Assembly: GCA_035527835.1 (NCBI GenBank)
Contig: DATKZS010000229.1
Coordinates: forward strand, 1 to 43,073
Length of the DNA stretch: 43,073 nucleotides
Reading direction: 5' to 3'
DNA from: a bacterium
GTDB taxonomy: Bacteria > RBG-13-61-14 > DATKZS01
In this document: positions 1 to 43,073 of the stretch, piece by piece
Layout: the number at the start of each line of letters is the position of its first letter
How positions within the stretch are numbered: the stretch's first letter is position 1
Position numbers and translations under genes: made by a program
The notes under the pieces: model-generated
Databases searched by the model: none
What the model was told of the DNA's origin: nothing
Seen by the model: only the letters and a program-made list of their open reading frames with translations

Positions 1-830
1 TCCCCCCCAATATCGCCTCCACTACGCGTCCGCGCAGCGTCTCCTGCGACTCGGGGGAAAGCTTCCGACCGTCATAGTTTTTCATGGAGACGATTATAGC
101 ACAAAATCAGGCAAATGTCCAATAAATAATGCTCTGATTAGTAGTATTGCCGCAACTTCCTTTCTAATCTCACCATCCTTTTTCATAAGTTTCCTCCGTA
201 TTATTTTCAGAGGCAATGACGGACAGAACTTAACATTCTATAAATTGGGTATTGCGATCTTTCCAAAGGCCCAATGTCAAACTCTCCTATAGTGTATAGG
301 ATAATGGATTGGGAAGGATTATGTTTTGAAGGGATATAACGTTACTCTTCTTTATTTCCTCGTTACGCATTGATATTAGACCACATCTGCATCCAAGATG
401 AAATGGAGGGATAAAATCAAATAAACGGGGATCGTCTTTTGAAATAATCTTATTTTTTAATGAGCGACAAAATTTACATTCTCCGAGCATGACCGAAAAT
501 CGCAAGTAAGGAAAAACTAGTTTAACTGGCGGCTTAAGAGCGGCTTCTATATTTCTTATTGAATCTTCAATACCTCCTTCCCACATTTTGAGAAGTCTTT
601 CTATATCCTTTTGTGGCAACTTTTCCTTATCTATACATGGCGTCTTAAATAATTGCGCATGTTGATGTAGCTATGCCGCTATTTCAGCGGGATTGTCTGA
701 TTTGCATGCGCACATTTCAGCGACGCCATGTATAGAAGCATAGCAATGTCTTCTTTATTCATGGAAAATCTATCAGGCAATCTCATGATGAACATTTTAG
801 TCTCTTGACAGAAGAAATCAAGTCTCATGT
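1..830. mobile_element. AT-rich (~38-40% GC) block abutting ~65% GC chromosome; probable horizontally acquired / prophage remnant with decayed reading frames (620-830)
   Basis: Sharp compositional shift at ~830. The only intact ORF encodes a phage MuF-like domain. Flanking frames are broken. Confidence 0.35.
287..619 (-). CDS. Small phage Mu F-like / SPP1 gp7-family head-morphogenesis domain protein
   Basis: C-terminal motif PPFHLGCRCGL matches the conserved P-x-H-P-N-C-R-C motif of the Phage_Mu_F domain. Low GC, unlike the rest of the window. Confidence 0.4.
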   Translation of the reverse strand: MPQKDIERLLKMWEGGIEDSIRNIEAALKPPVKLVFPYLRFSVMLGECKFCRSLKNKIISKDDPRLFDFIPPFHLGCRCGLISMRNEEIKKSNVISLQNIILPNPLSYTL

Positions 831-1271
831 TGCAAATTCGGGAAGGTAGTGGGGTCAGGGAAATTGGGCTCAGGTCTCAACATCTAACATTAGCCCCTTG
901 TATTGGAACCTATTTCTCTGCACCGGCCTTTGCTTTTGGAGCGCTTCACGCCCATTGTGACGCCGGCGCGGCTGTTGCCGCTGGCGGTGACGAGACAGAC
1001 CGCCTCGGGGAACTGTATCCTCCACGGCCAAGCCATGGCTTATTCTTATGACAACCGGAAACGGATGTCAAGCTATGCGCCTTGGAGTGCGCAAGATTGA
1101 TTGCGCTTTTCTCGGCCCCGGCTTGACGGGGCGTAATGCCGCGCGGGAATAACTCACTCAGCTTCGAGGTACGTCCCCACGCCGCCGGGATCAAGCTCCC
1201 GGCTTGTTAAAGCGTCGTCAAGCCGCCGCACTCCAAATGGCTTAACCGGGAGTCTCGGTTAAGGCCTGCCC

Positions 1272-1299
1272 TTGTATGGCGGAACTGGTCGGATATAAT
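1272..1299 (+). promoter_or_regulatory. Sigma70-like promoter for trkA (TTGTAT-N16-TATAAT)
   Basis: -35 at 1272-1277, -10 at 1294-1299. AAGGAGG RBS at 1303-1309, just before the ATG at 1317. Confidence 0.4.
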
Positions 1300-1316
1300 G
1301 GCCTAAGGAGGCTGGG

Positions 1317-2705
1317 ATGGCTGGCATGAAGATACTGATCATCGGCGCCGGGGAGGCGGGAGTTTACCTGGCGCGGGTGCTGTCGGAGGAGAACCACGAG
1401 ATCGTGATCATAGACCACGACCAGTCGCGCCTGGATTCGGTCGAGGAATCGCTGGACGTGAAGACGGTTCTGGGCCACGGCGCGGCCGCCGGTGTTTTGG
1501 AGCGGGCGGGGGCCTGGGGCGCGGACATGGCGCTGGCCGTGACCAATGATGACGAGGTCAACATGCTGGGGGGCTATTTCTCCAAGGTGCAGGGCGCGAA
1601 AAACGCCATTGTCCGGCTGCGGGGCGGTGAGAACCTCCAGTATCACCGCAACTTCTACAAGAAATGGCTGGGTCTTGATTCCATCCTGGTCCCCAACGAG
1701 TTGTGCTCCCAGGAGATTCTGGAGCTGGTCCGGGCCAAGCAGGCGGTGGCGGTGGAGAACTTCGCGGACGGCCGCATCCAGATGCGCCAGATCCAGGTGA
1801 CCTCGAACTCCAAGCTGATCAACCAGAAATTGGCCAAGGTCAAGATGCCGGAACAGACCCTGGTGACCGCGGTCATCCGCGGCGGCGAGATCACGATCCC
1901 GAGCGGCGACACCGAGATCGCGGCGGGAGACGAGCTCTTGATCGTCGGCCACACCCATGCCATGGACGGGTTTGAGAAGCTGGGCGGAAGGAGCGGCAAC
2001 GGCGAAACGCTGGTGGTGATCATCGGGGGAGGCGAGCTGGGCCTTTCCGTGGCCCGGTCCTTGGAATACACCAACACCCGGGTCCGGCTGATCGAGGAGG
2101 ACCGCGAGCGCGCGGAGGCCATCTCCGACGAGCTTGATGAGGTCACGGTGCTTCACGGCGACGGCACGGACGCCGTCCTGCTTCGGGAGGTTGGCGCGGA
2201 CAACGCCGATGTTTTCATTTCGGCCTGCGGCGAGGACGAGAAGAACCTGATGAGCTGCCAGCTCGCCAAGAACATGGGCGCGAAAAAAACCATCGCCCTG
2301 GTCAAAAAGGCGGACTACGTGGCCATCTACCATAAGCTGGGCATTGACGCCGCCATCAGTCCCCGCCTTTTACTGGCCCAGAAAATTCTCCGCTACGTGC
2401 GCAGCGGCGCCATCAGCACCATCGCCGTGATCGGCGAGGGCAAGGCCGAGGTCATCGAGATCGAGGCCATGCCGGAGAGCAAGGTGGCCGGCGCGCCCAT
2501 CTCCCGGATCGGGTTTCCGCGCGGGGCCATTATCGGCGCGGTGGCCCGGGAGGAAAAGGTTTTCATCCCCGACGGGAGCTTCCAGATCCAGCCGGGAGAT
2601 TCTTGCATCGTCTTCACGTTCGTTGAAAACCTTCCCTTGGTGGAAAAATTTTTCAAGGGCAAGAAAAAGCTGGTTTTCTGGAACGGCAAGGGCGGCGGGT
2701 CTTGA
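1317..2705 (+). CDS. trkA: Trk system K+ uptake protein TrkA (two tandem NAD-binding RCK domains)
   Basis: Two Rossmann GxGxxG motifs (IIGAGEAG, IIGGGELG), 462 aa. Directly followed by trkH with a 4-bp overlap. Confidence 0.9.
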   Translation: MAGMKILIIGAGEAGVYLARVLSEENHEIVIIDHDQSRLDSVEESLDVKTVLGHGAAAGVLERAGAWGADMALAVTNDDEVNMLGGYFSKVQGAKNAIVRLRGGENLQYHRNFYKKWLGLDSILVPNELCSQEILELVRAKQAVAVENFADGRIQMRQIQVTSNSKLINQKLAKVKMPEQTLVTAVIRGGEITIPSGDTEIAAGDELLIVGHTHAMDGFEKLGGRSGNGETLVVIIGGGELGLSVARSLEYTNTRVRLIEEDRERAEAISDELDEVTVLHGDGTDAVLLREVGADNADVFISACGEDEKNLMSCQLAKNMGAKKTIALVKKADYVAIYHKLGIDAAISPRLLLAQKILRYVRSGAISTIAVIGEGKAEVIEIEAMPESKVAGAPISRIGFPRGAIIGAVAREEKVFIPDGSFQIQPGDSCIVFTFVENLPLVEKFFKGKKKLVFWNGKGGGS

Positions 2706-4162
2706 ACTATCGCTATGTCTGCAAGGTCCTGGGGATGCTGATCGCCCTGATCTCGGCGTCCATGATCTTTGCCCTGCTCTGGAGCCTGGCCGAGGGCGAA
2801 AACGACATGGCGCGGGCCTTTGTCTGGTCCATGACCGCGGGCCTTCTGATTGGAGCGGGCTTGTATTTTTTCGGCCGGAAGAGCGAGCAGGACTTTTACC
2901 GGCGGGAGGGCCTGGCCGTGGTGAGCCTGGGCTGGATCCTGGGCGCCGCGGTGGGGGCATTGCCATTCTGGTTCTGCCGCGAGTTCAATTCCAGTGGCGG
3001 GTTCGTGGACGCCTACTTCGAGTCCATGTCCGGTTTCACCACCACCGGCTCCACGGTCATCACCGTTATCGAGGCCATGCCCAAGGGCCTTTTATTCTGG
3101 CGTTCGTTCATCCAATGGCTTGGAGGGATGGGCATCGTGGTGCTGTTCGTGGCGGTCCTTCCCGCCATCGGCGTACACGCCAAGCACTTGTATAAGGTCG
3201 AGGTTCCCGGAATAAAAAAGGAAGGCGCCACGCCCCGGATCAAGGACACGGCCGGTTTGTTGTGGAAGATTTACCTTCTGTTCACCGTGGCCGAGGCATT
3301 GCTGCTGAAGCTCGGCGGCATGACCTGGTTCGATTCCTTGAACCACACCTTCACCACCCTGGCCACCGGCGGGTTCTCCACCAGAACCTCTTCCATCGGC
3401 CATTATCAAAGCCTTTATATCGAGGTTGTCATCATCATTTTCATGATCATGGTCGGCATCAATTTTACCTTGTATATAAGCGTATTACGCGGAAGGTTCC
3501 GCGACCTGACCCGCGACGCCGAGCTCGGCGCCTACCTCTTCATCATGCTGATCGCGACTCTGCTCATTGCCATCAGCCTGCTTTATAGCCAGGTCCATGT
3601 TTCGTTCGGGACGGCGTTGCGGGAATCGGCTTTCCAGACGGTCTCGATCATGACCACGACCGGCTATTGCACGGCGGACTTTAATAGATGGACCCCGTTT
3701 GCCCGGGTGGCGCTGGTGGCCCTGATGTTCGTGGGCGGGTGCGCCGGGAGCACGGGAGGGTCCATGAAGGTGATCCGTTTGCTGGTCGTTGCCAAGGCGG
3801 CGATGCTCCAGGTCCAGAAATTCTTCATGCCGCGCATGGTCAAGCAGGTCAGGATAGCGGACGCCGCCATTCCGGCCGATACCATTCAGGCCGTAACCGC
3901 CTTTGTCCTGCTTTTTATCGGGACTTGGGCGGCGGGGACATTATTCATGGCCGGCCTGGGCCTGGACCCGGTTACCGCGGCCACTTCGGTGATCGCCACG
4001 CTTGGTAATATCGGGCCCGGACTGGGAGGGGTGGGCGCGGTCGAACACTTCGGATGGCTCCCGGTTCCGGGCAAGATTTTCCTTACCCTGTGCATGGTAT
4101 TGGGCCGACTCGAACTCTACACCGTGCTGGTCATGTTCGTCCCCGCGTTCTGGCGCAAATGA
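2702..4162 (+). CDS. trkH: Trk/Ktr-family K+ transporter membrane subunit TrkH
   Basis: Repeated selectivity-filter-like GFTTTG / TTTGY motifs and multiple TM segments. TTG start at 2702 overlaps the trkA stop. An alternative ATG start is at 2735. Confidence 0.88.
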   Translation: MNYRYVCKVLGMLIALISASMIFALLWSLAEGENDMARAFVWSMTAGLLIGAGLYFFGRKSEQDFYRREGLAVVSLGWILGAAVGALPFWFCREFNSSGGFVDAYFESMSGFTTTGSTVITVIEAMPKGLLFWRSFIQWLGGMGIVVLFVAVLPAIGVHAKHLYKVEVPGIKKEGATPRIKDTAGLLWKIYLLFTVAEALLLKLGGMTWFDSLNHTFTTLATGGFSTRTSSIGHYQSLYIEVVIIIFMIMVGINFTLYISVLRGRFRDLTRDAELGAYLFIMLIATLLIAISLLYSQVHVSFGTALRESAFQTVSIMTTTGYCTADFNRWTPFARVALVALMFVGGCAGSTGGSMKVIRLLVVAKAAMLQVQKFFMPRMVKQVRIADAAIPADTIQAVTAFVLLFIGTWAAGTLFMAGLGLDPVTAATSVIATLGNIGPGLGGVGAVEHFGWLPVPGKIFLTLCMVLGRLELYTVLVMFVPAFWRK

Positions 4163-4220
4163 CATCAACGCGGCCGAGACCTATTAAAAGCGGCTCTTCG
4201 CAATCGAGAGTGGCTTTCAA

Positions 4221-4243
4221 GCGCCAGTGTGGCGCTTGTCATT
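4221..4243. terminator. Hairpin (GCGCCAgtgTGGCGC) between convergent trkH and ymdB ends
   Basis: Perfect 6-bp stem plus flanking T-rich sequence, between two convergent stop codons. Confidence 0.3.
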
Positions 4244-5024
4244 CCGCGTCCAGCTCGCGGCGGATGGCGGTGATGTGGAGGGCCTTTCCGGTTTTGGGGT
4301 CGCAGGCCACGCAGGCGGCGTTGAGCTCGACCGGCCCGGCGGCGGTCTCCAAGCGGCGGGGCATTCCGGTGAGGAAGCGGTCGAGCACGGGCTGGATTTT
4401 GAAGCCGAGCACGGAGTCGCGCGGCCCGGTCATTCCGACGTCTGACATGTAGGCGGTGCCATGAGGCAGGATTTTGGGGTCGGCGGTGGTGACGTGGGTA
4501 TGGGTGCCGATGACGGCGGAGACCTTGCCGTCGAGGTAATAGCCCATGGCCTCTTTTTCGGAGGTGGCCTCGGCGTGGAAGTCCATGATAATGACGCGCA
4601 CGTCGGGGTCAATCTCGGAGAGGACCTGGTCGGCGCCGCGGAAGGGGCAGTCCACCGGCGGCATGTAGACCCTTCCCTCCATGTTGACGACCGCGGCCGG
4701 GCCATGCTCGGTCTCGGCCACGATCCATCCCTTGCCGGGGACGCCCGGGAAAAAATTGGCGGGCCGGAGGAGCCGCTCGCAGTGCTCGATCTCGGAGATG
4801 AACTCCTTGCGGTCCCAGACGTGGTTGCCGGTGGTGAGCACGTCCACGCCGATGCCCACGAGCTGGTCGTAAATCTGGCGGGACATGCCGAAGCCGCCGG
4901 CGGCGTTCTCGGCGTTGACCACCACCAGGTGGGCCTCGAATTCCTCGATCAGGCCGGGCAGGAGGCGGGTGACGGCCCTCCGGCCCGGCCGGCCGATGAT
5001 GTCGCCGATTAAGAGGATGTTCAA
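4239..5024 (-). CDS. ymdB: YmdB-family metallophosphoesterase (2',3'-cyclic-nucleotide phosphodiesterase, TIGR00282-like)
   Basis: MNILLIGDIIGRPGR N-terminus and DxH/GNH metallophosphatase motifs, 261 aa. Encoded immediately downstream of rny, as in Firmicutes. Confidence 0.8.
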   Translation of the reverse strand: MNILLIGDIIGRPGRRAVTRLLPGLIEEFEAHLVVVNAENAAGGFGMSRQIYDQLVGIGVDVLTTGNHVWDRKEFISEIEHCERLLRPANFFPGVPGKGWIVAETEHGPAAVVNMEGRVYMPPVDCPFRGADQVLSEIDPDVRVIIMDFHAEATSEKEAMGYYLDGKVSAVIGTHTHVTTADPKILPHGTAYMSDVGMTGPRDSVLGFKIQPVLDRFLTGMPRRLETAAGPVELNAACVACDPKTGKALHITAIRRELDAE

Positions 5025-5096
5025 GCAACCAGCCTTTCCTCGGGGGCAAGCCCGGGGGAGAAGCGTAAAGTATTCAGTATCCGGCCAAGAAATTTT

Positions 5097-5171
5097 TTAA
5101 CAAGGATATTCAGGATGTTCAGGATCAAGAAAACCAGGGATCATCCTGGTAATCCTGAATATCCTTGTTAA
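5097..5171. repeat. Long imperfect hairpin, 'caggat' tandem-unit class (H1); homologous to the copy at 41369-41428
   Basis: Left arm aacaaggatattcaggatgttcaggat pairs with the reverse complement of atcctggtaatcctgaatatccttgtt. The flank gaaaagattattaacaagg is also shared with the 41357-41375 copy. Confidence 0.6.
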
Positions 5172-5224
5172 TAATCTTTTCATTTTATATTATTATCCTG
5201 GTGATAAAACCAGTTCTAGATTTA

Positions 5225-5258
5225 CCGGCCGCGGCCGCCGGGCCGGCGGCCGCGGCCA
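5225..5258 (-). terminator. GC-only 15-bp-arm palindrome immediately 3' of rny
   Basis: ccggccgcggccgccgg/gccggcggccgcggcc is a perfect palindrome 16 nt after the rny stop, followed by AT-rich sequence on the minus strand. Confidence 0.4.
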
Positions 5259-5273
5259 TGGCTTTTCCGCGTC

Positions 5274-6830
5274 CTACTTTGCGATCTCGACGGCCCGGGT
5301 CTCGCGGATGACCATCACCCTGATCTGCCCGGGATAGGTCAGCTCCTCCTCGATTTTTTTGGCGATGTCCTTGGACAGGATCAGGGCCTGTTCATCGTTG
5401 ATTTTGTCGCTTTCCACCAGGACCCTGATCTCGCGCCCGGCCTGGATGGCGTAGCTCTTCTCGATGCCCTTGAACGAGTTGGCGATCTTTTCCAGGTCTT
5501 CGAGGCGCTTGACGTAGGTTTCCAGCATCTCGCGGCGGGCGCCGGGCCGGGCGCCGGAGAGGGCGTCGGCGGCCTGGATCAGGTTGCCGAGGAGGCTGCC
5601 GGGGTCGTCGTTATGGTGTCCGCCGATGGCCTCGACCACGGCGGGCGACTCGCCGTACTTTTTGGCGAGCTCGGCCCCGATCTGGGCGTGCGGCCCCTCG
5701 ACCTCGTGGTCCACGGCCTTGCCGATGTCGTGGAGCAGCCCGGCGCGCTTGGCCTTCTTCACGTTGATCCCGAGCTCGGAGGCCATGATGCCGCAGAGGA
5801 AGGCGACCTCCATGGCGTGCCGGTACTGGTTCTGTCCGTAGCTGGTGCGGTATTTGAGGCGTCCGATGAGCTTGATGATCTCGGGATTGATGCCGTGGAC
5901 CCCGAGGTCAAAGGTTGCCTGCTGCCCGGCCTCGCGGATGCCGTCCATCACTTCCTTCTCGGCCTTGTTCACGATCTCCTCGATGCGGGCGGGATGGATC
6001 CGGCCGTCCTGGATGAGTCTCTCGAGGGAGAGCCTCGCGATCTCGCGCTGGACCGCGTTGAAGCTGGAGAGCACCACTGCCTCCGGGGTGTCGTCCACGA
6101 TCAGGTCCACGCCGGTAAGGGCCTCGAGGGCCCGGATGTTGCGTCCCTCGCGGCCGATGATCCGGCCCTTCATCTCGTCGTTGGGCAGGGCCACCACCGT
6201 GACCGTGCGCTCGGTCACGTAGTCGCCGGCGTAGCGGTCAATGGCCAGGCCCAGGATCTCCTTGGCTTTCTTCTCGGCCTCCTCCCGGGCCTCCTCCTCG
6301 ATCTGCTTGATCTTCTTGGCGGCCTCGTGCTTGGCTTCCTCGGTCAGGTCGTCCATCAATTGCTTCTTGGCCTCGGTCGCGGTCATGCCGGCGATGCGCT
6401 CCAGCTCTTTCTGGGCGTCGCCCAGCAGTTTCTGGTATTTCTCCTCGCGGTTCTTGAGCTCCTGCTCCTGCGCTTGCAGCTTGCGGACCCGGTCCTGGTT
6501 GTCCATCTCCTTGCGGTCGAGAAACTCGATCTTCTTGTCGAGGGTCTCCTCGCGATGGAGGAGCCTTTGCTGCATGGCATTCTGCTCCTCCTTCACTTTC
6601 TTGGAATCGCGCTCGAACTCCTGCTTGGCCTGGTAGGCGTAATCCTTGGCCAGGAGCTCGGCCTCCTTGAGGATGCGCTTCCTTTCCGCTTCGGCCTCGT
6701 TCTTGATCTTCTCGGCCTCTTCCTGGGACGCCAGCAGGCGCTTGGCCCCGACCTTGGTCAGGACGAAATAGATGCCGCCCGCGCCCATCCCCAACCCGAT
6801 GACGAACAGTATGATCGTTAAAGCTGTCAC
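5274..6830 (-). CDS. rny: Ribonuclease Y (N-terminal TM anchor, coiled coil, KH and HD domains)
   Basis: 518 aa. N-terminal TM helix, long Glu/Lys coiled coil, KH motif (IGREGRNI) and HD motif (LLHDIGK). Confidence 0.92.
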
Positions 6831-6857
6831 GGTAGTTCCCCTTTCCTCGATTTATGA

Positions 6858-7448
6858 TTAATTGCTCCGCCCGTTGGCGGCGAGCAAGGTTCCCCGCTCG
6901 ATGACGATCGCGGTCAAGGGCACGTCATGCTCCTCCAGCGGGACCTCGTCCACCAGCTGGAAATCGTAGCCGATGCCCACCAGCGGCGTCCCGGGCCGCG
7001 CCTGATCCAGGACGCGGTCATAACATCCCATGCCGTAACCCAGCCTCCCGCCCCTCGCGTCAAAAGCGATGCCGGGGACCAGGATGAAATCAAGCTCCGC
7101 GACCGACACTGCGAGGCCGCCCGCCGCCGGCTCGGGAATGCCGAAGCTCGAATTCACCATCGCCTCCCAGTCAGTCACCTGGAAAAAATCAATCTCCGGG
7201 CCCCGGCCGCGGACGCGGGGCAGGGCCACTCGCATACCCTGGCCGATGAGCCGGTCGAACAGGGGCCGGGTCGCGACCTCGGAGTCGGCGGAGGCGTAGA
7301 TGGCCGCGGTGTCGCGGCCGTCCAGAAGCCCGCTCTGATAGAGGTTCTCGAGCACGGCCTGGCTGCGTTCCCGGACCTCGCCGGGAGCGAGCGCGCGCCG
7401 CATGGCGAGCACCTTTTGGCGCAACTCTTTTTTCGGCTCCGATCGCAT
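6858..7448 (-). CDS. ygfA: 5-formyltetrahydrofolate cyclo-ligase (MTHFS)
   Basis: Conserved C-terminal DLILVPGIAFDxxGxRLGYGxGYYDR block, 196 aa. Confidence 0.85.
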   Translation of the reverse strand: MRSEPKKELRQKVLAMRRALAPGEVRERSQAVLENLYQSGLLDGRDTAAIYASADSEVATRPLFDRLIGQGMRVALPRVRGRGPEIDFFQVTDWEAMVNSSFGIPEPAAGGLAVSVAELDFILVPGIAFDARGGRLGYGMGCYDRVLDQARPGTPLVGIGYDFQLVDEVPLEEHDVPLTAIVIERGTLLAANGRSN

Positions 7449-7532
7449 CGTACATGAGCCAGGGCATGGCCTGCATGGGCAGGCGTTGCGGGAAGGGCGC
7501 GGTGCCCGGCAAGGGTCCGCTTTCCGGGTCCG

Positions 7533-7711
7533 GGCCGCGGAGAATGGATGGCGGGTTCAGGCCCGCTTAGCGCGGGCTATGACAAAAGCCGTGCGAATTC
7601 GACCAGAAATAGATTAGTTTTTTGAGTTACCATCGGATATTGCCCGATACTCGGATCCATCCGGCCTTTGGGGCTGCCCGCTGTTTCGAGGTCCCGCCCA
7701 TTTTGGCGGCC
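7533..7711 (-). ncRNA. ssrS: Predicted 6S RNA (SsrS), 179 nt
   Basis: Lies between zapA and the 5-FCL gene on the same strand, the conserved zapA-ssrS-ygfA arrangement. The 5' end (GGCCGCC..AAUGG..GCGGG) pairs with the 3' end (CCCGCC-AU-CCAUU..GCGGCC) as a ~16-bp closing helix with an internal loop and bulge. There is an internal extended hairpin (GAGUAUCGGGCAAUAUCCGAUGGUAACUC), an A/U-rich central region and a small 3'-side hairpin (GCCCGCGCUAAGCGGGC). A candidate promoter TTGCCG-N16-TAAATG lies just upstream. Confidence 0.45.
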
Positions 7712-8014
7712 GGACATTACATTTAATCGTTCAATCATTTCCGGCAATTCTCGTGACGGCTTGGTCCCGGCCATCCATCATCCCGGCCTTTTTTCTCCGG
7801 CTCTCTTCCCAATTGTCGTCATCCCCCGCCTCTGCCGTGTGGCGGATCACTTTCAAACCCGGTAAAACCAGGTGGGCGCCGTATTACCGTTTCAGGTTCC
7901 TGGGCGAAGCAGTAGGCTCTCCAGGCACACACCGCGGCAAGGGACAGCTCCCTTAGTGAATTTAATGGTTCGAAAAGTCTGCCACCCAATCACGAACAGC
8001 GCAGGGGATGATAC

Positions 8015-8284
8015 TCATTTCGGCAAAAGCCCCAATAGTTCATCCACCCGTTCGCTCAGGTCAAAAACCGTCCTTTCCCATTCCTCTTTTTTCGCGAACC
8101 ATTCGTCCGCGACGTTAAGCGCGGTCAATACGGCCCCGCGCGCGTTCAACCCCTGTCCCGGGCCGCCGAGCAGCTCGGACATCACGTTGTCAACGTATTT
8201 GGCCACCCGATCAATGCGCTCGGCATCGTCGCCCTTGACCCGGTAAACCTGGCCGTAAATCTTGACCTCCCGCTCAGAGCTCAC
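8015..8284 (-). CDS. zapA: Cell division protein ZapA
   Basis: 89 aa. V-x-I-x-G-x-x-Y-R-V and TALNVADE blocks match the ZapA family (E. coli IFGRSLRV / AALNISYE). Confidence 0.8.
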   Translation of the reverse strand: MSSEREVKIYGQVYRVKGDDAERIDRVAKYVDNVMSELLGGPGQGLNARGAVLTALNVADEWFAKKEEWERTVFDLSERVDELLGLLPK

Positions 8285-8651
8285 TTTCCACCGCCTCCGC
8301 CACTTTCACTTCCGCCGCTTTGCCCGCGGCCCCGGCCTTGCGTGCTCCGCCATTATCTCCCCGGCCTTCCGGGTCCGCGCTATTGAGGCCGTGGGCCGTC
8401 CCGGGGGCGGCGCCCTTGATGCCGTCGAGCCGGGCGATCAGATCGTCCAGGTGGTCGCGCGCCTTGAGCCGGAGCCCCTTTTCCCGCAGGAGCAGGTCCC
8501 GCAAGACCCCGGTCTCCGCCTCGGCGGACACGGCCTTGTCCCGGAGCGCCTTGACCTCCTGCCGGAGCGCGCGGTCTTCCGCCGCCAGCTTGCGCACCCT
8601 GCGCTCCAGCTCCGCGAACTTTTCCAGAAACGCTCGCAGATTGTCGTCCAT
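8274..8651 (-). CDS. Coiled-coil protein upstream of zapA (ZapB-like), with Gly/Ala-rich tail
   Basis: N-terminal ~85 aa heptad coiled coil (LRAFLEKFAELERRVRKLAAEDRALRQEVKALRDKA). Overlaps the zapA start by 11 nt. Confidence 0.45.
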   Translation of the reverse strand: MDDNLRAFLEKFAELERRVRKLAAEDRALRQEVKALRDKAVSAEAETGVLRDLLLREKGLRLKARDHLDDLIARLDGIKGAAPGTAHGLNSADPEGRGDNGGARKAGAAGKAAEVKVAEAVESEL

Positions 8652-8715
8652 CTACTATCTGACTATAGACCCGGCGCGCGATCAAGTCAAGACCCAAAAG
8701 CCGCTCACTGACGTT

Positions 8716-8788
8716 GGTGGAGGGGACACTCTTGTCCCCTCACATCGGGCCGACAGGAGTGTCGGCCCCACCTGGTGTCGGCCCCACC
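8716..8788. repeat. REP-like compound palindrome, copy A (GGTGG-GGGGACACTCTTGTCCCC-...-GGCCGACAGGAGTGTCGGCC-CCACC, plus a duplicated right end)
   Basis: Two hairpins with GACA-N4-TGTC cores that are reverse complements of each other, bracketed by GGTGG/CCACC. The same architecture recurs at 12304, 23761, 25006 and 39591. Confidence 0.6.
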
Positions 8789-8834
8789 TAATGATTTTTT
8801 TCCGCCTCGTGCTCCTGTGATATGCTCATGACTT

Positions 8835-10385
8835 ATGGGGCTGAACGTGGATGCGGTGGTGGTCGGCGCCGGCCTGGGCGGGCTGGCCGCGGCGGCCCGG
8901 CTTGCGCGGCACGGGCTTCGGGTGCTGGTGGCGGATGGGAACCCGCACCCGGGCGGCACGACCTCTTCATTCCAGCGGAGGGGCTTTTGGTTCCCGATGG
9001 GGCCGATGGGGTTCAGCTCGCCGGGCCTGGTGCGCGGGCTGTGGCGGGAGCTCACGGAGGAGGAGGACATCGAGCTGCAACCCATCCGCTACCGGGTCCG
9101 CGCGTTCGGCCTTGACGTGCCCATCTCGCTGCCGCTTGGCGAGCTGGCGCGCGCGCTGGCGGCGGCGGCGCCGGCGGAGGCGGCGGGGGTCGGGCGGTTT
9201 TTCGCGGAGATCGGGGAAGTGGTTGGCGCGCTCGGCGGCGCGGACGAGGCCCACGCCGGCGTCCTGGAAAGCGCGGCGGCCACGCCCGCCGGAGATTACC
9301 TGGAGTCAGTGGTCAAGGACGGCCGTCTGCGCCGCATCCTGGGGAGCATCGGGACCTCGGAGCCTTACTCGACGCTGGCGCTCTTGGCGGCGATGTGGAA
9401 CCTGGTCGCTAACGAGGGGATCTGGACGCCGCGGGCCGGGATGCGCTCGCTGGGGGAGGGGCTGGCCCGGACGGTGGAAGGGGACGGGACCGGACGGATC
9501 ATCCTGAACAGCGAGGTGGCCGAGATCAGGGTGAACCGCGGCAAGGTGAGCGGCGTGGCCCTGGCGGGCGGCGAGGTCATCAACGCGCCGGTGGTGATTT
9601 CCAATTCCGATTTCCGGGCGACGTTCCTTAAGCTGCTCGACACGGAGACGGTGCCGCCGGAGTGGATCGAGGCCGTGTTCAACGCGCGACTCACCAGCTC
9701 CAACCTGCAGGTGAGCCTGGGCCTCGACGCCGGCGTGGCTGACCTCTCCGCCTTCCGCGAGGCCCAGCGGATCATTTACCGGCGCGCGGACGCCGCGACG
9801 GAGATTGCTCCGGCCGGCCCGGACTGGCGGGCCCTGGAGATTGCCCCCGAGTCCCTGGCGGCCCAGGAGCTGGAGCTGTCGTTATGGAGCGCATGCGAGG
9901 GATCGGCGGCGCCGGCGGGCCATGCCGCGCTGGTGATCCGGACGGAGGCGGAGTATTCTCATTTCGCGCGGTATCGTCCGGCTCGGGGCAAGCGGCTCGG
10001 GCCTTATCATGAGTACAAGGTGCGGCTGGCGCGGGCGCTCACGCGGGAGGCGTCGCGGGTCGTGCCCGGCCTCATCGAGGCGATCGTGGTGATGGACGTG
10101 GCGACGCCACTGACGTTCGAGGAGCGGGGCGGCCGGAGCGGCGGCGCGGTTGCGGGCTGGTCGTGGGATTTCGAGGACAGCCGGGACGCGCGGCCGCGCG
10201 AGCTGATCCGGACGCCGGTGCGGGGCCTGTACATGGCGGGCTGCCAGGCGTTCTCGTCCCTGGTCATGGGCGGAGTGCCCACGGCCCTGGTCAGCGGCAA
10301 GCTCGCGGCCGAGTCCGCGCTGCGCGGAGACGGGCCGGTTGCGGAAGTGACGATCCCGGGAGCCGGTTCCGACAAATGGGAGTAA
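8835..10385 (+). CDS. Phytoene desaturase (CrtI)-family NAD(P)/FAD-dependent oxidoreductase
   Basis: N-terminal dinucleotide-binding motif DAVVVGAGLGGLAAAARLARHGLRVLVAD. 516 aa, CrtI/amine-oxidase-like length and C-terminal GG..MAG motif. Confidence 0.7.
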   Translation: MGLNVDAVVVGAGLGGLAAAARLARHGLRVLVADGNPHPGGTTSSFQRRGFWFPMGPMGFSSPGLVRGLWRELTEEEDIELQPIRYRVRAFGLDVPISLPLGELARALAAAAPAEAAGVGRFFAEIGEVVGALGGADEAHAGVLESAAATPAGDYLESVVKDGRLRRILGSIGTSEPYSTLALLAAMWNLVANEGIWTPRAGMRSLGEGLARTVEGDGTGRIILNSEVAEIRVNRGKVSGVALAGGEVINAPVVISNSDFRATFLKLLDTETVPPEWIEAVFNARLTSSNLQVSLGLDAGVADLSAFREAQRIIYRRADAATEIAPAGPDWRALEIAPESLAAQELELSLWSACEGSAAPAGHAALVIRTEAEYSHFARYRPARGKRLGPYHEYKVRLARALTREASRVVPGLIEAIVVMDVATPLTFEERGGRSGGAVAGWSWDFEDSRDARPRELIRTPVRGLYMAGCQAFSSLVMGGVPTALVSGKLAAESALRGDGPVAEVTIPGAGSDKWE

Positions 10386-10408
10386 ATCTTGTCCACAATA
10401 TGCACAAG

Positions 10409-10527
10409 AAAAACGCCAAGGCGCCAAGAACGCCAAGGACCGCCAAAAATGCTTGAATCGCCCGGAAGACGGATGGATATGGTATTAACAACATAATCCT
10501 TGGCGTTCTTGGCGCCTTGGCGTTTTT
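10409..10527. repeat. Long hairpin with perfect 31-bp inverted arms built from tandem 'gccaag' units (H2), ~57-nt loop
   Basis: aaaaacgccaaggcgccaagaacgccaagga ... tccttggcgttcttggcgccttggcgttttt are exact reverse complements. Intergenic between the CrtI-like gene and pepF. Confidence 0.7.
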
Positions 10528-10557
10528 CCGGTCTGCTTAGTTAGGAGCAAAAAGAGA

Positions 10558-12279
10558 ATGGTTAAAATCGGCAAGGAAGTTGTGGTCGAGTATGCGCGGG
10601 AGTTCGTGCCTGATGACATTGACCTGGGCGACGCCGGAGCGATCGAGGCGCTGTTCGACGCGCTGGAGCGGGAGAACCCGGCCAGCGGGCGCGAGGTGGA
10701 AGCGTGGCTCGGGAAATGGAGCGAGTTGAACGCGGCGGTCAGGGAGGAAGAGGCGGTGCGCTACATCCGCATGACCTGCCAGACCGACGACCCGGAGCGG
10801 GAGAAGGCGTTCCTGGAATTCGTGGAGAACGTGGCGCCGCGGCTGAAGCCCCGCCACCACCGGCTGGCCGAGAAGCTGCTCGCGTGCCCCGCGGTGAGCG
10901 ACCTGCCGGCGGAGCGGTACAAGGTGCTGCTGCGCGACCTGGAGAACGAGGTCCGGATTTTCCGGGAGGAGAACGTGCCGCTGCAGACGGAGGAGGAAAA
11001 GCTTTCGCAGCAATACCAGAAGCTCGCCGGCGCCATGACGGTGATGCACGAGGGCAAGGAGCGGACGCTGCAGCAGATGGCCAGGTACTTGGAGGTCCAG
11101 GACCGCGCGGTGCGCCGGGAGGCCTGGGAAAAGGTCACGGGCCGGCGGCTCCAGGACCGCGCGGAGATGGACCGTCTCTTTGTCGAGATGATGGCGCTCC
11201 GCCAGCGGATGGCGAAGAACGCGGGGTTCCAGAACTACCGCGACTACGCGCTCCGGCTGCGCGGCCGGTTCGATTACGGGGTGGCCGAGTGCGAGTCGTT
11301 CCATGATGCGGTGGAGAAGGCCGTGGTCCCGCTCTACCGCGAGTTCCAGGAGAAGCGGAGAAAACGGATGGGGCTTGACCGGCTCCGTCCGTGGGACCTG
11401 AAGCCGGACCCGCTGGGGCGGCCGCCGCTCAAGCCTTTCGAGAACGTGGACCAGTTGGTGGCGGGGTGCGGGAGAATTTTCGACGCGCTCGATCCGGAGC
11501 TGGGCCGGCGGTTCCGGTACCTGGCGGAGCATGAGCTTCTGGACCTGGGGAGCCGCAAGGGCAAGGCGCCGGGCGCGTACAGTCACCAGCTCGAGGAGGC
11601 GCGGTACCCGTTCATTTTCGCCAACGCGGTGGGAGTGGACCACGACGTGGAGACGCTGCTCCACGAGTGCGGCCACGCCTTCCATACCCTGGAATGCCGG
11701 GGCGAGCCGCTCTCGTTTTACCGGCACGCGCCGCTGGAGTTCGCGGAAGTGGCGTCCATGAGCATGGAGTTCCTGGGCAGCGACCATCTGAAGATGTTCT
11801 ATAATAAGGAGGACGTGGCGCGTTCCATCGAGTCACACCTGGAGAGCGTGATCTGGCTTTTCTGCTGGATCGCGACGGTGGACTCGTTCCAGCACTGGAT
11901 TTACACGCACCCGGGCCACGCGGACGATGAGCGCGCGGAGGCGTGGGTCCGGCTGCGCGGCCGCTTCGGGGGCATCGAGGACTGGTCGGGCTATGAAGAG
12001 GCGCGGCGCTTCGAGTGGCACCGCCAGCTCCACATCTTCGAGGTTCCGTTCTATTACATCGAGTACGGGATCGCGGAGCTGGGCGCGCTGCAGGTCTGGA
12101 TGCGGGCGAGGAAGGACCCGGCGGCCGCGCTCCGCGATTATCGCAAGGCGCTGGCGCTCGGCGGGACCAGGACGCTGCCCGAGCTGTTCTCGGCGGCGGG
12201 CGTGAAGTTCGACATGGGCCGGAAGACCATCGAGCCGCTTACGCGGGAGGTCAAGGCGGCGCTGGACCAGATGGGTTAA
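10558..12279 (+). CDS. pepF: M3B family oligoendopeptidase F
   Basis: Zinc-binding HECGHAFH (HExxH) motif. 573 aa, typical PepF length and architecture. Confidence 0.85.
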   Translation: MVKIGKEVVVEYAREFVPDDIDLGDAGAIEALFDALERENPASGREVEAWLGKWSELNAAVREEEAVRYIRMTCQTDDPEREKAFLEFVENVAPRLKPRHHRLAEKLLACPAVSDLPAERYKVLLRDLENEVRIFREENVPLQTEEEKLSQQYQKLAGAMTVMHEGKERTLQQMARYLEVQDRAVRREAWEKVTGRRLQDRAEMDRLFVEMMALRQRMAKNAGFQNYRDYALRLRGRFDYGVAECESFHDAVEKAVVPLYREFQEKRRKRMGLDRLRPWDLKPDPLGRPPLKPFENVDQLVAGCGRIFDALDPELGRRFRYLAEHELLDLGSRKGKAPGAYSHQLEEARYPFIFANAVGVDHDVETLLHECGHAFHTLECRGEPLSFYRHAPLEFAEVASMSMEFLGSDHLKMFYNKEDVARSIESHLESVIWLFCWIATVDSFQHWIYTHPGHADDERAEAWVRLRGRFGGIEDWSGYEEARRFEWHRQLHIFEVPFYYIEYGIAELGALQVWMRARKDPAAALRDYRKALALGGTRTLPELFSAAGVKFDMGRKTIEPLTREVKAALDQMG

Positions 12280-12303
12280 TACTGATGGGAGCCCGGAAGA
12301 GAG

Positions 12304-12416
12304 GTGGAGCCCGACACTCTTGTCGGGCGGCGTCGCCAAGGTCGAGGGGCGCGGGACAAGAGTGTCCCGCCCACCATAAGGTTGGCACTTGCGGGGACAG
12401 GAGTGTCCCCGCCACC
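12304..12416. repeat. REP-like compound palindrome, copy B (full unit 12304-12373 plus extra half-unit 12390-12416)
   Basis: ggtggagcccGACACTCTTGTCgggc...gcgGGACAAGAGTGTCCcgcccacc, then ggggacaggagtgtccccgccacc. Ends at the GH51 start codon. Confidence 0.6.
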
Positions 12417-14078
12417 ATGATGGAGGGGAGGATGGATAAAGCAAAGAAGATGGAACTGACGCGGCGCGGCTTTATTTCCGCGGGCGCGGTGATGGCCGCG
12501 GGCCCGCTGGTGATCGCGCCGCCGAAGACGGAAGCGGCGGCCGGCCCGGTGAGCGCGAGCGCCGTGATCGAGCGCGATCCGTTGCATGACCTGCCCCGCA
12601 CCCAGTACAGCCATTTCATCGAGCACCTCGGGGAATGCGTCAAGGGCGGCATCTGGGCGGAGGGCGAGAGCGATGACATGTTGCTGGGCGGGGTGCGGCA
12701 TGAGCTGGTGGATGCCATGCGCTCGGTGCGTCCGGCGCTGATCCGGTATCCGGGCGGCTGCTTCGCGGACGGGTATCACTGGCAGGACGGGATCGGTCCG
12801 CGCGGATCTCGGCCGCGGCGGCCGAACCAGGCCTGGGGCAAACTGGGGCCGCTGGTCGGACCCGAGGAGGACAACCACTTCGGCACGGACGAGTTCATGG
12901 CGCTGTGCCAGGCGGTGGGCGCGGGGCCGATGCTCACGGTGAACGTGGGCTCGGGCACGGCGGCGGAGGCCGCGGACTGGGTCGAGTATTGCAACGGTCC
13001 CGTGGACACCAGGTGGGGAGCGGAGCGGGCGAAGAACGGACATCCGGAGCCGTACCAGGTCAAGTACTGGTTCGTGGGCAACGAGATTTTCGGCTGGCAC
13101 GAGATCGGCCACCAGCCGCCGCCGGTGTACGTCAAGACCTTCCGCGCCTACTCCGAGGCCATGCGCGCGAAAGATCCCACGATCAAGCTGATCGCGGTGG
13201 GCGGGAACTTCTCCGGCATTACCGACGCCAATAAAATCATGCTCAGCGGCGCGGGCGACATCATGGATTATTTATCCATCCACCAGTACGTTCCGCCGGC
13301 GAACCTGGAAAACACCATCCGGTTCCAGACCCTGGGCCTGCAGCGCGCCCGCGGCAAGCACGTGTATTACGACGTCATGGGGACGCTCAAGCGGATGGAG
13401 GAGTTCATTCAGGAGAACGTGCGCGACGTCAACGCCTATTCGCCTTCCGGGAAAAAGGTCCCGCTCGCTTTTGACGAGTGGAACCTGTGGTTCAGCTTCG
13501 CGGCGGACGTGATCCGGGCCAACTATTGCCTGCGCGACGGGTTGTGGACCGCGGGCATGCTTAACCTGTTCCACCGCCACGCTCCGGAGTTGCCCATCGC
13601 CAACATCGCGCAGATGGTGAACTGCCTGGGCATCATCACCTCCACGAAAGAGGGGACGTTTTTAACGCCTTCCGCCCTGGCCTTCAAGCTCTACACGGAG
13701 CGCGCGGGCGAGTCGTTCCTGCCGAGCCGGGTGGAGTGCCCGCCGCTGCCGCACGTCTCGGAGCTCCCGGCCGTTGACCTCTCCGCCACCCGGAGCGGAG
13801 ACCGGCTCGCGCTGTTCCTGGTCAACCGGCATTACAGCTCCGAAGCAAGGGTCAGCGTCTCATTGGACGGGATGGACGCCGCGCCCGCGGCCGAGCGCCG
13901 GGAGATGGGCCACCGCAACCCGGCCCAGTACAACACGTTCAAAAAACCGGACGCGGTGCGGATCGAGTACGCGCCGGAGAGTTTGTCGGTGACCGCGACC
14001 AAGGGGGGCAGCGGGTTCGATCTCCGCCTCGCCCCGCACTCGCTGACCTGTATCGAGCTCCGGGTGAAGGACATATGA
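12417..14078 (+). CDS. GH51 alpha-L-arabinofuranosidase with twin-arginine (TAT) signal peptide
   Basis: TAT motif TRRGFISAG. Blocks RYPGGCFADGYHWQDGIGP, NHFGTDEFM and WFVGNEIFG (catalytic acid GNE) match GH51 AbfA. The listed ORF start at 12015 is an upstream artefact; start options are 12417, 12420 or 12432. Confidence 0.85.
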   Translation: MMEGRMDKAKKMELTRRGFISAGAVMAAGPLVIAPPKTEAAAGPVSASAVIERDPLHDLPRTQYSHFIEHLGECVKGGIWAEGESDDMLLGGVRHELVDAMRSVRPALIRYPGGCFADGYHWQDGIGPRGSRPRRPNQAWGKLGPLVGPEEDNHFGTDEFMALCQAVGAGPMLTVNVGSGTAAEAADWVEYCNGPVDTRWGAERAKNGHPEPYQVKYWFVGNEIFGWHEIGHQPPPVYVKTFRAYSEAMRAKDPTIKLIAVGGNFSGITDANKIMLSGAGDIMDYLSIHQYVPPANLENTIRFQTLGLQRARGKHVYYDVMGTLKRMEEFIQENVRDVNAYSPSGKKVPLAFDEWNLWFSFAADVIRANYCLRDGLWTAGMLNLFHRHAPELPIANIAQMVNCLGIITSTKEGTFLTPSALAFKLYTERAGESFLPSRVECPPLPHVSELPAVDLSATRSGDRLALFLVNRHYSSEARVSVSLDGMDAAPAAERREMGHRNPAQYNTFKKPDAVRIEYAPESLSVTATKGGSGFDLRLAPHSLTCIELRVKDI

Positions 14079-14100
14079 TGGGCGCGAAAAGGAATGACGG

Positions 14101-17871
<3,771 letters not shown>

Positions 17872-18003
17872 GTGCCCATGAGAGTGGGATGCAGCCTCCG
17901 GCTGGAGACTCTTCTTTTGGAGTGCGGACTTCGACGAGCTCAGTCGAGTCGCGGCACGACGCCGCTTTCATTGGGGCCGAGTGCGAGGGAAATATTTTTT
18001 CAA

Positions 18004-18075
18004 CTGCGGAGTCGCGGAGGCCGCGGAGAAGAAAATATCATAATAATCTTTCCGCGCGCTCCGCGACTCCGCGGT
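18004..18075. repeat. Long hairpin, 'gcggagtcgcggag' tandem-unit class (H3)
   Basis: ctgcggagtcgcggaggccgcggagaagaaa pairs with the reverse complement of tttccgcgcgctccgcgactccgcggt. Sits between the convergent kinase and SPFH gene ends. Confidence 0.55.
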
Positions 18076-18174
18076 AATATTCAGCGCTAATGGAGTTGCA
18101 AGGCCAATGAAAGCGCGGTCGTGCCCGCGCACTTCAAATGGACGGCCTCCCGCTTTATTCTTCGGGCGGGATTA

Positions 18175-19473
18175 TCATTGTCCTCCGGCCGGCCCGGGAG
18201 CGGGCGCGGGAGGATTGGCCGGCTGGTTCAGCGGTGCGGCGGTCTTATTGAGCTCGATGGCCTTGATCGCGCCGTAGTTCTGGATGAGCTCGTTCAAGTC
18301 GAGCACGTTCATGGCGCCCTGGCCGGGCACGATGATTATCTTTTTGCCCTGGATGGCCTGGGTGATGGCGAGGGACACCTGCTGGCTGCCGCCGGGTCCG
18401 GTGAGCGCGGCGGTCTGGGCGGCGATGCCGTCGGCCAGGGTGTTGTATTTGATTTCCTGGGCCTTGGCCTCCATGGTCTTGGCGGCGAGCTCGGCGTCGG
18501 CTTCCTGGGTGACCTTGCCGGCGCGGCCATTGGCCAGAGCGATCATGGAGTCGGCCTCGCCGCGGGCGTTGTTGATCTTGGTCTGCTTCTTTTGAACGGC
18601 TTCGAGTTGGCGGGAGATGTTCTCCTTGCGTCGCTCCTCGGCCACGCGCTTCTTGTTGAGCACGGCTTCATACTCGGGGTGGATGGCCACGGTGGGCGCG
18701 GACAAGGACACGATCTCCAGGCCGTAGTCGCCGAGCCTCTGGTTCAGCTCGTCAATGGCGCAGTTCATTTTCTCCTTGACCTCGGCGCCCGCTTCGGGGC
18801 CGGACTCCTGGATGACCTTTCCTTCCAGGGCCAAGGTGCGGTCCTCGGCGCGCAGGATCTGCTTGGAATCCAGGCCGCCGAGCCAGGAGCGGACGGCGCC
18901 GCGCACCATGGACTCGACGGTAAGGTCCAGCTCGTCGAGCCCGTTTTTCATTTCAAAGGTCTCGGCCACCAGGTATGCATCCTTGTCCTTGATGTGATAG
19001 CTCACGATGATGTCCACCCAGGCGTCGTTGCCGTCGGCGGTCTTGATGCGTACGCTCTGGTCCTTGGACGGGCGGACGTGCGTGACGATCTTGAATCTCT
19101 CCGTCCGCGCGGCCTGCTGCTCCACCTGCTTGAGCTGCTCCTCGGGGGATTGCGGCATCCGTGCCTGCTGCTCCTTGGCCGCGGCCTGTTCCCTGACCTT
19201 GCCCAGGGAACCGGTCTCGCGCAGGGCCTCCTCGGCTTCCTCCATCATCTTGAGGATGCGGTTGGTGCGGGGCAGCTTGTAGAATGTCACGGCCCAGGGC
19301 AAATAGCCCCAGTACCCGGTAGTCAAGGATTCATGTTGGATCCCGTTCACGAGGGGGACATTGATTACGCGCACGCCGACCTCGTTGGACTCGACCTTGG
19401 TGCAGGCGGCGGATGCGATCAGAATGAGCGCCAACAACAACGGCATGATCCGCTTCATGGCATTACCTTTCAT
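18175..19473 (-). CDS. SPFH/band-7 domain lipoprotein (HflC/prohibitin-like)
   Basis: Lipobox signal LIASAAC, then an SPFH domain and a long Ala/Gln/Glu-rich coiled-coil C-terminal region. 432 aa. Confidence 0.8.
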   Translation of the reverse strand: MKGNAMKRIMPLLLALILIASAACTKVESNEVGVRVINVPLVNGIQHESLTTGYWGYLPWAVTFYKLPRTNRILKMMEEAEEALRETGSLGKVREQAAAKEQQARMPQSPEEQLKQVEQQAARTERFKIVTHVRPSKDQSVRIKTADGNDAWVDIIVSYHIKDKDAYLVAETFEMKNGLDELDLTVESMVRGAVRSWLGGLDSKQILRAEDRTLALEGKVIQESGPEAGAEVKEKMNCAIDELNQRLGDYGLEIVSLSAPTVAIHPEYEAVLNKKRVAEERRKENISRQLEAVQKKQTKINNARGEADSMIALANGRAGKVTQEADAELAAKTMEAKAQEIKYNTLADGIAAQTAALTGPGGSQQVSLAITQAIQGKKIIIVPGQGAMNVLDLNELIQNYGAIKAIELNKTAAPLNQPANPPAPAPGPAGGQ

Positions 19474-20654
19474 GGCGCGGTCCCTCCTGACGGCGGCGCG
19501 AGCTTCTTGAGGGTCTGGTCGAGGTCCAGGGGATTGAGTCCGTCCGGCCCGGCCGGGAGGATGATGAGATCGAGCCCTTCCAGGGCCTTGGCGTATTCGA
19601 GGCCCACGTAGGTCCGGCCTCCGCTCCCGGTGAGCGCCCGGTTGATCTTGCCCTTGCCGGCGGCCTGGGCCTCGAGCACGAGCTTGTCGCCCAGCGCCAG
19701 CTTCTCGGTCTCATACTGCTTGGCCTCGGCGCCAATGCGGCGGGATTCCGCGGTGCCGCGCGCCAGCTCGTTCTCGTAGGCGGCGTCGGCCTCGGCCTCC
19801 AACTGCTGCAATTTCGCGTACTCTTCCGCCTCTTCCTTGACGGCGATCTGCATCTCGACCCGCTCGTTGGCGATGACCTTGCTGATGATACTGGCCTCGA
19901 TCTCGTCCTTGAACTTGAAGTCCCAGATGAGCACGGCGTCCACGGTGACGCCTCCGCCCTGCGACTCGAAAAAGATGTTCATCTGCTCCATGGCCTTGGC
20001 GGCCTGGGAGGAGCGGTCATAAAGATATTCCGCTGAAGGATAGAGGTCCTTTTGATATTCCGGGTCGGTCTTGCGCTTCCGGTAAACGGCCTGGCGTTTT
20101 TCCCGGGTCATGCTGTAGAACTGGTTGGCGGTCATGATCTCGCCCAGGTAGCCCTGTAAAATGTCCGGGCACTTGGCGGCGATGCCTTTCTGGCGGATGG
20201 CGGCGTCGTCGGAATAATGCGCCCGGAGCGTGTTGGCCTTGGGGCGGTTGACCCGATAGAGGATGGTGACGTAGACGTCAATCGAGTCCTGGTCCTTGGC
20301 GGTACGGACACTGAGGGGCGGCAGGTCGGGCGCGGGCATGCCGGGGAACGCGGGCGCCATCTCGAAGCGCTGCACCGCGCAGTTATACTTCCTGAACTCG
20401 TTGAGAAAAGGCGCCACCAGGTTCCAGCCCGGCTCCAGCTTATCGGCCGTGCCCTGAGCCTTGATCCCCGGGATGAGGATGTTCCAGTAGCGCACCCCCA
20501 CTTCCCACGAGTTCACCCGCTCCAGGCACCCGAAATAGACCACGATGAGGAGCGCGGCCAGGGCCAGGACCGCGCCCAGGGCGGTCTTGCCCAGGCAGCC
20601 CGGCCCGGTGCCCAGGTCTTCCCTTAAAACCTTGTCCTTGTCGTCCGCCGCCAT
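19470..20654 (-). CDS. SPFH/band-7 domain membrane protein (HflK-like)
   Basis: TM helix, then SPFH domain and coiled coil. Start chosen at the MAADDKDK ATG (20654), which has a GAGGTG RBS. The ORF track extends to 20774 with a low-complexity Pro/Ala N-terminus. The stop overlaps the downstream SPFH gene start. Confidence 0.7.
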   Translation of the reverse strand: MAADDKDKVLREDLGTGPGCLGKTALGAVLALAALLIVVYFGCLERVNSWEVGVRYWNILIPGIKAQGTADKLEPGWNLVAPFLNEFRKYNCAVQRFEMAPAFPGMPAPDLPPLSVRTAKDQDSIDVYVTILYRVNRPKANTLRAHYSDDAAIRQKGIAAKCPDILQGYLGEIMTANQFYSMTREKRQAVYRKRKTDPEYQKDLYPSAEYLYDRSSQAAKAMEQMNIFFESQGGGVTVDAVLIWDFKFKDEIEASIISKVIANERVEMQIAVKEEAEEYAKLQQLEAEADAAYENELARGTAESRRIGAEAKQYETEKLALGDKLVLEAQAAGKGKINRALTGSGGRTYVGLEYAKALEGLDLIILPAGPDGLNPLDLDQTLKKLAPPSGGTAP

Positions 20655-20795
20655 CAGCGTCACCTCTCGGCTAAATGTCCGCGGGGGCAACCCTCCGTGG
20701 TTGCCCGCATGGGGGGCAGGCACGGGCGCCGCCGGCCAAAGCGCTTTGGCGCCGGACGGGGCCTGCCCCTGCAACCTTGATTATCTTCGGCCGCC

Positions 20796-21554
20796 TCACT
20801 TCATCCTGTCCAGGAACGGCTTCATGAGCTCCAGGGGCAGGGGGAAGAGGATGGTCGAGTTGTTCTCCGTTGCGATCTCGGTGAGCGTCTGGAGGTAGCG
20901 GAGCTGGAGCGACATGGGCGCCTGCGACATCAGATCCGCGGCCAGTTTGAGTTTTTCCGCGGCCTGGAGCTCGCCCTCGGCGTGGATGACCTTGGCCCTT
21001 CTCTCGCGCTCGGCCTCGGCCTGCTTGGCCATGGCCCGCTGCATCTCCTGGGGCAGGTCCACGTGCTTGACCTCGACCTGGCTCACCTTGATGCCCCACG
21101 GGTCCGTGTGCCGGTCAAGGATCTCCTGGAGCCGATGGTTGATCTGGTCCCGCTGGGTGAGCAGGTCGTCGAGGGAGGACTGGCCGAGCACGGCGCGCAA
21201 CGTGGTCTGCGAGAGCTGGCTCGTGGCGTAAAGGTAGTTCTCGACCTGGATGATGGCCTTCAGCGGATCCACCACGCGGAAATAGACCACCGCGTTCACC
21301 TTGAGGGTGACGTTGTCCGAGGTGATCACGTCCTGCGGCGGCACGTCGTGGACCACGGTGCGCAGGCTCACCTTGGTGATCCGGTCAATCATCGGGATCA
21401 GCAGGATGAGGCCGGGGCCTTTGGGACGGCCCAGCACGCGGCCCAGCCGGAAGATCACGCCCCGCTCGTACTCGTTTAGAATCTTGACCATCATGATGAG
21501 CAGGACGAGGCCCACGATGATGATGAAAACCAATCCGCCACTAAATGCCTGCAT
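20796..21554 (-). CDS. Stomatin/prohibitin-family SPFH protein (QmcA/YbbK-like)
   Basis: N-terminal TM, then a highly conserved stomatin core ([14 protein letters not shown]...IPMIDRI...[12 protein letters not shown]). 252 aa. Confidence 0.85.
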
Positions 21555-21628
21555 GGTTGTCCTCCTTATTTTCTACAAGTCCTTGTGGTTAAGCCGGAGT
21601 TGTTGCTTTGCCCTTGCCTTTATGCCCC

Positions 21629-22954
21629 TCACTGGCCGGCTGGCGTCGGACCCGCCTTCTCCACCCGGCACACGAGCTTATTCACGGACTTTATCATGAC
21701 TTTCTCCCCTTTGGCAACAGGGGAATCGGACTCGGCGTTCCAGTACTCGCCGTGGACGAAAATCTTGCCGCCTTCCGGGCCGATGTCGGTCTCGGCCATG
21801 GCGACTTCGCCGGCCATTTCCTCTCTGCCCGTCATCACCTTCTGGCGGTGGGCCTTGAGCACGGCGCCGCCGAAGACCAGCAGCACGGTGGTGACGAACG
21901 CGATGATGGGAAGGATCACGGACCATGACGGTGACACGTTGGGCACCTCCTCGGTGTGAAAGAGCATGAGCGAGCCGAAGATGAAGCAGACGACGGCGGC
22001 GGCGGTGAGCAGTCCGTGGCTCACGATGAACAGCTCCGCCACCAGGAGCCCGAAGGCGAGGAGGATCAAGAGGATGCCCATGTAGTTGACGGGGAGCTGG
22101 GGCGCGACCAGGAAGATCAGGATGCAGCAGGCGCCGAGCACTCCGGGCACGATCATGCCGGGGTTCTTGAACTCGATGGCGATGCCGAGAACGCCGAGCA
22201 GGAACAGGATGAGCAGGAAGTTCGGGTTGTTGAGGACGTGCTGAAGGCGCTGCGGCGTGGTCATCTCGGGGCGTTCGATCTCGGCGCCCTTGGTGTCGAG
22301 CTCCACCGTGCTTCCGGCCTTGAGGGTCACGACGCGGCCGGGCAGGAATTCATTGAGCAGGTCGTCGAGGTTTTCGGCCATTCCGTCCACCACCTTGAGC
22401 TTGACGGCCTCCTGGGCGGAGATGGACTGGCTCTCGGACACGGCCGTCTCGGCCCAGTCGGCGTTTCTGCCCCTCACCTCGCAGATCGAGCGCACCCAGG
22501 CCACCGTGTCGTTGGTGGCCTTTTCCATCATCACGTCCTCTTTCGGGATCGGCTCGTACTTGACTCCGAAGGGCATCATGACCGGATGGGCCGCGCCGAT
22601 GTTGCTCCCCGGCGCCATGACCGCGACGTGGCCGCCCAGGGTGACCATCATGCCGGCGGAGGTGGCGGAGGCGCCGGCGGGGGACACGTAGACCACCACC
22701 GGCACGTCGGAGTCGAGGAAGTCCTGCACGATCTGCTTGGTCGAGTCGAGCATCCCTCCCGGCGTGTCCAGCTCGATGATCAGGGCCTGGGAGCCGGTTT
22801 TTTTGGCGGTGTCCAGCGAGCTCTTCACGTACCCGCTCACGCTGTTGTCAATGATGCCGTCAATCTTGATGACCTGCACCGTCTTGGCGAGCGCGCCGTG
22901 GCAGAAAAGCAAGGCCATCAGGCCGGACAGCGCCGCGGTTCTCGCGCGCATCAT
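21629..22954 (-). CDS. NfeD-family membrane-bound serine protease (stomatin-operon partner; ClpP-like domain, TM segments, C-terminal OB-fold)
   Basis: Signal peptide, then a ClpP/SppA-like protease region (GGMLDST, VVYV..GASATSAGM), hydrophobic segments and a C-terminal beta domain. Immediately upstream of the stomatin gene. 441 aa. Confidence 0.85.
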   Translation of the reverse strand: MMRARTAALSGLMALLFCHGALAKTVQVIKIDGIIDNSVSGYVKSSLDTAKKTGSQALIIELDTPGGMLDSTKQIVQDFLDSDVPVVVYVSPAGASATSAGMMVTLGGHVAVMAPGSNIGAAHPVMMPFGVKYEPIPKEDVMMEKATNDTVAWVRSICEVRGRNADWAETAVSESQSISAQEAVKLKVVDGMAENLDDLLNEFLPGRVVTLKAGSTVELDTKGAEIERPEMTTPQRLQHVLNNPNFLLILFLLGVLGIAIEFKNPGMIVPGVLGACCILIFLVAPQLPVNYMGILLILLAFGLLVAELFIVSHGLLTAAAVVCFIFGSLMLFHTEEVPNVSPSWSVILPIIAFVTTVLLVFGGAVLKAHRQKVMTGREEMAGEVAMAETDIGPEGGKIFVHGEYWNAESDSPVAKGEKVMIKSVNKLVCRVEKAGPTPAGQ

Positions 22955-23700
22955 TCTCCTCCCCCGGCCGGGCTAACGGGCAGGCCCAGCCGCTCCATGA
23001 CCTGTTTGATGTCCTCCCAGACCTCGCGCTTGGCAGAGGCGTTGCGCAAGAGGTAACTGGGGTGGAACGTCGGCATCACCGGGATGCCCTTGTACTCGTG
23101 CCAGTTGCCGCGCAGGCGGCTGATGGGCGTTTCCACGTTCAAGAGCGCGTGGGCGGCGACCTTGCCCAGCGCCACGATCACGCGCGGCCGGATGGCCTCG
23201 ATCTGCTTGTCCAGGAACGGGAAGCACTGGTCCTTCTCGGCCGGCTCCGGGTCGCGGTTTCCCGGCGGACGGCACTTCACGATGTTGGCGATGTAAACCT
23301 CGCTCCTTTTCAGCTTCATGCCCTTCTCGATGATGTCGGTGAGCAGGCGGCCGGCCTTGCCCACGAAGGGCACGCCCTGCGCGTCCTCGTCCTCCCCCGG
23401 CCCCTCGCCCACGAACATGACGCGGGCGAACGGATCGCCGTCGCCGAACACGATGTTGGTCCGGCCCTTGGCGAGCGGGCAGCGGGCGCAGTCGCCCAGC
23501 TCGCGCCGGATCTCGCGGAGCAGCTCCGCCGGGTTCAGCTGGCGGCCGCTTTGCTTTCTGGCCTTGCGCTGGGCCTCCTCGAGCTCAGCCGCGGCCAGAC
23601 CGGGCACGCCCCGTTCCATTTCCCGGAGCAGGCGCTCGCGGAGCGCCCGGGCCAGGTCCGCCGCCTCTTCCTTGGCCGGCCGGGCGCAGCTATCGCTCAT
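22951..23700 (-). CDS. Family 4 uracil-DNA glycosylase (4Fe-4S), with ~55-aa N-terminal extension
   Basis: Hallmark [23 protein letters not shown] motif. Four Cys (CARC, KCRPP, CFPF) for the Fe-S cluster. Stop overlaps the NfeD start (ATGA). Confidence 0.85.
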
Positions 23701-23760
23701 TCGAGCGCCCCCCGCAATATTTCCGCTGCCAGTTCCTTCTCCTGCGAGGCGGCACCGAGT

Positions 23761-23814
23761 GGTGGGCGGGACACTCCTGTCCCGCGCCCGCCCGACAAGA
23801 GTGTCGGGCCCACC
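23761..23814. repeat. REP-like compound palindrome, copy C
   Basis: ggtgggcGGGACACTCCTGTCCCgcgcccgcCCGACAAGAGTGTCGGGcccacc, in the divergent intergenic region. Confidence 0.6.
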
Positions 23815-23837
23815 CCTTGAAAATATTTTCCGAATTG

Positions 23838-23866
23838 TTGCATGTTGCCCCTTTTAAATCTATAGT
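23838..23866 (+). promoter_or_regulatory. Sigma70-like promoter TTGCAT-N17-TATAGT
   Basis: -35 at 23838-23843, -10 at 23861-23866. Points towards the 23992 gene. Confidence 0.4.
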
Positions 23867-23911
23867 CTAATTGGCAGGGAAGCAAGGATTCAAGCTTAAA
23901 AGGCTCAAAAA

Positions 23912-23936
23912 GTCCGGCGCCGGCCGGATTTTTTTT
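23912..23936 (+). terminator. Intrinsic-terminator-like hairpin TCCGGCGCCGGCCGGA + T9, inside the 5' leader of the 23992 gene
   Basis: Perfect GC-rich palindrome followed by 9 T, flanked upstream by A5 (bidirectional shape). Located ~45 nt downstream of the predicted promoter and 55 nt upstream of the ATG. Confidence 0.5.
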
Positions 23937-23991
23937 CCGACTGATCGCATACAAGGGAGCCGATCACGGGTTTGACAAGGAACTCGGATTC

Positions 23992-24912
23992 ATGAAGTCT
24001 AAAATTTTCGCAGTGGCTTTCTGGGCGGCATGGTTCGTTGCCGCGTTAGTGGCGTTTGCCACTCCGGCCTTGGCGTGGGGCCCGGGCGCGCACATTGACG
24101 CGAGCCGGTTCCTGCTCGAGCACCTGGTGCTGATCGCGCCGTTCATCCGCAAGCTCATCTCGTCGCACCCCTCGGCGTTCACCTACGGCTCCATCGTCCC
24201 CGACATGGTCCTGGGCAAGCGCTACATGCGGCCGGAGCGCAACAACCACCGCTGGGACATCGGCTTCAACATCCTTTATGCCGCTCAAAACCCGCGCCAG
24301 CAGGCCTTCGCGCTCGGCTACCTGTCCCACCTCGCCGCCGACACCGTGGCCCATAACCATTTCGTGCCCGACCGCATCCTGGGCAATTTCGACCGCCGCC
24401 GCCGCGGCCACGTCACCCACGAGCTGCTCTTCGACGCCATGCTCGACGACGAGGTCTGGGACGTGATCAAGGGGCTCACCAAGAAGTCCTTCCGCGAATG
24501 CGACGCCCTGATGCGCGCCGAGCTGCCCCGGACCCCGCTTCCGAAAAGGGTGAACCACCGCATCTTCCGGAGCGGCGGCGTGCTCGTCAACAGCGGCGGA
24601 TGGGAGCAGATCGTGCGCGGAATCAGGTACCGCTACGGACACGAGCTCCAACAAGGCGCCATGATGCCTTACGTCCTGGCCATCCACGAGACCGTGCTCG
24701 AATTCATGAACGATCCCGACACCGCATCCTGCCGCGGCTATTGCCCCACCGGCTCCAATGTCCTGCACGAGGCCGAAAGCCTCCGCCGCGACCTCAAGTT
24801 CCTCAAAAAGAAACGACTGCTCCAGCCCGACGACCATCTCGGACTGGTCGCCGACTTCGGAAAATGGAGAACAGCAGAGGGAGTGAAGGGCACGGGCCGG
24901 CGGGGAGCGTGA
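23992..24912 (+). CDS. Zinc-dependent phospholipase C-like metalloenzyme (PF00882-like), signal peptide
   Basis: Mature N-terminus begins with Trp (AWGPGAH). LGYLSHLAADTVAHNHF resembles the PLC LGLSLHYLGDVNQPMHAANF Zn-ligand block. 306 aa. Confidence 0.5.
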   Translation: MKSKIFAVAFWAAWFVAALVAFATPALAWGPGAHIDASRFLLEHLVLIAPFIRKLISSHPSAFTYGSIVPDMVLGKRYMRPERNNHRWDIGFNILYAAQNPRQQAFALGYLSHLAADTVAHNHFVPDRILGNFDRRRRGHVTHELLFDAMLDDEVWDVIKGLTKKSFRECDALMRAELPRTPLPKRVNHRIFRSGGVLVNSGGWEQIVRGIRYRYGHELQQGAMMPYVLAIHETVLEFMNDPDTASCRGYCPTGSNVLHEAESLRRDLKFLKKKRLLQPDDHLGLVADFGKWRTAEGVKGTGRRGA

Positions 24913-25005
24913 CCTTAATTTTTTCTCTCCCATCCTCGATTCCCGCCCGGTCCCGGGCGAGCCGAACTTATTGATCACTGTAAAAGTAAAGTCGTGCTTG
25001 AGACT

Positions 25006-25062
25006 GGTGGAGGGGACACTCCTGTCCCCTGCGCTTGGGCCGACGGGAGTGTCGGCCCCACC
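25006..25062. repeat. REP-like compound palindrome, copy D
   Basis: ggtggaGGGGACACTCCTGTCCCCtgcgcttgGGCCGACGGGAGTGTCGGCCccacc, between convergent gene ends. Confidence 0.6.
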
Positions 25063-25097
25063 TCTTGCAGCAACATTATTCTTGCAGTGGAGCGGGG

Positions 25098-26231
25098 TCA
25101 GTCCGCGATGGGGGCGATGTCTTTGTGGAAGTATTGCCGGACGGGTTCGGGGAGGATGGATGGTCCGGGGCAGGAGGCGATGAGGGGGTCTAAGGGGATG
25201 GAGTTGTAGGTGGCGATGAAGAGGGCGGGGAGGTTTTTGCGGGATGGGTCGGCCATGAATTCGATGAAGCCGGCCATGGCTTTTCCGGAGTAGGCGCCGT
25301 CGAGCGTGAGCCCTTCCAGCTCGGAGGCGAGGGCGATGGCCTCCATCCCCTTTTTGGTGAACTGGGCGTAGGCGGCTCCGAAGTAATCGTGGAGCATGGT
25401 GAGCTCGCGCGCCCGCGTTTTCACGTTCGGGATTGCCGGGTCGAGGCGGCGCAGATAAGCGAGCGCGCGGTTTAGCATGAACGCGGCGATCTTTTCGTTG
25501 GCGAGGGCCCGGGCGTACACGCGCACGCCCACGGCCCGGGTCTTGAGCCCGGCGAGCTTGAGGCCGAGGGCCAGGCCGGAAAAGGTCCCGGCCGAGCCCA
25601 CGGGCACGAACGCGAAGGCGGGCTCGGGCATCATGCCTTCCCGCACCTGCGCGGCGATCTCCAGGCCGGCCTCCACGTAGCCCATCACCCCGAGCGTTGA
25701 CGAGCCTCCGGCCCACAGCAGGTAAGGCCGGCGGCGCTTTGCGATCCAGTCCCGCAAATAGATGGAAGCGATGCGCAGCGGCGCCTTCAGGTCGCCCTCC
25801 ACGTACTCGATCTGGCAGCCCTGGCAGCAATTGGCCAGGATGTTGTCGCGCAGATACTGCTGCACCGGCTGGGGCACGAACACGCCCACCGTCTCGATGC
25901 CGATCTTTTTGGCGTAAATTGTGGTGGCGAGCACGTGGTTCGAGCCGACGGCGCCCAGGGTGATCACGGGGTTTCTTTTCCGTTTAAAGGCGTCGGCCAG
26001 GGTGAACTCGAGCTTCCTCACCTTGTTGCCGCCGTACTCCTCCCCCGAGAGGTCGTCGCGCTTGACAAAGAGGGCGGAGGCGCCGATGCGCGCCGCGAGC
26101 TGGTCCATGCGCTGGACCGGGGTGGGGAATTTCCCGAGCGGCAGCCAGGGCAGCTTGCCGGAGAGGCCCGGGAATTTGCGGACCAGGTACAGCTCGCGTA
26201 CATCCGTGGGGTTCATGCCAGGCGAGAGCAT
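25098..26231 (-). CDS. PLP-dependent ACC deaminase / D-cysteine desulfhydrase family enzyme
   Basis: GGNKVRKLEF PLP-lysine motif and fold-type II architecture. The ORF track start at 26363 runs through hairpin H4; start placed at the internal Met (~26231 or 26216). Confidence 0.75.
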   Translation of the reverse strand: MLSPGMNPTDVRELYLVRKFPGLSGKLPWLPLGKFPTPVQRMDQLAARIGASALFVKRDDLSGEEYGGNKVRKLEFTLADAFKRKRNPVITLGAVGSNHVLATTIYAKKIGIETVGVFVPQPVQQYLRDNILANCCQGCQIEYVEGDLKAPLRIASIYLRDWIAKRRRPYLLWAGGSSTLGVMGYVEAGLEIAAQVREGMMPEPAFAFVPVGSAGTFSGLALGLKLAGLKTRAVGVRVYARALANEKIAAFMLNRALAYLRRLDPAIPNVKTRARELTMLHDYFGAAYAQFTKKGMEAIALASELEGLTLDGAYSGKAMAGFIEFMADPSRKNLPALFIATYNSIPLDPLIASCPGPSILPEPVRQYFHKDIAPIAD

Positions 26232-26288
26232 AGCCGATGGCGGGGGAGGGATCAAATGGTGAGCGGTGGGCGGGCGATAGGATCTCGC

Positions 26289-26352
26289 ACAGAGACACGG
26301 AGACACAGAGATTTCTTTTTTTCCATACTTCCTCCGTGTCTCTGTGTCTCGG
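26289..26352. repeat. Long hairpin, 'cagagaca/cggagaca' tandem-unit class (H4)
   Basis: cacagagacacggagacacagagat ... ctccgtgtctctgtgtctcgg, with a 15-nt T-rich loop. In the divergent intergenic region. Confidence 0.55.
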
Positions 26353-26456
26353 CGCGAAACCAATTGATCAATGGCGGGCAGTCCCGCTTCATGGGGAACG
26401 CCCGTTTGCCCCGCCGTATATTATTCCGTTATCATGAGAGGCGGCGGCATCATGCC

Positions 26457-27947
26457 ATGAACGAGACCAAGGACAGGCCGGAGGCGGAGGAGGCCGAGGC
26501 GGACCCGCGGGCGGCGGAGCGGGAGGCGTGGATCGAGCGGCTGCGCCTTGACGGCAAGTACCGCATGTTGTTCGAGCTGGAGATCCTGTTGAAGGGCCTG
26601 GACCGCTTCTTCAACGTCGAGAACCTTCCGCTCGCCAACATGCAGCAGGTGATTGCGCTCAATTTCGTGGACGAGCTGGAGATCATCCTGCAGTTCGTGG
26701 ACCGGGTGGTGGAGCTTTCGGGCGTGCTGCTCGACGCCTCGCGGCAGGAGGACTACCAGTTCAAGTATTACATCGAGACCAAGCTCCTGGGCGACTACGA
26801 GCGCTCGCGCTGGCGGGAGGCGGTGCTGGAGCAGGAGAACCCGGAGGCCAGCCTGTTCGTGCTCTACGGGACCTTCTTGAACCTGCGCGAGATCCTGCGC
26901 GGACTCACTCAGCTTAAAGTAGTGCCCTACACCATCTTCTTCAACACCGGCAACCTGATCAGCCGCGAGATGCTGGGCAACCGCTACTTCAACCCGTCCC
27001 GCCCGGTCGAGTTCCGGCCCGAGTTCGACAAGGTCAATAACAAGCGCATCGGAATGATCGTCCGGGCCGTCAAGGACGCCCAGCTCCAGCGCAACGCGTC
27101 CATCGTGGTCCTCGCCTTCAACCGGCTGTTGCAGTACCTGCGCTTCATTGACCCTCGGAGCGAGTCCATCGAGCACCTGAAAAGCTCGCTCCTCTTCTTC
27201 GCCCTCATCCACTCCGAGTCGAAATACCTGATGGAGTTCATGGAAACCAACCTGCCCGACCGGCTCGCGGGCAACCCGGACAAAATGCGCGGGCCCTTCA
27301 CCGAGGCCTGCGACTCGCTCTCCTTCCAGCTCCAGATGGAGCTCAAGAAGATCCACGCCGGCGAGCTCCTCAACCTGGCCAAGCAGAAAAAGCTCGAGAG
27401 CGTGAAGACGGCCGTCGAGAACAGCCACGGTATCCTGATGAACTTCTTCCAGCAGAGCGTGATCCAGATCCTCAAGGTGTTCGAGTCGGGGCTGGCGGGG
27501 GAGGAGATCTTCCCGGTGTTCATCTCGCGCCGGAAGCAGAGCCTGAAGCTCCGGGAGGACCTGGCGGTGTTCCGCTCCATGATGGAGAAATTCGAGGAGA
27601 TCACCGAGACCACGGAGGCCGGGATGCACCTGGACACGTATCTGAAATACCTGGTCCTGCAGAAGGGCTTCGTGGCCAGGATGCGGCGCGGCACCATGCC
27701 GCTGATGCGCTACCACGACCTGGTGGAGTTCGAGAAGTACCTGAAGTTCGTCGAGGGCCTGGGCCTCGACGACCTGCATATCATGGACAAGCTCGACAAG
27801 TTCAAGATGGAATCCAAGTTCTTCAAGATCCTGGTCGAGACCACCTTAGGCCACATTGACAACCGCTCCGAGCTGCAGGGAGAGCCGCTGGACAAGGCCA
27901 GGGTGGAGCGCAGGCTGAAGCGGTTCGTGGTGGAGTACCTGAAATAG
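26457..27947 (+). CDS. Hypothetical all-alpha protein, 496 aa, no recognised domain
   Basis: Real-protein amino-acid composition (K/E/F/L/N/Y-rich), unlike the antisense frame. Acidic N-terminus. GCGGCGGCAT upstream of the ATG. Confidence 0.6.
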   Translation: MNETKDRPEAEEAEADPRAAEREAWIERLRLDGKYRMLFELEILLKGLDRFFNVENLPLANMQQVIALNFVDELEIILQFVDRVVELSGVLLDASRQEDYQFKYYIETKLLGDYERSRWREAVLEQENPEASLFVLYGTFLNLREILRGLTQLKVVPYTIFFNTGNLISREMLGNRYFNPSRPVEFRPEFDKVNNKRIGMIVRAVKDAQLQRNASIVVLAFNRLLQYLRFIDPRSESIEHLKSSLLFFALIHSESKYLMEFMETNLPDRLAGNPDKMRGPFTEACDSLSFQLQMELKKIHAGELLNLAKQKKLESVKTAVENSHGILMNFFQQSVIQILKVFESGLAGEEIFPVFISRRKQSLKLREDLAVFRSMMEKFEEITETTEAGMHLDTYLKYLVLQKGFVARMRRGTMPLMRYHDLVEFEKYLKFVEGLGLDDLHIMDKLDKFKMESKFFKILVETTLGHIDNRSELQGEPLDKARVERRLKRFVVEYLK

Positions 27948-28005
27948 AAGCTAGAATATAGAAGAAGAGGCCGCGGCGCTTCAATTCTATATTCTATCTT
28001 CTGGA
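27947..28005. repeat. Imperfect hairpin of 'aatataga' units (H5) between the unknown gene and hemL
   Basis: gaagctagaatatagaagaag ... cttcaattctatattctatcttc, plus an extra gattctatattc copy. Confidence 0.4.
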
Positions 28006-28033
28006 TTCTATATTCTTTTTGAAGGAGTTCGCG

Positions 28034-29314
28034 ATGTTCAGTCATTCCAAGGAGCTGTTCGAGCAGGCTCAGGCGCTGCTGGTGGGCGGGGTGAACAGCC
28101 CGGTGCGGGCGTTTCGGGGCGTGGGGGGCACGCCGGTGTTCATGGCTAAAGGCCGGGGCAGCAAGATCGAGGACGAGGACGGGAACGTCTTTATTGATTA
28201 CGTGTTGTCGTGGGGCCCGCTGATCCTGGGGCATGCTCACCCGGCGGTGGTTGACGCGGCGGTGGGGGCGGTGAAGGACGGCTCGAGCTTCGGCGCGCCG
28301 ACGGTCAAGGAGATCGAGATGGCGCGTCGGGTGCAGTCGTTTTACCCGTCGCTCGAGAAGATGCGTCTCACGAGTTCGGGCACGGAGGCGTGCATGGGGG
28401 CGGTGCGGGCGGCGCGGGGTTACACGGGCCGGGACAAGATCATCAAGTTCGAGGGCTGCTACCACGGCGGCGCGGACTATTTGCTGGTGAAGGCCGGGTC
28501 CGGCGCCACTACACTCGGGCAACCGGACTCCGCCGGCGTGCCCGCGTCGTTCGCCGAGCATACCATCGTCATCCCGTATAACGACATCCACGCGCTGGAG
28601 CACGCCTTTGCCGAGCAGGGCCCCCGGATCGCCGCGCTGATCCTGGAGCCGGTGGCCGGCAACATGGGCCTGATTTTGCCCGAGCCCGGGTTCCTGGACG
28701 CGGTGCGCAACCTGACCACGCATTACAACGCGCTCTTGATCTTCGACGAGGTGCTGGTCGGCTTCCGCATCCGGGGCGGCGCGCAGGGGCATTTTGACAT
28801 CAAGCCGGACCTGACGTGCCTGGGTAAGGTCATCGGCGGCGGGTTCCCGGTCGGCTGTTACGGCGGCCGGGCCGAGGTCATGGCCAAGGTGGCGCCGGAG
28901 GGTCCGGTGTACCAGGCGGGCACGCTCTCCGGCAACCCGGTGGCCATGGCTGCCGGGCTGGCCACCCTGGAGGAGCTGCAAAAGCCGGGCGTGGTGGACG
29001 ACCTGGAGGCGCGCACCGCCGCGCTGGTCAGCGGGCTTAAGGAGGCCGCGAAAAAAGAAGAGGCCCCCGTGTCGTTCTCGTCCATCGGCAGCATGTTCTG
29101 CATCTTCTTCCGCGACCGGCAGCCGGTGAACTATACCGAGGCCATGCAGGGCGACGCTCAGCGCTACGGCCGCTTCTTCCACGCCATGTTGAAGAGGGGC
29201 ATCTACCTCGCGCCCTCGGCCTACGAGACCGCGTTCCTCTCCACGGCGCACTCGTACGAGGACATAGACAAGACGGTGGCGGCGTTCCGGGAGGCGCTCA
29301 AGGAGAGCGGGTAG
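28034..29314 (+). CDS. hemL: Glutamate-1-semialdehyde 2,1-aminomutase
   Basis: MFSHSKELFEQAQALLVGGVNSPVRAF N-terminus and class-III aminotransferase body. GAAGGAG RBS 6 nt upstream of the ATG at 28034. The ORF track TTG at 28019 is rejected. Confidence 0.9.
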   Translation: MFSHSKELFEQAQALLVGGVNSPVRAFRGVGGTPVFMAKGRGSKIEDEDGNVFIDYVLSWGPLILGHAHPAVVDAAVGAVKDGSSFGAPTVKEIEMARRVQSFYPSLEKMRLTSSGTEACMGAVRAARGYTGRDKIIKFEGCYHGGADYLLVKAGSGATTLGQPDSAGVPASFAEHTIVIPYNDIHALEHAFAEQGPRIAALILEPVAGNMGLILPEPGFLDAVRNLTTHYNALLIFDEVLVGFRIRGGAQGHFDIKPDLTCLGKVIGGGFPVGCYGGRAEVMAKVAPEGPVYQAGTLSGNPVAMAAGLATLEELQKPGVVDDLEARTAALVSGLKEAAKKEEAPVSFSSIGSMFCIFFRDRQPVNYTEAMQGDAQRYGRFFHAMLKRGIYLAPSAYETAFLSTAHSYEDIDKTVAAFREALKESG

Positions 29315-29332
29315 CGAGATAGAACACAAAGA

Positions 29333-29459
29333 GAACCGCCAAGACGCCAAGGCCGCCAAGAAAAAATAGATAAAAATATGGAAGGACGGAAACGCAACTC
29401 CGTCCTTCTTTATTAAATCCAATAAATTCTTTCTTGGCGGCCTTGGCGTCTTGGCGGTT
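29333..29459. repeat. Long hairpin with perfect 30-bp inverted arms of tandem 'gccaag' units (H6), with a nested small hairpin in the loop
   Basis: aaccgccaagacgccaaggccgccaagaaa ... tttcttggcggccttggcgtcttggcggtt are exact reverse complements. Loop contains gaaggacggaaacgcaactccgtccttc. Sits between the convergent hemL and galT ends. First 19 nt are identical to H10. Confidence 0.7.
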
Positions 29460-29477
29460 TATTTTACTTAATGGAAC

Positions 29478-30482
29478 TCACCCCACGTCCATTTCCCTCA
29501 AAAATTCCGCCGCTTCCTCGGGCAGGACCGGGTTGATGTAGAATCCGGAGCCGTACTCGAAGCCGGCGATGCGGGTGAGGCGGGGCATGATCTCGATGTG
29601 CCAGTGGTAGTAGTTGTTGTACTGCTCGTCAAAGGGCGAGGTATGGAGGATGGAGTTGTAGTGGGGCCTCCGGAGCGCGGCGTCGAGTCGTTTGTGGACC
29701 TCGTTGGAAATGGCGGCGAGGTTCTTGAGCTGGGCCGGGTTGCAGTCCTCGAAGCAGGAGTCGTGGGACTTGGGCAGGATCCAGACCTCGAACGGAAAGA
29801 TGGGGGCCCACGGGCTCACCGCGATGAAGCCCTCGTTCTGGCACACGATCCTTTCCTCCATGTCCGTCTCCTGCTGGATGATGTCGCAGAAGATGCAGCG
29901 CTCCTTGTACTGGTAGTACTCGCGCGATCCGTTCATCTCCTCCACGATGTGCTTGGGGAGGATGGGCAGCGCGATGAGCTGCGAGTGCGGGTGCGCGAGC
30001 GACGCCCCCGCGGCCTCCCCGTAATTCTTGAAGAGCATGACGTACTTGAAGCGCCGGTCGTGGCGCAGGTCCACGATCCGCTCGCGGTAGGCCCGGTAAA
30101 CGTGCTCGATGTCGGACAAGTCCATGGTGGCGCGGGTCACGTCGTGGCGCGGCGACTCGATGATGACCTCGTGCGCGCCGGTGCCGCTCATACGATCGAA
30201 GTAGCCCACGCCCTCGCGATGGAGCTCGCCCTCGATGCGCAGCGCCGGGAACTTGTTGGGGATCACCCGCACCCGCCAGCCCGGGGTATTGGGAGCGCCG
30301 GCGCCCTCGCGGATGGAAAAAATCTCCGGCGGGGTCTGGGCCTCGTGGCCCTCGCAGAACGGGCACTTCTCCGCGCCCTTCTGCTCGTAGGCCTGGGTGT
30401 AAAAGTCCACCGGCCGCTTCCGGCGCTCGGTGGCGATGATCACCCACCGGCCGTCAACCGGGTCTCTTCTCAGCTCCGACAT
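29478..30482 (-). CDS. galT: Galactose-1-phosphate uridylyltransferase
   Basis: CPFCEGHE zinc site and HPHSQ active-site motif. Start placed at MSELRR (GAGGAG RBS). The ORF track extends to 30560. Confidence 0.85.
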   Translation of the reverse strand: MSELRRDPVDGRWVIIATERRKRPVDFYTQAYEQKGAEKCPFCEGHEAQTPPEIFSIREGAGAPNTPGWRVRVIPNKFPALRIEGELHREGVGYFDRMSGTGAHEVIIESPRHDVTRATMDLSDIEHVYRAYRERIVDLRHDRRFKYVMLFKNYGEAAGASLAHPHSQLIALPILPKHIVEEMNGSREYYQYKERCIFCDIIQQETDMEERIVCQNEGFIAVSPWAPIFPFEVWILPKSHDSCFEDCNPAQLKNLAAISNEVHKRLDAALRRPHYNSILHTSPFDEQYNNYYHWHIEIMPRLTRIAGFEYGSGFYINPVLPEEAAEFLREMDVG

Positions 30483-30634
30483 CAGAATCTCCTCGCCAGG
30501 ATTATCGCAAAAGCGGCCCGCTAAAACAAGGACGGCGGCCGCGCGCCCGCTTGACTTCAATGGGCCTCTCCCGCTATGGTCAAATCAGGCTTTTAGCCTT
30601 GCACTTTTAACACATTTTCGCCCGGGGGAAAATC

Positions 30635-32263
30635 ATGTCCGGAAAAAGGCAACTCCGATATATCTCATGCGCTCTTTTGCTGCTTGCTTGTCTTTTTATC
30701 ATCTCCTCATGCTGGCCCTTTCATCCGCCGCTTCCCGCGGCCGTGCCCGAAGAGGAGGTGAGCCTAGAGATAGATGCGTCGCGGGCGGCGGGGAAATACG
30801 GCCATGCCGTGAACCGCATCGTGGGCTCGCCGCACCTCGGGCTCTACGACCGGGCGGGATGGCAAGAGCGGCTGCTCGATCAGGTCCGGCGGGGCCACGA
30901 GGAGGCCGGGTTCGAGTTCCTGCGCGGCCACGGCGTGCTCGATGACGACGTTGGCGTTTACCAGGGTCCGGGCCGCTACGACTTCTCCCGGCTCGACCTG
31001 ATCCACGACCGCATCCTGGCCGCGGGGATGAGGCCGTTCGTCGAGCTTTCCTTCATGCCCGCGGCCCTGCGCAGCTCCGATAAAAAGGCCTTCCCCACCG
31101 GCTACAAGCCCTATGTGTCGCCGCCCCGGGATTACAACGAATGGCATGACCTGGTCCGCGCCTTTGTCGCGCACTGCGAAGAGCGTTATGGAAAGGACGA
31201 GGTGCATAAGTGGCGGTTCGAGGTCTGGAACGAGCCCAACCTCGGATTCTTCTGGGGCGGGACCATGGAGGACTACTGGAAGCTCTATGACGCCTCGGTC
31301 CGGGCCGTCAAGGAGGTTGACCCGGAGCTTAAGGTGGGCGGGCCCGCGTCGTCCGAGTTCGCCTGGATCCCGGAGATGATCGAACACGCGGGCAGCGCAT
31401 CGGTCCCGCTCGACTTCATCTCCACCCACTGCTACCCCAACAATTTTTACGACCGGAAATGGTACCGCCCTCACCTTGGCGAATGGCCCTGGCCCTTCGG
31501 TTTCCTGGTCCGCGACGCCCAGGACAAGATGAAATTGTTTGACCGGCCGCTCGAGCTGTGGATCACCGAGTGGAGCACCCACGTGTCGCCGTTCAACACC
31601 CGCTGGACGCCGGAGAACGACCACGAAACCGTAAACGGCGCCGCCATGATCTGCCAGACCGCCCATGACGTGAACGGCTTCTGCCAGGGCTTTTCCATCT
31701 GGATGATCTCCGACATCTTCGAGGAGATCGGGCTGCCCGGCCAGACCCGCTTGAACCGCCGCGAGTCCTTCCACGGCGGCTTCGGGCTGTTCAATATTGA
31801 CGGCGTGCCCAAGCCCACTTTCTGGGCCTTCACCCTGCTTCATCACCTGGACGACGAGCTGGTGGCCGCGGAGTTCGATCATCCGCCGCTCGGGGTGGGC
31901 GCGCTGGCCACCCGGTCGGAGCGGCGCATCTCGGTGCTCATCTGGAACTACCATCATCCGCTCTTCCCGGACCGCGCCCGCGACGTGTCGCTCGAGCTCG
32001 TGGTCCGGAACCTGCCGGCAGACCTGGCAAGTCCGGTCCGCAAGATCTACCGGATTGACCGCGGCCACGGCAATCCCCTCGCCGTCTGGAACTCGTGGGG
32101 CCGGCCCAAGCGCTTCAGCCCGGAGCAGCTTCGCGAGATCATCGCGCGGACCGACAACGTCCTGGCCGAATCCGCGCCCGTGGTTTTGCACGAAGGCGAG
32201 CTCAGGATGAAGATCGAGCTGCCGGTGGCGTCGGTGGTGCTGGTCGAGCTCACCGGACCGTGA
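30635..32263 (+). CDS. GH39-family glycoside hydrolase (beta-xylosidase-like), lipoprotein-type signal
   Basis: WRFEVWNEPNL matches the GH39 catalytic acid/base block. (beta/alpha)8-like N-terminal half plus C-terminal beta domain. 542 aa. Confidence 0.7.
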   Translation: MSGKRQLRYISCALLLLACLFIISSCWPFHPPLPAAVPEEEVSLEIDASRAAGKYGHAVNRIVGSPHLGLYDRAGWQERLLDQVRRGHEEAGFEFLRGHGVLDDDVGVYQGPGRYDFSRLDLIHDRILAAGMRPFVELSFMPAALRSSDKKAFPTGYKPYVSPPRDYNEWHDLVRAFVAHCEERYGKDEVHKWRFEVWNEPNLGFFWGGTMEDYWKLYDASVRAVKEVDPELKVGGPASSEFAWIPEMIEHAGSASVPLDFISTHCYPNNFYDRKWYRPHLGEWPWPFGFLVRDAQDKMKLFDRPLELWITEWSTHVSPFNTRWTPENDHETVNGAAMICQTAHDVNGFCQGFSIWMISDIFEEIGLPGQTRLNRRESFHGGFGLFNIDGVPKPTFWAFTLLHHLDDELVAAEFDHPPLGVGALATRSERRISVLIWNYHHPLFPDRARDVSLELVVRNLPADLASPVRKIYRIDRGHGNPLAVWNSWGRPKRFSPEQLREIIARTDNVLAESAPVVLHEGELRMKIELPVASVVLVELTGP

Positions 32264-32361
32264 ACCATGGCCGCGGACCGCCCGGAGCGGACAGTGGTAT
32301 AATATAGAGAAGCGTCCCGCATGTTGGTCAATTCCCGGGAAAGGATGGCGAGGTTTTCGTC

Positions 32362-33453
32362 ATGTCGAGAAAAAAACTGCTGGTAATCCTCTTGATCGCC
32401 GCGGCGGTGGTCATCGGCGTTGTGCTGCTTAGCCCGGACCTGGGCCTGGCCCGGGCGGGCGGGGGCGACCGCTTCCCGGGAGGCGGCGGCGGCGGCGGTG
32501 GAGGTGGCGGAGGCGGTGACGGTGACGGCATCGCCATTTTCTATATCATCTGGGCAATTTTCCGGCTGCTGCCGTTCCCGCTGAACGTGATCGTGATCGT
32601 GCTGGTCCTGGTGGGGGTGGGCCTGGCGAGGAGGAAGCGGAGGGGCGGGGGGAGCGCCGAGGTGTTCGTGCCGCAGGCCCAGCCGGTGATGCCCGCGCCG
32701 GTGATCACGCAGGACCTGGCCGGAGAGTTCGGCGAGCTCAAGGAGCGCGACCCGAACTTCAGCGAGCAGGCTTTCGAGGACATGGCGAGCACGGCCTTCT
32801 TCAAGATCCAGGAGGCGTGGAGCAAGAAGGACATGGCCATTGCGCGGTCGTTCGTATCGCCGTCGCTGCTCGGGCGGTTCGAGGCGCAGATCGCGGAGTT
32901 CAAGAAGCTGGGCCGGACCAACCACATGGAGCAGCTTACCATCGGGTCGCTGGACCTGGTGGAGGCCGTGCACGACGGCGGGTACGATTACGTGACCGTT
33001 CGCGTCTCCGCCGCGGCCGCGGACTACACGGTGGAAGACAAGAGCGGGCAGATCGTGGGCGGGCAAAAGGAGATCAAGCCGTTCACCGAGTACTGGACGT
33101 TCCTGCGCTCCGACCAGGTCAAGACCGACCCGGACAAGGATCTGATCGTCAGCAAGCACTGCCCCAACTGCGGCGCTCCGGCCTCGGTGAACGCCGTGGG
33201 CAAGTGCGACTACTGCGGCTCCGAGCTCACCTCCGGCCGGTTCTCCTGGGTGCTCAGCGAGATCACGCAGGGCTCGGCCTGGCGGCCCCGCGCCCGGGCG
33301 GCAAGGCCCGCCCGGATCTCGCCGCTCGCCGGGCAGCGCTACGTGCTCGGCCTGGTCCAGTGCCCCAACTGCGGCGCCAACGTCCAGGACATCGCCGGCG
33401 TCACCACCGAGAAATGCTGGCGCTGCGGGGGAGTGGTGCCGACGGAGAAATAA
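32362..33453 (+). CDS. Membrane protein: TM / poly-Gly / TM / Tim44-like domain / two C4 zinc ribbons
   Basis: Two hydrophobic helices flank a G13(DG)2 linker. The central region resembles bacterial Tim44-like (NTF2-fold) domains. The C-terminus has CPNCG...CDYCG and CPNCG...CWRCGG. Confidence 0.55.
   Translation: MSRKKLLVILLIAAAVVIGVVLLSPDLGLARAGGGDRFPGGGGGGGGGGGGGDGDGIAIFYIIWAIFRLLPFPLNVIVIVLVLVGVGLARRKRRGGGSAEVFVPQAQPVMPAPVITQDLAGEFGELKERDPNFSEQAFEDMASTAFFKIQEAWSKKDMAIARSFVSPSLLGRFEAQIAEFKKLGRTNHMEQLTIGSLDLVEAVHDGGYDYVTVRVSAAAADYTVEDKSGQIVGGQKEIKPFTEYWTFLRSDQVKTDPDKDLIVSKHCPNCGAPASVNAVGKCDYCGSELTSGRFSWVLSEITQGSAWRPRARAARPARISPLAGQRYVLGLVQCPNCGANVQDIAGVTTEKCWRCGGVVPTEK
32481..32529 (+). 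repeat. (GGC/GGT)n trinucleotide tract encoding poly-Gly; potential slippage-prone length-variable linker
   Basis: aggcggcggcggcggcggtggaggtggcggaggcggtgacggtgacggc. Confidence 0.5.
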
Positions 33454-33790
33454 GGGTATTGCGGCAAAGCCCTGGCCCGGGGCAAACGGTTTGGTTGATA
33501 ACTTCCTATCACAGCAGTTAAAAAACCGTCCAGGCAAGTCTGCCGGCGATTCGCGCCTGAAGCCTTCCCCCCTAACTCGCCTATAACTTTTCCATCCGAC
33601 TTGAATTTTAAATTTTCGTTATTACAGTTACCGCTACACGGGAACCGGGCGCTTTTTTAATCCGACCCAACTTTTTACACCACGGCAATGAGGATGAAAA
33701 AGTCTTGCTAGGCGAAAGGTTTCTTGGCCAGGGCGGATAGTTGGGCCAAGAATGGGGGCAACATCAAGCCAGAGAAGGAGGAATTCCAGG

Positions 33791-34879
33791 ATGAGGAAAA
33801 TATTTTTGTTATTGCCGGCGCTGTTGGTGGCGCTGGCGGCGGCGGGAGTTCAGGCCCAGACCCGGCATGACAGCGCTGTTTTCGTGGTGGACGTCTCCGG
33901 CACGGTAAGCGGCGGGGCCGAGGTGGCGGAGGCGGCGGGCATAGTCAAGGACATGAACTCGCGGTTTCCCTCTTACGTCAAGTCGGCGGGCCTGATGGTG
34001 TTCGGCAATCTGCACATTCCGCAACAGGAATGGCTTTATGGAGTAGGCAACTGGGACCGGGGCGGCCTTGACGCGGCCACGGGCAAGATCTCCATGGGCG
34101 GCGGCCCGACCCCCATCGGCGCGGCCATCGTTAGCGCCGGGGACGAGTTGAAAAAATCCCAAGGCAAGACGGCCCTCATCATCGTGAGCGACGGGCTGAA
34201 CACCGGCGCCACTGACCCGGTGGCCAAGGCCAAGGCGGTCAAGGACCAATACGGCGCGAACGTCTGTATCTTCACCATCCAGCTCGGCAATGACCCGAAG
34301 GGGGAGGCGTTGCTCGCATCACTGGTTCAGGCCGCGGGTTGCGGCAAGGCCTCGTCCGCATCGGCCCTGACATCGGCCGACGCTTCGCAGGCGCTGGTGG
34401 ATTATATCTTCCCTCCCGAAATCATAGCCCCTCCTCCCCCGCCGCCGGTGGTTGCTCCCAAGGACAGCGACGGCGATGGAGTGTATGACAACGCGGACCA
34501 GTGTCCGGGCACGCCGCGCGGAGCCAAGGTTGACGCCCGCGGCTGCTGGGTGCTCACGGACATCAAGTTCGACTCGAACAAGGCCGACATCAAGCCCGAA
34601 TACGTGGATGAGCTCGACAGCGCGATCAAGGTGCTCGAGGACAATCCCGACCTCAAGATCACGATCGAGGGCCACACTGACTCCGCGGGATCGGATGAAT
34701 CCAACCTCGAGCTGTCGAACCGGCGCGCGCAGGCGGTAATGGATTACATGGTCGGCAAAGGCATTGATGCCGGCCGGCTCACGGCCAAGGGCTATGGCGA
34801 ATCCAAGCCCATCGCTGACAACAACACGCCGCAGGGCATGGCGCAGAACCGGAGGATCGAGCTCAAGGTCGTCCAGTAA
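33791..34879 (+). CDS. Secreted vWA - thrombospondin type-3 - OmpA-like peptidoglycan-binding protein
   Basis: Signal peptide. vWA-like VFVVDVSGTVSG. DSDGDGVYDNADQCP TSP3 calcium-binding repeat. C-terminal OmpA motif TDSxGSDxxNLxLSxRRA. Start taken at the MRKIFLLL ATG (33791). Confidence 0.8.
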   Translation: MRKIFLLLPALLVALAAAGVQAQTRHDSAVFVVDVSGTVSGGAEVAEAAGIVKDMNSRFPSYVKSAGLMVFGNLHIPQQEWLYGVGNWDRGGLDAATGKISMGGGPTPIGAAIVSAGDELKKSQGKTALIIVSDGLNTGATDPVAKAKAVKDQYGANVCIFTIQLGNDPKGEALLASLVQAAGCGKASSASALTSADASQALVDYIFPPEIIAPPPPPPVVAPKDSDGDGVYDNADQCPGTPRGAKVDARGCWVLTDIKFDSNKADIKPEYVDELDSAIKVLEDNPDLKITIEGHTDSAGSDESNLELSNRRAQAVMDYMVGKGIDAGRLTAKGYGESKPIADNNTPQGMAQNRRIELKVVQ

Positions 34880-34902
34880 GCATTCATGGCTCCATTGACT
34901 GG

Positions 34903-34940
34903 GGCAAGGCGCGGCATGGTGGCCGCGCCTTGCCTTTATT
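34903..34940 (+). terminator. Rho-independent terminator after the OmpA-family gene
   Basis: 13-bp stem GGCAAGGCGCGGC/GCCGCGCCTTGCC with loop CATGGTG, then TTTATT. Confidence 0.6.
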
Positions 34941-34955
34941 CATTCCCCGGCCCCA

Positions 34956-34985
34956 TTGACCGCCCGGGCCAATCTTGGCTACAAT
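34956..34985 (+). promoter_or_regulatory. Strong sigma70-like promoter TTGACC-N18-TACAAT, followed by ~170-nt leader
   Basis: Near-consensus hexamers. First downstream ATG with a good RBS (GGGAGGT) is at 35162. Confidence 0.45.
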
Positions 34986-35161
34986 GCTCAATCATCTTTA
35001 GCACCCGGGCATGTGGAACGACTAGGCTTGGCATAAAAAGGGCACCGCTGCCATCACCGCTTGATTTTACAACTCGCCATTGAGCTATCTTTCCGGTTGT
35101 GCTAAGAATGATGCATGTGCCGGTTACAACCCGGCGGTACTCGGTAAGGGAGGTATCAGCA

Positions 35162-35704
35162 ATGAGCGATCAAGACGGATCGGGCAAGGTATCGGGGGCT
35201 TTCAAGGCCAAGAAGATGGTGGTGCAGACCTCGCTCCTGCTCTTAGGCGTAGCCTTTGAGCTGGTGTCCAAGCACTGCAAGGACATGCAGGACGAGCTCA
35301 GCGGCTGGGACGCGGGCCGGGTGCTGGCGCTGGGCGTTTTGCCGGACGGCCCGTTCATCGCGGTACGCAAGGAGCTGGACCACCTCGTGTACCTGGGCAA
35401 GGGCGACCATGGGGCCAGGATCAAGATTCTGTTCAAGAACATTGATGCGGCGCTGGTCATGCTCACCGGCCAGGTCGGGGCCCACACCGGGTTCGCCGAG
35501 CACCGCGCCATCGTGCACGGCAGCATCAATGAGGCCATGCAGGCCAACCGCGCCATGGCGCTCGTCACCAAGTTCCTCTTCCCCGGAATCTGGCTCAAGT
35601 ACATCACCAAGCGCCCGCCCAAGATGAGCCTTAGCGACTACAAGACCTATTTCCTGGTAACGGCGCTGATCGGGCCCACCCTGGCCTTGAACGCAACCAA
35701 ATGA
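35162..35704 (+). CDS. SCP2 (sterol carrier protein-2)-like lipid-binding domain protein
   Basis: C-terminal VMLTGQVGAHTGFAEHRAIVHGSINEAMQANRAMAL aligns with the SCP2 signature (L.GKLNPQ.AFM.GKLKIKGNM.LAMKL). The ORF track start at 35099 is replaced by the RBS-supported ATG. Confidence 0.45.
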   Translation: MSDQDGSGKVSGAFKAKKMVVQTSLLLLGVAFELVSKHCKDMQDELSGWDAGRVLALGVLPDGPFIAVRKELDHLVYLGKGDHGARIKILFKNIDAALVMLTGQVGAHTGFAEHRAIVHGSINEAMQANRAMALVTKFLFPGIWLKYITKRPPKMSLSDYKTYFLVTALIGPTLALNATK

Positions 35705-35720
35705 AAGAGAGGTGATCTAA

Positions 35721-36899
35721 ATGGTGTACGTACCTAAATATTACGAGTTCTTCTGTCCGGTCAAGATCGTGTCCGGCAACATGGCGCTCAAGAACCTGCC
35801 CTACGAAATGGACCAGCTCGGGGCCAAAAAGGCCATGGTGGTGACCGACCCCGGCGTGGCCGGCGCCGGGCTCATCAAGCTGGTGGAGGCCGCCTTCGAG
35901 GGATCGGGAGCACGGATCGGCGCCATCTTCGACCAGACGCCGCCCGACTCGTCCGACAAGATCTGCAGCCAGGTCGCCAAAATCTACAAGGACAAGGGCT
36001 GCGACTGCCTGGTCGCCGTGGGCGGAGGCTCGAGCATTGACACGGCCAAGGGCGCGAACATCATGATCACCGAGGGCGCCGAGGACCTCTTGAAGTTCCA
36101 GGGCGCCGAGCGCCTCAAGAAAAACGGCGTGCCCTTCATCGTCATCCCCACCACCGCGGGCACCGGCTCCGAGGCCACCTCCGCCGCCGTCATCACCAAC
36201 ACCGAGAAGGGCATCAAGATGTCCATCACCTCGTACAAGATCCTCCCCAACACCGCCATCCTCGACCCCAAGATGACGCTCACCATGCCGCCCAAGATCA
36301 CGGCGGCCACCGGCATGGACGCCCTCACCCACGCCATCGAGGCCTATTACTGCCTGCAAAAGAACCCGGTCTCCGACTCGTTCTCGCTCGCGGCCATTCG
36401 CCTCATCATGGACAACCTGGTGAAGTGCGTCTCGGACGGCAAGGACGAGACCGCGCGGCTCGCCATGGCCAACGCCGCGCTGCTCGCCGGCATCAGCTTC
36501 TCCAACTCCCTGGTCGGCGTGGTCCACGCGCTCGCCCACGCCACCGGCGGCGTGGCCCACGTGCCCCACGGCATAGCGAACGCCATCTACCTGCCCTGGG
36601 GCGTCGAGTACAACATCAAGAAGTCCGCCGAGTTCATCTCCGAGCTCGCGCCGCTCTTGGGCGCGTCCGCCTCCGGGAGCGCCGAGGAGCGCTCCAAGGC
36701 CGTGGTCAGCGCCATTCATGACCTCAACAAGAAACTCAACCAGCTCTCGGGCATGCCCATCAAGCTCCGCGATACCGGCGTCAAGGAAGACCAGCTCGAA
36801 GCCATCGCCAAGGTCGCACTCAACGACGGCACCATCGCCATGAACCCGGAGGAGGTGACGCAGGAGGACGCGCTGGGGCTGCTCAAGAAGGCGTATTGA
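35721..36899 (+). CDS. Iron-containing (group III) alcohol dehydrogenase
   Basis: GGGSSIDTAKG motif and conserved His ligands (HAIE, HALAHATGGVAHVPHG). 392 aa. Confidence 0.9.
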   Translation: MVYVPKYYEFFCPVKIVSGNMALKNLPYEMDQLGAKKAMVVTDPGVAGAGLIKLVEAAFEGSGARIGAIFDQTPPDSSDKICSQVAKIYKDKGCDCLVAVGGGSSIDTAKGANIMITEGAEDLLKFQGAERLKKNGVPFIVIPTTAGTGSEATSAAVITNTEKGIKMSITSYKILPNTAILDPKMTLTMPPKITAATGMDALTHAIEAYYCLQKNPVSDSFSLAAIRLIMDNLVKCVSDGKDETARLAMANAALLAGISFSNSLVGVVHALAHATGGVAHVPHGIANAIYLPWGVEYNIKKSAEFISELAPLLGASASGSAEERSKAVVSAIHDLNKKLNQLSGMPIKLRDTGVKEDQLEAIAKVALNDGTIAMNPEEVTQEDALGLLKKAY

Positions 36900-36957
36900 A
36901 CTCGCAATGTGATACAAAGCGAACTTTATATGAGTTGATCATTCAGGTAATGCCCCA

Positions 36958-37437
36958 ATGGCCATTATTGATGAAAAGACTAAAGGTTTACTCAAGCCAA
37001 CAATAGAAGTGCTTGGAGCATATAGACTTGCAATAACCGAATCATTGATCCAAGAGCAGACGGACATTCTATATGGATCGGATATCTCTAAAGCCGAGCG
37101 TATCCAAGCGGAAAAAATCTGCAAGGAACAACTGGAATCCGCGGTTCTGATCGAGGCCCTGGTAAACAATGTGGATGAGCGCTTTGATGCTGGTGATTTC
37201 GGCCAAGCGGATAGTGAGCAGGCGGCTTATGAGGAAACATATTTGACCGTTGACGGCAACAAAGTTATTTCCCAATATCAAAAGCCAGCCGATTTTAATT
37301 TTCGCATAGCATTTTTTATTCATTACTTTGATCATTCAAAAAAACTGAAAAGCAGCTATGGACCTCTTGAATGCCCTCCTGTAAAGGCCATGCCTGATAG
37401 GTTGAGCAAATTGGTTCCTTATGAACCTGTTGACTAA
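36958..37437 (+). CDS. Hypothetical protein encoded in a low-GC (~40%) islet
   Basis: 159-aa ORF with real-protein composition in a compositionally foreign ~600-bp patch. Own terminator downstream. Confidence 0.5.
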   Translation: MAIIDEKTKGLLKPTIEVLGAYRLAITESLIQEQTDILYGSDISKAERIQAEKICKEQLESAVLIEALVNNVDERFDAGDFGQADSEQAAYEETYLTVDGNKVISQYQKPADFNFRIAFFIHYFDHSKKLKSSYGPLECPPVKAMPDRLSKLVPYEPVD

Positions 37438-37465
37438 ATACGGTGAGATCATGAACTTATAGCGG

Positions 37466-37496
37466 GGCACAGGTTATAAACCTGTGCCACTTTTTC
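37466..37496 (+). terminator. Rho-independent terminator GGCACAGGTT-ataa-AACCTGTGCC + TTTTT
   Basis: Perfect 10-bp stem with T-run. Confidence 0.65.
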
Positions 37497-37512
37497 ACGA
37501 TGGAGATGCAAG

Positions 37513-39105
37513 ATGAAAATATTTTCCACTGCGGGCTTTATGATCCTGGTCCTGGCAATGGCCGGCGCCACTACTGGCGACGGCGCTAACCCGCCCGTTG
37601 GCTATCAATGGCTGAATGGCCTGGATTATTTGTGGCAATACTCCGGCGCTGTCCATACCGCCATGAGCTCTTCCACCGACCCCGCCGGCGGCAACATGGA
37701 CATGTCGCAGTTCCACGGCAAGTACCGCGGGGAGAAAATCCTGGCCAAGATTGACGGTCCCGGCTGCGTGTACCGGATCTGGTCGGCCGCGCCGAGCGGG
37801 ATCTTGAAGGTCTACCTCGACGGGTCCACCAAGCCCGCCATCAACTGCGGCTTCAAGAACTACCTGGAGGGCAAGTGCTCCGGCCTGCCCGCTGACTTCA
37901 CGCTCGGCCGCTGGGCCAACTACATGCCCATACCCTTTGCCAAATCCATCGTCATCACCGCGCCCGGCTTCACCTTCCCCGGCTATTACCAGGTGAGCTA
38001 TCAGACCTATGATCCATCGGTAAAGGTGGAGTCGTTTAAAAAGGAGGCGGCGCTTTCCTTCACCCCGCTGGAAAAAGCGCCGTCGGTTTTTCTGGGAGGA
38101 AAGCTGAACCAGGGCTGCGACGGCCTGGAGAGCGCGGAGGGCACGGCCGAGCTCGCGCCGGGCGCGGACGCGGTGGCGCTCGATCTCTCGGGCGCGGGCG
38201 TGATCCGGCGGCTTTCCGTGAAGAAGCCGGAGGGCGGCCAGGCGTCGCTCGAAGGGCTCAAGATCATGATGTACTGGGACGGGTCGGACGCGGCCGCGGT
38301 GGACGCTCCGCTGGACGCGTTTTTCGTGGACCGGTTCGAGCTCACGGACCAGTGGCCGGGCGGGTCGCTGGCCGGTATCTTCGTCACTGGAAGCGACGAG
38401 GGCAACGCGGCCTGGTTCCCGATGCCCTTCGCCTCCGGCGCCCGCGTCGCGATCATGAACCCCGGCGATACGCCCAGGAGCCTCAAGCTCCGCGCCTGTT
38501 ATGAAAAGCTCCCGGCGCTCCCGCCGTCCGCCCTGCGCTTTCACGCCGAGTACCGGGACAAGGACTACCCCTCCGACCTCTCGCCCGAGCGCACCATCAC
38601 CAGCAAAACCGTCATTGACCCAGCCACCAACTACGTGGTCCTGGAGCGCCAGGGCCGGGGCAATTACGTGGGCTGCGCCATCTTCGTGAAAAGCGTGGGC
38701 ACGGTCTGGTGGGGCGAGGGCGACGAGATGACGTACATTGACGGCGCCCGGGAGCCGCAGATCCGGGGCACGGGCACGGAGGACGAGCTCAACTGGTCGT
38801 GGGGCTTTAACCCGCACATGTCGCTGATCTCGGGCACGCTCCCGGTGGTGCCGGAGTGCAAGGAGTCCATCGCCGCGCAGCTCATCCCCCAGCTTCGAAA
38901 CCCCGAGTGCAACAAGCTCACCGGCGAAAACATCGCCTACCGCTTCCGGCCCTCCGACTACGTGCCTTTCGCCTCATCAATCAAGGTGAGCTATGAGCTG
39001 CTGGGCCAGTCCTGGGCCGCGCCCAACGGCCCCGTTAAGGGCAACCTCAGCCAGAACCGCGGAGACGACTACGCCAGCATGGCGTACTGGTACGAGGCGC
39101 CGTGA
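37513..39105 (+). CDS. Secreted hypothetical protein (signal peptide), 530 aa; likely beta-rich, possibly carbohydrate-active
   Basis: N-terminal signal peptide. Gly/Trp/Tyr-rich composition typical of beta-sandwich extracellular proteins. No motif confidently recognised. Confidence 0.6.
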   Translation: MKIFSTAGFMILVLAMAGATTGDGANPPVGYQWLNGLDYLWQYSGAVHTAMSSSTDPAGGNMDMSQFHGKYRGEKILAKIDGPGCVYRIWSAAPSGILKVYLDGSTKPAINCGFKNYLEGKCSGLPADFTLGRWANYMPIPFAKSIVITAPGFTFPGYYQVSYQTYDPSVKVESFKKEAALSFTPLEKAPSVFLGGKLNQGCDGLESAEGTAELAPGADAVALDLSGAGVIRRLSVKKPEGGQASLEGLKIMMYWDGSDAAAVDAPLDAFFVDRFELTDQWPGGSLAGIFVTGSDEGNAAWFPMPFASGARVAIMNPGDTPRSLKLRACYEKLPALPPSALRFHAEYRDKDYPSDLSPERTITSKTVIDPATNYVVLERQGRGNYVGCAIFVKSVGTVWWGEGDEMTYIDGAREPQIRGTGTEDELNWSWGFNPHMSLISGTLPVVPECKESIAAQLIPQLRNPECNKLTGENIAYRFRPSDYVPFASSIKVSYELLGQSWAAPNGPVKGNLSQNRGDDYASMAYWYEAP

Positions 39106-39118
39106 GGAATTATTTTTG

Positions 39119-39198
39119 CACGCAAAGGCGCAAAGACCGCAAAGAATTGAAAAATTTTTATTCTAAATTTCTGCTTTGCGGTCTTTGCGCCTTTGCGA
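39119..39198. repeat. Long hairpin of tandem 'cgcaaag' units (H7), a sequence variant of the gccaag class
   Basis: cgcaaaggcgcaaagaccgcaaagaa ... ttctgctttgcggtctttgcgcctttgcg. Sits between the convergent ends of the 37513 gene and the fmdB-like gene. Confidence 0.65.
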
Positions 39199-39219
39199 GA
39201 AATAAAATCTCCCATCCTC

Positions 39220-39531
39220 TTATTTCTTCCGCCTCGTCTTCCGCGGATAGGTTGACTCGTCGCCCAGATTGACCACGCGGCTCTCGCCGTCCCTGGCCGT
39301 CACGTTCTCGTAAACGCCCTTGTCCCGCCGCACCAGCTTGGTAAAGCCCTGGTTCTTCAACTCGGCGCTGGTTTTGGGGAAGGAGAGTTGCGGCGCCGAG
39401 ATCAGCCTTTTCACCGGAGCGCCGCAGCGCGGGCAGGCCGTGAGCGGCGCTTCGCTCATGGACTGCTCCCACTCGAACACCTTGCCCAGCTTGCAGGCCC
39501 GGTTTTCATGCTCGAACTCGTAAAGCGCCAT
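39220..39531 (-). CDS. FmdB-family putative regulatory zinc-ribbon protein
   Basis: MALYEFEHENRAC...CPRCG matches the MPxYEYxCxxCGxxFE...CPxCG FmdB pattern. Basic C-terminal tail. Confidence 0.5.
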   Translation of the reverse strand: MALYEFEHENRACKLGKVFEWEQSMSEAPLTACPRCGAPVKRLISAPQLSFPKTSAELKNQGFTKLVRRDKGVYENVTARDGESRVVNLGDESTYPRKTRRKK

Positions 39532-39590
39532 GTCCGGTCAATGCCTCCAATTATCTATTGTACCCCGGACCGGAAAAAATCATTAACGAG

Positions 39591-39667
39591 CGGTAGGACA
39601 GACATTCTTGTCTGTCCGGCGGTAGACAGGCAAGAATGTCGGGACAGACAAGAATGTCTGTCCTACC
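39591..39667. repeat. REP-like compound palindrome, copy E (AT-richer variant: three GACA-N-TGTC cores, GGTAG/CTACC brackets)
   Basis: ggtagGACAGACATTCTTGTCTGTCcggcggtagACAGGCAAGAATGTCGGGACAGACAAGAATGTCTGTCctacc. Confidence 0.55.
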
Positions 39668-39677
39668 CCGCCGGTCA

Positions 39678-40340
39678 TCATTTATTTTTAAGCAGCGCCC
39701 GATGCACCACGGCGTTCACGGCGAGGGCCACGGCGAGCAGGATGACGGCCAGGACGGCGGAGCGGGCGAACTCGCCCTTTGACGTTTCCAGGGCGATGGC
39801 GGTGGTGATGGTGCGGGTGTAGCCCCGGATGTTGCCGCCGAGCATGATCACGCTGCCGACCTCCGAGATCACCCGCCCGAACCCGGCGGCCGTCGCGCCC
39901 AGGATGCCGGTCCTGGCCTCCTTGAGCACGGCCAGGTCCGCCTGCCAGTGCCCGGCCCCCAGCGTCAGCGCCGTCGCGCGCACCCTTCTGTCCACCCCGT
40001 CCACCGCCGCGTAGGTCATGGCGGTGATGATGGGCAAGGCCAGGATCACCTGCCCGATGATGACGGCGGTGGGCGTAAACAGCAGTCCGAGCCCGCCCAG
40101 CACCCCGCTCCGGCCTACGATGGAATAGACCAGCAGCCCGATGACCACGGTGGGCAGGCTGAGCATCGTGTTCATCAGGGTCACCAGGTGCCGCTTGCCG
40201 GCGAACTCGCGCGCCGACACCGCGAGTCCCGCCGGCACGGCCAGCAGCGCCGCCACGAAGGTCGCGATCAGCGAGATGCGGAACGACAGTCCCGCGATCT
40301 GCCAGACCTCGGGGTCGAATATCATCCTGAGCTCGGACAT
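39678..40340 (-). CDS. tupB: Tungstate/molybdate-type ABC transporter permease (TupB-like)
   Basis: 220-aa, 5-6 TM permease with an ABC EAA-like loop. Immediately downstream of the TupA-like binding protein. Confidence 0.7.
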   Translation of the reverse strand: MSELRMIFDPEVWQIAGLSFRISLIATFVAALLAVPAGLAVSAREFAGKRHLVTLMNTMLSLPTVVIGLLVYSIVGRSGVLGGLGLLFTPTAVIIGQVILALPIITAMTYAAVDGVDRRVRATALTLGAGHWQADLAVLKEARTGILGATAAGFGRVISEVGSVIMLGGNIRGYTRTITTAIALETSKGEFARSAVLAVILLAVALAVNAVVHRALLKNK

Positions 40341-40401
40341 GACAATTATGAATTATGAAGGATGAAGCATGAATTTTCCAAATGCGCCTGTTTCTCCCAG
40401 C

Positions 40402-41232
40402 TTATTTCTCCATGGCCGGTATGGCGGCGGGATGGAACAGGACCTGGCCCTCGGCCTGGAACGACCCGATCCTGGCCTGGCCCTCCGGGCTCGTGAGCCA
40501 CGCGATCAGGAGCATGGCGTCCATGTAGTTCGCGTCCGGATACCGCGCCGGGTTGGTCGCGATCATGGCATAAGGGTTGTCCAGGGCCGGGTCGTTTTCG
40601 CAAACGATGTCCAGGTCCAGGGTCTTTTTCAGCGCCAGGTACGTGCCGCGGTCGGAAAGGGTGTAGGCCTTCTTCTCGTGGGCCATGCGTAAAGCTTCCT
40701 CCATGCCCTGGCCGATCTCGAGGTAGCGGTCCGCCGCCGGCTTGCCATTGACCAGCGGCCAAAGCTGCAACTCCTTCTTGTTCGTGCCCGAGTCGTCGCC
40801 GCGCGAGATGAACACCGCGTTCTTATTGTCCGTGAGCAGCCCAAGCGCGTCCTTGAGCGACGCCGCGCTTTTGATCCCGGCCGGGTCGGAAGGGGGGCCC
40901 ACGATCACGAAGTCGTTCTTCATGAACGGCCGCCGGTTCACCCCGAACCCCGCATCCACGAACTTCATCTCCGCCTCCGGCGCGTGCACCATCACCACGT
41001 CAACGTCGCCGTTCTCCGCGAGCTTCAGCGCCTTGCCCGTGCCCACCGCGATCACCTGCACCTCGATCCCGTACTCCTTCTCGAAAACCGGCAGCAGGTA
41101 ATCGAGCAGGCCCGAGCTCTGGGTGCTGGTCGTGGTCGCCATCTTCAGCACCCGCTTCCCCTTGGCCGCCGCATGGAGCGCGAACGCCATGAAGAGACAT
41201 ACCATTGCCGCGAGAACTGTTTTCCGGTTCAT
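40402..41232 (-). CDS. tupA: Tungstate ABC transporter substrate-binding protein (TupA/WtpA-like)
   Basis: Signal peptide. KMATTTSTQSSGLLDYL matches the TupA anion-binding TTTST..SGL signature. 276 aa. Confidence 0.8.
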   Translation of the reverse strand: MNRKTVLAAMVCLFMAFALHAAAKGKRVLKMATTTSTQSSGLLDYLLPVFEKEYGIEVQVIAVGTGKALKLAENGDVDVVMVHAPEAEMKFVDAGFGVNRRPFMKNDFVIVGPPSDPAGIKSAASLKDALGLLTDNKNAVFISRGDDSGTNKKELQLWPLVNGKPAADRYLEIGQGMEEALRMAHEKKAYTLSDRGTYLALKKTLDLDIVCENDPALDNPYAMIATNPARYPDANYMDAMLLIAWLTSPEGQARIGSFQAEGQVLFHPAAIPAMEK

Positions 41233-41278
41233 GCCTGCTCCTTTCTCCCTCCGAGTTTTATGGGGCGTTTTTATTAGC

Positions 41279-41507
41279 CGCAGATGAACGCGGATGAACG
41301 CAGATAAGAGTTGATTATTAGAACCGGTTTCATAACCAGGACAAACATCTCGAATGAAAAGATTATTAACCAGGATATTCGGGATTTTCAGGATGATCCC
41401 CGGTTTTTTAATCCTGAAGATCCTTGTTAAAAAATTCTTGTCTGGTTTATGAAACCGCCTCTAATAATATTTTTATTTATCTGCGTTCATCCGCGTTCAT
41501 CTGCGGC
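41279..41507. mobile_element. MITE-like composite: ~60-bp imperfect terminal inverted repeats (outer 27 bp built from 'gatgaacgc' units) flanking an AT-rich core that contains hairpin H9
   Basis: ccgcagatgaacgcggatgaacgcagataagagttgattattagaaccggtttcataacc pairs with the reverse complement of ggtttatgaaaccgcctctaataatatttttatttatctgcgttcatccgcgttcatctgcgg. Lies 47 bp upstream of the tupA start. Confidence 0.55.
41369..41428. repeat. Hairpin H9 ('caggat' class), a degraded homologue of H1 at 5097-5171
   Basis: accaggatattcgggattttcaggat ... atcctgaagatccttgtt. The left flank atgaaaagattattaaccaggatattcgggat is ~90% identical to the H1 flank. Confidence 0.5.
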
Positions 41508-41530
41508 AAAAAAATCCCCCTCTCTCAAAC

Positions 41531-41580
41531 AAAAAAGCCCGTCCCGCGTGTCAACGGGACGGGCCGGCCGTCCTTTTTTC
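41531..41580. terminator. Bidirectional intrinsic terminator (A6-GCCCGTCCCG-loop-CGGGACGGGC-...T6)
   Basis: 10-bp GC stem with an A-run upstream and a T-run downstream. Confidence 0.5.
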
Positions 41581-42021
41581 TCCTTTCCAAGCGCGGGGGG
41601 TCGCGAGGTTTCCCTCACGGCCGAATAGTCGCGTTCCCTGGCCTTGTCTCGGGCGGTAGGCGTGAGCGACTCGGAGATGCTCGGAGTATAACGGAATGCC
41701 CGCCCCAAAGCAAACCCGTACGCCCGGCAAGGGTATCGGGCCTGCCGTCATTGCCCCGCCGCTCCCCTGCTCTTTACCTTTTTACCCAAGGTCCGGTGGC
41801 GCGGGCCTATAAAAAGAGCCGCGTCGCTCTTTAATTATTCAATAACGGAAGGATTGGGCTGCCGCGAGTGGGACGCAATATTGGGAACGGCCCTTGTTCC
41901 TCTGAAAAGATCAAGGATTTGGCAAGGATAGCTGCCGGGGCGATGCCGGCGACGGATTGGCACTATGTTTGCTACATAACAAAACCATAATTTACTAAAT
42001 TAAACGCCCAAGGGAAACTCC

Positions 42022-42642
42022 ATGAATGATGAAGGGTTGATCGGCAATTTAGGGAGTTCGGCGAATGTGACCGGGCCCGGCCGGTTCAACGCGGGCAAAT
42101 CGTCGCCTCACGGCCGGGGCATCGGCCTGGGCAAAGGCGGGGGTGGTCCTGACCGCGGCCCGGCGCGGGCGGACCAGGGCGTGCGCGGCAAGGAGCGGCC
42201 CAAGCCCCGGATCTGCGTGATTGACCCCGAGGAGGAGTTGCTCCTTGACCTGGAAAGCGTGCTCCATGCCATGGGCTACGAGGTCCTGAGCCTTAACCGG
42301 GTGATCGGGGCCTCCAATGAGATCCGGGCGTTCAGCCCGGACCTGCTCATCGTTGACATCCAGATGCCCGCGGTCTCCGGCGGCAAGCTGATCGAGGTAT
42401 TGCGCCGAAACCTCCCTGACATGCCCCTCTTGATCCTCTACTCCCGCCTCCAAGAACCCGACCTCGCCCGCCTGGCCCGTGCCCTCAGAGCCGACGACTT
42501 CATCATCAAAAGCGGCAACCTGCTCTCGCTCGTGAACCGCGTCAAGTTCCACTTGAACCTCCTGGGCCGGCAAAAAGGCATGGGCGTTGCCGCGGCGGAC
42601 CATTCTGTCCTGCCGCGTTTAAATAAAGGAAGAGGTCAATAG
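42022..42642 (+). CDS. Stand-alone CheY-like response-regulator receiver protein with Gly-rich N-terminal extension
   Basis: Receiver signature with the phospho-acceptor Asp in LLIVDIQMP (acidic residues at VIDPEEE) and the conserved Lys. No output domain. 206 aa. Confidence 0.7.
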   Translation: MNDEGLIGNLGSSANVTGPGRFNAGKSSPHGRGIGLGKGGGGPDRGPARADQGVRGKERPKPRICVIDPEEELLLDLESVLHAMGYEVLSLNRVIGASNEIRAFSPDLLIVDIQMPAVSGGKLIEVLRRNLPDMPLLILYSRLQEPDLARLARALRADDFIIKSGNLLSLVNRVKFHLNLLGRQKGMGVAAADHSVLPRLNKGRGQ

Positions 42643-42752
42643 TCCTAAACTTGAATTACAAAAAAACGCGCCCGCAATGACCCGGCCCCGACCTCGGCCG
42701 GGTCATTCATTTTTATAAATTGACTAAGTGCTGTCCAAAATAAACGGACCGG

Positions 42753-42953
42753 AGAACCGCCAAGACGCCAAGAGCGCCAAGGATTATTTTTTAACAAGAT
42801 TTTAAGAGGGCTTGGGTGCGAATGTTTCTTGCTTGGCGCTCCCGTCGGCCGGTTCGCCAAGCCGGTTGGGGCCAACGCTCCGGAGCTGTTCTTTGCCGGG
42901 CCGCCAATAAACATCAGGTTTTACTTGGCGGTCCTTGGCGCTCTTGGCGTCTC
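42753..42953. repeat. Long hairpin of tandem 'gccaag' units (H10) with ~137-nt loop; left arm shares 19 identical nt with H6
   Basis: gagaaccgccaagacgccaagagcgccaaggat ... acttggcggtccttggcgctcttggcgtctc. The loop carries further gccaag-like remnants. Confidence 0.6.
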
Positions 42954-43073
42954 CTATGAATAAAATTGTCAAGTCGCCTCGATGTTAAAGTCATGCACCT
43001 CCGGGGCGCCCGAGGGGGGCACAAGGGTTATCCACAATTTCCACAGGCCTCCGGAAAAGGGGCCTCACGGAGC

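Follow-up and report, generated by a model that had tools for sequence, protein, structure and literature searches.

We propose that the five repeat loci in the window, a whole metagenome contig of 43,073 nucleotides, are REPs, mostly head-to-head dimers of the BIME/REPIN kind, and that they are very probably the non-autonomous partners of one family of RAYT (TnpAREP) transposases of the Y1 HUH class. We read the repeats as REPs of a RAYT family because (i) a RAYT gene is linked to REPs of this type in related genomes and (ii) a reverse search that starts from the RAYT proteins leads back to them. An earlier note on this DNA had assigned the repeats to the REP/BIME type mobilized by RAYTs, an assignment now supported by the tagged inverted pairs and by REPtrons in related genomes.

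Anatomy of the repeats in the window

The 43-kb window was scanned for a tag G[TG][AG][AG], 0–1 nt, an 8-bp stem with at most one mismatch and a 4-nt loop, which gave 11 REP monomers at five loci (Table 1), all intergenic as judged by gene calls and Pfam matches. The earlier note had listed five repeat loci, and all five are present where it had placed them. In the same contig (ENA ERZ27256828 k141_396166) lies an RNase Y gene; no named relative exceeds about 70% identity to its product. Each monomer comprises 24 nt, built from a 4-nt tag, an 8-bp stem (4 variable base pairs followed by GACA), a 4-nt loop and the return stem. The tag, 0–1 nt from the stem, is GTGG in nine of the 11 monomers and GTAG in the other two, both in copy E; the loop is CTCY in the nine GTGG monomers and TTCT in the two GTAG monomers. 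The flanking GGTGG described previously is more accurately a 4-nt tag, GTGG, abutting the 8-bp stem.

Table 1. Positions of the REP monomers and associated features in the window, with the genes on either side of each locus
Feature	Position	Strand	Description	Gene context
REP dimer A	8717..8771	.	head-to-head; DNA fold of two hairpins closed by a tag/tag' stem, z = -5.6	divergent; ZapB-like gene (-) / FAD oxidoreductase (+)
A, left monomer	8717-8740	+	GTGG tag, stem AGGGGACA, loop CTCT	
A, gap	8741-8747		7 nt between monomers	
A, right monomer	8748-8771	-	GTGG tag, stem GGCCGACA, loop CTCC	
A, right-end tandem duplication	8772..8788	+	16 nt; GTGTCGGCCCCACCT twice, read from the sequence	
REP cluster B	12304..12415	.	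three monomers; fold of three hairpins, z = -5.0	tandem; M3 peptidase (+) / GH51 (+); end of B 16 nt ahead of the GH51 start codon
B, monomer 1	12304-12328	+	GTGG tag, 1-nt spacer, stem GCCCGACA, loop CTCT	
B, monomer 2	12351-12374	-	stem GCGGGACA	
B, monomer 3 (extra)	12392-12415	-	stem CGGGGACA	
REP dimer C	23762..23813	.	head-to-head, 4-nt spacer; fold z = -5.4	divergent; UDG (-) / Zn-phospholipase C (+)
C, left monomer	23762-23785	+	stem GCGGGACA	
C, right monomer	23790-23813	-	stem GCCCGACA	
REP dimer D	25007..25061	.	head-to-head; fold z = -4.4	convergent; Zn-phospholipase C (PLC) (+) / PLP enzyme (-)
D, left monomer	25007-25030	+	stem AGGGGACA	
D, right monomer	25038-25061	-	stem GGCCGACA, one mismatch, core GACGGGAGTGTC	
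REP dimer E (sister subfamily)	39593..39666	.	GTAG tags, stem GACAGACA, loop TTCT; fold z = -11.6	tandem on the minus strand; modB-like permease / Zn-ribbon gene
E, left monomer	39593-39616	+		
E, internal degenerate partial copy	~39621-39640			
E, right monomer	39643-39666	-		

At all five loci the hairpins form head-to-head pairs with the tags outermost, which is the palindrome of two palindromes that had been described. The particulars of single copies were likewise borne out: the duplicated right end of A is a 16-nt tandem repeat, the extra half-unit of B is a third monomer, and E is a variant in both tag and loop that in addition holds a degenerate internal partial copy. So were the mixed gene contexts and the proximity of B to the GH51 start codon. 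The outer stems occur in five versions in the window, AGGG/CCCT, GGCC/GGCC, GCCC/GGGC, GCGG/CCGC and CGGG/CCCG, which differ by compensatory changes. Since the paired monomers of A–D differ in their outer stems, these copies fold as separate hairpins when treated as single-stranded DNA (z = -4.4 to -5.6), with a tag/tag' stem closing A–C, while E, a homodimer, folds as one long REPIN-like hairpin.

These numbers of cores are far from what the composition of the window would give. The pattern GACANNNNTGTC (GACA-N4-TGTC) has 10 matches in the window against 0.29 expected, a count reached in none of 100 shuffles, and GACACTCYTGTC with at most one mismatch has 11 matches against 0.28 expected. The monomer scan additionally returned two hairpins that do not belong to the family and matched one family hairpin again on the opposite strand; because Markov-shuffled windows yield about four matches each, these three extra matches are at chance level. 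Neither a scan for perfect-stem hairpins nor the tag, stem and loop scan found any further family member in the window.

Some relations among the copies may be recorded here. Dimer C and cluster B have two stem types in common (GCCCGACA and GCGGGACA). The sequence TAATGATTTTTT adjoins both A and E, and was not seen as a general feature. Dimers A and D are alike in stem pair and in spacer length, and their REPs are near-identical, while the sequences of their spacers are unrelated. If whole dimers were simply copied, divergent spacers between near-identical REPs would not be predicted; the pattern suggests either that the hairpins are under selection or gene conversion, or that dimers are put together from single monomers.

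Occurrence of the double core in other genomes

One genome per species (596 Gb) was scanned for the double core GACACTCYTGTC-N8-38-GACARGAGTGTC, and the pattern was found at at least 113 loci in at least 75 assemblies labelled as about ten phyla. By our own arithmetic, which takes 22 fixed and 2 two-fold positions with 31 allowed spacings and assumes uniform base composition, well under one match would be expected by chance in 596 Gb. Among the matches listed, the assemblies are labelled Verrucomicrobiota (39), Acidobacteriota (21), Planctomycetota (3) and Armatimonadota (3), with one assembly each from Bacteroidota (Kapaibacterium), Ignavibacteriota, Cloacimonadota, Calditrichota, Ca. Electryoneota and Desulfobacterales; two unclassified assemblies and one “Klebsiella”, which is probably mislabelled, are also among them. 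The phylum labels are those of the submitters. Mis-binning cannot account for this breadth, since several of the matches sit on megabase contigs or complete chromosomes.

In the other genomes, units fall in long ORFs in 40% of cases compared with 76% for random positions, so that by this crude stop-to-stop measure they are under-represented in such ORFs. Where they do occur inside genes, insertion can be in frame: REP dimers are found in frame at one carB site shared by two species, and at one locus, L088, a whole RAYT together with its REPs lies inside metH.

Conserved tag and covarying outer stem

The units of the window and of the matches listed (at least 113 loci) were combined into a family set of 119 units, in which the inner four base pairs and the loop are fixed by the search pattern. 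The core is thus imposed, and its conservation is meaningful only because the number of matches is far above chance and because features that were not selected for co-occur with it. The tag, which is absent from the search pattern, is one such feature: positions -8 to -5 upstream of GACA are occupied by G (98%), T/G, A/G and G/A. The family monomer may be written as the pattern G[TG][AG][AG]-N0-1-N4-GACAYTCYTGTC-N4.

The tag counts among the matches listed are GTGG 60, GGAG 58, GTAG 42, GTGA 23 and GTAA 21, so the consensus across the family, G-K-R-R, is relaxed from GT[AG]G. The looser forms (GGAG, GTAA and GTGA) depart from the canonical GT[AG]G, and this counts against our main reading. Tags are identical in 74% of pairs from within one assembly and in 16% of pairs from different assemblies, and the tag is in this sense a property of the genome.

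The outer stem is the second unselected feature. Watson–Crick pairing amounts to 95% at each of positions -1 to -3 and to 78% at -4, and falls to chance further out. Among 150 distinct monomers, 95.2% of cells are paired (74.3% in shuffles) and double changes occupy 235 cells (73 in shuffles). The resulting covariation score of 0.488 compares with 0.108 in shuffles, none of 500 shuffles reaching it, and with values of at most 0.095 in slid controls. G-U pairs are rare in these monomers.

Taken over all blocks there are 295 monomers of the form GACA-YTCY-TGTC; their outer stem is paired in 96%, and a G-K-R-R tag lies on the side predicted from the orientation of the loop in 94%. This bears on another explanation of the repeats, namely that they act as structured RNA, or that a dimeric transcription factor recognizes GACA-N4-TGTC as an operator in double-stranded DNA, for which the conserved palindrome of the 12-bp core and the placement of A and C in divergent promoter regions might be cited. 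We consider this very unlikely. The loop is asymmetric (CTCY) and has a defined strand relative to the tag, which a symmetric operator would not require; the neighbouring genes are unrelated across the at least 113 loci; copies lie between convergent genes and inside ORFs as well; and G-U pairs are rare. Moreover, no Rfam family reached the gathering threshold at the repeats when the whole window was searched, the only matches being a 6S RNA and a Moco riboswitch, both elsewhere.

Intrinsic terminators were considered and rejected: T-runs lie within 25 nt of nine of 118 units, close to the background of 6.4%, and no terminator-like site was called at A or B. A primarily RNA-level or terminator role is disfavoured because G-U pairs are rare, T-runs are not enriched, Rfam gives no match and the units occur in every intergenic context. 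The earlier note had argued from compensatory stem variation for selection on structure, whether as RNA or as a cruciform. Selection on structure is upheld by the outer-stem covariation, but the scarcity of G-U pairs and the lack of T-run enrichment disfavour RNA, and we favour a single-stranded DNA hairpin as the selected form.

A linked RAYT transposase

We searched the ORFs around the units, together with those of the window, by phmmer with the RAYT/TIRYT sequences that Di Nocera et al. 2013 provide as supplementary data. RAYT-like ORFs were found at four loci (L007, L086, L088 and L096), and these form one cluster when the ORFs are clustered. At each of the four, GACACTCYTGTC units lie on both flanks of the ORF within about 100 nt, which is the arrangement of a REPtron. 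The assemblies that carry them are labelled Verrucomicrobiaceae, Haloferula, Acidobacteriota and Verrucomicrobiota.

All four proteins, of which that of L086 has 199 aa, match Pfam Y1_Tnp, and their best NCBIfam model is REP_Tyr_transpos (REP-associated tyrosine transposase), with one protein scoring 102 bits and so passing the cut-off. An HUH motif, “MPNHVH”, and a Y motif, “YIxxNP”, are common to them. Among solved structures the best match is 4ER8, the E. coli TnpAREP, with ISDra2 TnpA as the second-best PDB match, and the best pairwise matches in the Di Nocera set are the RAYTs of P. fluorescens, P. putida and S. maltophilia (E = 1e-11 to 1e-12). The family is very large: when clustered at 90% identity, its members (E ≤ 1e-10) fall into at least 7,603 groups.

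All-against-all clustering of the 3,857 ORFs around the units revealed no gene generally linked to them other than the small RAYT cluster. Among the matches listed, a RAYT is present in only four of the 113 blocks that were ascertained through their REPs, and we conclude from this that the REPs far outnumber the gene. An IS200/IS605 insertion sequence was also rejected, as the gene is absent at 109 of the 113 loci among the matches listed and a single REP type occupies both flanks.

The identity of the linked gene is also relevant to the possibility that the units are MITEs, which would stem from an insertion sequence and be mobilized via their terminal inverted repeats by a DDE transposase. 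In favour of this, units are bounded by inverted ends (GTGG...CCAC), and the copies in one Gemmataceae MAG are near-identical, spacer included. This origin is nevertheless extremely unlikely, since the only recurrently linked gene is the Y1/HUH RAYT and not a DDE transposase. Direct repeats of 2–6 nt flanking the 119 units are no commoner than at control positions 40 nt farther from the units, so that there are no target-site duplications above the control level. Spacers vary from 10 to 38 nt (the pattern allowed 8–38), with neither length nor sequence conserved. Finally, single monomers and head-to-tail arrays exist: over the window and the at least 113 loci, adjacent monomers are head-to-head in 124 cases, a count that includes the window's own pairs and an arrangement ascertained by the search, head-to-tail in 20 and tail-to-tail in nine, with 15 singletons.

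The phmmer search, which included the window ORFs, found no RAYT gene in the 43-kb window itself. The repeats might consequently be regarded as orphan or domesticated REPs, kept for a host role such as protection of mRNA 3' ends, translational coupling, or binding of a nucleoid protein or gyrase, with no need for an active RAYT. Persistence of the A and D hairpins beside a wholly diverged spacer, a sign that selection or gene conversion may act on the hairpins themselves, speaks for such a role, as do the end of B just ahead of the GH51 start codon and the in-frame dimers that persist at the carB site of two species. On the other hand, the copies occur in divergent, convergent and tandem contexts alike, so that one role at the transcript level cannot account for every copy, and T-runs are not enriched and G-U pairs are very few. 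We regard this explanation as unlikely; it is, moreover, compatible with a RAYT origin rather than an alternative to one. On our main reading, against which the lack of a RAYT in the window counts, such an enzyme is predicted to be encoded elsewhere in the window's own genome.

Reverse search from the RAYT

An alignment of the RAYTs was used to search for related proteins, which led to 80 loci on metagenome contigs; together with L007, L086, L088 and L096 these make up the 84 loci analyzed. In about four fifths of the 84 loci, tagged perfect hairpins are present within 350 nt of the RAYT gene, and the core of the hairpin tracks the RAYT clade. The core is GACActcy at L157, L164 and L191; GACAttcy, the type of window copy E (GACATTCYTGTC-type REPs), at L117–L119, L128, L129, L137 and L147; and GACAatcc at L153 and L161. 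Other cores near RAYTs include GGCGtcc, GGCAtct, GGCGacc, ACTTgcc and more. Both core types of the window, CTCY and TTCT, were thus recovered beside RAYTs by a search that started from the protein.

The loop on the tag strand is nearly always pyrimidine-rich (TYC, TYCY) at RAYT loci, and GACA cores adjoin the RAYT gene and are almost absent elsewhere in the flanks. In a rough neighbour-joining tree the CTCY type appears in at least three separate places, among RAYTs that are about 40% identical; being scattered in this manner, the GACA-CTCY core would be either old or repeatedly regained.

Proposed mechanism and implications

A mechanism can be outlined by analogy with the E. coli, Stenotrophomonas and Marinomonas systems. 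In single-stranded DNA, for example at a replication fork, the tag-bearing strand would fold into a hairpin, of which the RAYT would read the conserved part, namely the loop and inner stem (GACA-YTCY-TGTC). The enzyme would then cut and rejoin the DNA beside the element, using the tag to tell the strands apart or as a guide, and monomers and dimers would in this way be copied or moved into intergenic DNA. Cutting of these REPs by the RAYT is predicted, and the tag may serve as the guide. The outer four base pairs of the stem would drift by compensatory change because pairing alone is needed there. The pattern of conservation, in which the loop and inner stem are fixed, the outer stem covaries and the tag is specific to the genome, would fit such a division between enzyme and guide.

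A broader interpretation, which we put forward tentatively and hold to be somewhat doubtful, is that GACA-YTCY-TGTC is a lasting substrate core of one RAYT family over about ten phyla (Acidobacteriota, Verrucomicrobiota, Planctomycetota, Armatimonadota, Bacteroidota/Ignavibacteriota, Cloacimonadota, Calditrichota, Electryoneota and others), with only the tag and the outer stem being lineage-specific. If this were true, the repeats would constitute the widest-ranging single REP sequence family described, and REPs could no longer be viewed as species-specific. Such a core would likewise point to separate roles, the loop and inner stem being read by the protein while the tag is an exchangeable guide. 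On this reading the REP/RAYT system tolerates in-frame insertion in essential genes, as in the metH and carB cases.

The family offers a natural mutational series, with thousands of linked RAYT variants, in which the part of a REP that is read by the enzyme could be told apart from the part that acts as guide, and its spread over many poorly studied phyla makes vertical inheritance of the RAYT/REP system testable against transfer. For annotation, the units explain many conserved intergenic palindromes and odd in-frame inserts (...RTLLSA...DRSVR...) in proteins of Verrucomicrobiota, Acidobacteriota and Planctomycetota.

Comparison with known systems

REPs, BIMEs/REPINs, RAYTs and REPtrons are well described. 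Binding of IHF, DNA gyrase or Pol I is a trait of E. coli BIMEs and does not define REPs. To our knowledge, REPs and RAYTs have been studied almost entirely in Proteobacteria, with each REP sequence treated as species-specific. Searches of the accessible literature for the exact core strings returned only unrelated primers, and the RAYT/REPIN literature on these phyla added nothing new. REPs have been stated to be species-specific (PMC6006769), which does not hold for the present repeats. The RAYTs studied bind the folded single strand in a strand-specific manner; in REPs that are perfect palindromes, recognition depends on particular bases of the loop while changes in the tag are tolerated; and the tag, which stands in place of the guide tetranucleotide of IS200/IS605, can alter the cleavage site (PMC8266576).

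The E. coli REP/BIME system with its TnpAREP (4ER8) resembles the present one in the tetranucleotide tag at the foot of the hairpin, in the inverted dimers of two REP subtypes (Y/Z in E. coli; heterodimers with differing outer stems in 66 of the 119 units here) and in the REPtron, where the RAYT gene lies between its REPs. In contrast, the E. coli REP is an imperfect palindrome with a bulge for which GTAG is strictly required (PMC8266576), whereas the palindromes described here are perfect, with a conserved loop and a varying tag, and their RAYT carries about 45 additional aa behind the first strand.

Closer parallels are found in the Group 3 RAYT systems, such as the Pseudomonas REPINs, Stenotrophomonas SMAG GTAG-6 to -9 and the Marinomonas REPtron, whose REPs are short perfect palindromes and where a head-to-head dimer can make one long hairpin, as copy E does. 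In perfect-palindrome REPs, SELEX has identified loop positions as critical (PMC8266576). These systems differ in that their REPs are reported to be species- or genus-specific, while here a 12-nt core is present in assemblies with about ten phylum labels, and in that their RAYTs are only distantly similar to those described here, at the E-values given above.

Tagged REPs are also known from PVC bacteria. GTAG-17 to -22 have been described in Opitutus terrae and Rhodopirellula baltica by Di Nocera et al. 2013 (PMC3733652), according to whom GTGG is a frequent tag in O. terrae GTAG-20, the REPs are mostly head-to-head dimers, and in-frame insertions into ORFs are frequent. The peptides listed as encoded by these REPs (e.g. 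GTGVPPV and VGPALAAG) do not fit GACACTCYTGTC, and by this comparison of peptides the present family may be distinct from GTAG-20.

IS200/IS605 elements (IS608, ISDra2) have in common with the present system a Y1 HUH enzyme, single-stranded DNA hairpins and a 4-nt guide located 5' of the hairpin foot (PMC8266576). In those elements, however, the gene travels in multiple copies with two different end hairpins, whereas here the hairpins are dispersed without the gene. As a kind of element, the REP/RAYT system found here is already known; what appears unusual, judging from the sequences compared, is that one core is common to assemblies with about ten phylum labels.

Conserved cores and genome-specific tags

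Among the matches listed for the REP-bearing loci L001-L113 (75 assemblies), the hairpin core is identical and the 4-nt tag at the hairpin foot is genome-specific, with GTGG, GTAG, GGAG, GTAA, GTGA and GGGG each found as the tag of particular genomes. Among the same matches, tags are identical in 74% of pairs within an assembly versus 16% between assemblies, and the palindrome extends at least 2 nt past the tags in roughly 30% of units.

REP units and RAYT in coding frames

In two Pyrinomonadaceae (L087 and L055), a head-to-head REP dimer interrupts carB at one shared position without shifting the reading frame; the peptide at the insertion site reads ...DALADCDGA[RTLLSA...ADRSVRAP]CVVICGIQEHIE..., and the length of the dimer spacer differs between the two species. 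The reading frame also stays open through several other REP units that fall within long ORFs, at L004/L026, L010, L018, L036, L079 and L082.

At L088, a methionine synthase (metH) ORF contains, in frame, a complete RAYT domain together with both of its flanking REP dimers. The Pfam domains follow in the order S-methyl_trans, Pterin_bind, Y1_Tnp, B12-binding_2, B12-binding and Met_synt_B12. The RAYT occupies the linker that joins the pterin-binding domain to the B12-cap domain, and it lacks its own stop codon. Either a tolerated insertion or an artefact of assembly could account for this arrangement.

Features of the window and of REP-bearing loci
Feature	Location	Strand	Description
14-bp hairpin	window:5227-5257		perfect GC palindrome, GGCCGCGGCCGCCG-ggc-CGGCGGCCGCGGCC
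6S RNA	window:7819-8010	-	Rfam RF00013, 96 bits
AT-rich motif	window:8789-8804	+	TAATGATTTTTT(T)CCG, beside outer end of REP copy A
13-bp hairpin	window:34903-34934		followed by TTTATT
AT-rich motif	window:39570-39585	-	TAATGATTTTTT(T)CCG, beside outer end of REP copy E
modB-like permease	window:39678-40340	-	downstream of Moco riboswitch
modA-like binding protein	window:40402-41232	-	downstream of Moco riboswitch
Moco riboswitch	window:41564-41688	-	molybdenum cofactor, RF01055, 40.8 bits
Y1 transposase fragments	L021:1-576 and 1576-1881	-	second type, Acidobacteriaceae MAG
carB	L055:5958-8000	-	REP dimer, Pyrinomonadaceae
carB	L087:4198-7503	+	REP dimer, Pyrinomonadaceae
metH ORF	L088:2831-7141	-	in-frame RAYT and REPs, Acidobacteriota MAG JALZKH010000067.1

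Sequences beside the REP copies and other structured elements

The AT-rich motif has 2 matches against 0.15 expected (up to 3 mismatches); it directly touches the duplicated end of copy A and is separated by 7 nt from the tag of copy E. Across the family as a whole, REP units are not generally accompanied by T-runs.

Two further hairpins in the window proved unrelated to the REP family: the 14-bp palindrome separates the RNase Y gene from the YmdB-like gene and sits beside the RNase Y 3' end, and the 13-bp hairpin follows an ORF that ends at 34879. The 6S RNA is located immediately upstream of ZapA/ZapB-like genes. The Moco riboswitch precedes the modA-like and modB-like genes, and REP copy E follows immediately downstream of the permease gene.

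A second Y1 transposase type

The Y1 fragments at L021 lie apart from the REP unit of the same block, and are similar to the acidobacterial 'TIRYT' group (Di Nocera 2013).

Follow-up and report, generated by a model that had tools for sequence, protein, structure and literature searches.

Heptamer arrays of the STRR type occur in cyanobacteria, where they can lengthen a helix such as P12 of the RNase P RNA. In E. coli mutagenesis, quasipalindrome correction by template switching restores the complementarity of imperfect inverted-repeat arms. [quoted passage not shown] The stem is cut by RNase III, the 5' cut falling at the start of the first repeat; it was once proposed that IVSs are mobile and that the ORF they carry functions in their movement (PMC4990558). 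Here we describe hairpins of related design from the window, by which we mean the whole 43,073-nt stretch of bacterial DNA that was analyzed. On our best reading of its sequence, the hairpin under study, H3 (18003-18075; like the other palindromes below, except H5, assigned to neither strand), would be one copy of a widespread, sequence-defined intergenic palindrome superfamily, which we term family A.

H3 consists of two 25-nt arms (18003-18027 and 18051-18075) that are 88% complementary and enclose an A+T-rich loop of 23 nt. Each arm comprises three units with a period of 8-9 nt, the 5' arm reading TGCGGAG-T-CGCGGAG-GC-CGCGGAG and the 3' arm its complement, and both match the family template with one mismatch. 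The RNA is predicted to fold at -50.7 kcal/mol, against -24.2 +/- 3.3 for shuffles (z = -8.1), and the opposite strand folds about equally well. The hairpin lies between two convergent genes, one for a kinase-WD40 protein (14101-17871, + strand) and the other the last of three SPFH/Band7 genes (18175-19473, - strand). The intergenic region (17872-18175), H3 included, is identical in two ENA assemblies and in one JGI assembly from another sample; this identity in three independent assemblies rules out an assembly artefact, an explanation that the sequence-only reading had itself raised. Around H3 runs an outer inverted repeat (17953-18125; arms 17953-17974 and 18104-18125) that shares one center with it, 18039. 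Both outer arms overlap a small terminator-like hairpin that precedes TTTCATTGG, the two arms facing one convergent gene each. The orthologous spacer of a relative, L337, lacks the outer layer (17953-17974 and 18104-18125 in the window). Judging from this comparison, the family A hairpin would be the older, shared part at this site, with the outer layer either newer or lost in L337.

The template CRCNRAG-N-CRCNRAG-NN-CRCNRAG (24 nt, at most one mismatch) matches nine arms in the window, including both arms of H3, versus 0.03 in shuffles. Six hairpins in the 43 kb belong to family A, namely, H3, H4, and four with GCCAAG or GCAAAG units that share with H3 the spacing of 1 nt and then 2 nt. Their stems of 24-34 bp are built from three heptamer words, the arms being near-perfectly complementary, spacers included, and the words are linked to each other by single substitutions (CGCGGAG, CACAGAG/CACGGAG, CGCCAAG, and CGCAAAG). 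The hairpin at 10408-10528 (CGCCAAG-G-CGCCAAG-AA-CGCCAAG), situated between two + strand genes, has 32-nt arms that are 100% complementary and a loop of 57 nt, while that at 29334-29459 (CGCCAAG-A-CGCCAAG-GC-CGCCAAG) lies between the convergent hemL and galT genes and contains in its loop an inner terminator-like hairpin (29381-29408). Convergent genes also flank the hairpin at 39106-39212 (CGCAAAG-G-CGCAAAG-AC-CGCAAAG). The element at 42727-42952 (5' arm CGCCAAG-A-CGCCAAG-AG-CGCCAAG; arms 42758-42781 and 42924-42949) has an interior of 142 nt and a 3' arm without the outermost unit; beyond the arms, it shares the flank GACCGGARAAM with the 10408 element. H4 (26285-26357) has 1+1 spacing (CACAGAG-A-CACGGAG-A-CACAGAG / CTCCGTG-T-CTCTGTG-T-CTCGGCG); its arms (26285-26310 and 26332-26357) pair over 26 nt (85% complementary) or, when the register moves by one unit, perfectly over 15 nt, and it is placed between the divergent starts of a PALP gene (- strand) and a gene for a 496-aa protein (+ strand). 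Five of the six family A hairpins in the window stand 3' of at least one gene end, three of them between convergent genes. All are ORF-less and lie between protein-coding genes; their loops and spacers are unrelated to each other, which is unlike a young MITE family. Rfam returned only sub-threshold, microRNA-precursor-like chance matches for the hairpins.

The sequence-only reading had singled out H3, H4, and H5 as hairpins with arms of tandem units, and all three are indeed strong, with units of 7-9 nt and fold z scores of -8.1, -7.3, and -4.5, respectively. The comparison with composition-matched shuffles that it proposed as a possible refutation does not refute it, and the excess is real: the window contains 20 inverted-repeat clusters, of which 8 have at least two tandem units per arm and 4 have at least three, whereas 100 dinucleotide shuffles put through the same scan gave means of 4.97, 0.09, and 0. 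The density of tandem-unit hairpins, 0.19 per kb, compares with 0.014 per kb (an approximately 14-fold difference) in 1.36 Mb around hemL in other bacteria, a control set made up of hemL loci from genome contigs of other phyla, with no HemL closer than 60%. The class of hairpins with tandem-unit arms is therefore real and nonrandom. Its units had been described as unrelated, with at least seven unit sequences producing one architecture. This description does not survive, in that the H3, H4, CGCCAAG, and CGCAAAG words all fit C-R-C-N-R-A-G and the supposed seven can be sorted into some three families, namely, family A with CRCNRAG, family B with ACAGGAT, and the TAGAAT type of H5. The H3 feature is thus real, yet it represents a sequence family rather than purely structural convergence.

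Family B is represented in the window by two composites. One (5073-5218), between rny and a ymdB-like gene, has a core hairpin at 5097-5171 with three AAGGAT/CAGGAT units at a 9-nt period. The other is a triple nested palindrome (41279-41505) in which outer arrays of CGCAGATGAA (41279-41305 and 41479-41505) surround a middle inverted repeat (41314-41468) and, innermost, a family B CAGGAT hairpin; the outer CGCAGAT+GAA arrays look like a variant of family A with 3-nt spacers. This second composite is situated in the tupA 5' UTR, downstream of a Moco/tungsten riboswitch and its terminator (about 41560-41528, - strand). Five copies of family B (window 5073-5218 and 41315-41465 and three in L103) align over ~95 nt, including the loop and flanks; some share a further outer palindromic layer, and no direct repeat indicative of target-site duplication was found at the boundaries of the five. 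The CAGGAT hairpins constitute a dispersed repeat of ~95 nt separate from family A; the earlier contention that simple copying cannot explain the hairpins fails for them, as they are plain copies in which both loop and flanks are conserved. An ACAGGAT form related to them, TGACAGGATTAACAGGATTTACAGGAT, recurs almost unchanged in L102/L103, in the Thermodesulfovibrionia metagenome-assembled genome (MAG) L032, and in Spirosoma oryzicola plasmids. We also considered the CAGGAUG words of family B as CsrA sites, given their likeness to CsrB repeats, and dropped this candidate, since the motif is taken up in stem pairing and no GGA rule holds for family A. The window additionally harbors a separate, ordinary REP-like family (GGTGG..GACACTCCTGTC).

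H5 (27946-28016, + strand) is not a family A hairpin. Its 18-nt arms (27946-27963 and 27985-28002; 94% complementary) are composed of 7-nt ATAGAAG/TAGAAT units and are followed by a U-rich tail; it overlaps the stop codon of the gene for the 496-aa protein and ends 19 nt before the hemL start. Homologues at the matching site upstream of hemL in L086 and L090 display three covarying pairs and sense-strand G.U pairs, and the hairpin is absent from L087 and L088. H5, a conserved and lineage-specific hairpin, may be a terminator or attenuator.

The manner in which the words change can be followed at the H3 site itself. Two relatives whose Band7 protein is 81-82% identical to that of the window, L337 and L338, have a hairpin at this position, 3' of the Band7 gene. 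The L337 hairpin reads CGCAGAG-A-CGCAGAG-GG-CGCAGAG, a 19-nt loop, and CTCTGCG-CC-CTCTGCG-T-CTCTGC; its loop and 3' flank resemble those of the window, and the end of the convergent kinase gene is also recognizable. That of L338 is a 7-nt GGAGCGA version, and relatives at ~50% identity have no such hairpin at the site, one having a plain terminator. Between L337 and H3, 16 of the 24 stem positions are unchanged and 4 are changed on both sides with pairing kept; three of these paired changes fall at the N position of each word (G:C to A:T). The alignment shows concerted, pair-preserving evolution over six word copies: with the identical G:C to A:T change in all three word pairs, a homogenizing, palindrome-preserving process is at work. 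Whole units are also gained or lost. L102 27-252 is a copy, at 95.6% identity, of the 42727-42952 element, with one unit more and an unrelated right-hand flank (the left flank was compared over 26 nt), and the 41371 copy of family B also differs by a whole unit. Downstream of hemL, where the window has a CGCCAAG hairpin, L089 (HemL 92% identical) has a CGCAAAG hairpin, the orthology of the two being uncertain because their flanks cannot be aligned. Of the generative process proposed in the sequence-only reading, then, a homogenizing activity that preserves the palindrome stands, given the L337 ortholog and the gain and loss of whole units; the notion that the units are independent inventions converging on one structure does not. 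The n, n+1 rule for the spacers, set out below, is hard to reconcile with homogenization by simple unit duplication.

Family A extends well beyond the window. A search with flexible spacers over 1.75 Mb of nonviral loci recovered 34 arms, against 0-1 in shuffles, and their spacer pairs were (1,2) in 20, (2,3) in 7, (1,1) in 4, and (2,2) in 3, with no case of the reverse order. MAG taxon labels and the "viral" status of IMG/VR sequences being taken as given, arms are found in contigs whose HemL is 55-58% identical to that of the window (L073 and L070, labeled Acidobacteriota; L022, labeled Chloroflexi; and L069), in more distant relatives of the window lineage (L089, L098, L099, and L116), on Calothrix and Nostoc plasmids, and in Gemmatirosa, Bacteroides, Bernardetia, and Sphingomonas; the plasmid carriers belong to Gemmatimonadota, Bacteroidota, and Cyanobacteria. 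No family A hairpin is present in 55 kb of the relatives L086-L088, as opposed to many in L102/L103. A first metagenome scan with the Band7 protein gave no match. Scans of IMG/VR with specific words returned 62, at least 120, and 23 stretches, each against ~0.2 expected by our own rough estimate from the size of the collection, and together these exceed 200 contig stretches. The IMG/VR stretches listed (1.83 Mb) contain 581 arms, 26 of them with the H3 word CGCGGAG as the first word; the query pattern biases the count of (1,2) spacings among these viral sequences. Polarity is seen in arm pairs no more than 200 nt apart, with 110 in the W..W' order, that is, purine-rich word first, and 12 in the reverse, and words from unrelated genomes are identical at the level of hexamers. 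Solo arms also exist. Tandem-unit examples outside family A comprise H5, GGCTAGAG in L073, and GTTTGTG in L102. We regard as well supported the template with its polarity and spacer rule, its broad occurrence, the concerted change of its words, and the GxxExxY flanks described below; the gain and loss of units is likewise shown.

The interiors enclosed by the arms are diverse. Arm-to-arm distances range from 6 nt to >1 kb; most loops measure 6-200 nt, and a smaller share, 200-600 nt long, contain a single small ORF, which varies in kind. Copies in L210 share their arms, their loop sequence, and an inner terminator-like mini-hairpin, and the 29334-29459 hairpin has such an inner mini-hairpin as well. 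In L099, GCAAAG arms bracket a GxxExxY gene (TIGR04256, PD-(D/E)XK superfamily). Following this lead with tblastn against plasmids, we read nine GxxExxY genes, five of which have adjacent family A arms (Bacteroides finegoldii, Bernardetia, Gemmatirosa, Sphingomonas, and L099); the other four are flanked by other repeats. In Bacteroides finegoldii the arrangement is TTCAC-CACAGAG-GA-CGCAGAG-GA-CACGGAG, the ORF, and CTCTGTG-AC-CTCTGTG-TC-CTCTGTG-GTGAA, whereas the Gemmatirosa gene has complete CGCAGAG hairpins on both sides and the Sphingomonas gene has a 5' arm only. No GxxExxY gene occurs among the matches listed in the 1.83 Mb of arm-rich viral stretches, where the arms flank assorted small ORFs; the protein is therefore not needed in cis, and we rejected it as an obligatory partner. 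GxxExxY is a frequent passenger or partner of family A arms rather than a requirement. An HNH protein in L099 was likewise rejected as a mobilizing enzyme, its sequence (an HNH domain match only) suggesting a restriction-type nuclease and not a transposase. No transposase, RAYT, or other mobilizing gene was found among the window ORFs scanned, which comprise most of the genes.

Do these structures act as DNA or as RNA? Among hairpins between codirectional ORFs, G.U-type mismatches number 31 in the sense and 27 in the antisense orientation (p = 0.69), so there is no sign of selection on the structure of one transcript. The 3' flanks of H3, GGTAATATTCAG on the + strand and AGTTGAAAAAAT on the - strand, contain no U-tract on either strand, and an intrinsic terminator has a loop of 3-8 nt directly followed by such a tract; with its 23-nt loop, H3 was accordingly rejected as an intrinsic terminator. 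A terminator consensus scan called neither H3, H4, nor the outer stems, only small neighboring or inner hairpins. Lying between the riboswitch terminator and the tupA start, the 41279-41505 composite must be transcribed through. The lack of a U-tract at H3, the position of H4 at divergent starts, and the composite in the tupA 5' UTR argue against efficient termination as the general role of the hairpins, and we favor a palindrome that operates at the DNA level and is tolerated in transcripts.

The explanation that we prefer, if only tentatively and with real doubt, is that family A comprises ORF-less palindromic selfish elements, IVS- or MITE-like, which are read by a putative protein, keep their symmetry by slippage and template switching, and are transcribed into RNase III-type hairpins. 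Each arm is a module of ~30 nt in which a short flank, often TTCAC, GAAC, or TAAC, is followed by three C-R-C-N-R-A-G words with spacers of n and n+1 nt, usually 1 and then 2, the longer spacer adjoining the loop. The purine-rich version forms the 5' arm, and the A+T-rich interior ranges from 6 nt to a whole small gene. The window copies would then be miniature, ORF-less versions of fuller elements that elsewhere hold a small ORF in the loop, a position in which GxxExxY nuclease-family genes are seen and of which S23p of the 23S rRNA IVS may, by analogy, be another case. Such selfish or near-neutral palindromes would spread within and between genomes, phages included, by means of a putative protein reading the invariant C1, C3, A6, and G7, and an element, once inserted, would persist at its site; the 95.6% copy in L102 with its unrelated right flank, the common loops within L210, and the many copies in L102/L103 as opposed to none in L086-L088 are signs of dispersal. 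Symmetry could be kept by DNA-level conversion among the six words, with slippage joining neighboring tandem words and template switching joining the two arms. A substitution at any of the free positions (R2, N4, R5, or a spacer) would then sweep all words and give rise to different "units" at different loci. Cotranscribed as long mRNA hairpins, the elements would probably be RNase III substrates or 3'-end stabilizers rather than efficient terminators. Mobility, a recognizing protein, the conversion mechanism, and the fate of the RNA are all parts that we infer.

That the window, L337, and L338 have all kept a hairpin at one gene end is as consistent with a host function as with selfish persistence. 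The main rival to our reading, conceivable though in our estimate unlikely, is that the hairpins are host-selected RNA punctuation, that is, U-tract-poor or bidirectional terminators, RNase III sites, or 3'-end stabilizers, their shared words reflecting a conserved RNA-binding or RNA-cleaving enzyme. Such a role would account for the position of all window family A hairpins but one downstream of a gene 3' end, including the three between convergent genes, for hairpins being kept 3' of Band7 (window, L337, and L338) and 3' of hemL (window and L089), and for the canonical small terminator hairpin enclosed by 29334-29459 and the L210 copies; the covariation and sense-strand G.U pairs of H5 and the cutting of the analogous Coxiella IVS stem by RNase III (PMC4990558) also speak for it. 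It is, however, at odds with the symmetry of the G.U-type mismatches (31 versus 27), with H4 between divergent starts, with a composite inside a riboswitch-controlled 5' UTR, with the 23-nt loop and missing U-tracts of H3, and with the absence of such hairpins from the close relatives L086-L088 and L339-L341; moreover, structure alone requires neither three identical words nor a fixed polarity or spacer rule. Another rival is the idea of the sequence-only reading that replication slippage and hairpin-templated repair act locally on arbitrary sequence, the architecture being merely a mutational end-state. Concerted word changes, differences in unit number between copies and between Coxiella strains (PMC4990558), the alternative pairing registers of H4, and the examples with other words (H5, GGCTAGAG in L073, and GTTTGTG in L102) speak for this idea. 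Nonetheless, the heptamer template, flank, polarity (110 versus 12), and spacer order recur across distant phyla and phage contigs, so that local slippage on arbitrary sequence cannot produce them, and words are identical at the hexamer level between unrelated genomes, while family B copies have a common loop and flanks. As the origin of the class, purely local generation is refuted by the cross-phylum template, and we regard it overall as very improbable.

Just as improbable, in our view, is that the arms are operator-like arrays for an oligomeric DNA-binding protein, the hairpin potential being incidental; candidates would be ribbon-helix-helix or partition-type proteins of the kind that coats repeats of 7-9 bp, and also nucleoid or insulator proteins. 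A 7-nt word that has invariant positions and recurs every 8-9 bp, both directly and inverted, the DNA-level symmetry, and the solo arms are all compatible with such arrays. Yet loci of a single genome differ at the variable positions, which would require one and the same protein to accept CGCCAAG, CGCGGAG, and CACAGAG, and the arm-to-arm distance of 6 nt to >1 kb, the lack of a linked candidate gene, and near-perfect arm complementarity extending into the spacers, which site arrays would not need, weigh against it. Returning to family A as a set of selfish palindromes, a bolder form of this reading, which we offer as a speculation and consider doubtful, is that family A represents the miniature form of one palindromic superfamily of mobile elements, both ancient and active to this day, which moves between phyla by way of phages. 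Its full-length members would be the small-ORF cassettes (GxxExxY PD-(D/E)XK nuclease and S23p) known from rRNA IVSs, a dedicated structure- and sequence-specific protein would read the (CRCNRAG)x3 arms, and a built-in conversion would rewrite the six words together. Were this so, a 24-nt rule (three C-R-C-N-R-A-G words, spacers n/n+1, and the purine arm first) would identify a class of intergenic palindromes common to many phyla that have been poorly studied and to their phages. The palindromes would be tied to the rRNA intervening sequences, which are unexplained, as well as to the multicopy GxxExxY gene family, and many of the spurious small ORFs annotated in metagenomes would be accounted for. 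The reading would also offer a compact natural system for concerted evolution in a palindrome, with six words changing while pairing is kept, and would make the search for the arm-reading protein directly testable.

Several known systems share parts of this organization. Like family A, the RAYT-mobilized REP/REPIN/BIME elements are short, G+C-rich, extragenic palindromes whose inverted pairs form long hairpins, and they are multicopy, nested, cotranscribed with genes, and without target-site duplication; inverted doublets are present in the 43-kb window as six family A and two family B hairpins. In contrast to REPs, the family A arm consists of three tandem heptamers rather than one imperfect palindrome, its ends lack the GTAG or CGTC tag, no RAYT gene was seen, and its sequence spans phyla, REP families being lineage specific. 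The Correia/NEMIS type of MITE shares with family A its inverted-repeat ends, variable interior, intergenic location, multiple copies, and hairpin transcripts that RNase III can cut, and inverted repeats common to many copies are indeed found (the 10408/42758 flank, the ~95 nt of family B, and the arms and loop of L210). The ends of family A are, however, internally repetitive, with words evolving in concert inside each copy, and neither a target-site duplication (in the five family B copies) nor a parent IS with matching ends was seen. Identity with integron attC sites was rejected: the flanks (GAGAAC, TTCAAC, or TTCAC and GTTTATT or GGTAATA) misfit the core consensus RYYYAAC / GTTRRRY, and the neighboring genes are housekeeping genes.

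The cyanobacterial STRR and TAACTGA heptamer repeats (PMC4679880) resemble family A as tandem 7-nt intergenic words, in which distant phyla share a word. Those repeats are mostly contiguous direct repeats of other words in up to tens of copies, whereas family A has about three spaced words per arm and in most cases an inverted partner; its words differ from the contiguous heptamers of STRR1-3 in heterocystous cyanobacteria. Quasipalindrome correction fits the pair-preserving concerted changes and would explain maintenance only, not the word template or its dispersal. As to the earlier impression that no such class had been described, neither topical searches of the open-access literature nor searches for the repeat strings themselves turned up an account of the template, which is weak evidence of absence; the combination of tandem heptamers with terminal inverted repeats, on the other hand, had already been reported for the Coxiella IVS (PMC4990558). 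The 23S rRNA IVSs with an S23p ORF in Coxiella burnetii and Leptospira are regarded as selfish, horizontally transferred elements with a stem that is an RNase III substrate (PMC4990558). The window elements differ from them in lying between protein-coding genes rather than in rRNA helices, in having word spacers of 1-2 nt and no ORF, and in replacing no rRNA loop with an S23p-type ORF, and the ORF seen inside family A arms elsewhere is GxxExxY, not S23p. In common with these IVSs, family A has a long stem of terminal inverted repeats, tandem heptamers, and a loop that can hold a small ORF, and the IVS word GACAGAT resembles both CACAGAG and the CGCAGAT found at 41279-41305. Among described systems, the Coxiella rRNA IVS is the one closest in anatomy to family A.

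Tandem-unit hairpins built from other words are found in a hairpin-rich relative (L102, 1144-1358 and 7150-7398), in a contig labelled Acidobacteriota (L073, 3189-3322 and 12359-12500), and in a further comparison locus (L001, 13673-14952); family A, whose hairpins carry three heptamer words in each arm, is therefore not alone of its kind there. The words used in these loci are ACGGAT, GTTTGTG/CACAAAC, GGCTAGAG, and GTTTAAAC/GTTTGAAC, with the arms of the GGCTAGAG hairpin reaching up to about 10 units each. Within the window, the family A hairpin H3 is enclosed by an outer inverted repeat whose inner edge lies at position 18104, and the Logan contigs L084 and L085 both end exactly there; the nested palindromes at this site appear to break short-read unitigs. 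A JGI contig from the same population (L083) lacks about 71-72 nt of the window (22188-22258), a gap that falls inside the NfeD gene (21629-22954, minus strand) and that probably represents an in-frame strain variant.

The window also contains a second, ordinary REP-like family, in which GGTGG-nnn-GACACTCCTGTC units are arranged as inverted pairs, with copies at 8716-8790, 12303-12420, 23761-23814, and 25006-25062, and a variant copy at 39592-39667. One doublet, which precedes the UDG gene and falls within an extra segment of roughly 150 nt, constitutes a presence/absence difference: it is missing from the orthologous region of L337, a relative with an orthologous H3 hairpin.

Another palindromic structure, the triple palindrome of 227 nt (41279-41505), sits between the start codon of tupA and the terminator (about 41560-41528) of a Moco/tungsten riboswitch aptamer (41564-41688, minus strand), downstream of which lie tupA-tupB-like tungstate transporter genes (40402-41232 and 39678-40340, minus strand). 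A full-length 6S RNA gene (7819-8010, minus strand; Rfam RF00013, 96 bits) is adjoined by a small ZapA-like gene.

Directly upstream of hemL, a plus-strand gene (26457-27947) encodes a roughly 500-aa protein that has no match in Pfam or NCBIfam. It also immediately precedes hemL in L086-L088, and homologues are present in 33 further recovered loci (set L086-L122); the protein is a conserved, lineage-specific partner.

In L099 (121-1643), a GxxExxY gene of the PD-(D/E)XK superfamily and an HNH-domain gene are interspersed with four GCAAAG arrays, one inverted pair of which encloses the entire HNH ORF (about 950 nt). The repeats that bracket the GxxExxY genes of Prevotella nigrescens (L132) and the Fusobacteria member ZRK30 (L134), 20-70 nt long, are direct rather than inverted, as if they were the duplicated boundary of a GxxExxY cassette.

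Follow-up and report, generated by a model that had tools for sequence, protein, structure and literature searches.

The spacer between hemL and galT contains a hairpin, H6, whose arms are each built from three copies of a short unit, and the question raised by this locus was whether such a structure is a special kind of terminator or RNA stabilizer, or a mobile DNA element. In the window, which is the whole stretch of 43,073 nt that was analysed, approximately 10 intergenic hairpins with arms of about three short tandem units were found:

5094-5174: arms of TTAAC and three (A/C)AGGAT-type units; within the rny-ymdB spacer.
10408-10528 (H2): 32-bp perfect inverted repeat (arms 10408-10439 and 10497-10528), loop of 57 nt; between co-directional genes for an amine-oxidase-like protein (8835-10385, + strand) and an M3 peptidase (10558-12279, + strand).
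18003-18075: arms of three CGCGGAG units; 3' of a kinase-WD40 gene (14101-17871, + strand).
26284-26358: arms CACAGAG-A-CACGGAG-A-CACAGAG with CTCG/CGAG ends; divergent spacer between genes 25098-26231 (- strand) and 26457-27947 (+ strand).
27946-28002: AT-rich hairpin of smaller size, with units resembling (C)TAGAA, directly 5' of hemL; tentatively assigned to the heptamer-arm family.
29334-29459 (H6): arms 29334-29367 and 29426-29459, complementary at 33 of 34 positions, loop of 58 nt; arm GAAC-CGCCAAG-A-CGCCAAG-GC-CGCCAAG; between the convergent genes hemL (28034-29314, + strand) and galT (29478-30560, - strand).
39106-39212 (H7, including an imperfect extension): three CGCAAAG units per arm, core 39121-39144 / 39174-39197; between convergent genes for a GH172/DUF2961 protein (37513-39105, + strand) and a zinc-ribbon protein (39220-39531, - strand).
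39592-39667: 26-bp perfect inverted repeat with nested GGACAGAC/GTCTGTCC palindromes; its design is unlike that of the other hairpins, and it probably represents a separate repeat family.
41270-41514: three-layer nested complex with outer arms AGC-CGCAGAT-GAA-CGCGGAT-GAA-CGCAGAT (41270-41307 / 41477-41514), a middle inverted repeat (41314-41344 / 41438-41468), and an inner CAGGAT-type hairpin (about 41368-41430); in a leader, between a Moco riboswitch with terminator (41536-41688, - strand) and the adjoining molybdate/tungstate-type binding-protein gene (40402-41232, - strand).
42752-42954 (H10): three CGCCAAG units per arm (42758-42781 / 42924-42949), loop of 148 nt; 3' of a receiver-domain gene (42022-42642, + strand) and of that gene's canonical terminator (42676-42707).

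The original prediction had proposed a family of four hairpins, H2, H6, H7, and H10, all of which were located in the sequence where it had placed them. The family proved larger, with the addition of the hairpins at 18003, 26284, 5094, and 41270 and, as looser relatives, those at 27946 and 39592. The dimensions also needed revision. H2 was a perfect inverted repeat as predicted, with one more base pair than the 31 given, whereas H6, described as a perfect 30-bp repeat, contained a mismatch. The hairpin noticed inside the H6 loop was present (29381-29408) and terminator-like, with a stem of 10-11 bp instead of 9 bp, and the arm start shared by H6 and H10 was identical over 21 nt (GAGAACCGCCAAGACGCCAAG), not 19 nt. 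The long stems were confirmed, but H7 had a perfect core of 24 bp with a loop of 29 nt, and the perfect stem of H10 was just 21 bp (42763-42783 / 42932-42952), because the pairing of its arms is shifted by one unit. H2 carried a degenerate fourth unit in addition to three CGCCAAG copies. With at most one mismatch allowed, GCCAAGNNNGCCAAG occurred nine times in the window against 0.34 expected, and the six exact matches were all within the arms of these hairpins; chance does not account for the pattern. The loops of hairpin copies from the same genome were mostly unrelated to one another.

The arms followed a common grammar. The outer end was usually (A/T)TGAAC, with the variants TCAC, TAAC, CTCG, and TAGC, and led inward into one heptamer, C(G/A)C-N-R-A-G, repeated three or occasionally four times at intervals of 1-3 purines. 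By regular expression and array scan, this pattern was found in H2, H6, and H10 (CGCCAAG), H7 (CGCAAAG), 18003 (CGCGGAG), and 26284 (CACAGAG/CACGGAG); the 5094, 41270, and 27946 classes had the same design with a different unit consensus.

The original prediction had suggested comparing the orthologous spacers of related genomes, and this comparison revealed differences in presence and absence. The rny-ymdB spacer was 249 nt long in the window versus 20 nt in a close relative (L466; 88-91% nucleotide identity), from which approximately 225 nt of extra DNA including hairpin 5094-5174 was missing. This extra DNA was composite, with a GGAAA(A/G)GC(C/T) motif at both junctions and a possible 8-11-bp duplication (GGAAAGGC). 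The same spacer in genome L465 contained different heptamer arrays, perfect and spacer-less, (GCGAGAA)x5 and (ACTAGAA)x4. At the hemL-galT site, a relative (L121) had CGCAAAG units where the window has CGCCAAG units. Relatives with 75-82% HemL identity, which are too distant for spacer alignment, had no such hairpins in 55 kb compared with approximately 10 in the 43-kb window. The latter relatives also showed an extra Na+/H+ exchanger gene. Copies were nested within one another at 41270-41514, at 17953-18125, where hairpin 18003-18075 sits in the loop of an unlike inverted repeat (17953-17974 / 18104-18125), and in loops of four loci from other sequences (L041, L069, L073, and L108). Target-site duplications, which the original prediction had proposed to look for, were represented by the possible GGAAAGGC case; inspection of 113 arm pairs showed no direct repeats on their flanks, and neither a clean duplication nor an element boundary was detected. 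When all collected loci were compared with one another to find filled and empty pairs, only related phage contigs emerged. Other assemblies of the same strain broke within the hairpins, at positions 39169, 39617, and 41490, and a look-up of the zinc-ribbon protein for strain variants returned only copies 100% identical to that of the window.

Can these hairpins be host-beneficial RNA elements, that is, bidirectional terminators, 3'-end stabilizers, or RNase III sites, in which the tandem units are incidental? An intrinsic terminator has a GC-rich stem of 5-15 bp, a loop of 3-8 nt, and a U-tract directly 3', and closes a transcription unit. The window hairpins had stems of 21-34 bp and loops of 21-148 nt, and a consensus terminator scan did not call them; it called separate canonical terminators at 34901-34936, 41536-41565, and 42676-42707, the last of which precedes H10. 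H6 likewise holds its own bidirectional terminator-like hairpin within its loop. The predicted stems were extremely stable, in agreement with an RNA role, with RNA-fold z-scores of -5 to -15 over the window hairpins (H6, -15.5; H2, -9.5; H7, -8.9; 39592, -9.7; 18003, -9.0; 5094, -6.9; 26284, -6.4; 27946, -5.3), and for H6, H2, and H7 no shuffled sequence folded equally well. In H2 and H6, A-runs precede the stem and T-runs follow it, but these were the only T-runs among the window hairpins, and in the family as a whole a T-run followed the stem in approximately 38% of members and was lacking in 62%. The positions are similarly divided. Three of the four predicted hairpins had been described as lying between convergent gene ends, and this held for H6 and H7, but H2 is flanked by co-directional genes and the downstream side of H10 is beyond the window. 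In the family, convergent spacers outnumbered divergent ones by 11 to 3 according to crude gene calls; since an inverted repeat reads identically on both strands, only counts of convergent, divergent, and tandem spacers were usable, and the orientation analysis of gene-less hairpins was discarded. Against this excess stand the copies in the divergent promoter region at 26284-26358, inside the rny-ymdB operon, and in the riboswitch leader, as well as the relative whose short rny-ymdB spacer has no hairpin. The arm mismatches, read on the sense strand, comprised 68 G-U and 67 A-C pairs and thus showed no G-U bias, and a search of the window with Rfam 15 matched 6S RNA and the Moco riboswitch but none of the hairpins. 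We therefore consider the RNA-element explanation unlikely, all the more so as a terminator role would not account for identical arms in unrelated phyla or for the bracketing of a single gene family, both described below. The hairpins point to little-described selfish DNA and not to a special terminator.

The arms were not unique to the window, and the lineage-specific class of terminators or stabilizers that the original prediction had offered as one reading was not supported by their distribution. The grammar, even to the level of the 19-mer GAACCGCCAAGACGCCAAG, recurred in Planctomycetota, Verrucomicrobiota, Acidobacteriota, Chloroflexota, Myxococcota, Proteobacteria, and Cyanobacteria, and the myxococcal occurrences were in complete Sorangium genomes. 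A scan of genome contigs for (CGCCAAG N1-3)x3 detected at least 119 loci, at least 25 of which had an inverted pair no more than 400 nt apart. Among the matches listed, the arm GAAC-CGCCAAG-R-CGCCAAG-RR-CGCCAAG was found in Sorangium, Gammaproteobacteria, Verrucomicrobiota, Acidobacteriota, Planctomycetota, and Chloroflexota. A plasmid search for the arms yielded solo arms on a single Nostoc megaplasmid. In viral sequences, the CGCCAAG scan detected mostly coding repeats on one strand, and the CAGGAT-class scan mostly coding repeats with a 9-nt period, which were uninformative.

This distribution also bears on the idea that the hairpins were made locally and repeatedly, by slippage that expands a unit and fold-back or template-switch repair that copies it to the other arm, so that their similarity is convergent. 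The spacer-less arrays of L465 in the same rny-ymdB spacer, the out-of-register pairing of the H10 arms, which slippage would permit, and the several window copies that are perfect palindromes are all in keeping with local origin. A 10-nt string, TGAACATCCT, is common to an arm of the 5094 hairpin and the start of ymdB, although we estimate the probability of such a match by chance at roughly 0.05. Repeated convergence would, however, have to produce one and the same arm of 19-28 nt, complete with its GAAC end and purine spacers of first 1 nt and then 2 nt, in unrelated phyla and three times at unrelated loci of the window, and would have to tie the arms to one gene family. We regard local origin as very improbable.

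Comparison of the two arms of each pair showed that the heptamer cores were 94% conserved and complementary, while the spacer positions were complementary in only 58%, and approximately 90% of the arm pairs pointed inward with the same polarity. Poor pairing at the spacers is a further point against the RNA-element explanation. The suggestion in the original prediction that the repeats within each arm could be a protein-recognition array fits this pattern, although recognition by a nuclease is a proposed step. As judged from these sequence features, the arms appear to play the part of terminal inverted repeats whose polarity and grammar are fixed.

The strong conservation of the cores relative to arm-to-arm pairing would also be expected if the basic unit were a single heptamer array, serving as a portable cis-acting signal for the adjacent ORF, either as the binding site of a protein from host or phage or as a 5'-UTR element. 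The inverted pairs around GxxExxY genes and the gene-less hairpins would then be secondary. Phage contigs contained AAC-CGCRGAT-RAA-CGCRGAT-RAA-CGCRGAT, identical to the window arm at 41270, as single arrays 10-40 nt 5' of co-oriented start codons, with several per contig (L331, L332, L339, L341, and L343), which is a hint that they may serve as expression signals. At another locus (L055), the CGCCAAG array was present five times in direct orientation, each time beside a parS-like site, and at L052 arrays of three classes stood in tandem. A precedent is provided by the TAACTGA repeats of Beggiatoaceae, Cyanobacteria, and Bacteroidetes, in which heptamers are repeated 2-6 times, often just 5' of start codons, and which cross phyla with no known vector (PMC4679880). 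Like these and the cyanobacterial STRR sequences, the present arrays, and in particular the solo phage arrays, consist of short heptamer units in intergenic DNA; unlike them, they are arranged as inverted pairs, their units are separated by purines, and their outer end is conserved, whereas the TAACTGA repeats are direct (with a single indirect case), spacer-less, and different in unit, and have no associated gene. The array scan placed every heptamer array in the intergenic DNA of the window in an inverted pair, and the shared inward polarity of the pairs resembles that of terminal inverted repeats. Moreover, it is hard to see how a closing arm located right after a stop codon could serve as a 5' signal, presence and absence at housekeeping operons are at odds with a conserved regulatory role, and the unit sequences vary by class, so that no single reader protein fits all classes. 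A signal of this kind seems to us an improbable basis for the family.

The same arms, with the same polarity, tightly bracketed genes of the GxxExxY family (Pfam PDDEXK_3, PF13366; TIGR04256), which encode proteins of approximately 125 aa. CGCCAAG arms enclosed GxxExxY ORFs at L078, L087, L248-L254, L256, L258, L260, and L266, CGCAAAG arms at L261 and L281, and CACAGAG arms at 16 loci; at L105 a truncated GxxExxY ORF lay between arms. No link to GxxExxY genes was found for the CAGGAT, CGCRGAT, and TAGAA classes among the loci examined. In arm pairs 300-900 nt apart, GxxExxY was the sole recurrent enclosed gene. Eighty GxxExxY loci from metagenomes served as an independent sample; of the 76 that could be assessed, 57 had inverted arms flanking the gene. 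In 53 of the 80, one CRCNRAG heptamer was present three or more times in the flanks, compared with 0.06% of dinucleotide-shuffled flanks and none of 351 control windows. The arms abutted the ORF, with medians of 21 nt before the ORF match and 6 nt past the stop codon, and annotated N-termini such as MNRQDAKDAK were in fact encoded by the arm. Proteins of the same arm class were 56.6% identical and those of different classes 51.0% (permutation p = 5e-4), a gap that persisted in GC-matched pairs; arm class thus tracks the phylogeny of the GxxExxY protein.

Gene-less hairpins of the matching unit class were found beside the GxxExxY cassette at 8 of the 80 loci, and a hairpin and a cassette co-occurred within one locus at L087, L008, L292, L297, and L326. 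A GxxExxY gene was not found within the 43-kb window. The loops of 107 gene-less hairpins gave no match to GxxExxY coding remnants in either orientation, and origin from an internally deleted cassette was therefore shown for L105 only. Alternatively, the gene-less hairpins could be sites that the GxxExxY gene invaded.

The GxxExxY protein had an intact D...E-x-K motif in which D, E, and K were invariant. The AlphaFold2 model (pLDDT 89.8) contained a PD-(D/E)XK core, and its top Foldseek matches were lambda exonuclease and Cas4 (E approximately 4e-3, probability 0.99-1.0). On the basis of family, motif, and model, the protein looks like a functional, minimal Cas4/lambda-exonuclease-like PD-(D/E)XK nuclease. 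It differs from the Cas4 and lambda-exonuclease types in its small size and in having no Fe-S cluster region. Some small PD-(D/E)XK proteins act as selfish homing nucleases, for example I-Ssp6803I, but GxxExxY, unlike homing endonucleases, has no intron or intein context. A sequence search of the PDB found no relative, and PADLOC and PHROGs gave no meaningful match apart from a weak Cas4b profile. The family is large, in that one query alone matched over 4,000 cluster representatives at E < 1e-10, and is listed as "function unknown" in a survey of the PDDEXK superfamily (PMC3424549).

Several known systems resemble this arrangement in part. In REP/REPIN sequences with RAYT genes (REPtrons), too, a short repeat flanks a small enzyme gene in inverted orientation, and this gene points the same way as its neighbours and presumably depends on read-through for its expression; gene-less hairpin copies are scattered in intergenic DNA, with a preference for sites away from promoters, and a genome has several families (PMC3733652, PMC3116915). 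They differ in that the GxxExxY gene encodes a PD-(D/E)XK protein and not an HUH/Y1 transposase, that the arms here are 25-35 nt with three tandem heptamers whereas a REP is an imperfect palindrome of 20-40 bp, one end of which bears a conserved tetranucleotide, GTAG or CGTC (PMC3733652), and that the arms cross phyla, while REP families are for the most part restricted to a species or genus. Assignment to REP/REPIN was rejected, as the arms end in GAAC, TCAC, CTCG, and the like with no GTAG/CGTC tag, and association with a RAYT was rejected, as the only recurrent enclosed gene in the arm pairs examined was PDDEXK_3/GxxExxY. Like MITEs, the hairpins are short, non-coding, and AT-rich inside, have terminal inverted repeats in common with a longer, gene-carrying form, and show multiple copies (three of the CGCCAAG type in the window), nesting, and presence/absence between relatives. 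Unlike MITEs, they have no proven transposase, GxxExxY not being a known one, no clear target-site duplication, interiors that resemble neither one another nor the gene, and internal tandem repeats in the arms.

Integron attC sites have the ends RYYYAAC and GTTRRRY, fold into an imperfect hairpin with extrahelical bases, and lie in promoterless cassette arrays next to intI. This candidate was rejected, as (A/T)TGAAC has G where the consensus requires Y, the neighbouring genes have housekeeping roles and point in mixed directions, and no integrase was present among the Pfam-scanned genes. CRISPR, LexA-box, and sigma-54 promoter readings were excluded by the sequence. Intervening sequences of 23S rRNA have a long inverted-repeat stem around nothing or around a small ORF of obscure function, with a sporadic, horizontal-looking distribution and coexisting forms with and without the ORF (bioRxiv 10.1101/2024.02.27.582315). 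Their ORFs encode four-helix-bundle proteins (PF05635); the present hairpins, in addition, lie outside rRNA, with a mismatch pattern that gives no sign of selection at the RNA level. Literature searches on the arm sequence found nothing, those on GxxExxY, PF13366, and TIGR04256 found incidental mentions only, and those on heptamers, STRR, MITEs, and REPs turned up analogues without a description of the hairpin/GxxExxY element itself.

We consider it more likely than not that the window hairpins are gene-less, non-autonomous, MITE/REPIN-like members of a cross-phylum family of inverted repeats whose full-length form encloses GxxExxY. Their arms are shared with GxxExxY cassettes, and the window copies would therefore relate to these roughly as MITEs do to transposons and REPINs to RAYT genes. 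Of the two readings in the original prediction, the mobile miniature element with tandem-repeat terminal inverted repeats is thus favoured, on the grounds of the TIR-like arms, the statistical association with a gene enclosed elsewhere, cross-phylum occurrence, nesting, filled and empty sites, and the independent terminators; how the element is mobilized can be proposed as follows. The heptamer arrays would be recognition sites of the GxxExxY nuclease, and a nuclease encoded elsewhere in the genome would drive the spread of the hairpins by cut-and-repair or homing-like copying, in which the arms may provide both recognition sites and homology. Copies would survive where harm is small, at gene 3' ends, in operon spacers, and in leaders, and any terminator or RNA-stabilizing effect would be secondary. 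A bolder reading, to which we give somewhat less than an even chance, is that GxxExxY and its heptamer arms constitute a previously unrecognized class of mobile or selfish elements in more than 10 phyla, in which the predicted nuclease would recognize the triple heptamer arrays and copy both its gene and the far commoner gene-less hairpins by homing-like cut-and-repair, with the arms as homology.

These results tie the large GxxExxY/PDDEXK_3 family to a precise and easily searched DNA grammar, and therefore yield a testable hypothesis of a nuclease with repeat partners, analogous to RAYTs with REPINs. They also explain spurious small "proteins" in databases, with N-termini like MNRQDAKDAK and C-terminal tails like LGGLGVLAV, as well as assembly breaks in metagenome-assembled genomes, and they caution that such hairpins should not be annotated as terminators. 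If mobile, the family would be a cross-phylum vector of intergenic change, as in the insertions into the rny-ymdB operon and the riboswitch leader. If GxxExxY and its arms do form a selfish class, a function would be assigned to a protein family with thousands of uncharacterized members.

All four long intergenic hairpins of the original prediction (H2, H6, H7, and H10) were confirmed in the sequence as described, and folding gave extreme z-scores of −8.9 to −15.5 for H2, H6, and H7. Each arm consisted of three heptamers separated by 1–3 nt, such as GAAC-CGCCAAG-A-CGCCAAG-GC-CGCCAAG, and the CGCCAAG-type arm motif matched the window 9 times against 0.34 expected, far above chance. The set of four was incomplete, however, as a systematic scan of the window located the same design at further sites. 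All intergenic heptamer arrays found by an array scan of the window belonged to inverted pairs. The hairpins and the two structured RNAs of the window were as follows.

10408–10439 / 10497–10528: H2, perfect 32-bp inverted repeat
29334–29367 / 29426–29459: H6, arms complementary at 33/34
39121–39144 / 39174–39197: H7, perfect 24-bp repeat
H10: CGCCAAG three times per arm, perfect stem of 21 bp only
5094–5174: further hairpin, CAGGAT-type units
18003–18075: further hairpin, CGCGGAG units
26284–26358: further hairpin, CACAGAG/CACGGAG units
41270–41514: nested complex, CGCRGAT-GAA units, two more hairpins inside
27946–28002 and 39592–39667: looser cases of the design
41536–41688, minus strand: Moco/tungsten riboswitch aptamer (Rfam RF01055, 40.8 bits) with its own terminator
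7819–8010, minus strand: 6S RNA (Rfam RF00013, 96 bits), adjoining the 5-formyltetrahydrofolate cyclo-ligase gene

The perfect stem of H10 was this short because its arms are offset by one unit when they pair, and the perfect arms of H2, H6, and H7 suggested young copies. The hairpins neighbored housekeeping genes, namely hemL, galT, rny, ymdB, trkAH, and those encoding an M3 peptidase, a kinase-WD40 protein, and a molybdate-type ABC transporter, on a contig of 62.6% GC from a MAG. An Rfam scan of the window matched the 6S RNA, in the usual ssrS-ygfA-type arrangement with the cyclo-ligase gene, and the riboswitch, and none of the hairpins fitted any family. At the contig end, positions 49–867 formed a 38% GC island that looks like foreign DNA, in which an ORF (287–619, minus strand) gave a weak, sub-threshold match to a phage SPP1 gp7-like minor capsid domain.

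A consensus terminator scan of the window called ordinary terminators at 34901–34936, 41536–41565 (that of the riboswitch), and 42676–42707. Because the last precedes H10, lying between it and the receiver gene, H10 is dispensable for ending that gene. The loop of H6 had its own bidirectional terminator-like hairpin at 29381–29408. Hairpins also occurred where they were unexpected: in a divergent spacer (26284–26358), in the spacer of the rny-ymdB operon, and in a leader with the riboswitch terminator on one side and an ORF on the other. There the 245-nt nested complex follows the terminator and precedes the binding-protein start codon (41232), and therefore read-through transcripts must have it in their leader. 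The hairpins lack the defining features of intrinsic terminators, the terminator scan having called other sequences, and they also lack those of integron attC sites.

When one genome per species was searched for (CGCCAAG N1–3)x3, at least 119 loci were found, with an inverted partner no more than 400 nt away in at least 25 among the matches listed. The arm GAAC-CGCCAAG-R-CGCCAAG-RR-CGCCAAG ... GTTC, which contains the 19-mer shared by H6 and H10, was present in complete Sorangium genomes, Gamma- and Betaproteobacteria, Verrucomicrobiota, Acidobacteriota, Chloroflexota, Planctomycetota, and others. The family thus crosses phyla and is not the lineage-specific class that had been proposed as one option. 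Loops of CGCCAAG hairpins measured 13–186 nt across genomes and often enclosed additional hairpins that followed this design with different units (CGCAGAG, CACAGAG, and CGCGAAT), so that copies nest. With the unit relaxed to C(G/A)C-N-R-A-G, the DNA fetched contained 113 arm pairs with complementary ends, most commonly (A/T)TGAAC ... GTTCA(A/T), and about 90% shared an inward polarity. In a Chloroflexia MAG (L052 5780–6960), tandem opening arrays of CGCCAAG, CGCAGAG, and CACAGAG stood on one side of a ~244-aa host gene and closing arrays of two classes on the other, which suggests recombination between elements.

The CGCRGAT arm of the window recurred verbatim in Tepidisphaeraceae, other loci, and phage contigs. 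As AAC-CGCRGAT-RAA-CGCRGAT-RAA-CGCRGAT it occurred in solo copies, several per contig, 10–40 nt upstream of co-oriented start codons in phage-like IMG/VR contigs (L331, L332, L339, L341, and L343), and as hairpins in L334 and L335. The GGAUGA of these units resembles a CsrA-type GGA motif. Such solo arrays upstream of phage ORFs, together with arrays beside parS-like sites, leave room for arrays that act as a binding or expression signal. In a Dehalococcoidia MAG (L055 1340–1960), five direct repeats of ~115–230 nt, each comprising GGTTGAAC-(CGCCAAG)x3–4 and a parS-like palindrome TGTTTCACGTGAAACA, may form a centromere-like array using the CGCCAAG heptamer. On plasmid pn1 of Nostoc sp. UHCC 0926, a solo arm lay inside another inverted repeat in four places; at L328 2477–2570, a different 14-bp repeat (TTAGGACTTACGCA) had CTTGGCG-TC-CTTGGCG-T-CTTGGCG-GTTC in its loop.

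Arms were common to gene-less hairpins and to cassettes enclosing a gene. At two loci (L078 and L087), CGCCAAG arms surrounded an ORF of ~125–140 aa encoding a GxxExxY protein (TIGR04256, E 1e-38 to 1e-44; Pfam PDDEXK_3), and at L105 they surrounded only the first ~50 codons of such an ORF. In an independent sample of 80 GxxExxY loci from metagenomes, picked without reference to the repeat, the upstream flank aligned to the reverse complement of the downstream flank at 57 of 76 assessable loci, and nearly all these alignments were heptamer arrays of C(G/A)C-N-R-A-G grammar. At 53 of the 80 loci, one and the same CRCNRAG heptamer occurred three or more times in the flanks, compared with 0.06% of shuffled flanks and 0 of 351 control windows; the arm–gene association is statistical. 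The arms closely adjoined the ORF, with median distances of 21 nt to its match and 6 nt past the stop codon. The start codon was often the ATG or TTG of the (A/T)TGAAC arm end, so that database proteins begin MNRQDAKDAK..., and some extend into LGGLGVLAV. Arm class tracked protein similarity (56.6% identity within a class versus 51.0% between, p = 5e-4), and GC-matched pairs agreed. Co-orientation of the ORF with its neighbors (27:8 upstream and 23:5 downstream) suggested expression by read-through. Gene-less hairpins of the cassette's own class adjoined the cassette at 8 of the 80 loci. No gene was tied to the CAGGAT, CGCRGAT, and TAGAA classes in the loci examined.

Arm-to-arm mismatches of cassettes on the sense strand were 68 of G-U type and 67 of A-C type, so there was no sign of selection for RNA pairing. 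Across the family, complementarity between arms was 94% in heptamer cores and 58% in spacers (39% expected), and only ~16% of hairpins were perfect; it is the array that is conserved, not the helix. Loop GC was 42.6% versus 59.3% for the locus, and a T-rich tail followed 38% of stems and an A-rich lead preceded 39%.

Hairpin sites turned over between relatives. L466 (GCA_964432065.1) shares 88–91% nucleotide identity with the window over rny-ymdB, where its spacer is 20 nt versus 249 nt in the window. The longer spacer contains the CAGGAT hairpin and a GC-only near-perfect palindrome (5226–5260, GGCCGCGGCCGCCGG/CCGGCGGCCGCGGCC) absent in L466. The GGAAAGGC motif at both junctions of this extra DNA is possibly a short target duplication; no clean target duplication was seen at the hairpins examined. 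The same spacer in L465 (3680–3790) held perfect spacer-less arrays, (GCGAGAA)x5 then (ACTAGAA)x4, indicating that heptamer arrays of other kinds also turn over there. A 10-mer, TGAACATCCT, lies within the CAGGAT hairpin's closing arm (5143–5165) and recurs where ymdB starts (TTGAACATCCTC; 5010–5040). This recurrence may be a coincidence (p roughly 0.05) or may point to a target or an origin; the (A/T)TGAAC arm-end motif is matched at the start of ymdB as well. Downstream of hemL, a relative with 92% identical HemL (L121) had a CGCAAAG hairpin versus the CGCCAAG hairpin H6 of the window, and relatives at 75–82% HemL identity had no such hairpin in 55 kb. These more distant relatives had an extra gene separating hemL from galT, for a KefB-like Na+/H+ exchanger (L122 11324–13309 and L123 11333–13324); the window lacks it and has a 163-nt spacer (29315–29477) containing H6. 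Contigs from other assemblies of the same strain (L126 and L127, 100% identical) ended at window positions 39617, 41490, and 39169, all inside hairpins, which fits multi-copy hairpins breaking assemblies. Two window loci (1060–1260 and 17930–18150) and a relative's contig (L465 1–260) shared another inverted-repeat family, unrelated to the first (...GCCGCTTT ... AAAGCGGCGTCAAGCCGCCGCACTCCAAATGG...), and its copy at 17953–18125 had the CGCGGAG hairpin in its loop.

In GxxExxY proteins, the PD-(D/E)XK motif had invariant D, E, and K. A sequence search found no solved relative; a confident AlphaFold2 model (pLDDT 89.8) gave lambda exonuclease and Cas4 as the best PDB fold matches (E ~4e-3, probability 0.99–1.0), and there was a weak match to the Cas4b profile. 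A superfamily survey (PMC3424549) listed the function of PDDEXK_3 as unknown and recorded multiple transfers between divisions.

Among known systems, REPs do not fit, because the hairpins have no REP tag and, in the loci examined, no RAYT gene. MITEs, REPtrons, and rRNA intervening sequences are similar in architecture, and TAACTGA and STRR arrays in unit size. No paper describing the element was found in a partial coverage of the literature. The hairpins may be sites invaded by the GxxExxY gene rather than decayed cassettes, as would agree with their loops, in which no gene remnants were found. The best reading of the window hairpins makes them non-autonomous partners of GxxExxY cassettes. 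Hairpins and cassettes would then constitute a system resembling REPIN/RAYT or MITEs and based on a PD-(D/E)XK nuclease, which would read the heptamer arrays and drive their spread.

Follow-up and report, generated by a model that had tools for sequence, protein, structure and literature searches.

A palindromic block in the tupAB leader, downstream of a putative Tuco-type riboswitch, is probably a nest of two hairpin-repeat insertions

The stretch of DNA analyzed here, which we call the window, is 43,073 nt long and carries on its minus strand the gene for the substrate-binding protein of a tungstate ABC transporter, tupA, with tupB next after it. The start codon of tupA is at 41232, and upstream of it lies a long palindromic block, or composite, that is the subject of this work. 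The locus is composed of the following features, listed by their position in the window.

39678-40340, minus strand: tupB, next after tupA.
40402-41232, minus strand: tupA, tungstate ABC-transporter substrate-binding protein (PBP_like_2, 144 bits).
41238-41252, minus strand: tupA ribosome-binding region, GGAGGGAGAAAGGAG, outside the hairpin (from sequence reading and from the alignment with a relative, L138).
41268-41516: the composite.
41526-41565, minus strand: intrinsic terminator of the riboswitch (stem 41565-41536, 12 bp with nine GC pairs, then TTTTTGTTTG).
41556-41574, minus strand: candidate antiterminator hairpin (the terminator scan gave a plus-strand match).
41564-41688, minus strand: Moco/Tuco riboswitch aptamer of the P3-lacking type (RF01055), at the 5' end of the tupA leader.

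An Rfam search assigned the aptamer to RF01055 with 40.8 bits (gathering score 36) over the full model (1-135). The model's P3 columns are deleted in the Rfam alignment; that is, the P3 stem is absent from the window aptamer. The P3-less form of this riboswitch has been correlated with genes for the tungsten cofactor, Tuco (Regulski et al., PMC2408646), and the combination of a P3-less aptamer and an intrinsic terminator before tungstate-transport genes fits that correlation. Judged by its sequence, tupAB appears to be under the control of a Tuco-type riboswitch. The hairpin at 41556-41574 has the motif CCGUCC in common with the 5' arm of the terminator, and it probably acts as an antiterminator that competes with the terminator. 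An earlier note on this DNA had placed a bidirectional terminator at 41531-41580; a hairpin does exist there, but we read it as the terminator/antiterminator platform of the riboswitch.

The riboswitch is the genomic context of the composite, not the composite itself. Read along the tupA mRNA, the order is aptamer, terminator, 11 nt, a composite hairpin of ∼245 nt, 18 nt, GGAGGGAGAAAGGAG and ATG. This arrangement would put the composite in the tupA 5' UTR, downstream of the riboswitch terminator but ahead of the ribosome-binding site (RBS), and not in the promoter. Since the riboswitch is upstream of the composite and is conserved in syntenic relatives, the native promoter must lie upstream of ∼41690. 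The earlier note gave the distance correctly, with a start at 41279, 47 nt upstream of the tupA ATG (the base of the stem reaches ∼41270). Its proposal that the element carries or displaces the tupA promoter is not supported, as the riboswitch at 41688-41564 puts the element in the 5' UTR.

The interval 41268-41516 folds into one long hairpin. RNA of the tupA strand has a folding energy of -117.2 kcal/mol, compared with -50.0 ± 4.3 kcal/mol for shuffled RNA controls (z = -15.7; 0 of 200 shuffles as good), and the fold of the DNA reaches -72.7 kcal/mol (z = -14.5). Three nested inverted repeats were reported by a repeat finder within 41200-41620. The outer one pairs 41270-41307 with 41477-41514 (38 nt, 95% complementary) and contains a perfect 31-bp stem (41277-41307 with 41477-41507); the middle one pairs 41314-41344 with 41438-41468 (31 nt, 84% complementary), and the innermost hairpin pairs 41382-41394 with 41411-41423 (13 nt, 92% complementary). 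The composite can be divided as follows.

41270-41307, unstranded: left arm of the outer hairpin, a T-rich flank and then GCCGCAGATGAACGCGGATGAACGCAGATAA in tandem 10-nt units; the same arm is found in L138.
41308-41320, unstranded: what is left of the outer loop on this side, GAGTTGATTAT; its last two bases are the left TA (41319-41320) next to the MITE.
41321-41461, plus strand: body of the inner MITE, with ends GAACCGGTTTCATAACC ... GGTTTATGAAACCGCCTC and a 17-nt terminal inverted repeat (TIR); consensus 1-155 maps to 41319-41463.
41366-41430, unstranded: core hairpin of the MITE (H9 in the earlier note), with three tandem 9-nt units of the CAGGAT type in its left arm and two in its right arm.
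41462-41476, unstranded: right TA (41462-41463) and right remnant of the outer loop.
41477-41514, unstranded: right arm of the outer hairpin, TTATCTGCGTTCATCCGCGTTCATCTGCGGC and an A-rich flank.

The composite is two elements: a ∼143-bp MITE sits in the loop of a simple outer hairpin with 31-38-nt arms. When the MITE and one TA are removed, the outer loop reads GATTAT-TA-ATAATC, a short palindrome. The block had previously been described as a single ∼230-bp MITE with 60-bp TIRs. Its MITE-like character stands, but neither the single element nor the 60-bp TIR does: the arms of two elements lie end to end, with the outer 31-38 nt forming a separate hairpin and the next ∼25 nt consisting of the MITE TIR and a remnant of the palindromic loop. 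The tandem units noticed in the outer arms are real, and are the 10-mers CGCAGATGAA / CGCGGATGAA / CGCAGATAA.

Within the leader, the composite is predicted to form a nearly continuous RNA duplex of ∼110 bp that ends 18 nt before the Shine-Dalgarno sequence. A terminator scan of the minus strand predicted no intrinsic terminator within 41268-41516. On both strands, T-rich sequence precedes the composite and A-rich sequence follows it, the reverse of a terminator; since the tupA sense strand lacks a 3' U-tract, and neither strand has one after the composite, the block should not terminate transcription. The only Rfam match on the composite was MIR8562 (RF04128), at 63.9 bits and far below the gathering score of 211. 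We rejected a MIR8562-like miRNA precursor, the resemblance being that of a generic long AT-rich hairpin. Also rejected was a likeness of TTATCTGCG to the DnaA box, in which six out of nine positions match and whose variants do not track the DnaA box.

The inner MITE is dispersed, as had been supposed of the inner module. A 22-base pattern taken from the shared core gave 15 metagenome matches that represent 11 distinct loci, which together with the two copies in the window makes 13. All of the metagenome matches come from the JGI Ga0307378/79/80 sample series, which also has a contig 99.99% identical to the window. Based on the same samples, the shared repeat families and the naming of proteins, the metagenome contigs probably belong to the window's genome. 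The TupA of the window (P0001) and an oxidoreductase of L130 (P0121) have the same NCBI "MAG TPA [bacterium]" naming.

The MITE consensus is 151 nt long with sharp ends, GAACTGGTTTCATAACC ... GGTTATGAAACCGCCTC, and intact copies end at the same bases. These two TIRs are complementary at 14 out of 17 positions in the consensus. Most copies are 94%-99% identical to the consensus; the tupA copy (∼143 bp) has 85% identity and has lost one 10-nt unit of the right arm of the core. The second copy in the window contains the hairpin called H1 in the earlier note and lies among the following features.

4239-5024, minus strand: YmdB (Pfam).
5064-5218, minus strand: second MITE copy, between rny and ymdB; 90% identity to consensus 1-128, with a decayed right end.
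5274-6830, minus strand: RNase Y, rny (Pfam).

Both the reported homology of H9 to H1 and the location of H1 between ymdB and rny were confirmed, the latter by Pfam matches to YmdB and RNase Y. Positions 41319-41407 and 5130-5218 are 84% complementary over 89 nt, i.e., they are inverted copies, and the alignable homology extends over ∼41319-41450 and 5218-5064.

The MITE has no ORF of its own: ORFs of ≥40 aa that touch it run past its end and are unsupported as genes. A TA is found at both ends of all five intact copies (window, L123/132, L124/128, L130/135 and L133). Most truncated copies also have it at the end that survives (window 5064-5218, L125/129, L136 and the left end of L131), whereas the surviving right end in L137 is flanked by TC. 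The TA flanks may be a target-site duplication. There is no exactly alignable empty site, as the loop of L138 is unrelated to that of the window and the junction at a Gfo/Idh/MocA gene has diverged, so the TA could instead be part of the MITE. At the latter locus, in L130, the MITE sits on the TAG stop codon of the Gfo/Idh/MocA gene, and two relatives, L186 and L187, with 88% and 73% protein identity, lack the MITE after this gene. Without the MITE and one TA, L130 would read ...GAGTAGTGA, with the stop codon unchanged. The TA flanks, short TIRs and size suggest that the MITE is mobilized in trans by an IS630/Tc1-type transposase. We found no autonomous partner in the window and L123-L137 (∼161 kb), where all matches to GGTTTCATAACC (≤1 mismatch) are MITE ends. 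Small, non-coding, bounded by TIRs, dispersed as sharp-ended copies and present or absent among relatives, the inner element is a MITE, and its TA-flanked family is new.

We used TupA homologues to reach three syntenic loci, in each of which tupA and tupB are accompanied by a divergent response-regulator gene and an RF01055 match. Loci L139 and L144 were left out (not syntenic, without a riboswitch), as was L143, which has no upstream sequence. The orthologous riboswitches score 42.9, 65.9 and 60.7 bits in L138, L141 and L142, respectively, and the riboswitch terminator is kept in all three. The four loci compare as follows.

L142, TupA identity 69%: nothing between terminator and RBS; 52 nt from aptamer end to ATG.
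L141, TupA identity 75%: nothing between terminator and RBS; 51 nt from aptamer end to ATG.
L138, TupA identity 86%: outer hairpin only; 194 nt from aptamer end to ATG.
Window: outer hairpin and MITE; 331 nt from aptamer end to ATG.

The terminator T-tract of L141 and L142 leads directly to the RBS and ATG, and the tupA upstream region of both is without any element. The terminator abuts the RBS in these two more distant syntenic relatives, whereas 140-290 nt of repeat DNA lie between the expression platform and the RBS in the window/L138 lineage. A nested insertion, which the earlier note had read from the window, is thus borne out by the empty, outer-only and outer-plus-inner states at the same site in relatives.

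The sole insert of L138 is GCCGCAGATAAACGCGGATGAACGCAGATAA, a 25-nt loop and TTATCCGCGTTCATCCGCGTTTATCTGCGGC. Its arms are ∼94% identical to the outer arms of the window, compared with only ∼70%-75% for the flanking leader, and the window-L138 alignment contains one compensatory arm pair (GATGAACGC/GCGTTCATC vs. GATAAACGC/GCGTTTATC). The loops of the two outer hairpins are unrelated in sequence. Conserved arms with unrelated loops imply that the arms are constrained, or have been homogenized against other copies, or that the hairpin was replaced. Instead of a single inheritance, there may have been a replacement or two separate acquisitions at this spot.

Taken from the observed anatomy of the block, its copy families, its position relative to the riboswitch and its presence or absence among relatives, the explanation we favor, and consider probable, is that the block arose from two successive non-coding hairpin-repeat insertions into the tupAB 5' leader, in the interval between terminator and RBS. 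In the first step, a simple hairpin of ∼75-120 bp, with arms of three tandem 10-nt units (CCGCA-GATGAACGCN-GATGAACGCN-GATAA), would have arrived in the common ancestor of the window and the 86% relative. In the second, confined to the window lineage, the ∼143-bp MITE would have entered the outer hairpin at a TA within the palindromic, AT-rich loop; the 17-nt TIRs and TA flanks of the MITE match the pattern of elements mobilized by IS630/Tc1-mariner-type transposases. With the riboswitch ON, RNA polymerase would read through the composite and leave a long duplex in the leader.

Such a duplex might be more than a passenger. If the module were domesticated for cis-regulation, it would be kept as a processing site for RNase III (or RNase Y), and cleavage would detach the riboswitch from the coding part or alter the half-life of the tupAB mRNA. 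The transcribed leader position and the perfect 31-bp stem, an ideal dsRNA substrate, are consistent with this idea, as are the higher conservation of the outer arms than of the leader with its one compensatory change, the binding and cleavage of Correia elements by RNase III (PMC2649163) and the presence of an RNase Y gene in the window. We nevertheless consider domestication unlikely: two syntenic relatives do without any element, the conservation of the arms is equally explained by gene conversion among genomic copies or by replacement, and the MITE copies show no covariation in their hairpin, being too similar to show any.

It is less likely still that the composite carries or creates an outward tupA promoter independent of the riboswitch, or displaces the native one. 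A weak sigma-70-like match in the MITE points toward tupA (41391-41362), direct reading of the sequence gives TTGTCC-N18-TAATAA across the junction of MITE end and loop, and Correia elements can make promoters at their ends (PMC2649163). However, one sigma-70-like site compares with 0.6 expected by chance, under a consensus that may not be that of the host. Riboswitch and terminator are intact, the former above its gathering score, which is unexpected if they had long been bypassed, and the native promoter has to lie 5' of the aptamer, in a stretch that is conserved with L138.

A single insertion of a pre-assembled composite, as one ∼245-bp MITE with 60-bp TIRs, would account for the way in which the arms of the two elements abut and mimic one long TIR pair. 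We find this very improbable given that each part occurs alone: at this very site, L138 carries the outer hairpin but lacks the MITE; related contigs (161 kb) show 13 occurrences of the MITE with no outer arms, and the outer hairpin free of this MITE at L132 3831-3908 and as a lone arm at L125 ∼13930; and no second copy of the composite was seen. Finally, despite the very stable fold and the sub-threshold Rfam match to the model of a long-hairpin miRNA precursor, which at 63.9 vs. 211 bits reflects only a long AT-rich hairpin, an ancient structured leader RNA or a terminator/insulator native to the tupA locus can practically be dismissed, as syntenic relatives lack it and the comparative series already contradicts it, each of the two modules is a dispersed repeat, and the stem is followed by no 3' U-tract on the sense strand, with flanks that are U-rich 5' and A-rich 3'.

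Returning to the two-insertion explanation, the composite is most likely neutral or selfish repeat DNA, and at most a module for RNase III cleavage and mRNA stability like Correia elements. The neutral reading follows from both modules being dispersed, polymorphic among relatives and dispensable for the conserved riboswitch-tupAB arrangement. The effect on expression would most likely be either none or RNase III cleavage with a changed mRNA stability. This is ordinary repeat-element biology, and a role of the composite as a regulator of tupA is unsupported. The annotation of the locus changes: the palindromic block is repeat DNA in a riboswitch leader, and neither a promoter element nor a terminator. 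Moreover, the three states (empty, hairpin, and hairpin with MITE) provide a natural experiment in which foreign structured RNA is tolerated between expression platform and RBS.

Overall, a TA-flanked MITE lies inside a REP-like hairpin, and both are of known kinds. The Correia elements of Neisseria (CREE/NEMIS) are non-coding, ∼100-155 bp long, with TIRs and a TA at both flanks; they occur in many intergenic copies that are co-transcribed with neighboring genes and form a long RNA hairpin. Their binding and cleavage by RNase III and their creation of promoters are documented (PMC2649163). The inner MITE resembles them in its size (∼143 bp), TIRs, TA flanks and positions in leaders and within operons, but has no sequence similarity to them, comes from an environmental host and has a core that is a hairpin of tandem 9-nt units. 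It shares with the MITEs of IS630/Tc1-mariner elements the short TIRs, TA flanks, small size, lack of an ORF, high identity between copies and presence/absence polymorphism; unlike for those, ∼161 kb of contigs from the same population yielded neither a cognate transposase nor a full-length element.

The outer hairpin is closer to REP/REPIN sequences (whose RAYT is TnpA-REP), which are short, intergenic, multi-copy hairpin repeats often found inside operons. It is similar to a REPIN in size and in being a near-perfect hairpin, but its terminus is RRCCGCN without a GTAG-type tetranucleotide, and its arms are tandem decamers. No RAYT gene was seen, and there was no transposase between or near outer arms at the loci examined. 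REP/REPIN families are typically specific to one species or genus, whereas the outer arm sequence is common to many phyla. A further parallel, drawn by description only, is with the small dispersed repeats (SDRs) of heterocystous cyanobacteria, which Elhai and colleagues reportedly described in 2008 as inserted in other repeats and mini-transposons in Russian-doll arrangements. SDRs are said to be 21-27 nt long and confined to one cyanobacterial group; the hairpin units here are 75-250 bp long, and both are nested.

Within the same population, the outer hairpin was found alone at L132 3831-3908, between two co-directional genes, with arms CCGCAGATGAACGCAGATGAACACAGATAA and a loop of ∼20 nt. 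One further arm, at L125 ∼13930, is followed by a repeat of a 226-bp family. Across the genome collection, the arm pattern GATGAACGCNGATGAACGC matches at least 119 loci, where our own calculation (18 fixed bases, 596 Gb) gives ∼17 expected by chance. The taxa among the matches listed are Cyanobacteria, Acidobacteriota, Planctomycetota, Beta- and Gammaproteobacteria, Chloroflexota, Gemmatimonadota, Verrucomicrobiota, Latescibacterota and one Methanoperedens MAG, and 41 IMG/VR viral contigs also carry the arm. Isolates with the hairpin include Dolichospermum, Wenzhouxiangella and Tychonema. Among these listed matches, CCGCN is found directly 5' of the pattern in 67% and NGAT directly 3' in 87%, with purines at -6 and -7 and a T-rich stretch at -8 to -10. 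This shared sequence beyond the search pattern implies that the arm ends at a defined terminus, rather than being just a piece cut from a longer run of tandem units.

An inverted partner of the arm (≤4 mismatches in 19, within 800 nt) was located downstream at 57 sites and upstream at five, among the matches listed, which suggests that the arms have polarity. The 48 delimited elements among these matches are 58-551 nt long with unrelated interiors, some of which are themselves hairpins of other tandem units (e.g., L008 and L005). In 160 loci, there was no transposase between arms 0.7-4 kb apart, and the enclosed genes were ordinary ones; they included pyrF, a PAPS reductase, an SDR gene, phage portal and capsid genes and a terminase neighborhood. 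A full-text literature search found no paper with the sequences of the arm, the sister units or the MITE.

The insertion of hairpin repeats into the tips of other hairpins recurs. In L127, a 226-bp repeat, of the same family as window 42727-42952 and without an Rfam match, is inserted between positions 82 and 94 of the MITE consensus, i.e., at the apex of the core hairpin, and junctions similar to this one occur in L131 and L125. On the 3' side of tupB, the window has a GGACAGACA-type hairpin (39592-39667), and the equivalent place in L138 has a CAGGAT-type hairpin homologous to the MITE core. Sister unit types within the window are CGCCAAG, CGCAAAG, CAGGAT, GAGACAC and GGACAGACA. In the multi-phylum loci, we counted six CGCCAAG tandems in 818 kb, compared with ∼0.02 expected by our own calculation, while a survey of these loci for periodic-arm hairpins recovered almost only the family used to fetch them.

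The recurrence of the outer arm across phyla with the same terminus, together with the nesting at tips, is the residue that the two-insertion explanation leaves unexplained. We tentatively raise the possibility, which we think more doubtful than not, that the outer hairpin belongs to an undescribed class of hairpin repeats spanning many phyla. Its members may have arms of two to four tandem 9-10-nt units (here RRCCGCN-GATGAACGCN-GATGAACGCN-GAT), a defined outer terminus, strict arm polarity and freely variable interiors, over 58-551 nt; they may nest in each other's apices and replace one another at fixed intergenic "slots". Such a class, if true, would imply promiscuous mobilization in trans (e.g., by targeting hairpins or ssDNA), spread by phages or, as a third option, a host-independent way of generating such hairpins. 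Should the spread of the arm be owing to a common mobilization mechanism, it would be of wider interest for repeat biology and for MAG assembly. Separately, we noted two other assemblies that break inside the outer hairpin element.

Hairpins whose arms are tandem repeats of short units pervade this genome. Besides the composite hairpin in the tupA 5' leader, the window holds at least six intergenic examples with arms of tandem 9–10-nt units, among which we recognized CGCCAAG, CGCAAAG, GAGACAC, GAATATAGAA and GGACAGACA unit types:

10408–10528, tandem-unit hairpin
26290–26350, tandem-unit hairpin
27940–28020, tandem-unit hairpin
29334–29459, tandem-unit hairpin
39106–39212, tandem-unit hairpin
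39592–39667, tandem-unit hairpin, in the intergenic slot 3' of tupB

The slot downstream of tupB is occupied by a GGACAGACA-type hairpin in the window (39592–39667) and by a CAGGAT-type hairpin in L138, the syntenic locus of a relative (6719–6790). The presence of different families at one slot suggests that hairpins turn over or get replaced at fixed sites.

CGCCAAG-type outer arms also delimit a 226-bp repeat with a conserved GC-rich interior, found in the window and in four metagenome contigs from the same sample series. Copies were 92%–96% identical in pairwise comparisons, and the repeat had no match in Pfam or Rfam. In L127, it is inserted at the apex of the core hairpin in a copy of the composite's inner MITE.

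Window 42727–42952, 226-bp repeat
L124 27–252, 226-bp repeat
L127 4804–5029, 226-bp repeat
L131 55–303, 226-bp repeat
L135 5584–5806, 226-bp repeat

Two MITE copies on other contigs of the series lie extremely near coding sequence:

L128 9942–10096, MITE copy
L130 4655–4809, MITE copy

One of the pair lies upstream of a 1204-aa ORF, read from its sequence as a putative mfd, and stops 10 nt before that ORF's start codon; the other starts within a TAG stop codon, on its TA. Arms of the composite's outer-hairpin type also occur as inverted solo copies in an IMG/VR phage contig (L148), directly upstream of a terminase-like ORF and 1.7 kb apart, with small phage genes in between:

L148 6130–6160, outer-type arm
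L148 7836–7866, outer-type arm

Metagenome assemblies are fragmented by these repeats. Assemblies L002 and L003, which are independent and represent the same strain, both stop within the composite element, at window positions 41490 and 41298, respectively.

The tupAB genes are controlled by a riboswitch, which is kept in all three syntenic relatives (L138, L141 and L142):

41564–41688, minus strand, P3-lacking Moco/Tuco riboswitch, with a terminator at 41526–41565

The earlier note, made from the sequence alone, had missed this riboswitch. A stretch of about 70 nt upstream of it (∼41738–41811) is found in the window and is missing from L138 in the alignment, an indel between tupA and the response-regulator gene.

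Further features of the window include a dispersed repeat of paired short GC-rich hairpins (GGGGACACTCNTGTCCCC ... GGCCGACNGGAGTGTCGGCC; copies 88% identical) and a 6S RNA:

8715–8773, GC-rich hairpin repeat
12347–12376, GC-rich hairpin repeat
23760–23789, GC-rich hairpin repeat
25005–25063, GC-rich hairpin repeat
7819–8010, minus strand, 6S RNA (RF00013, 96.1 bits)

A large AT-rich island (67–919; GC <40% across ∼850 bp, window GC 62.6%) is placed at the window start.
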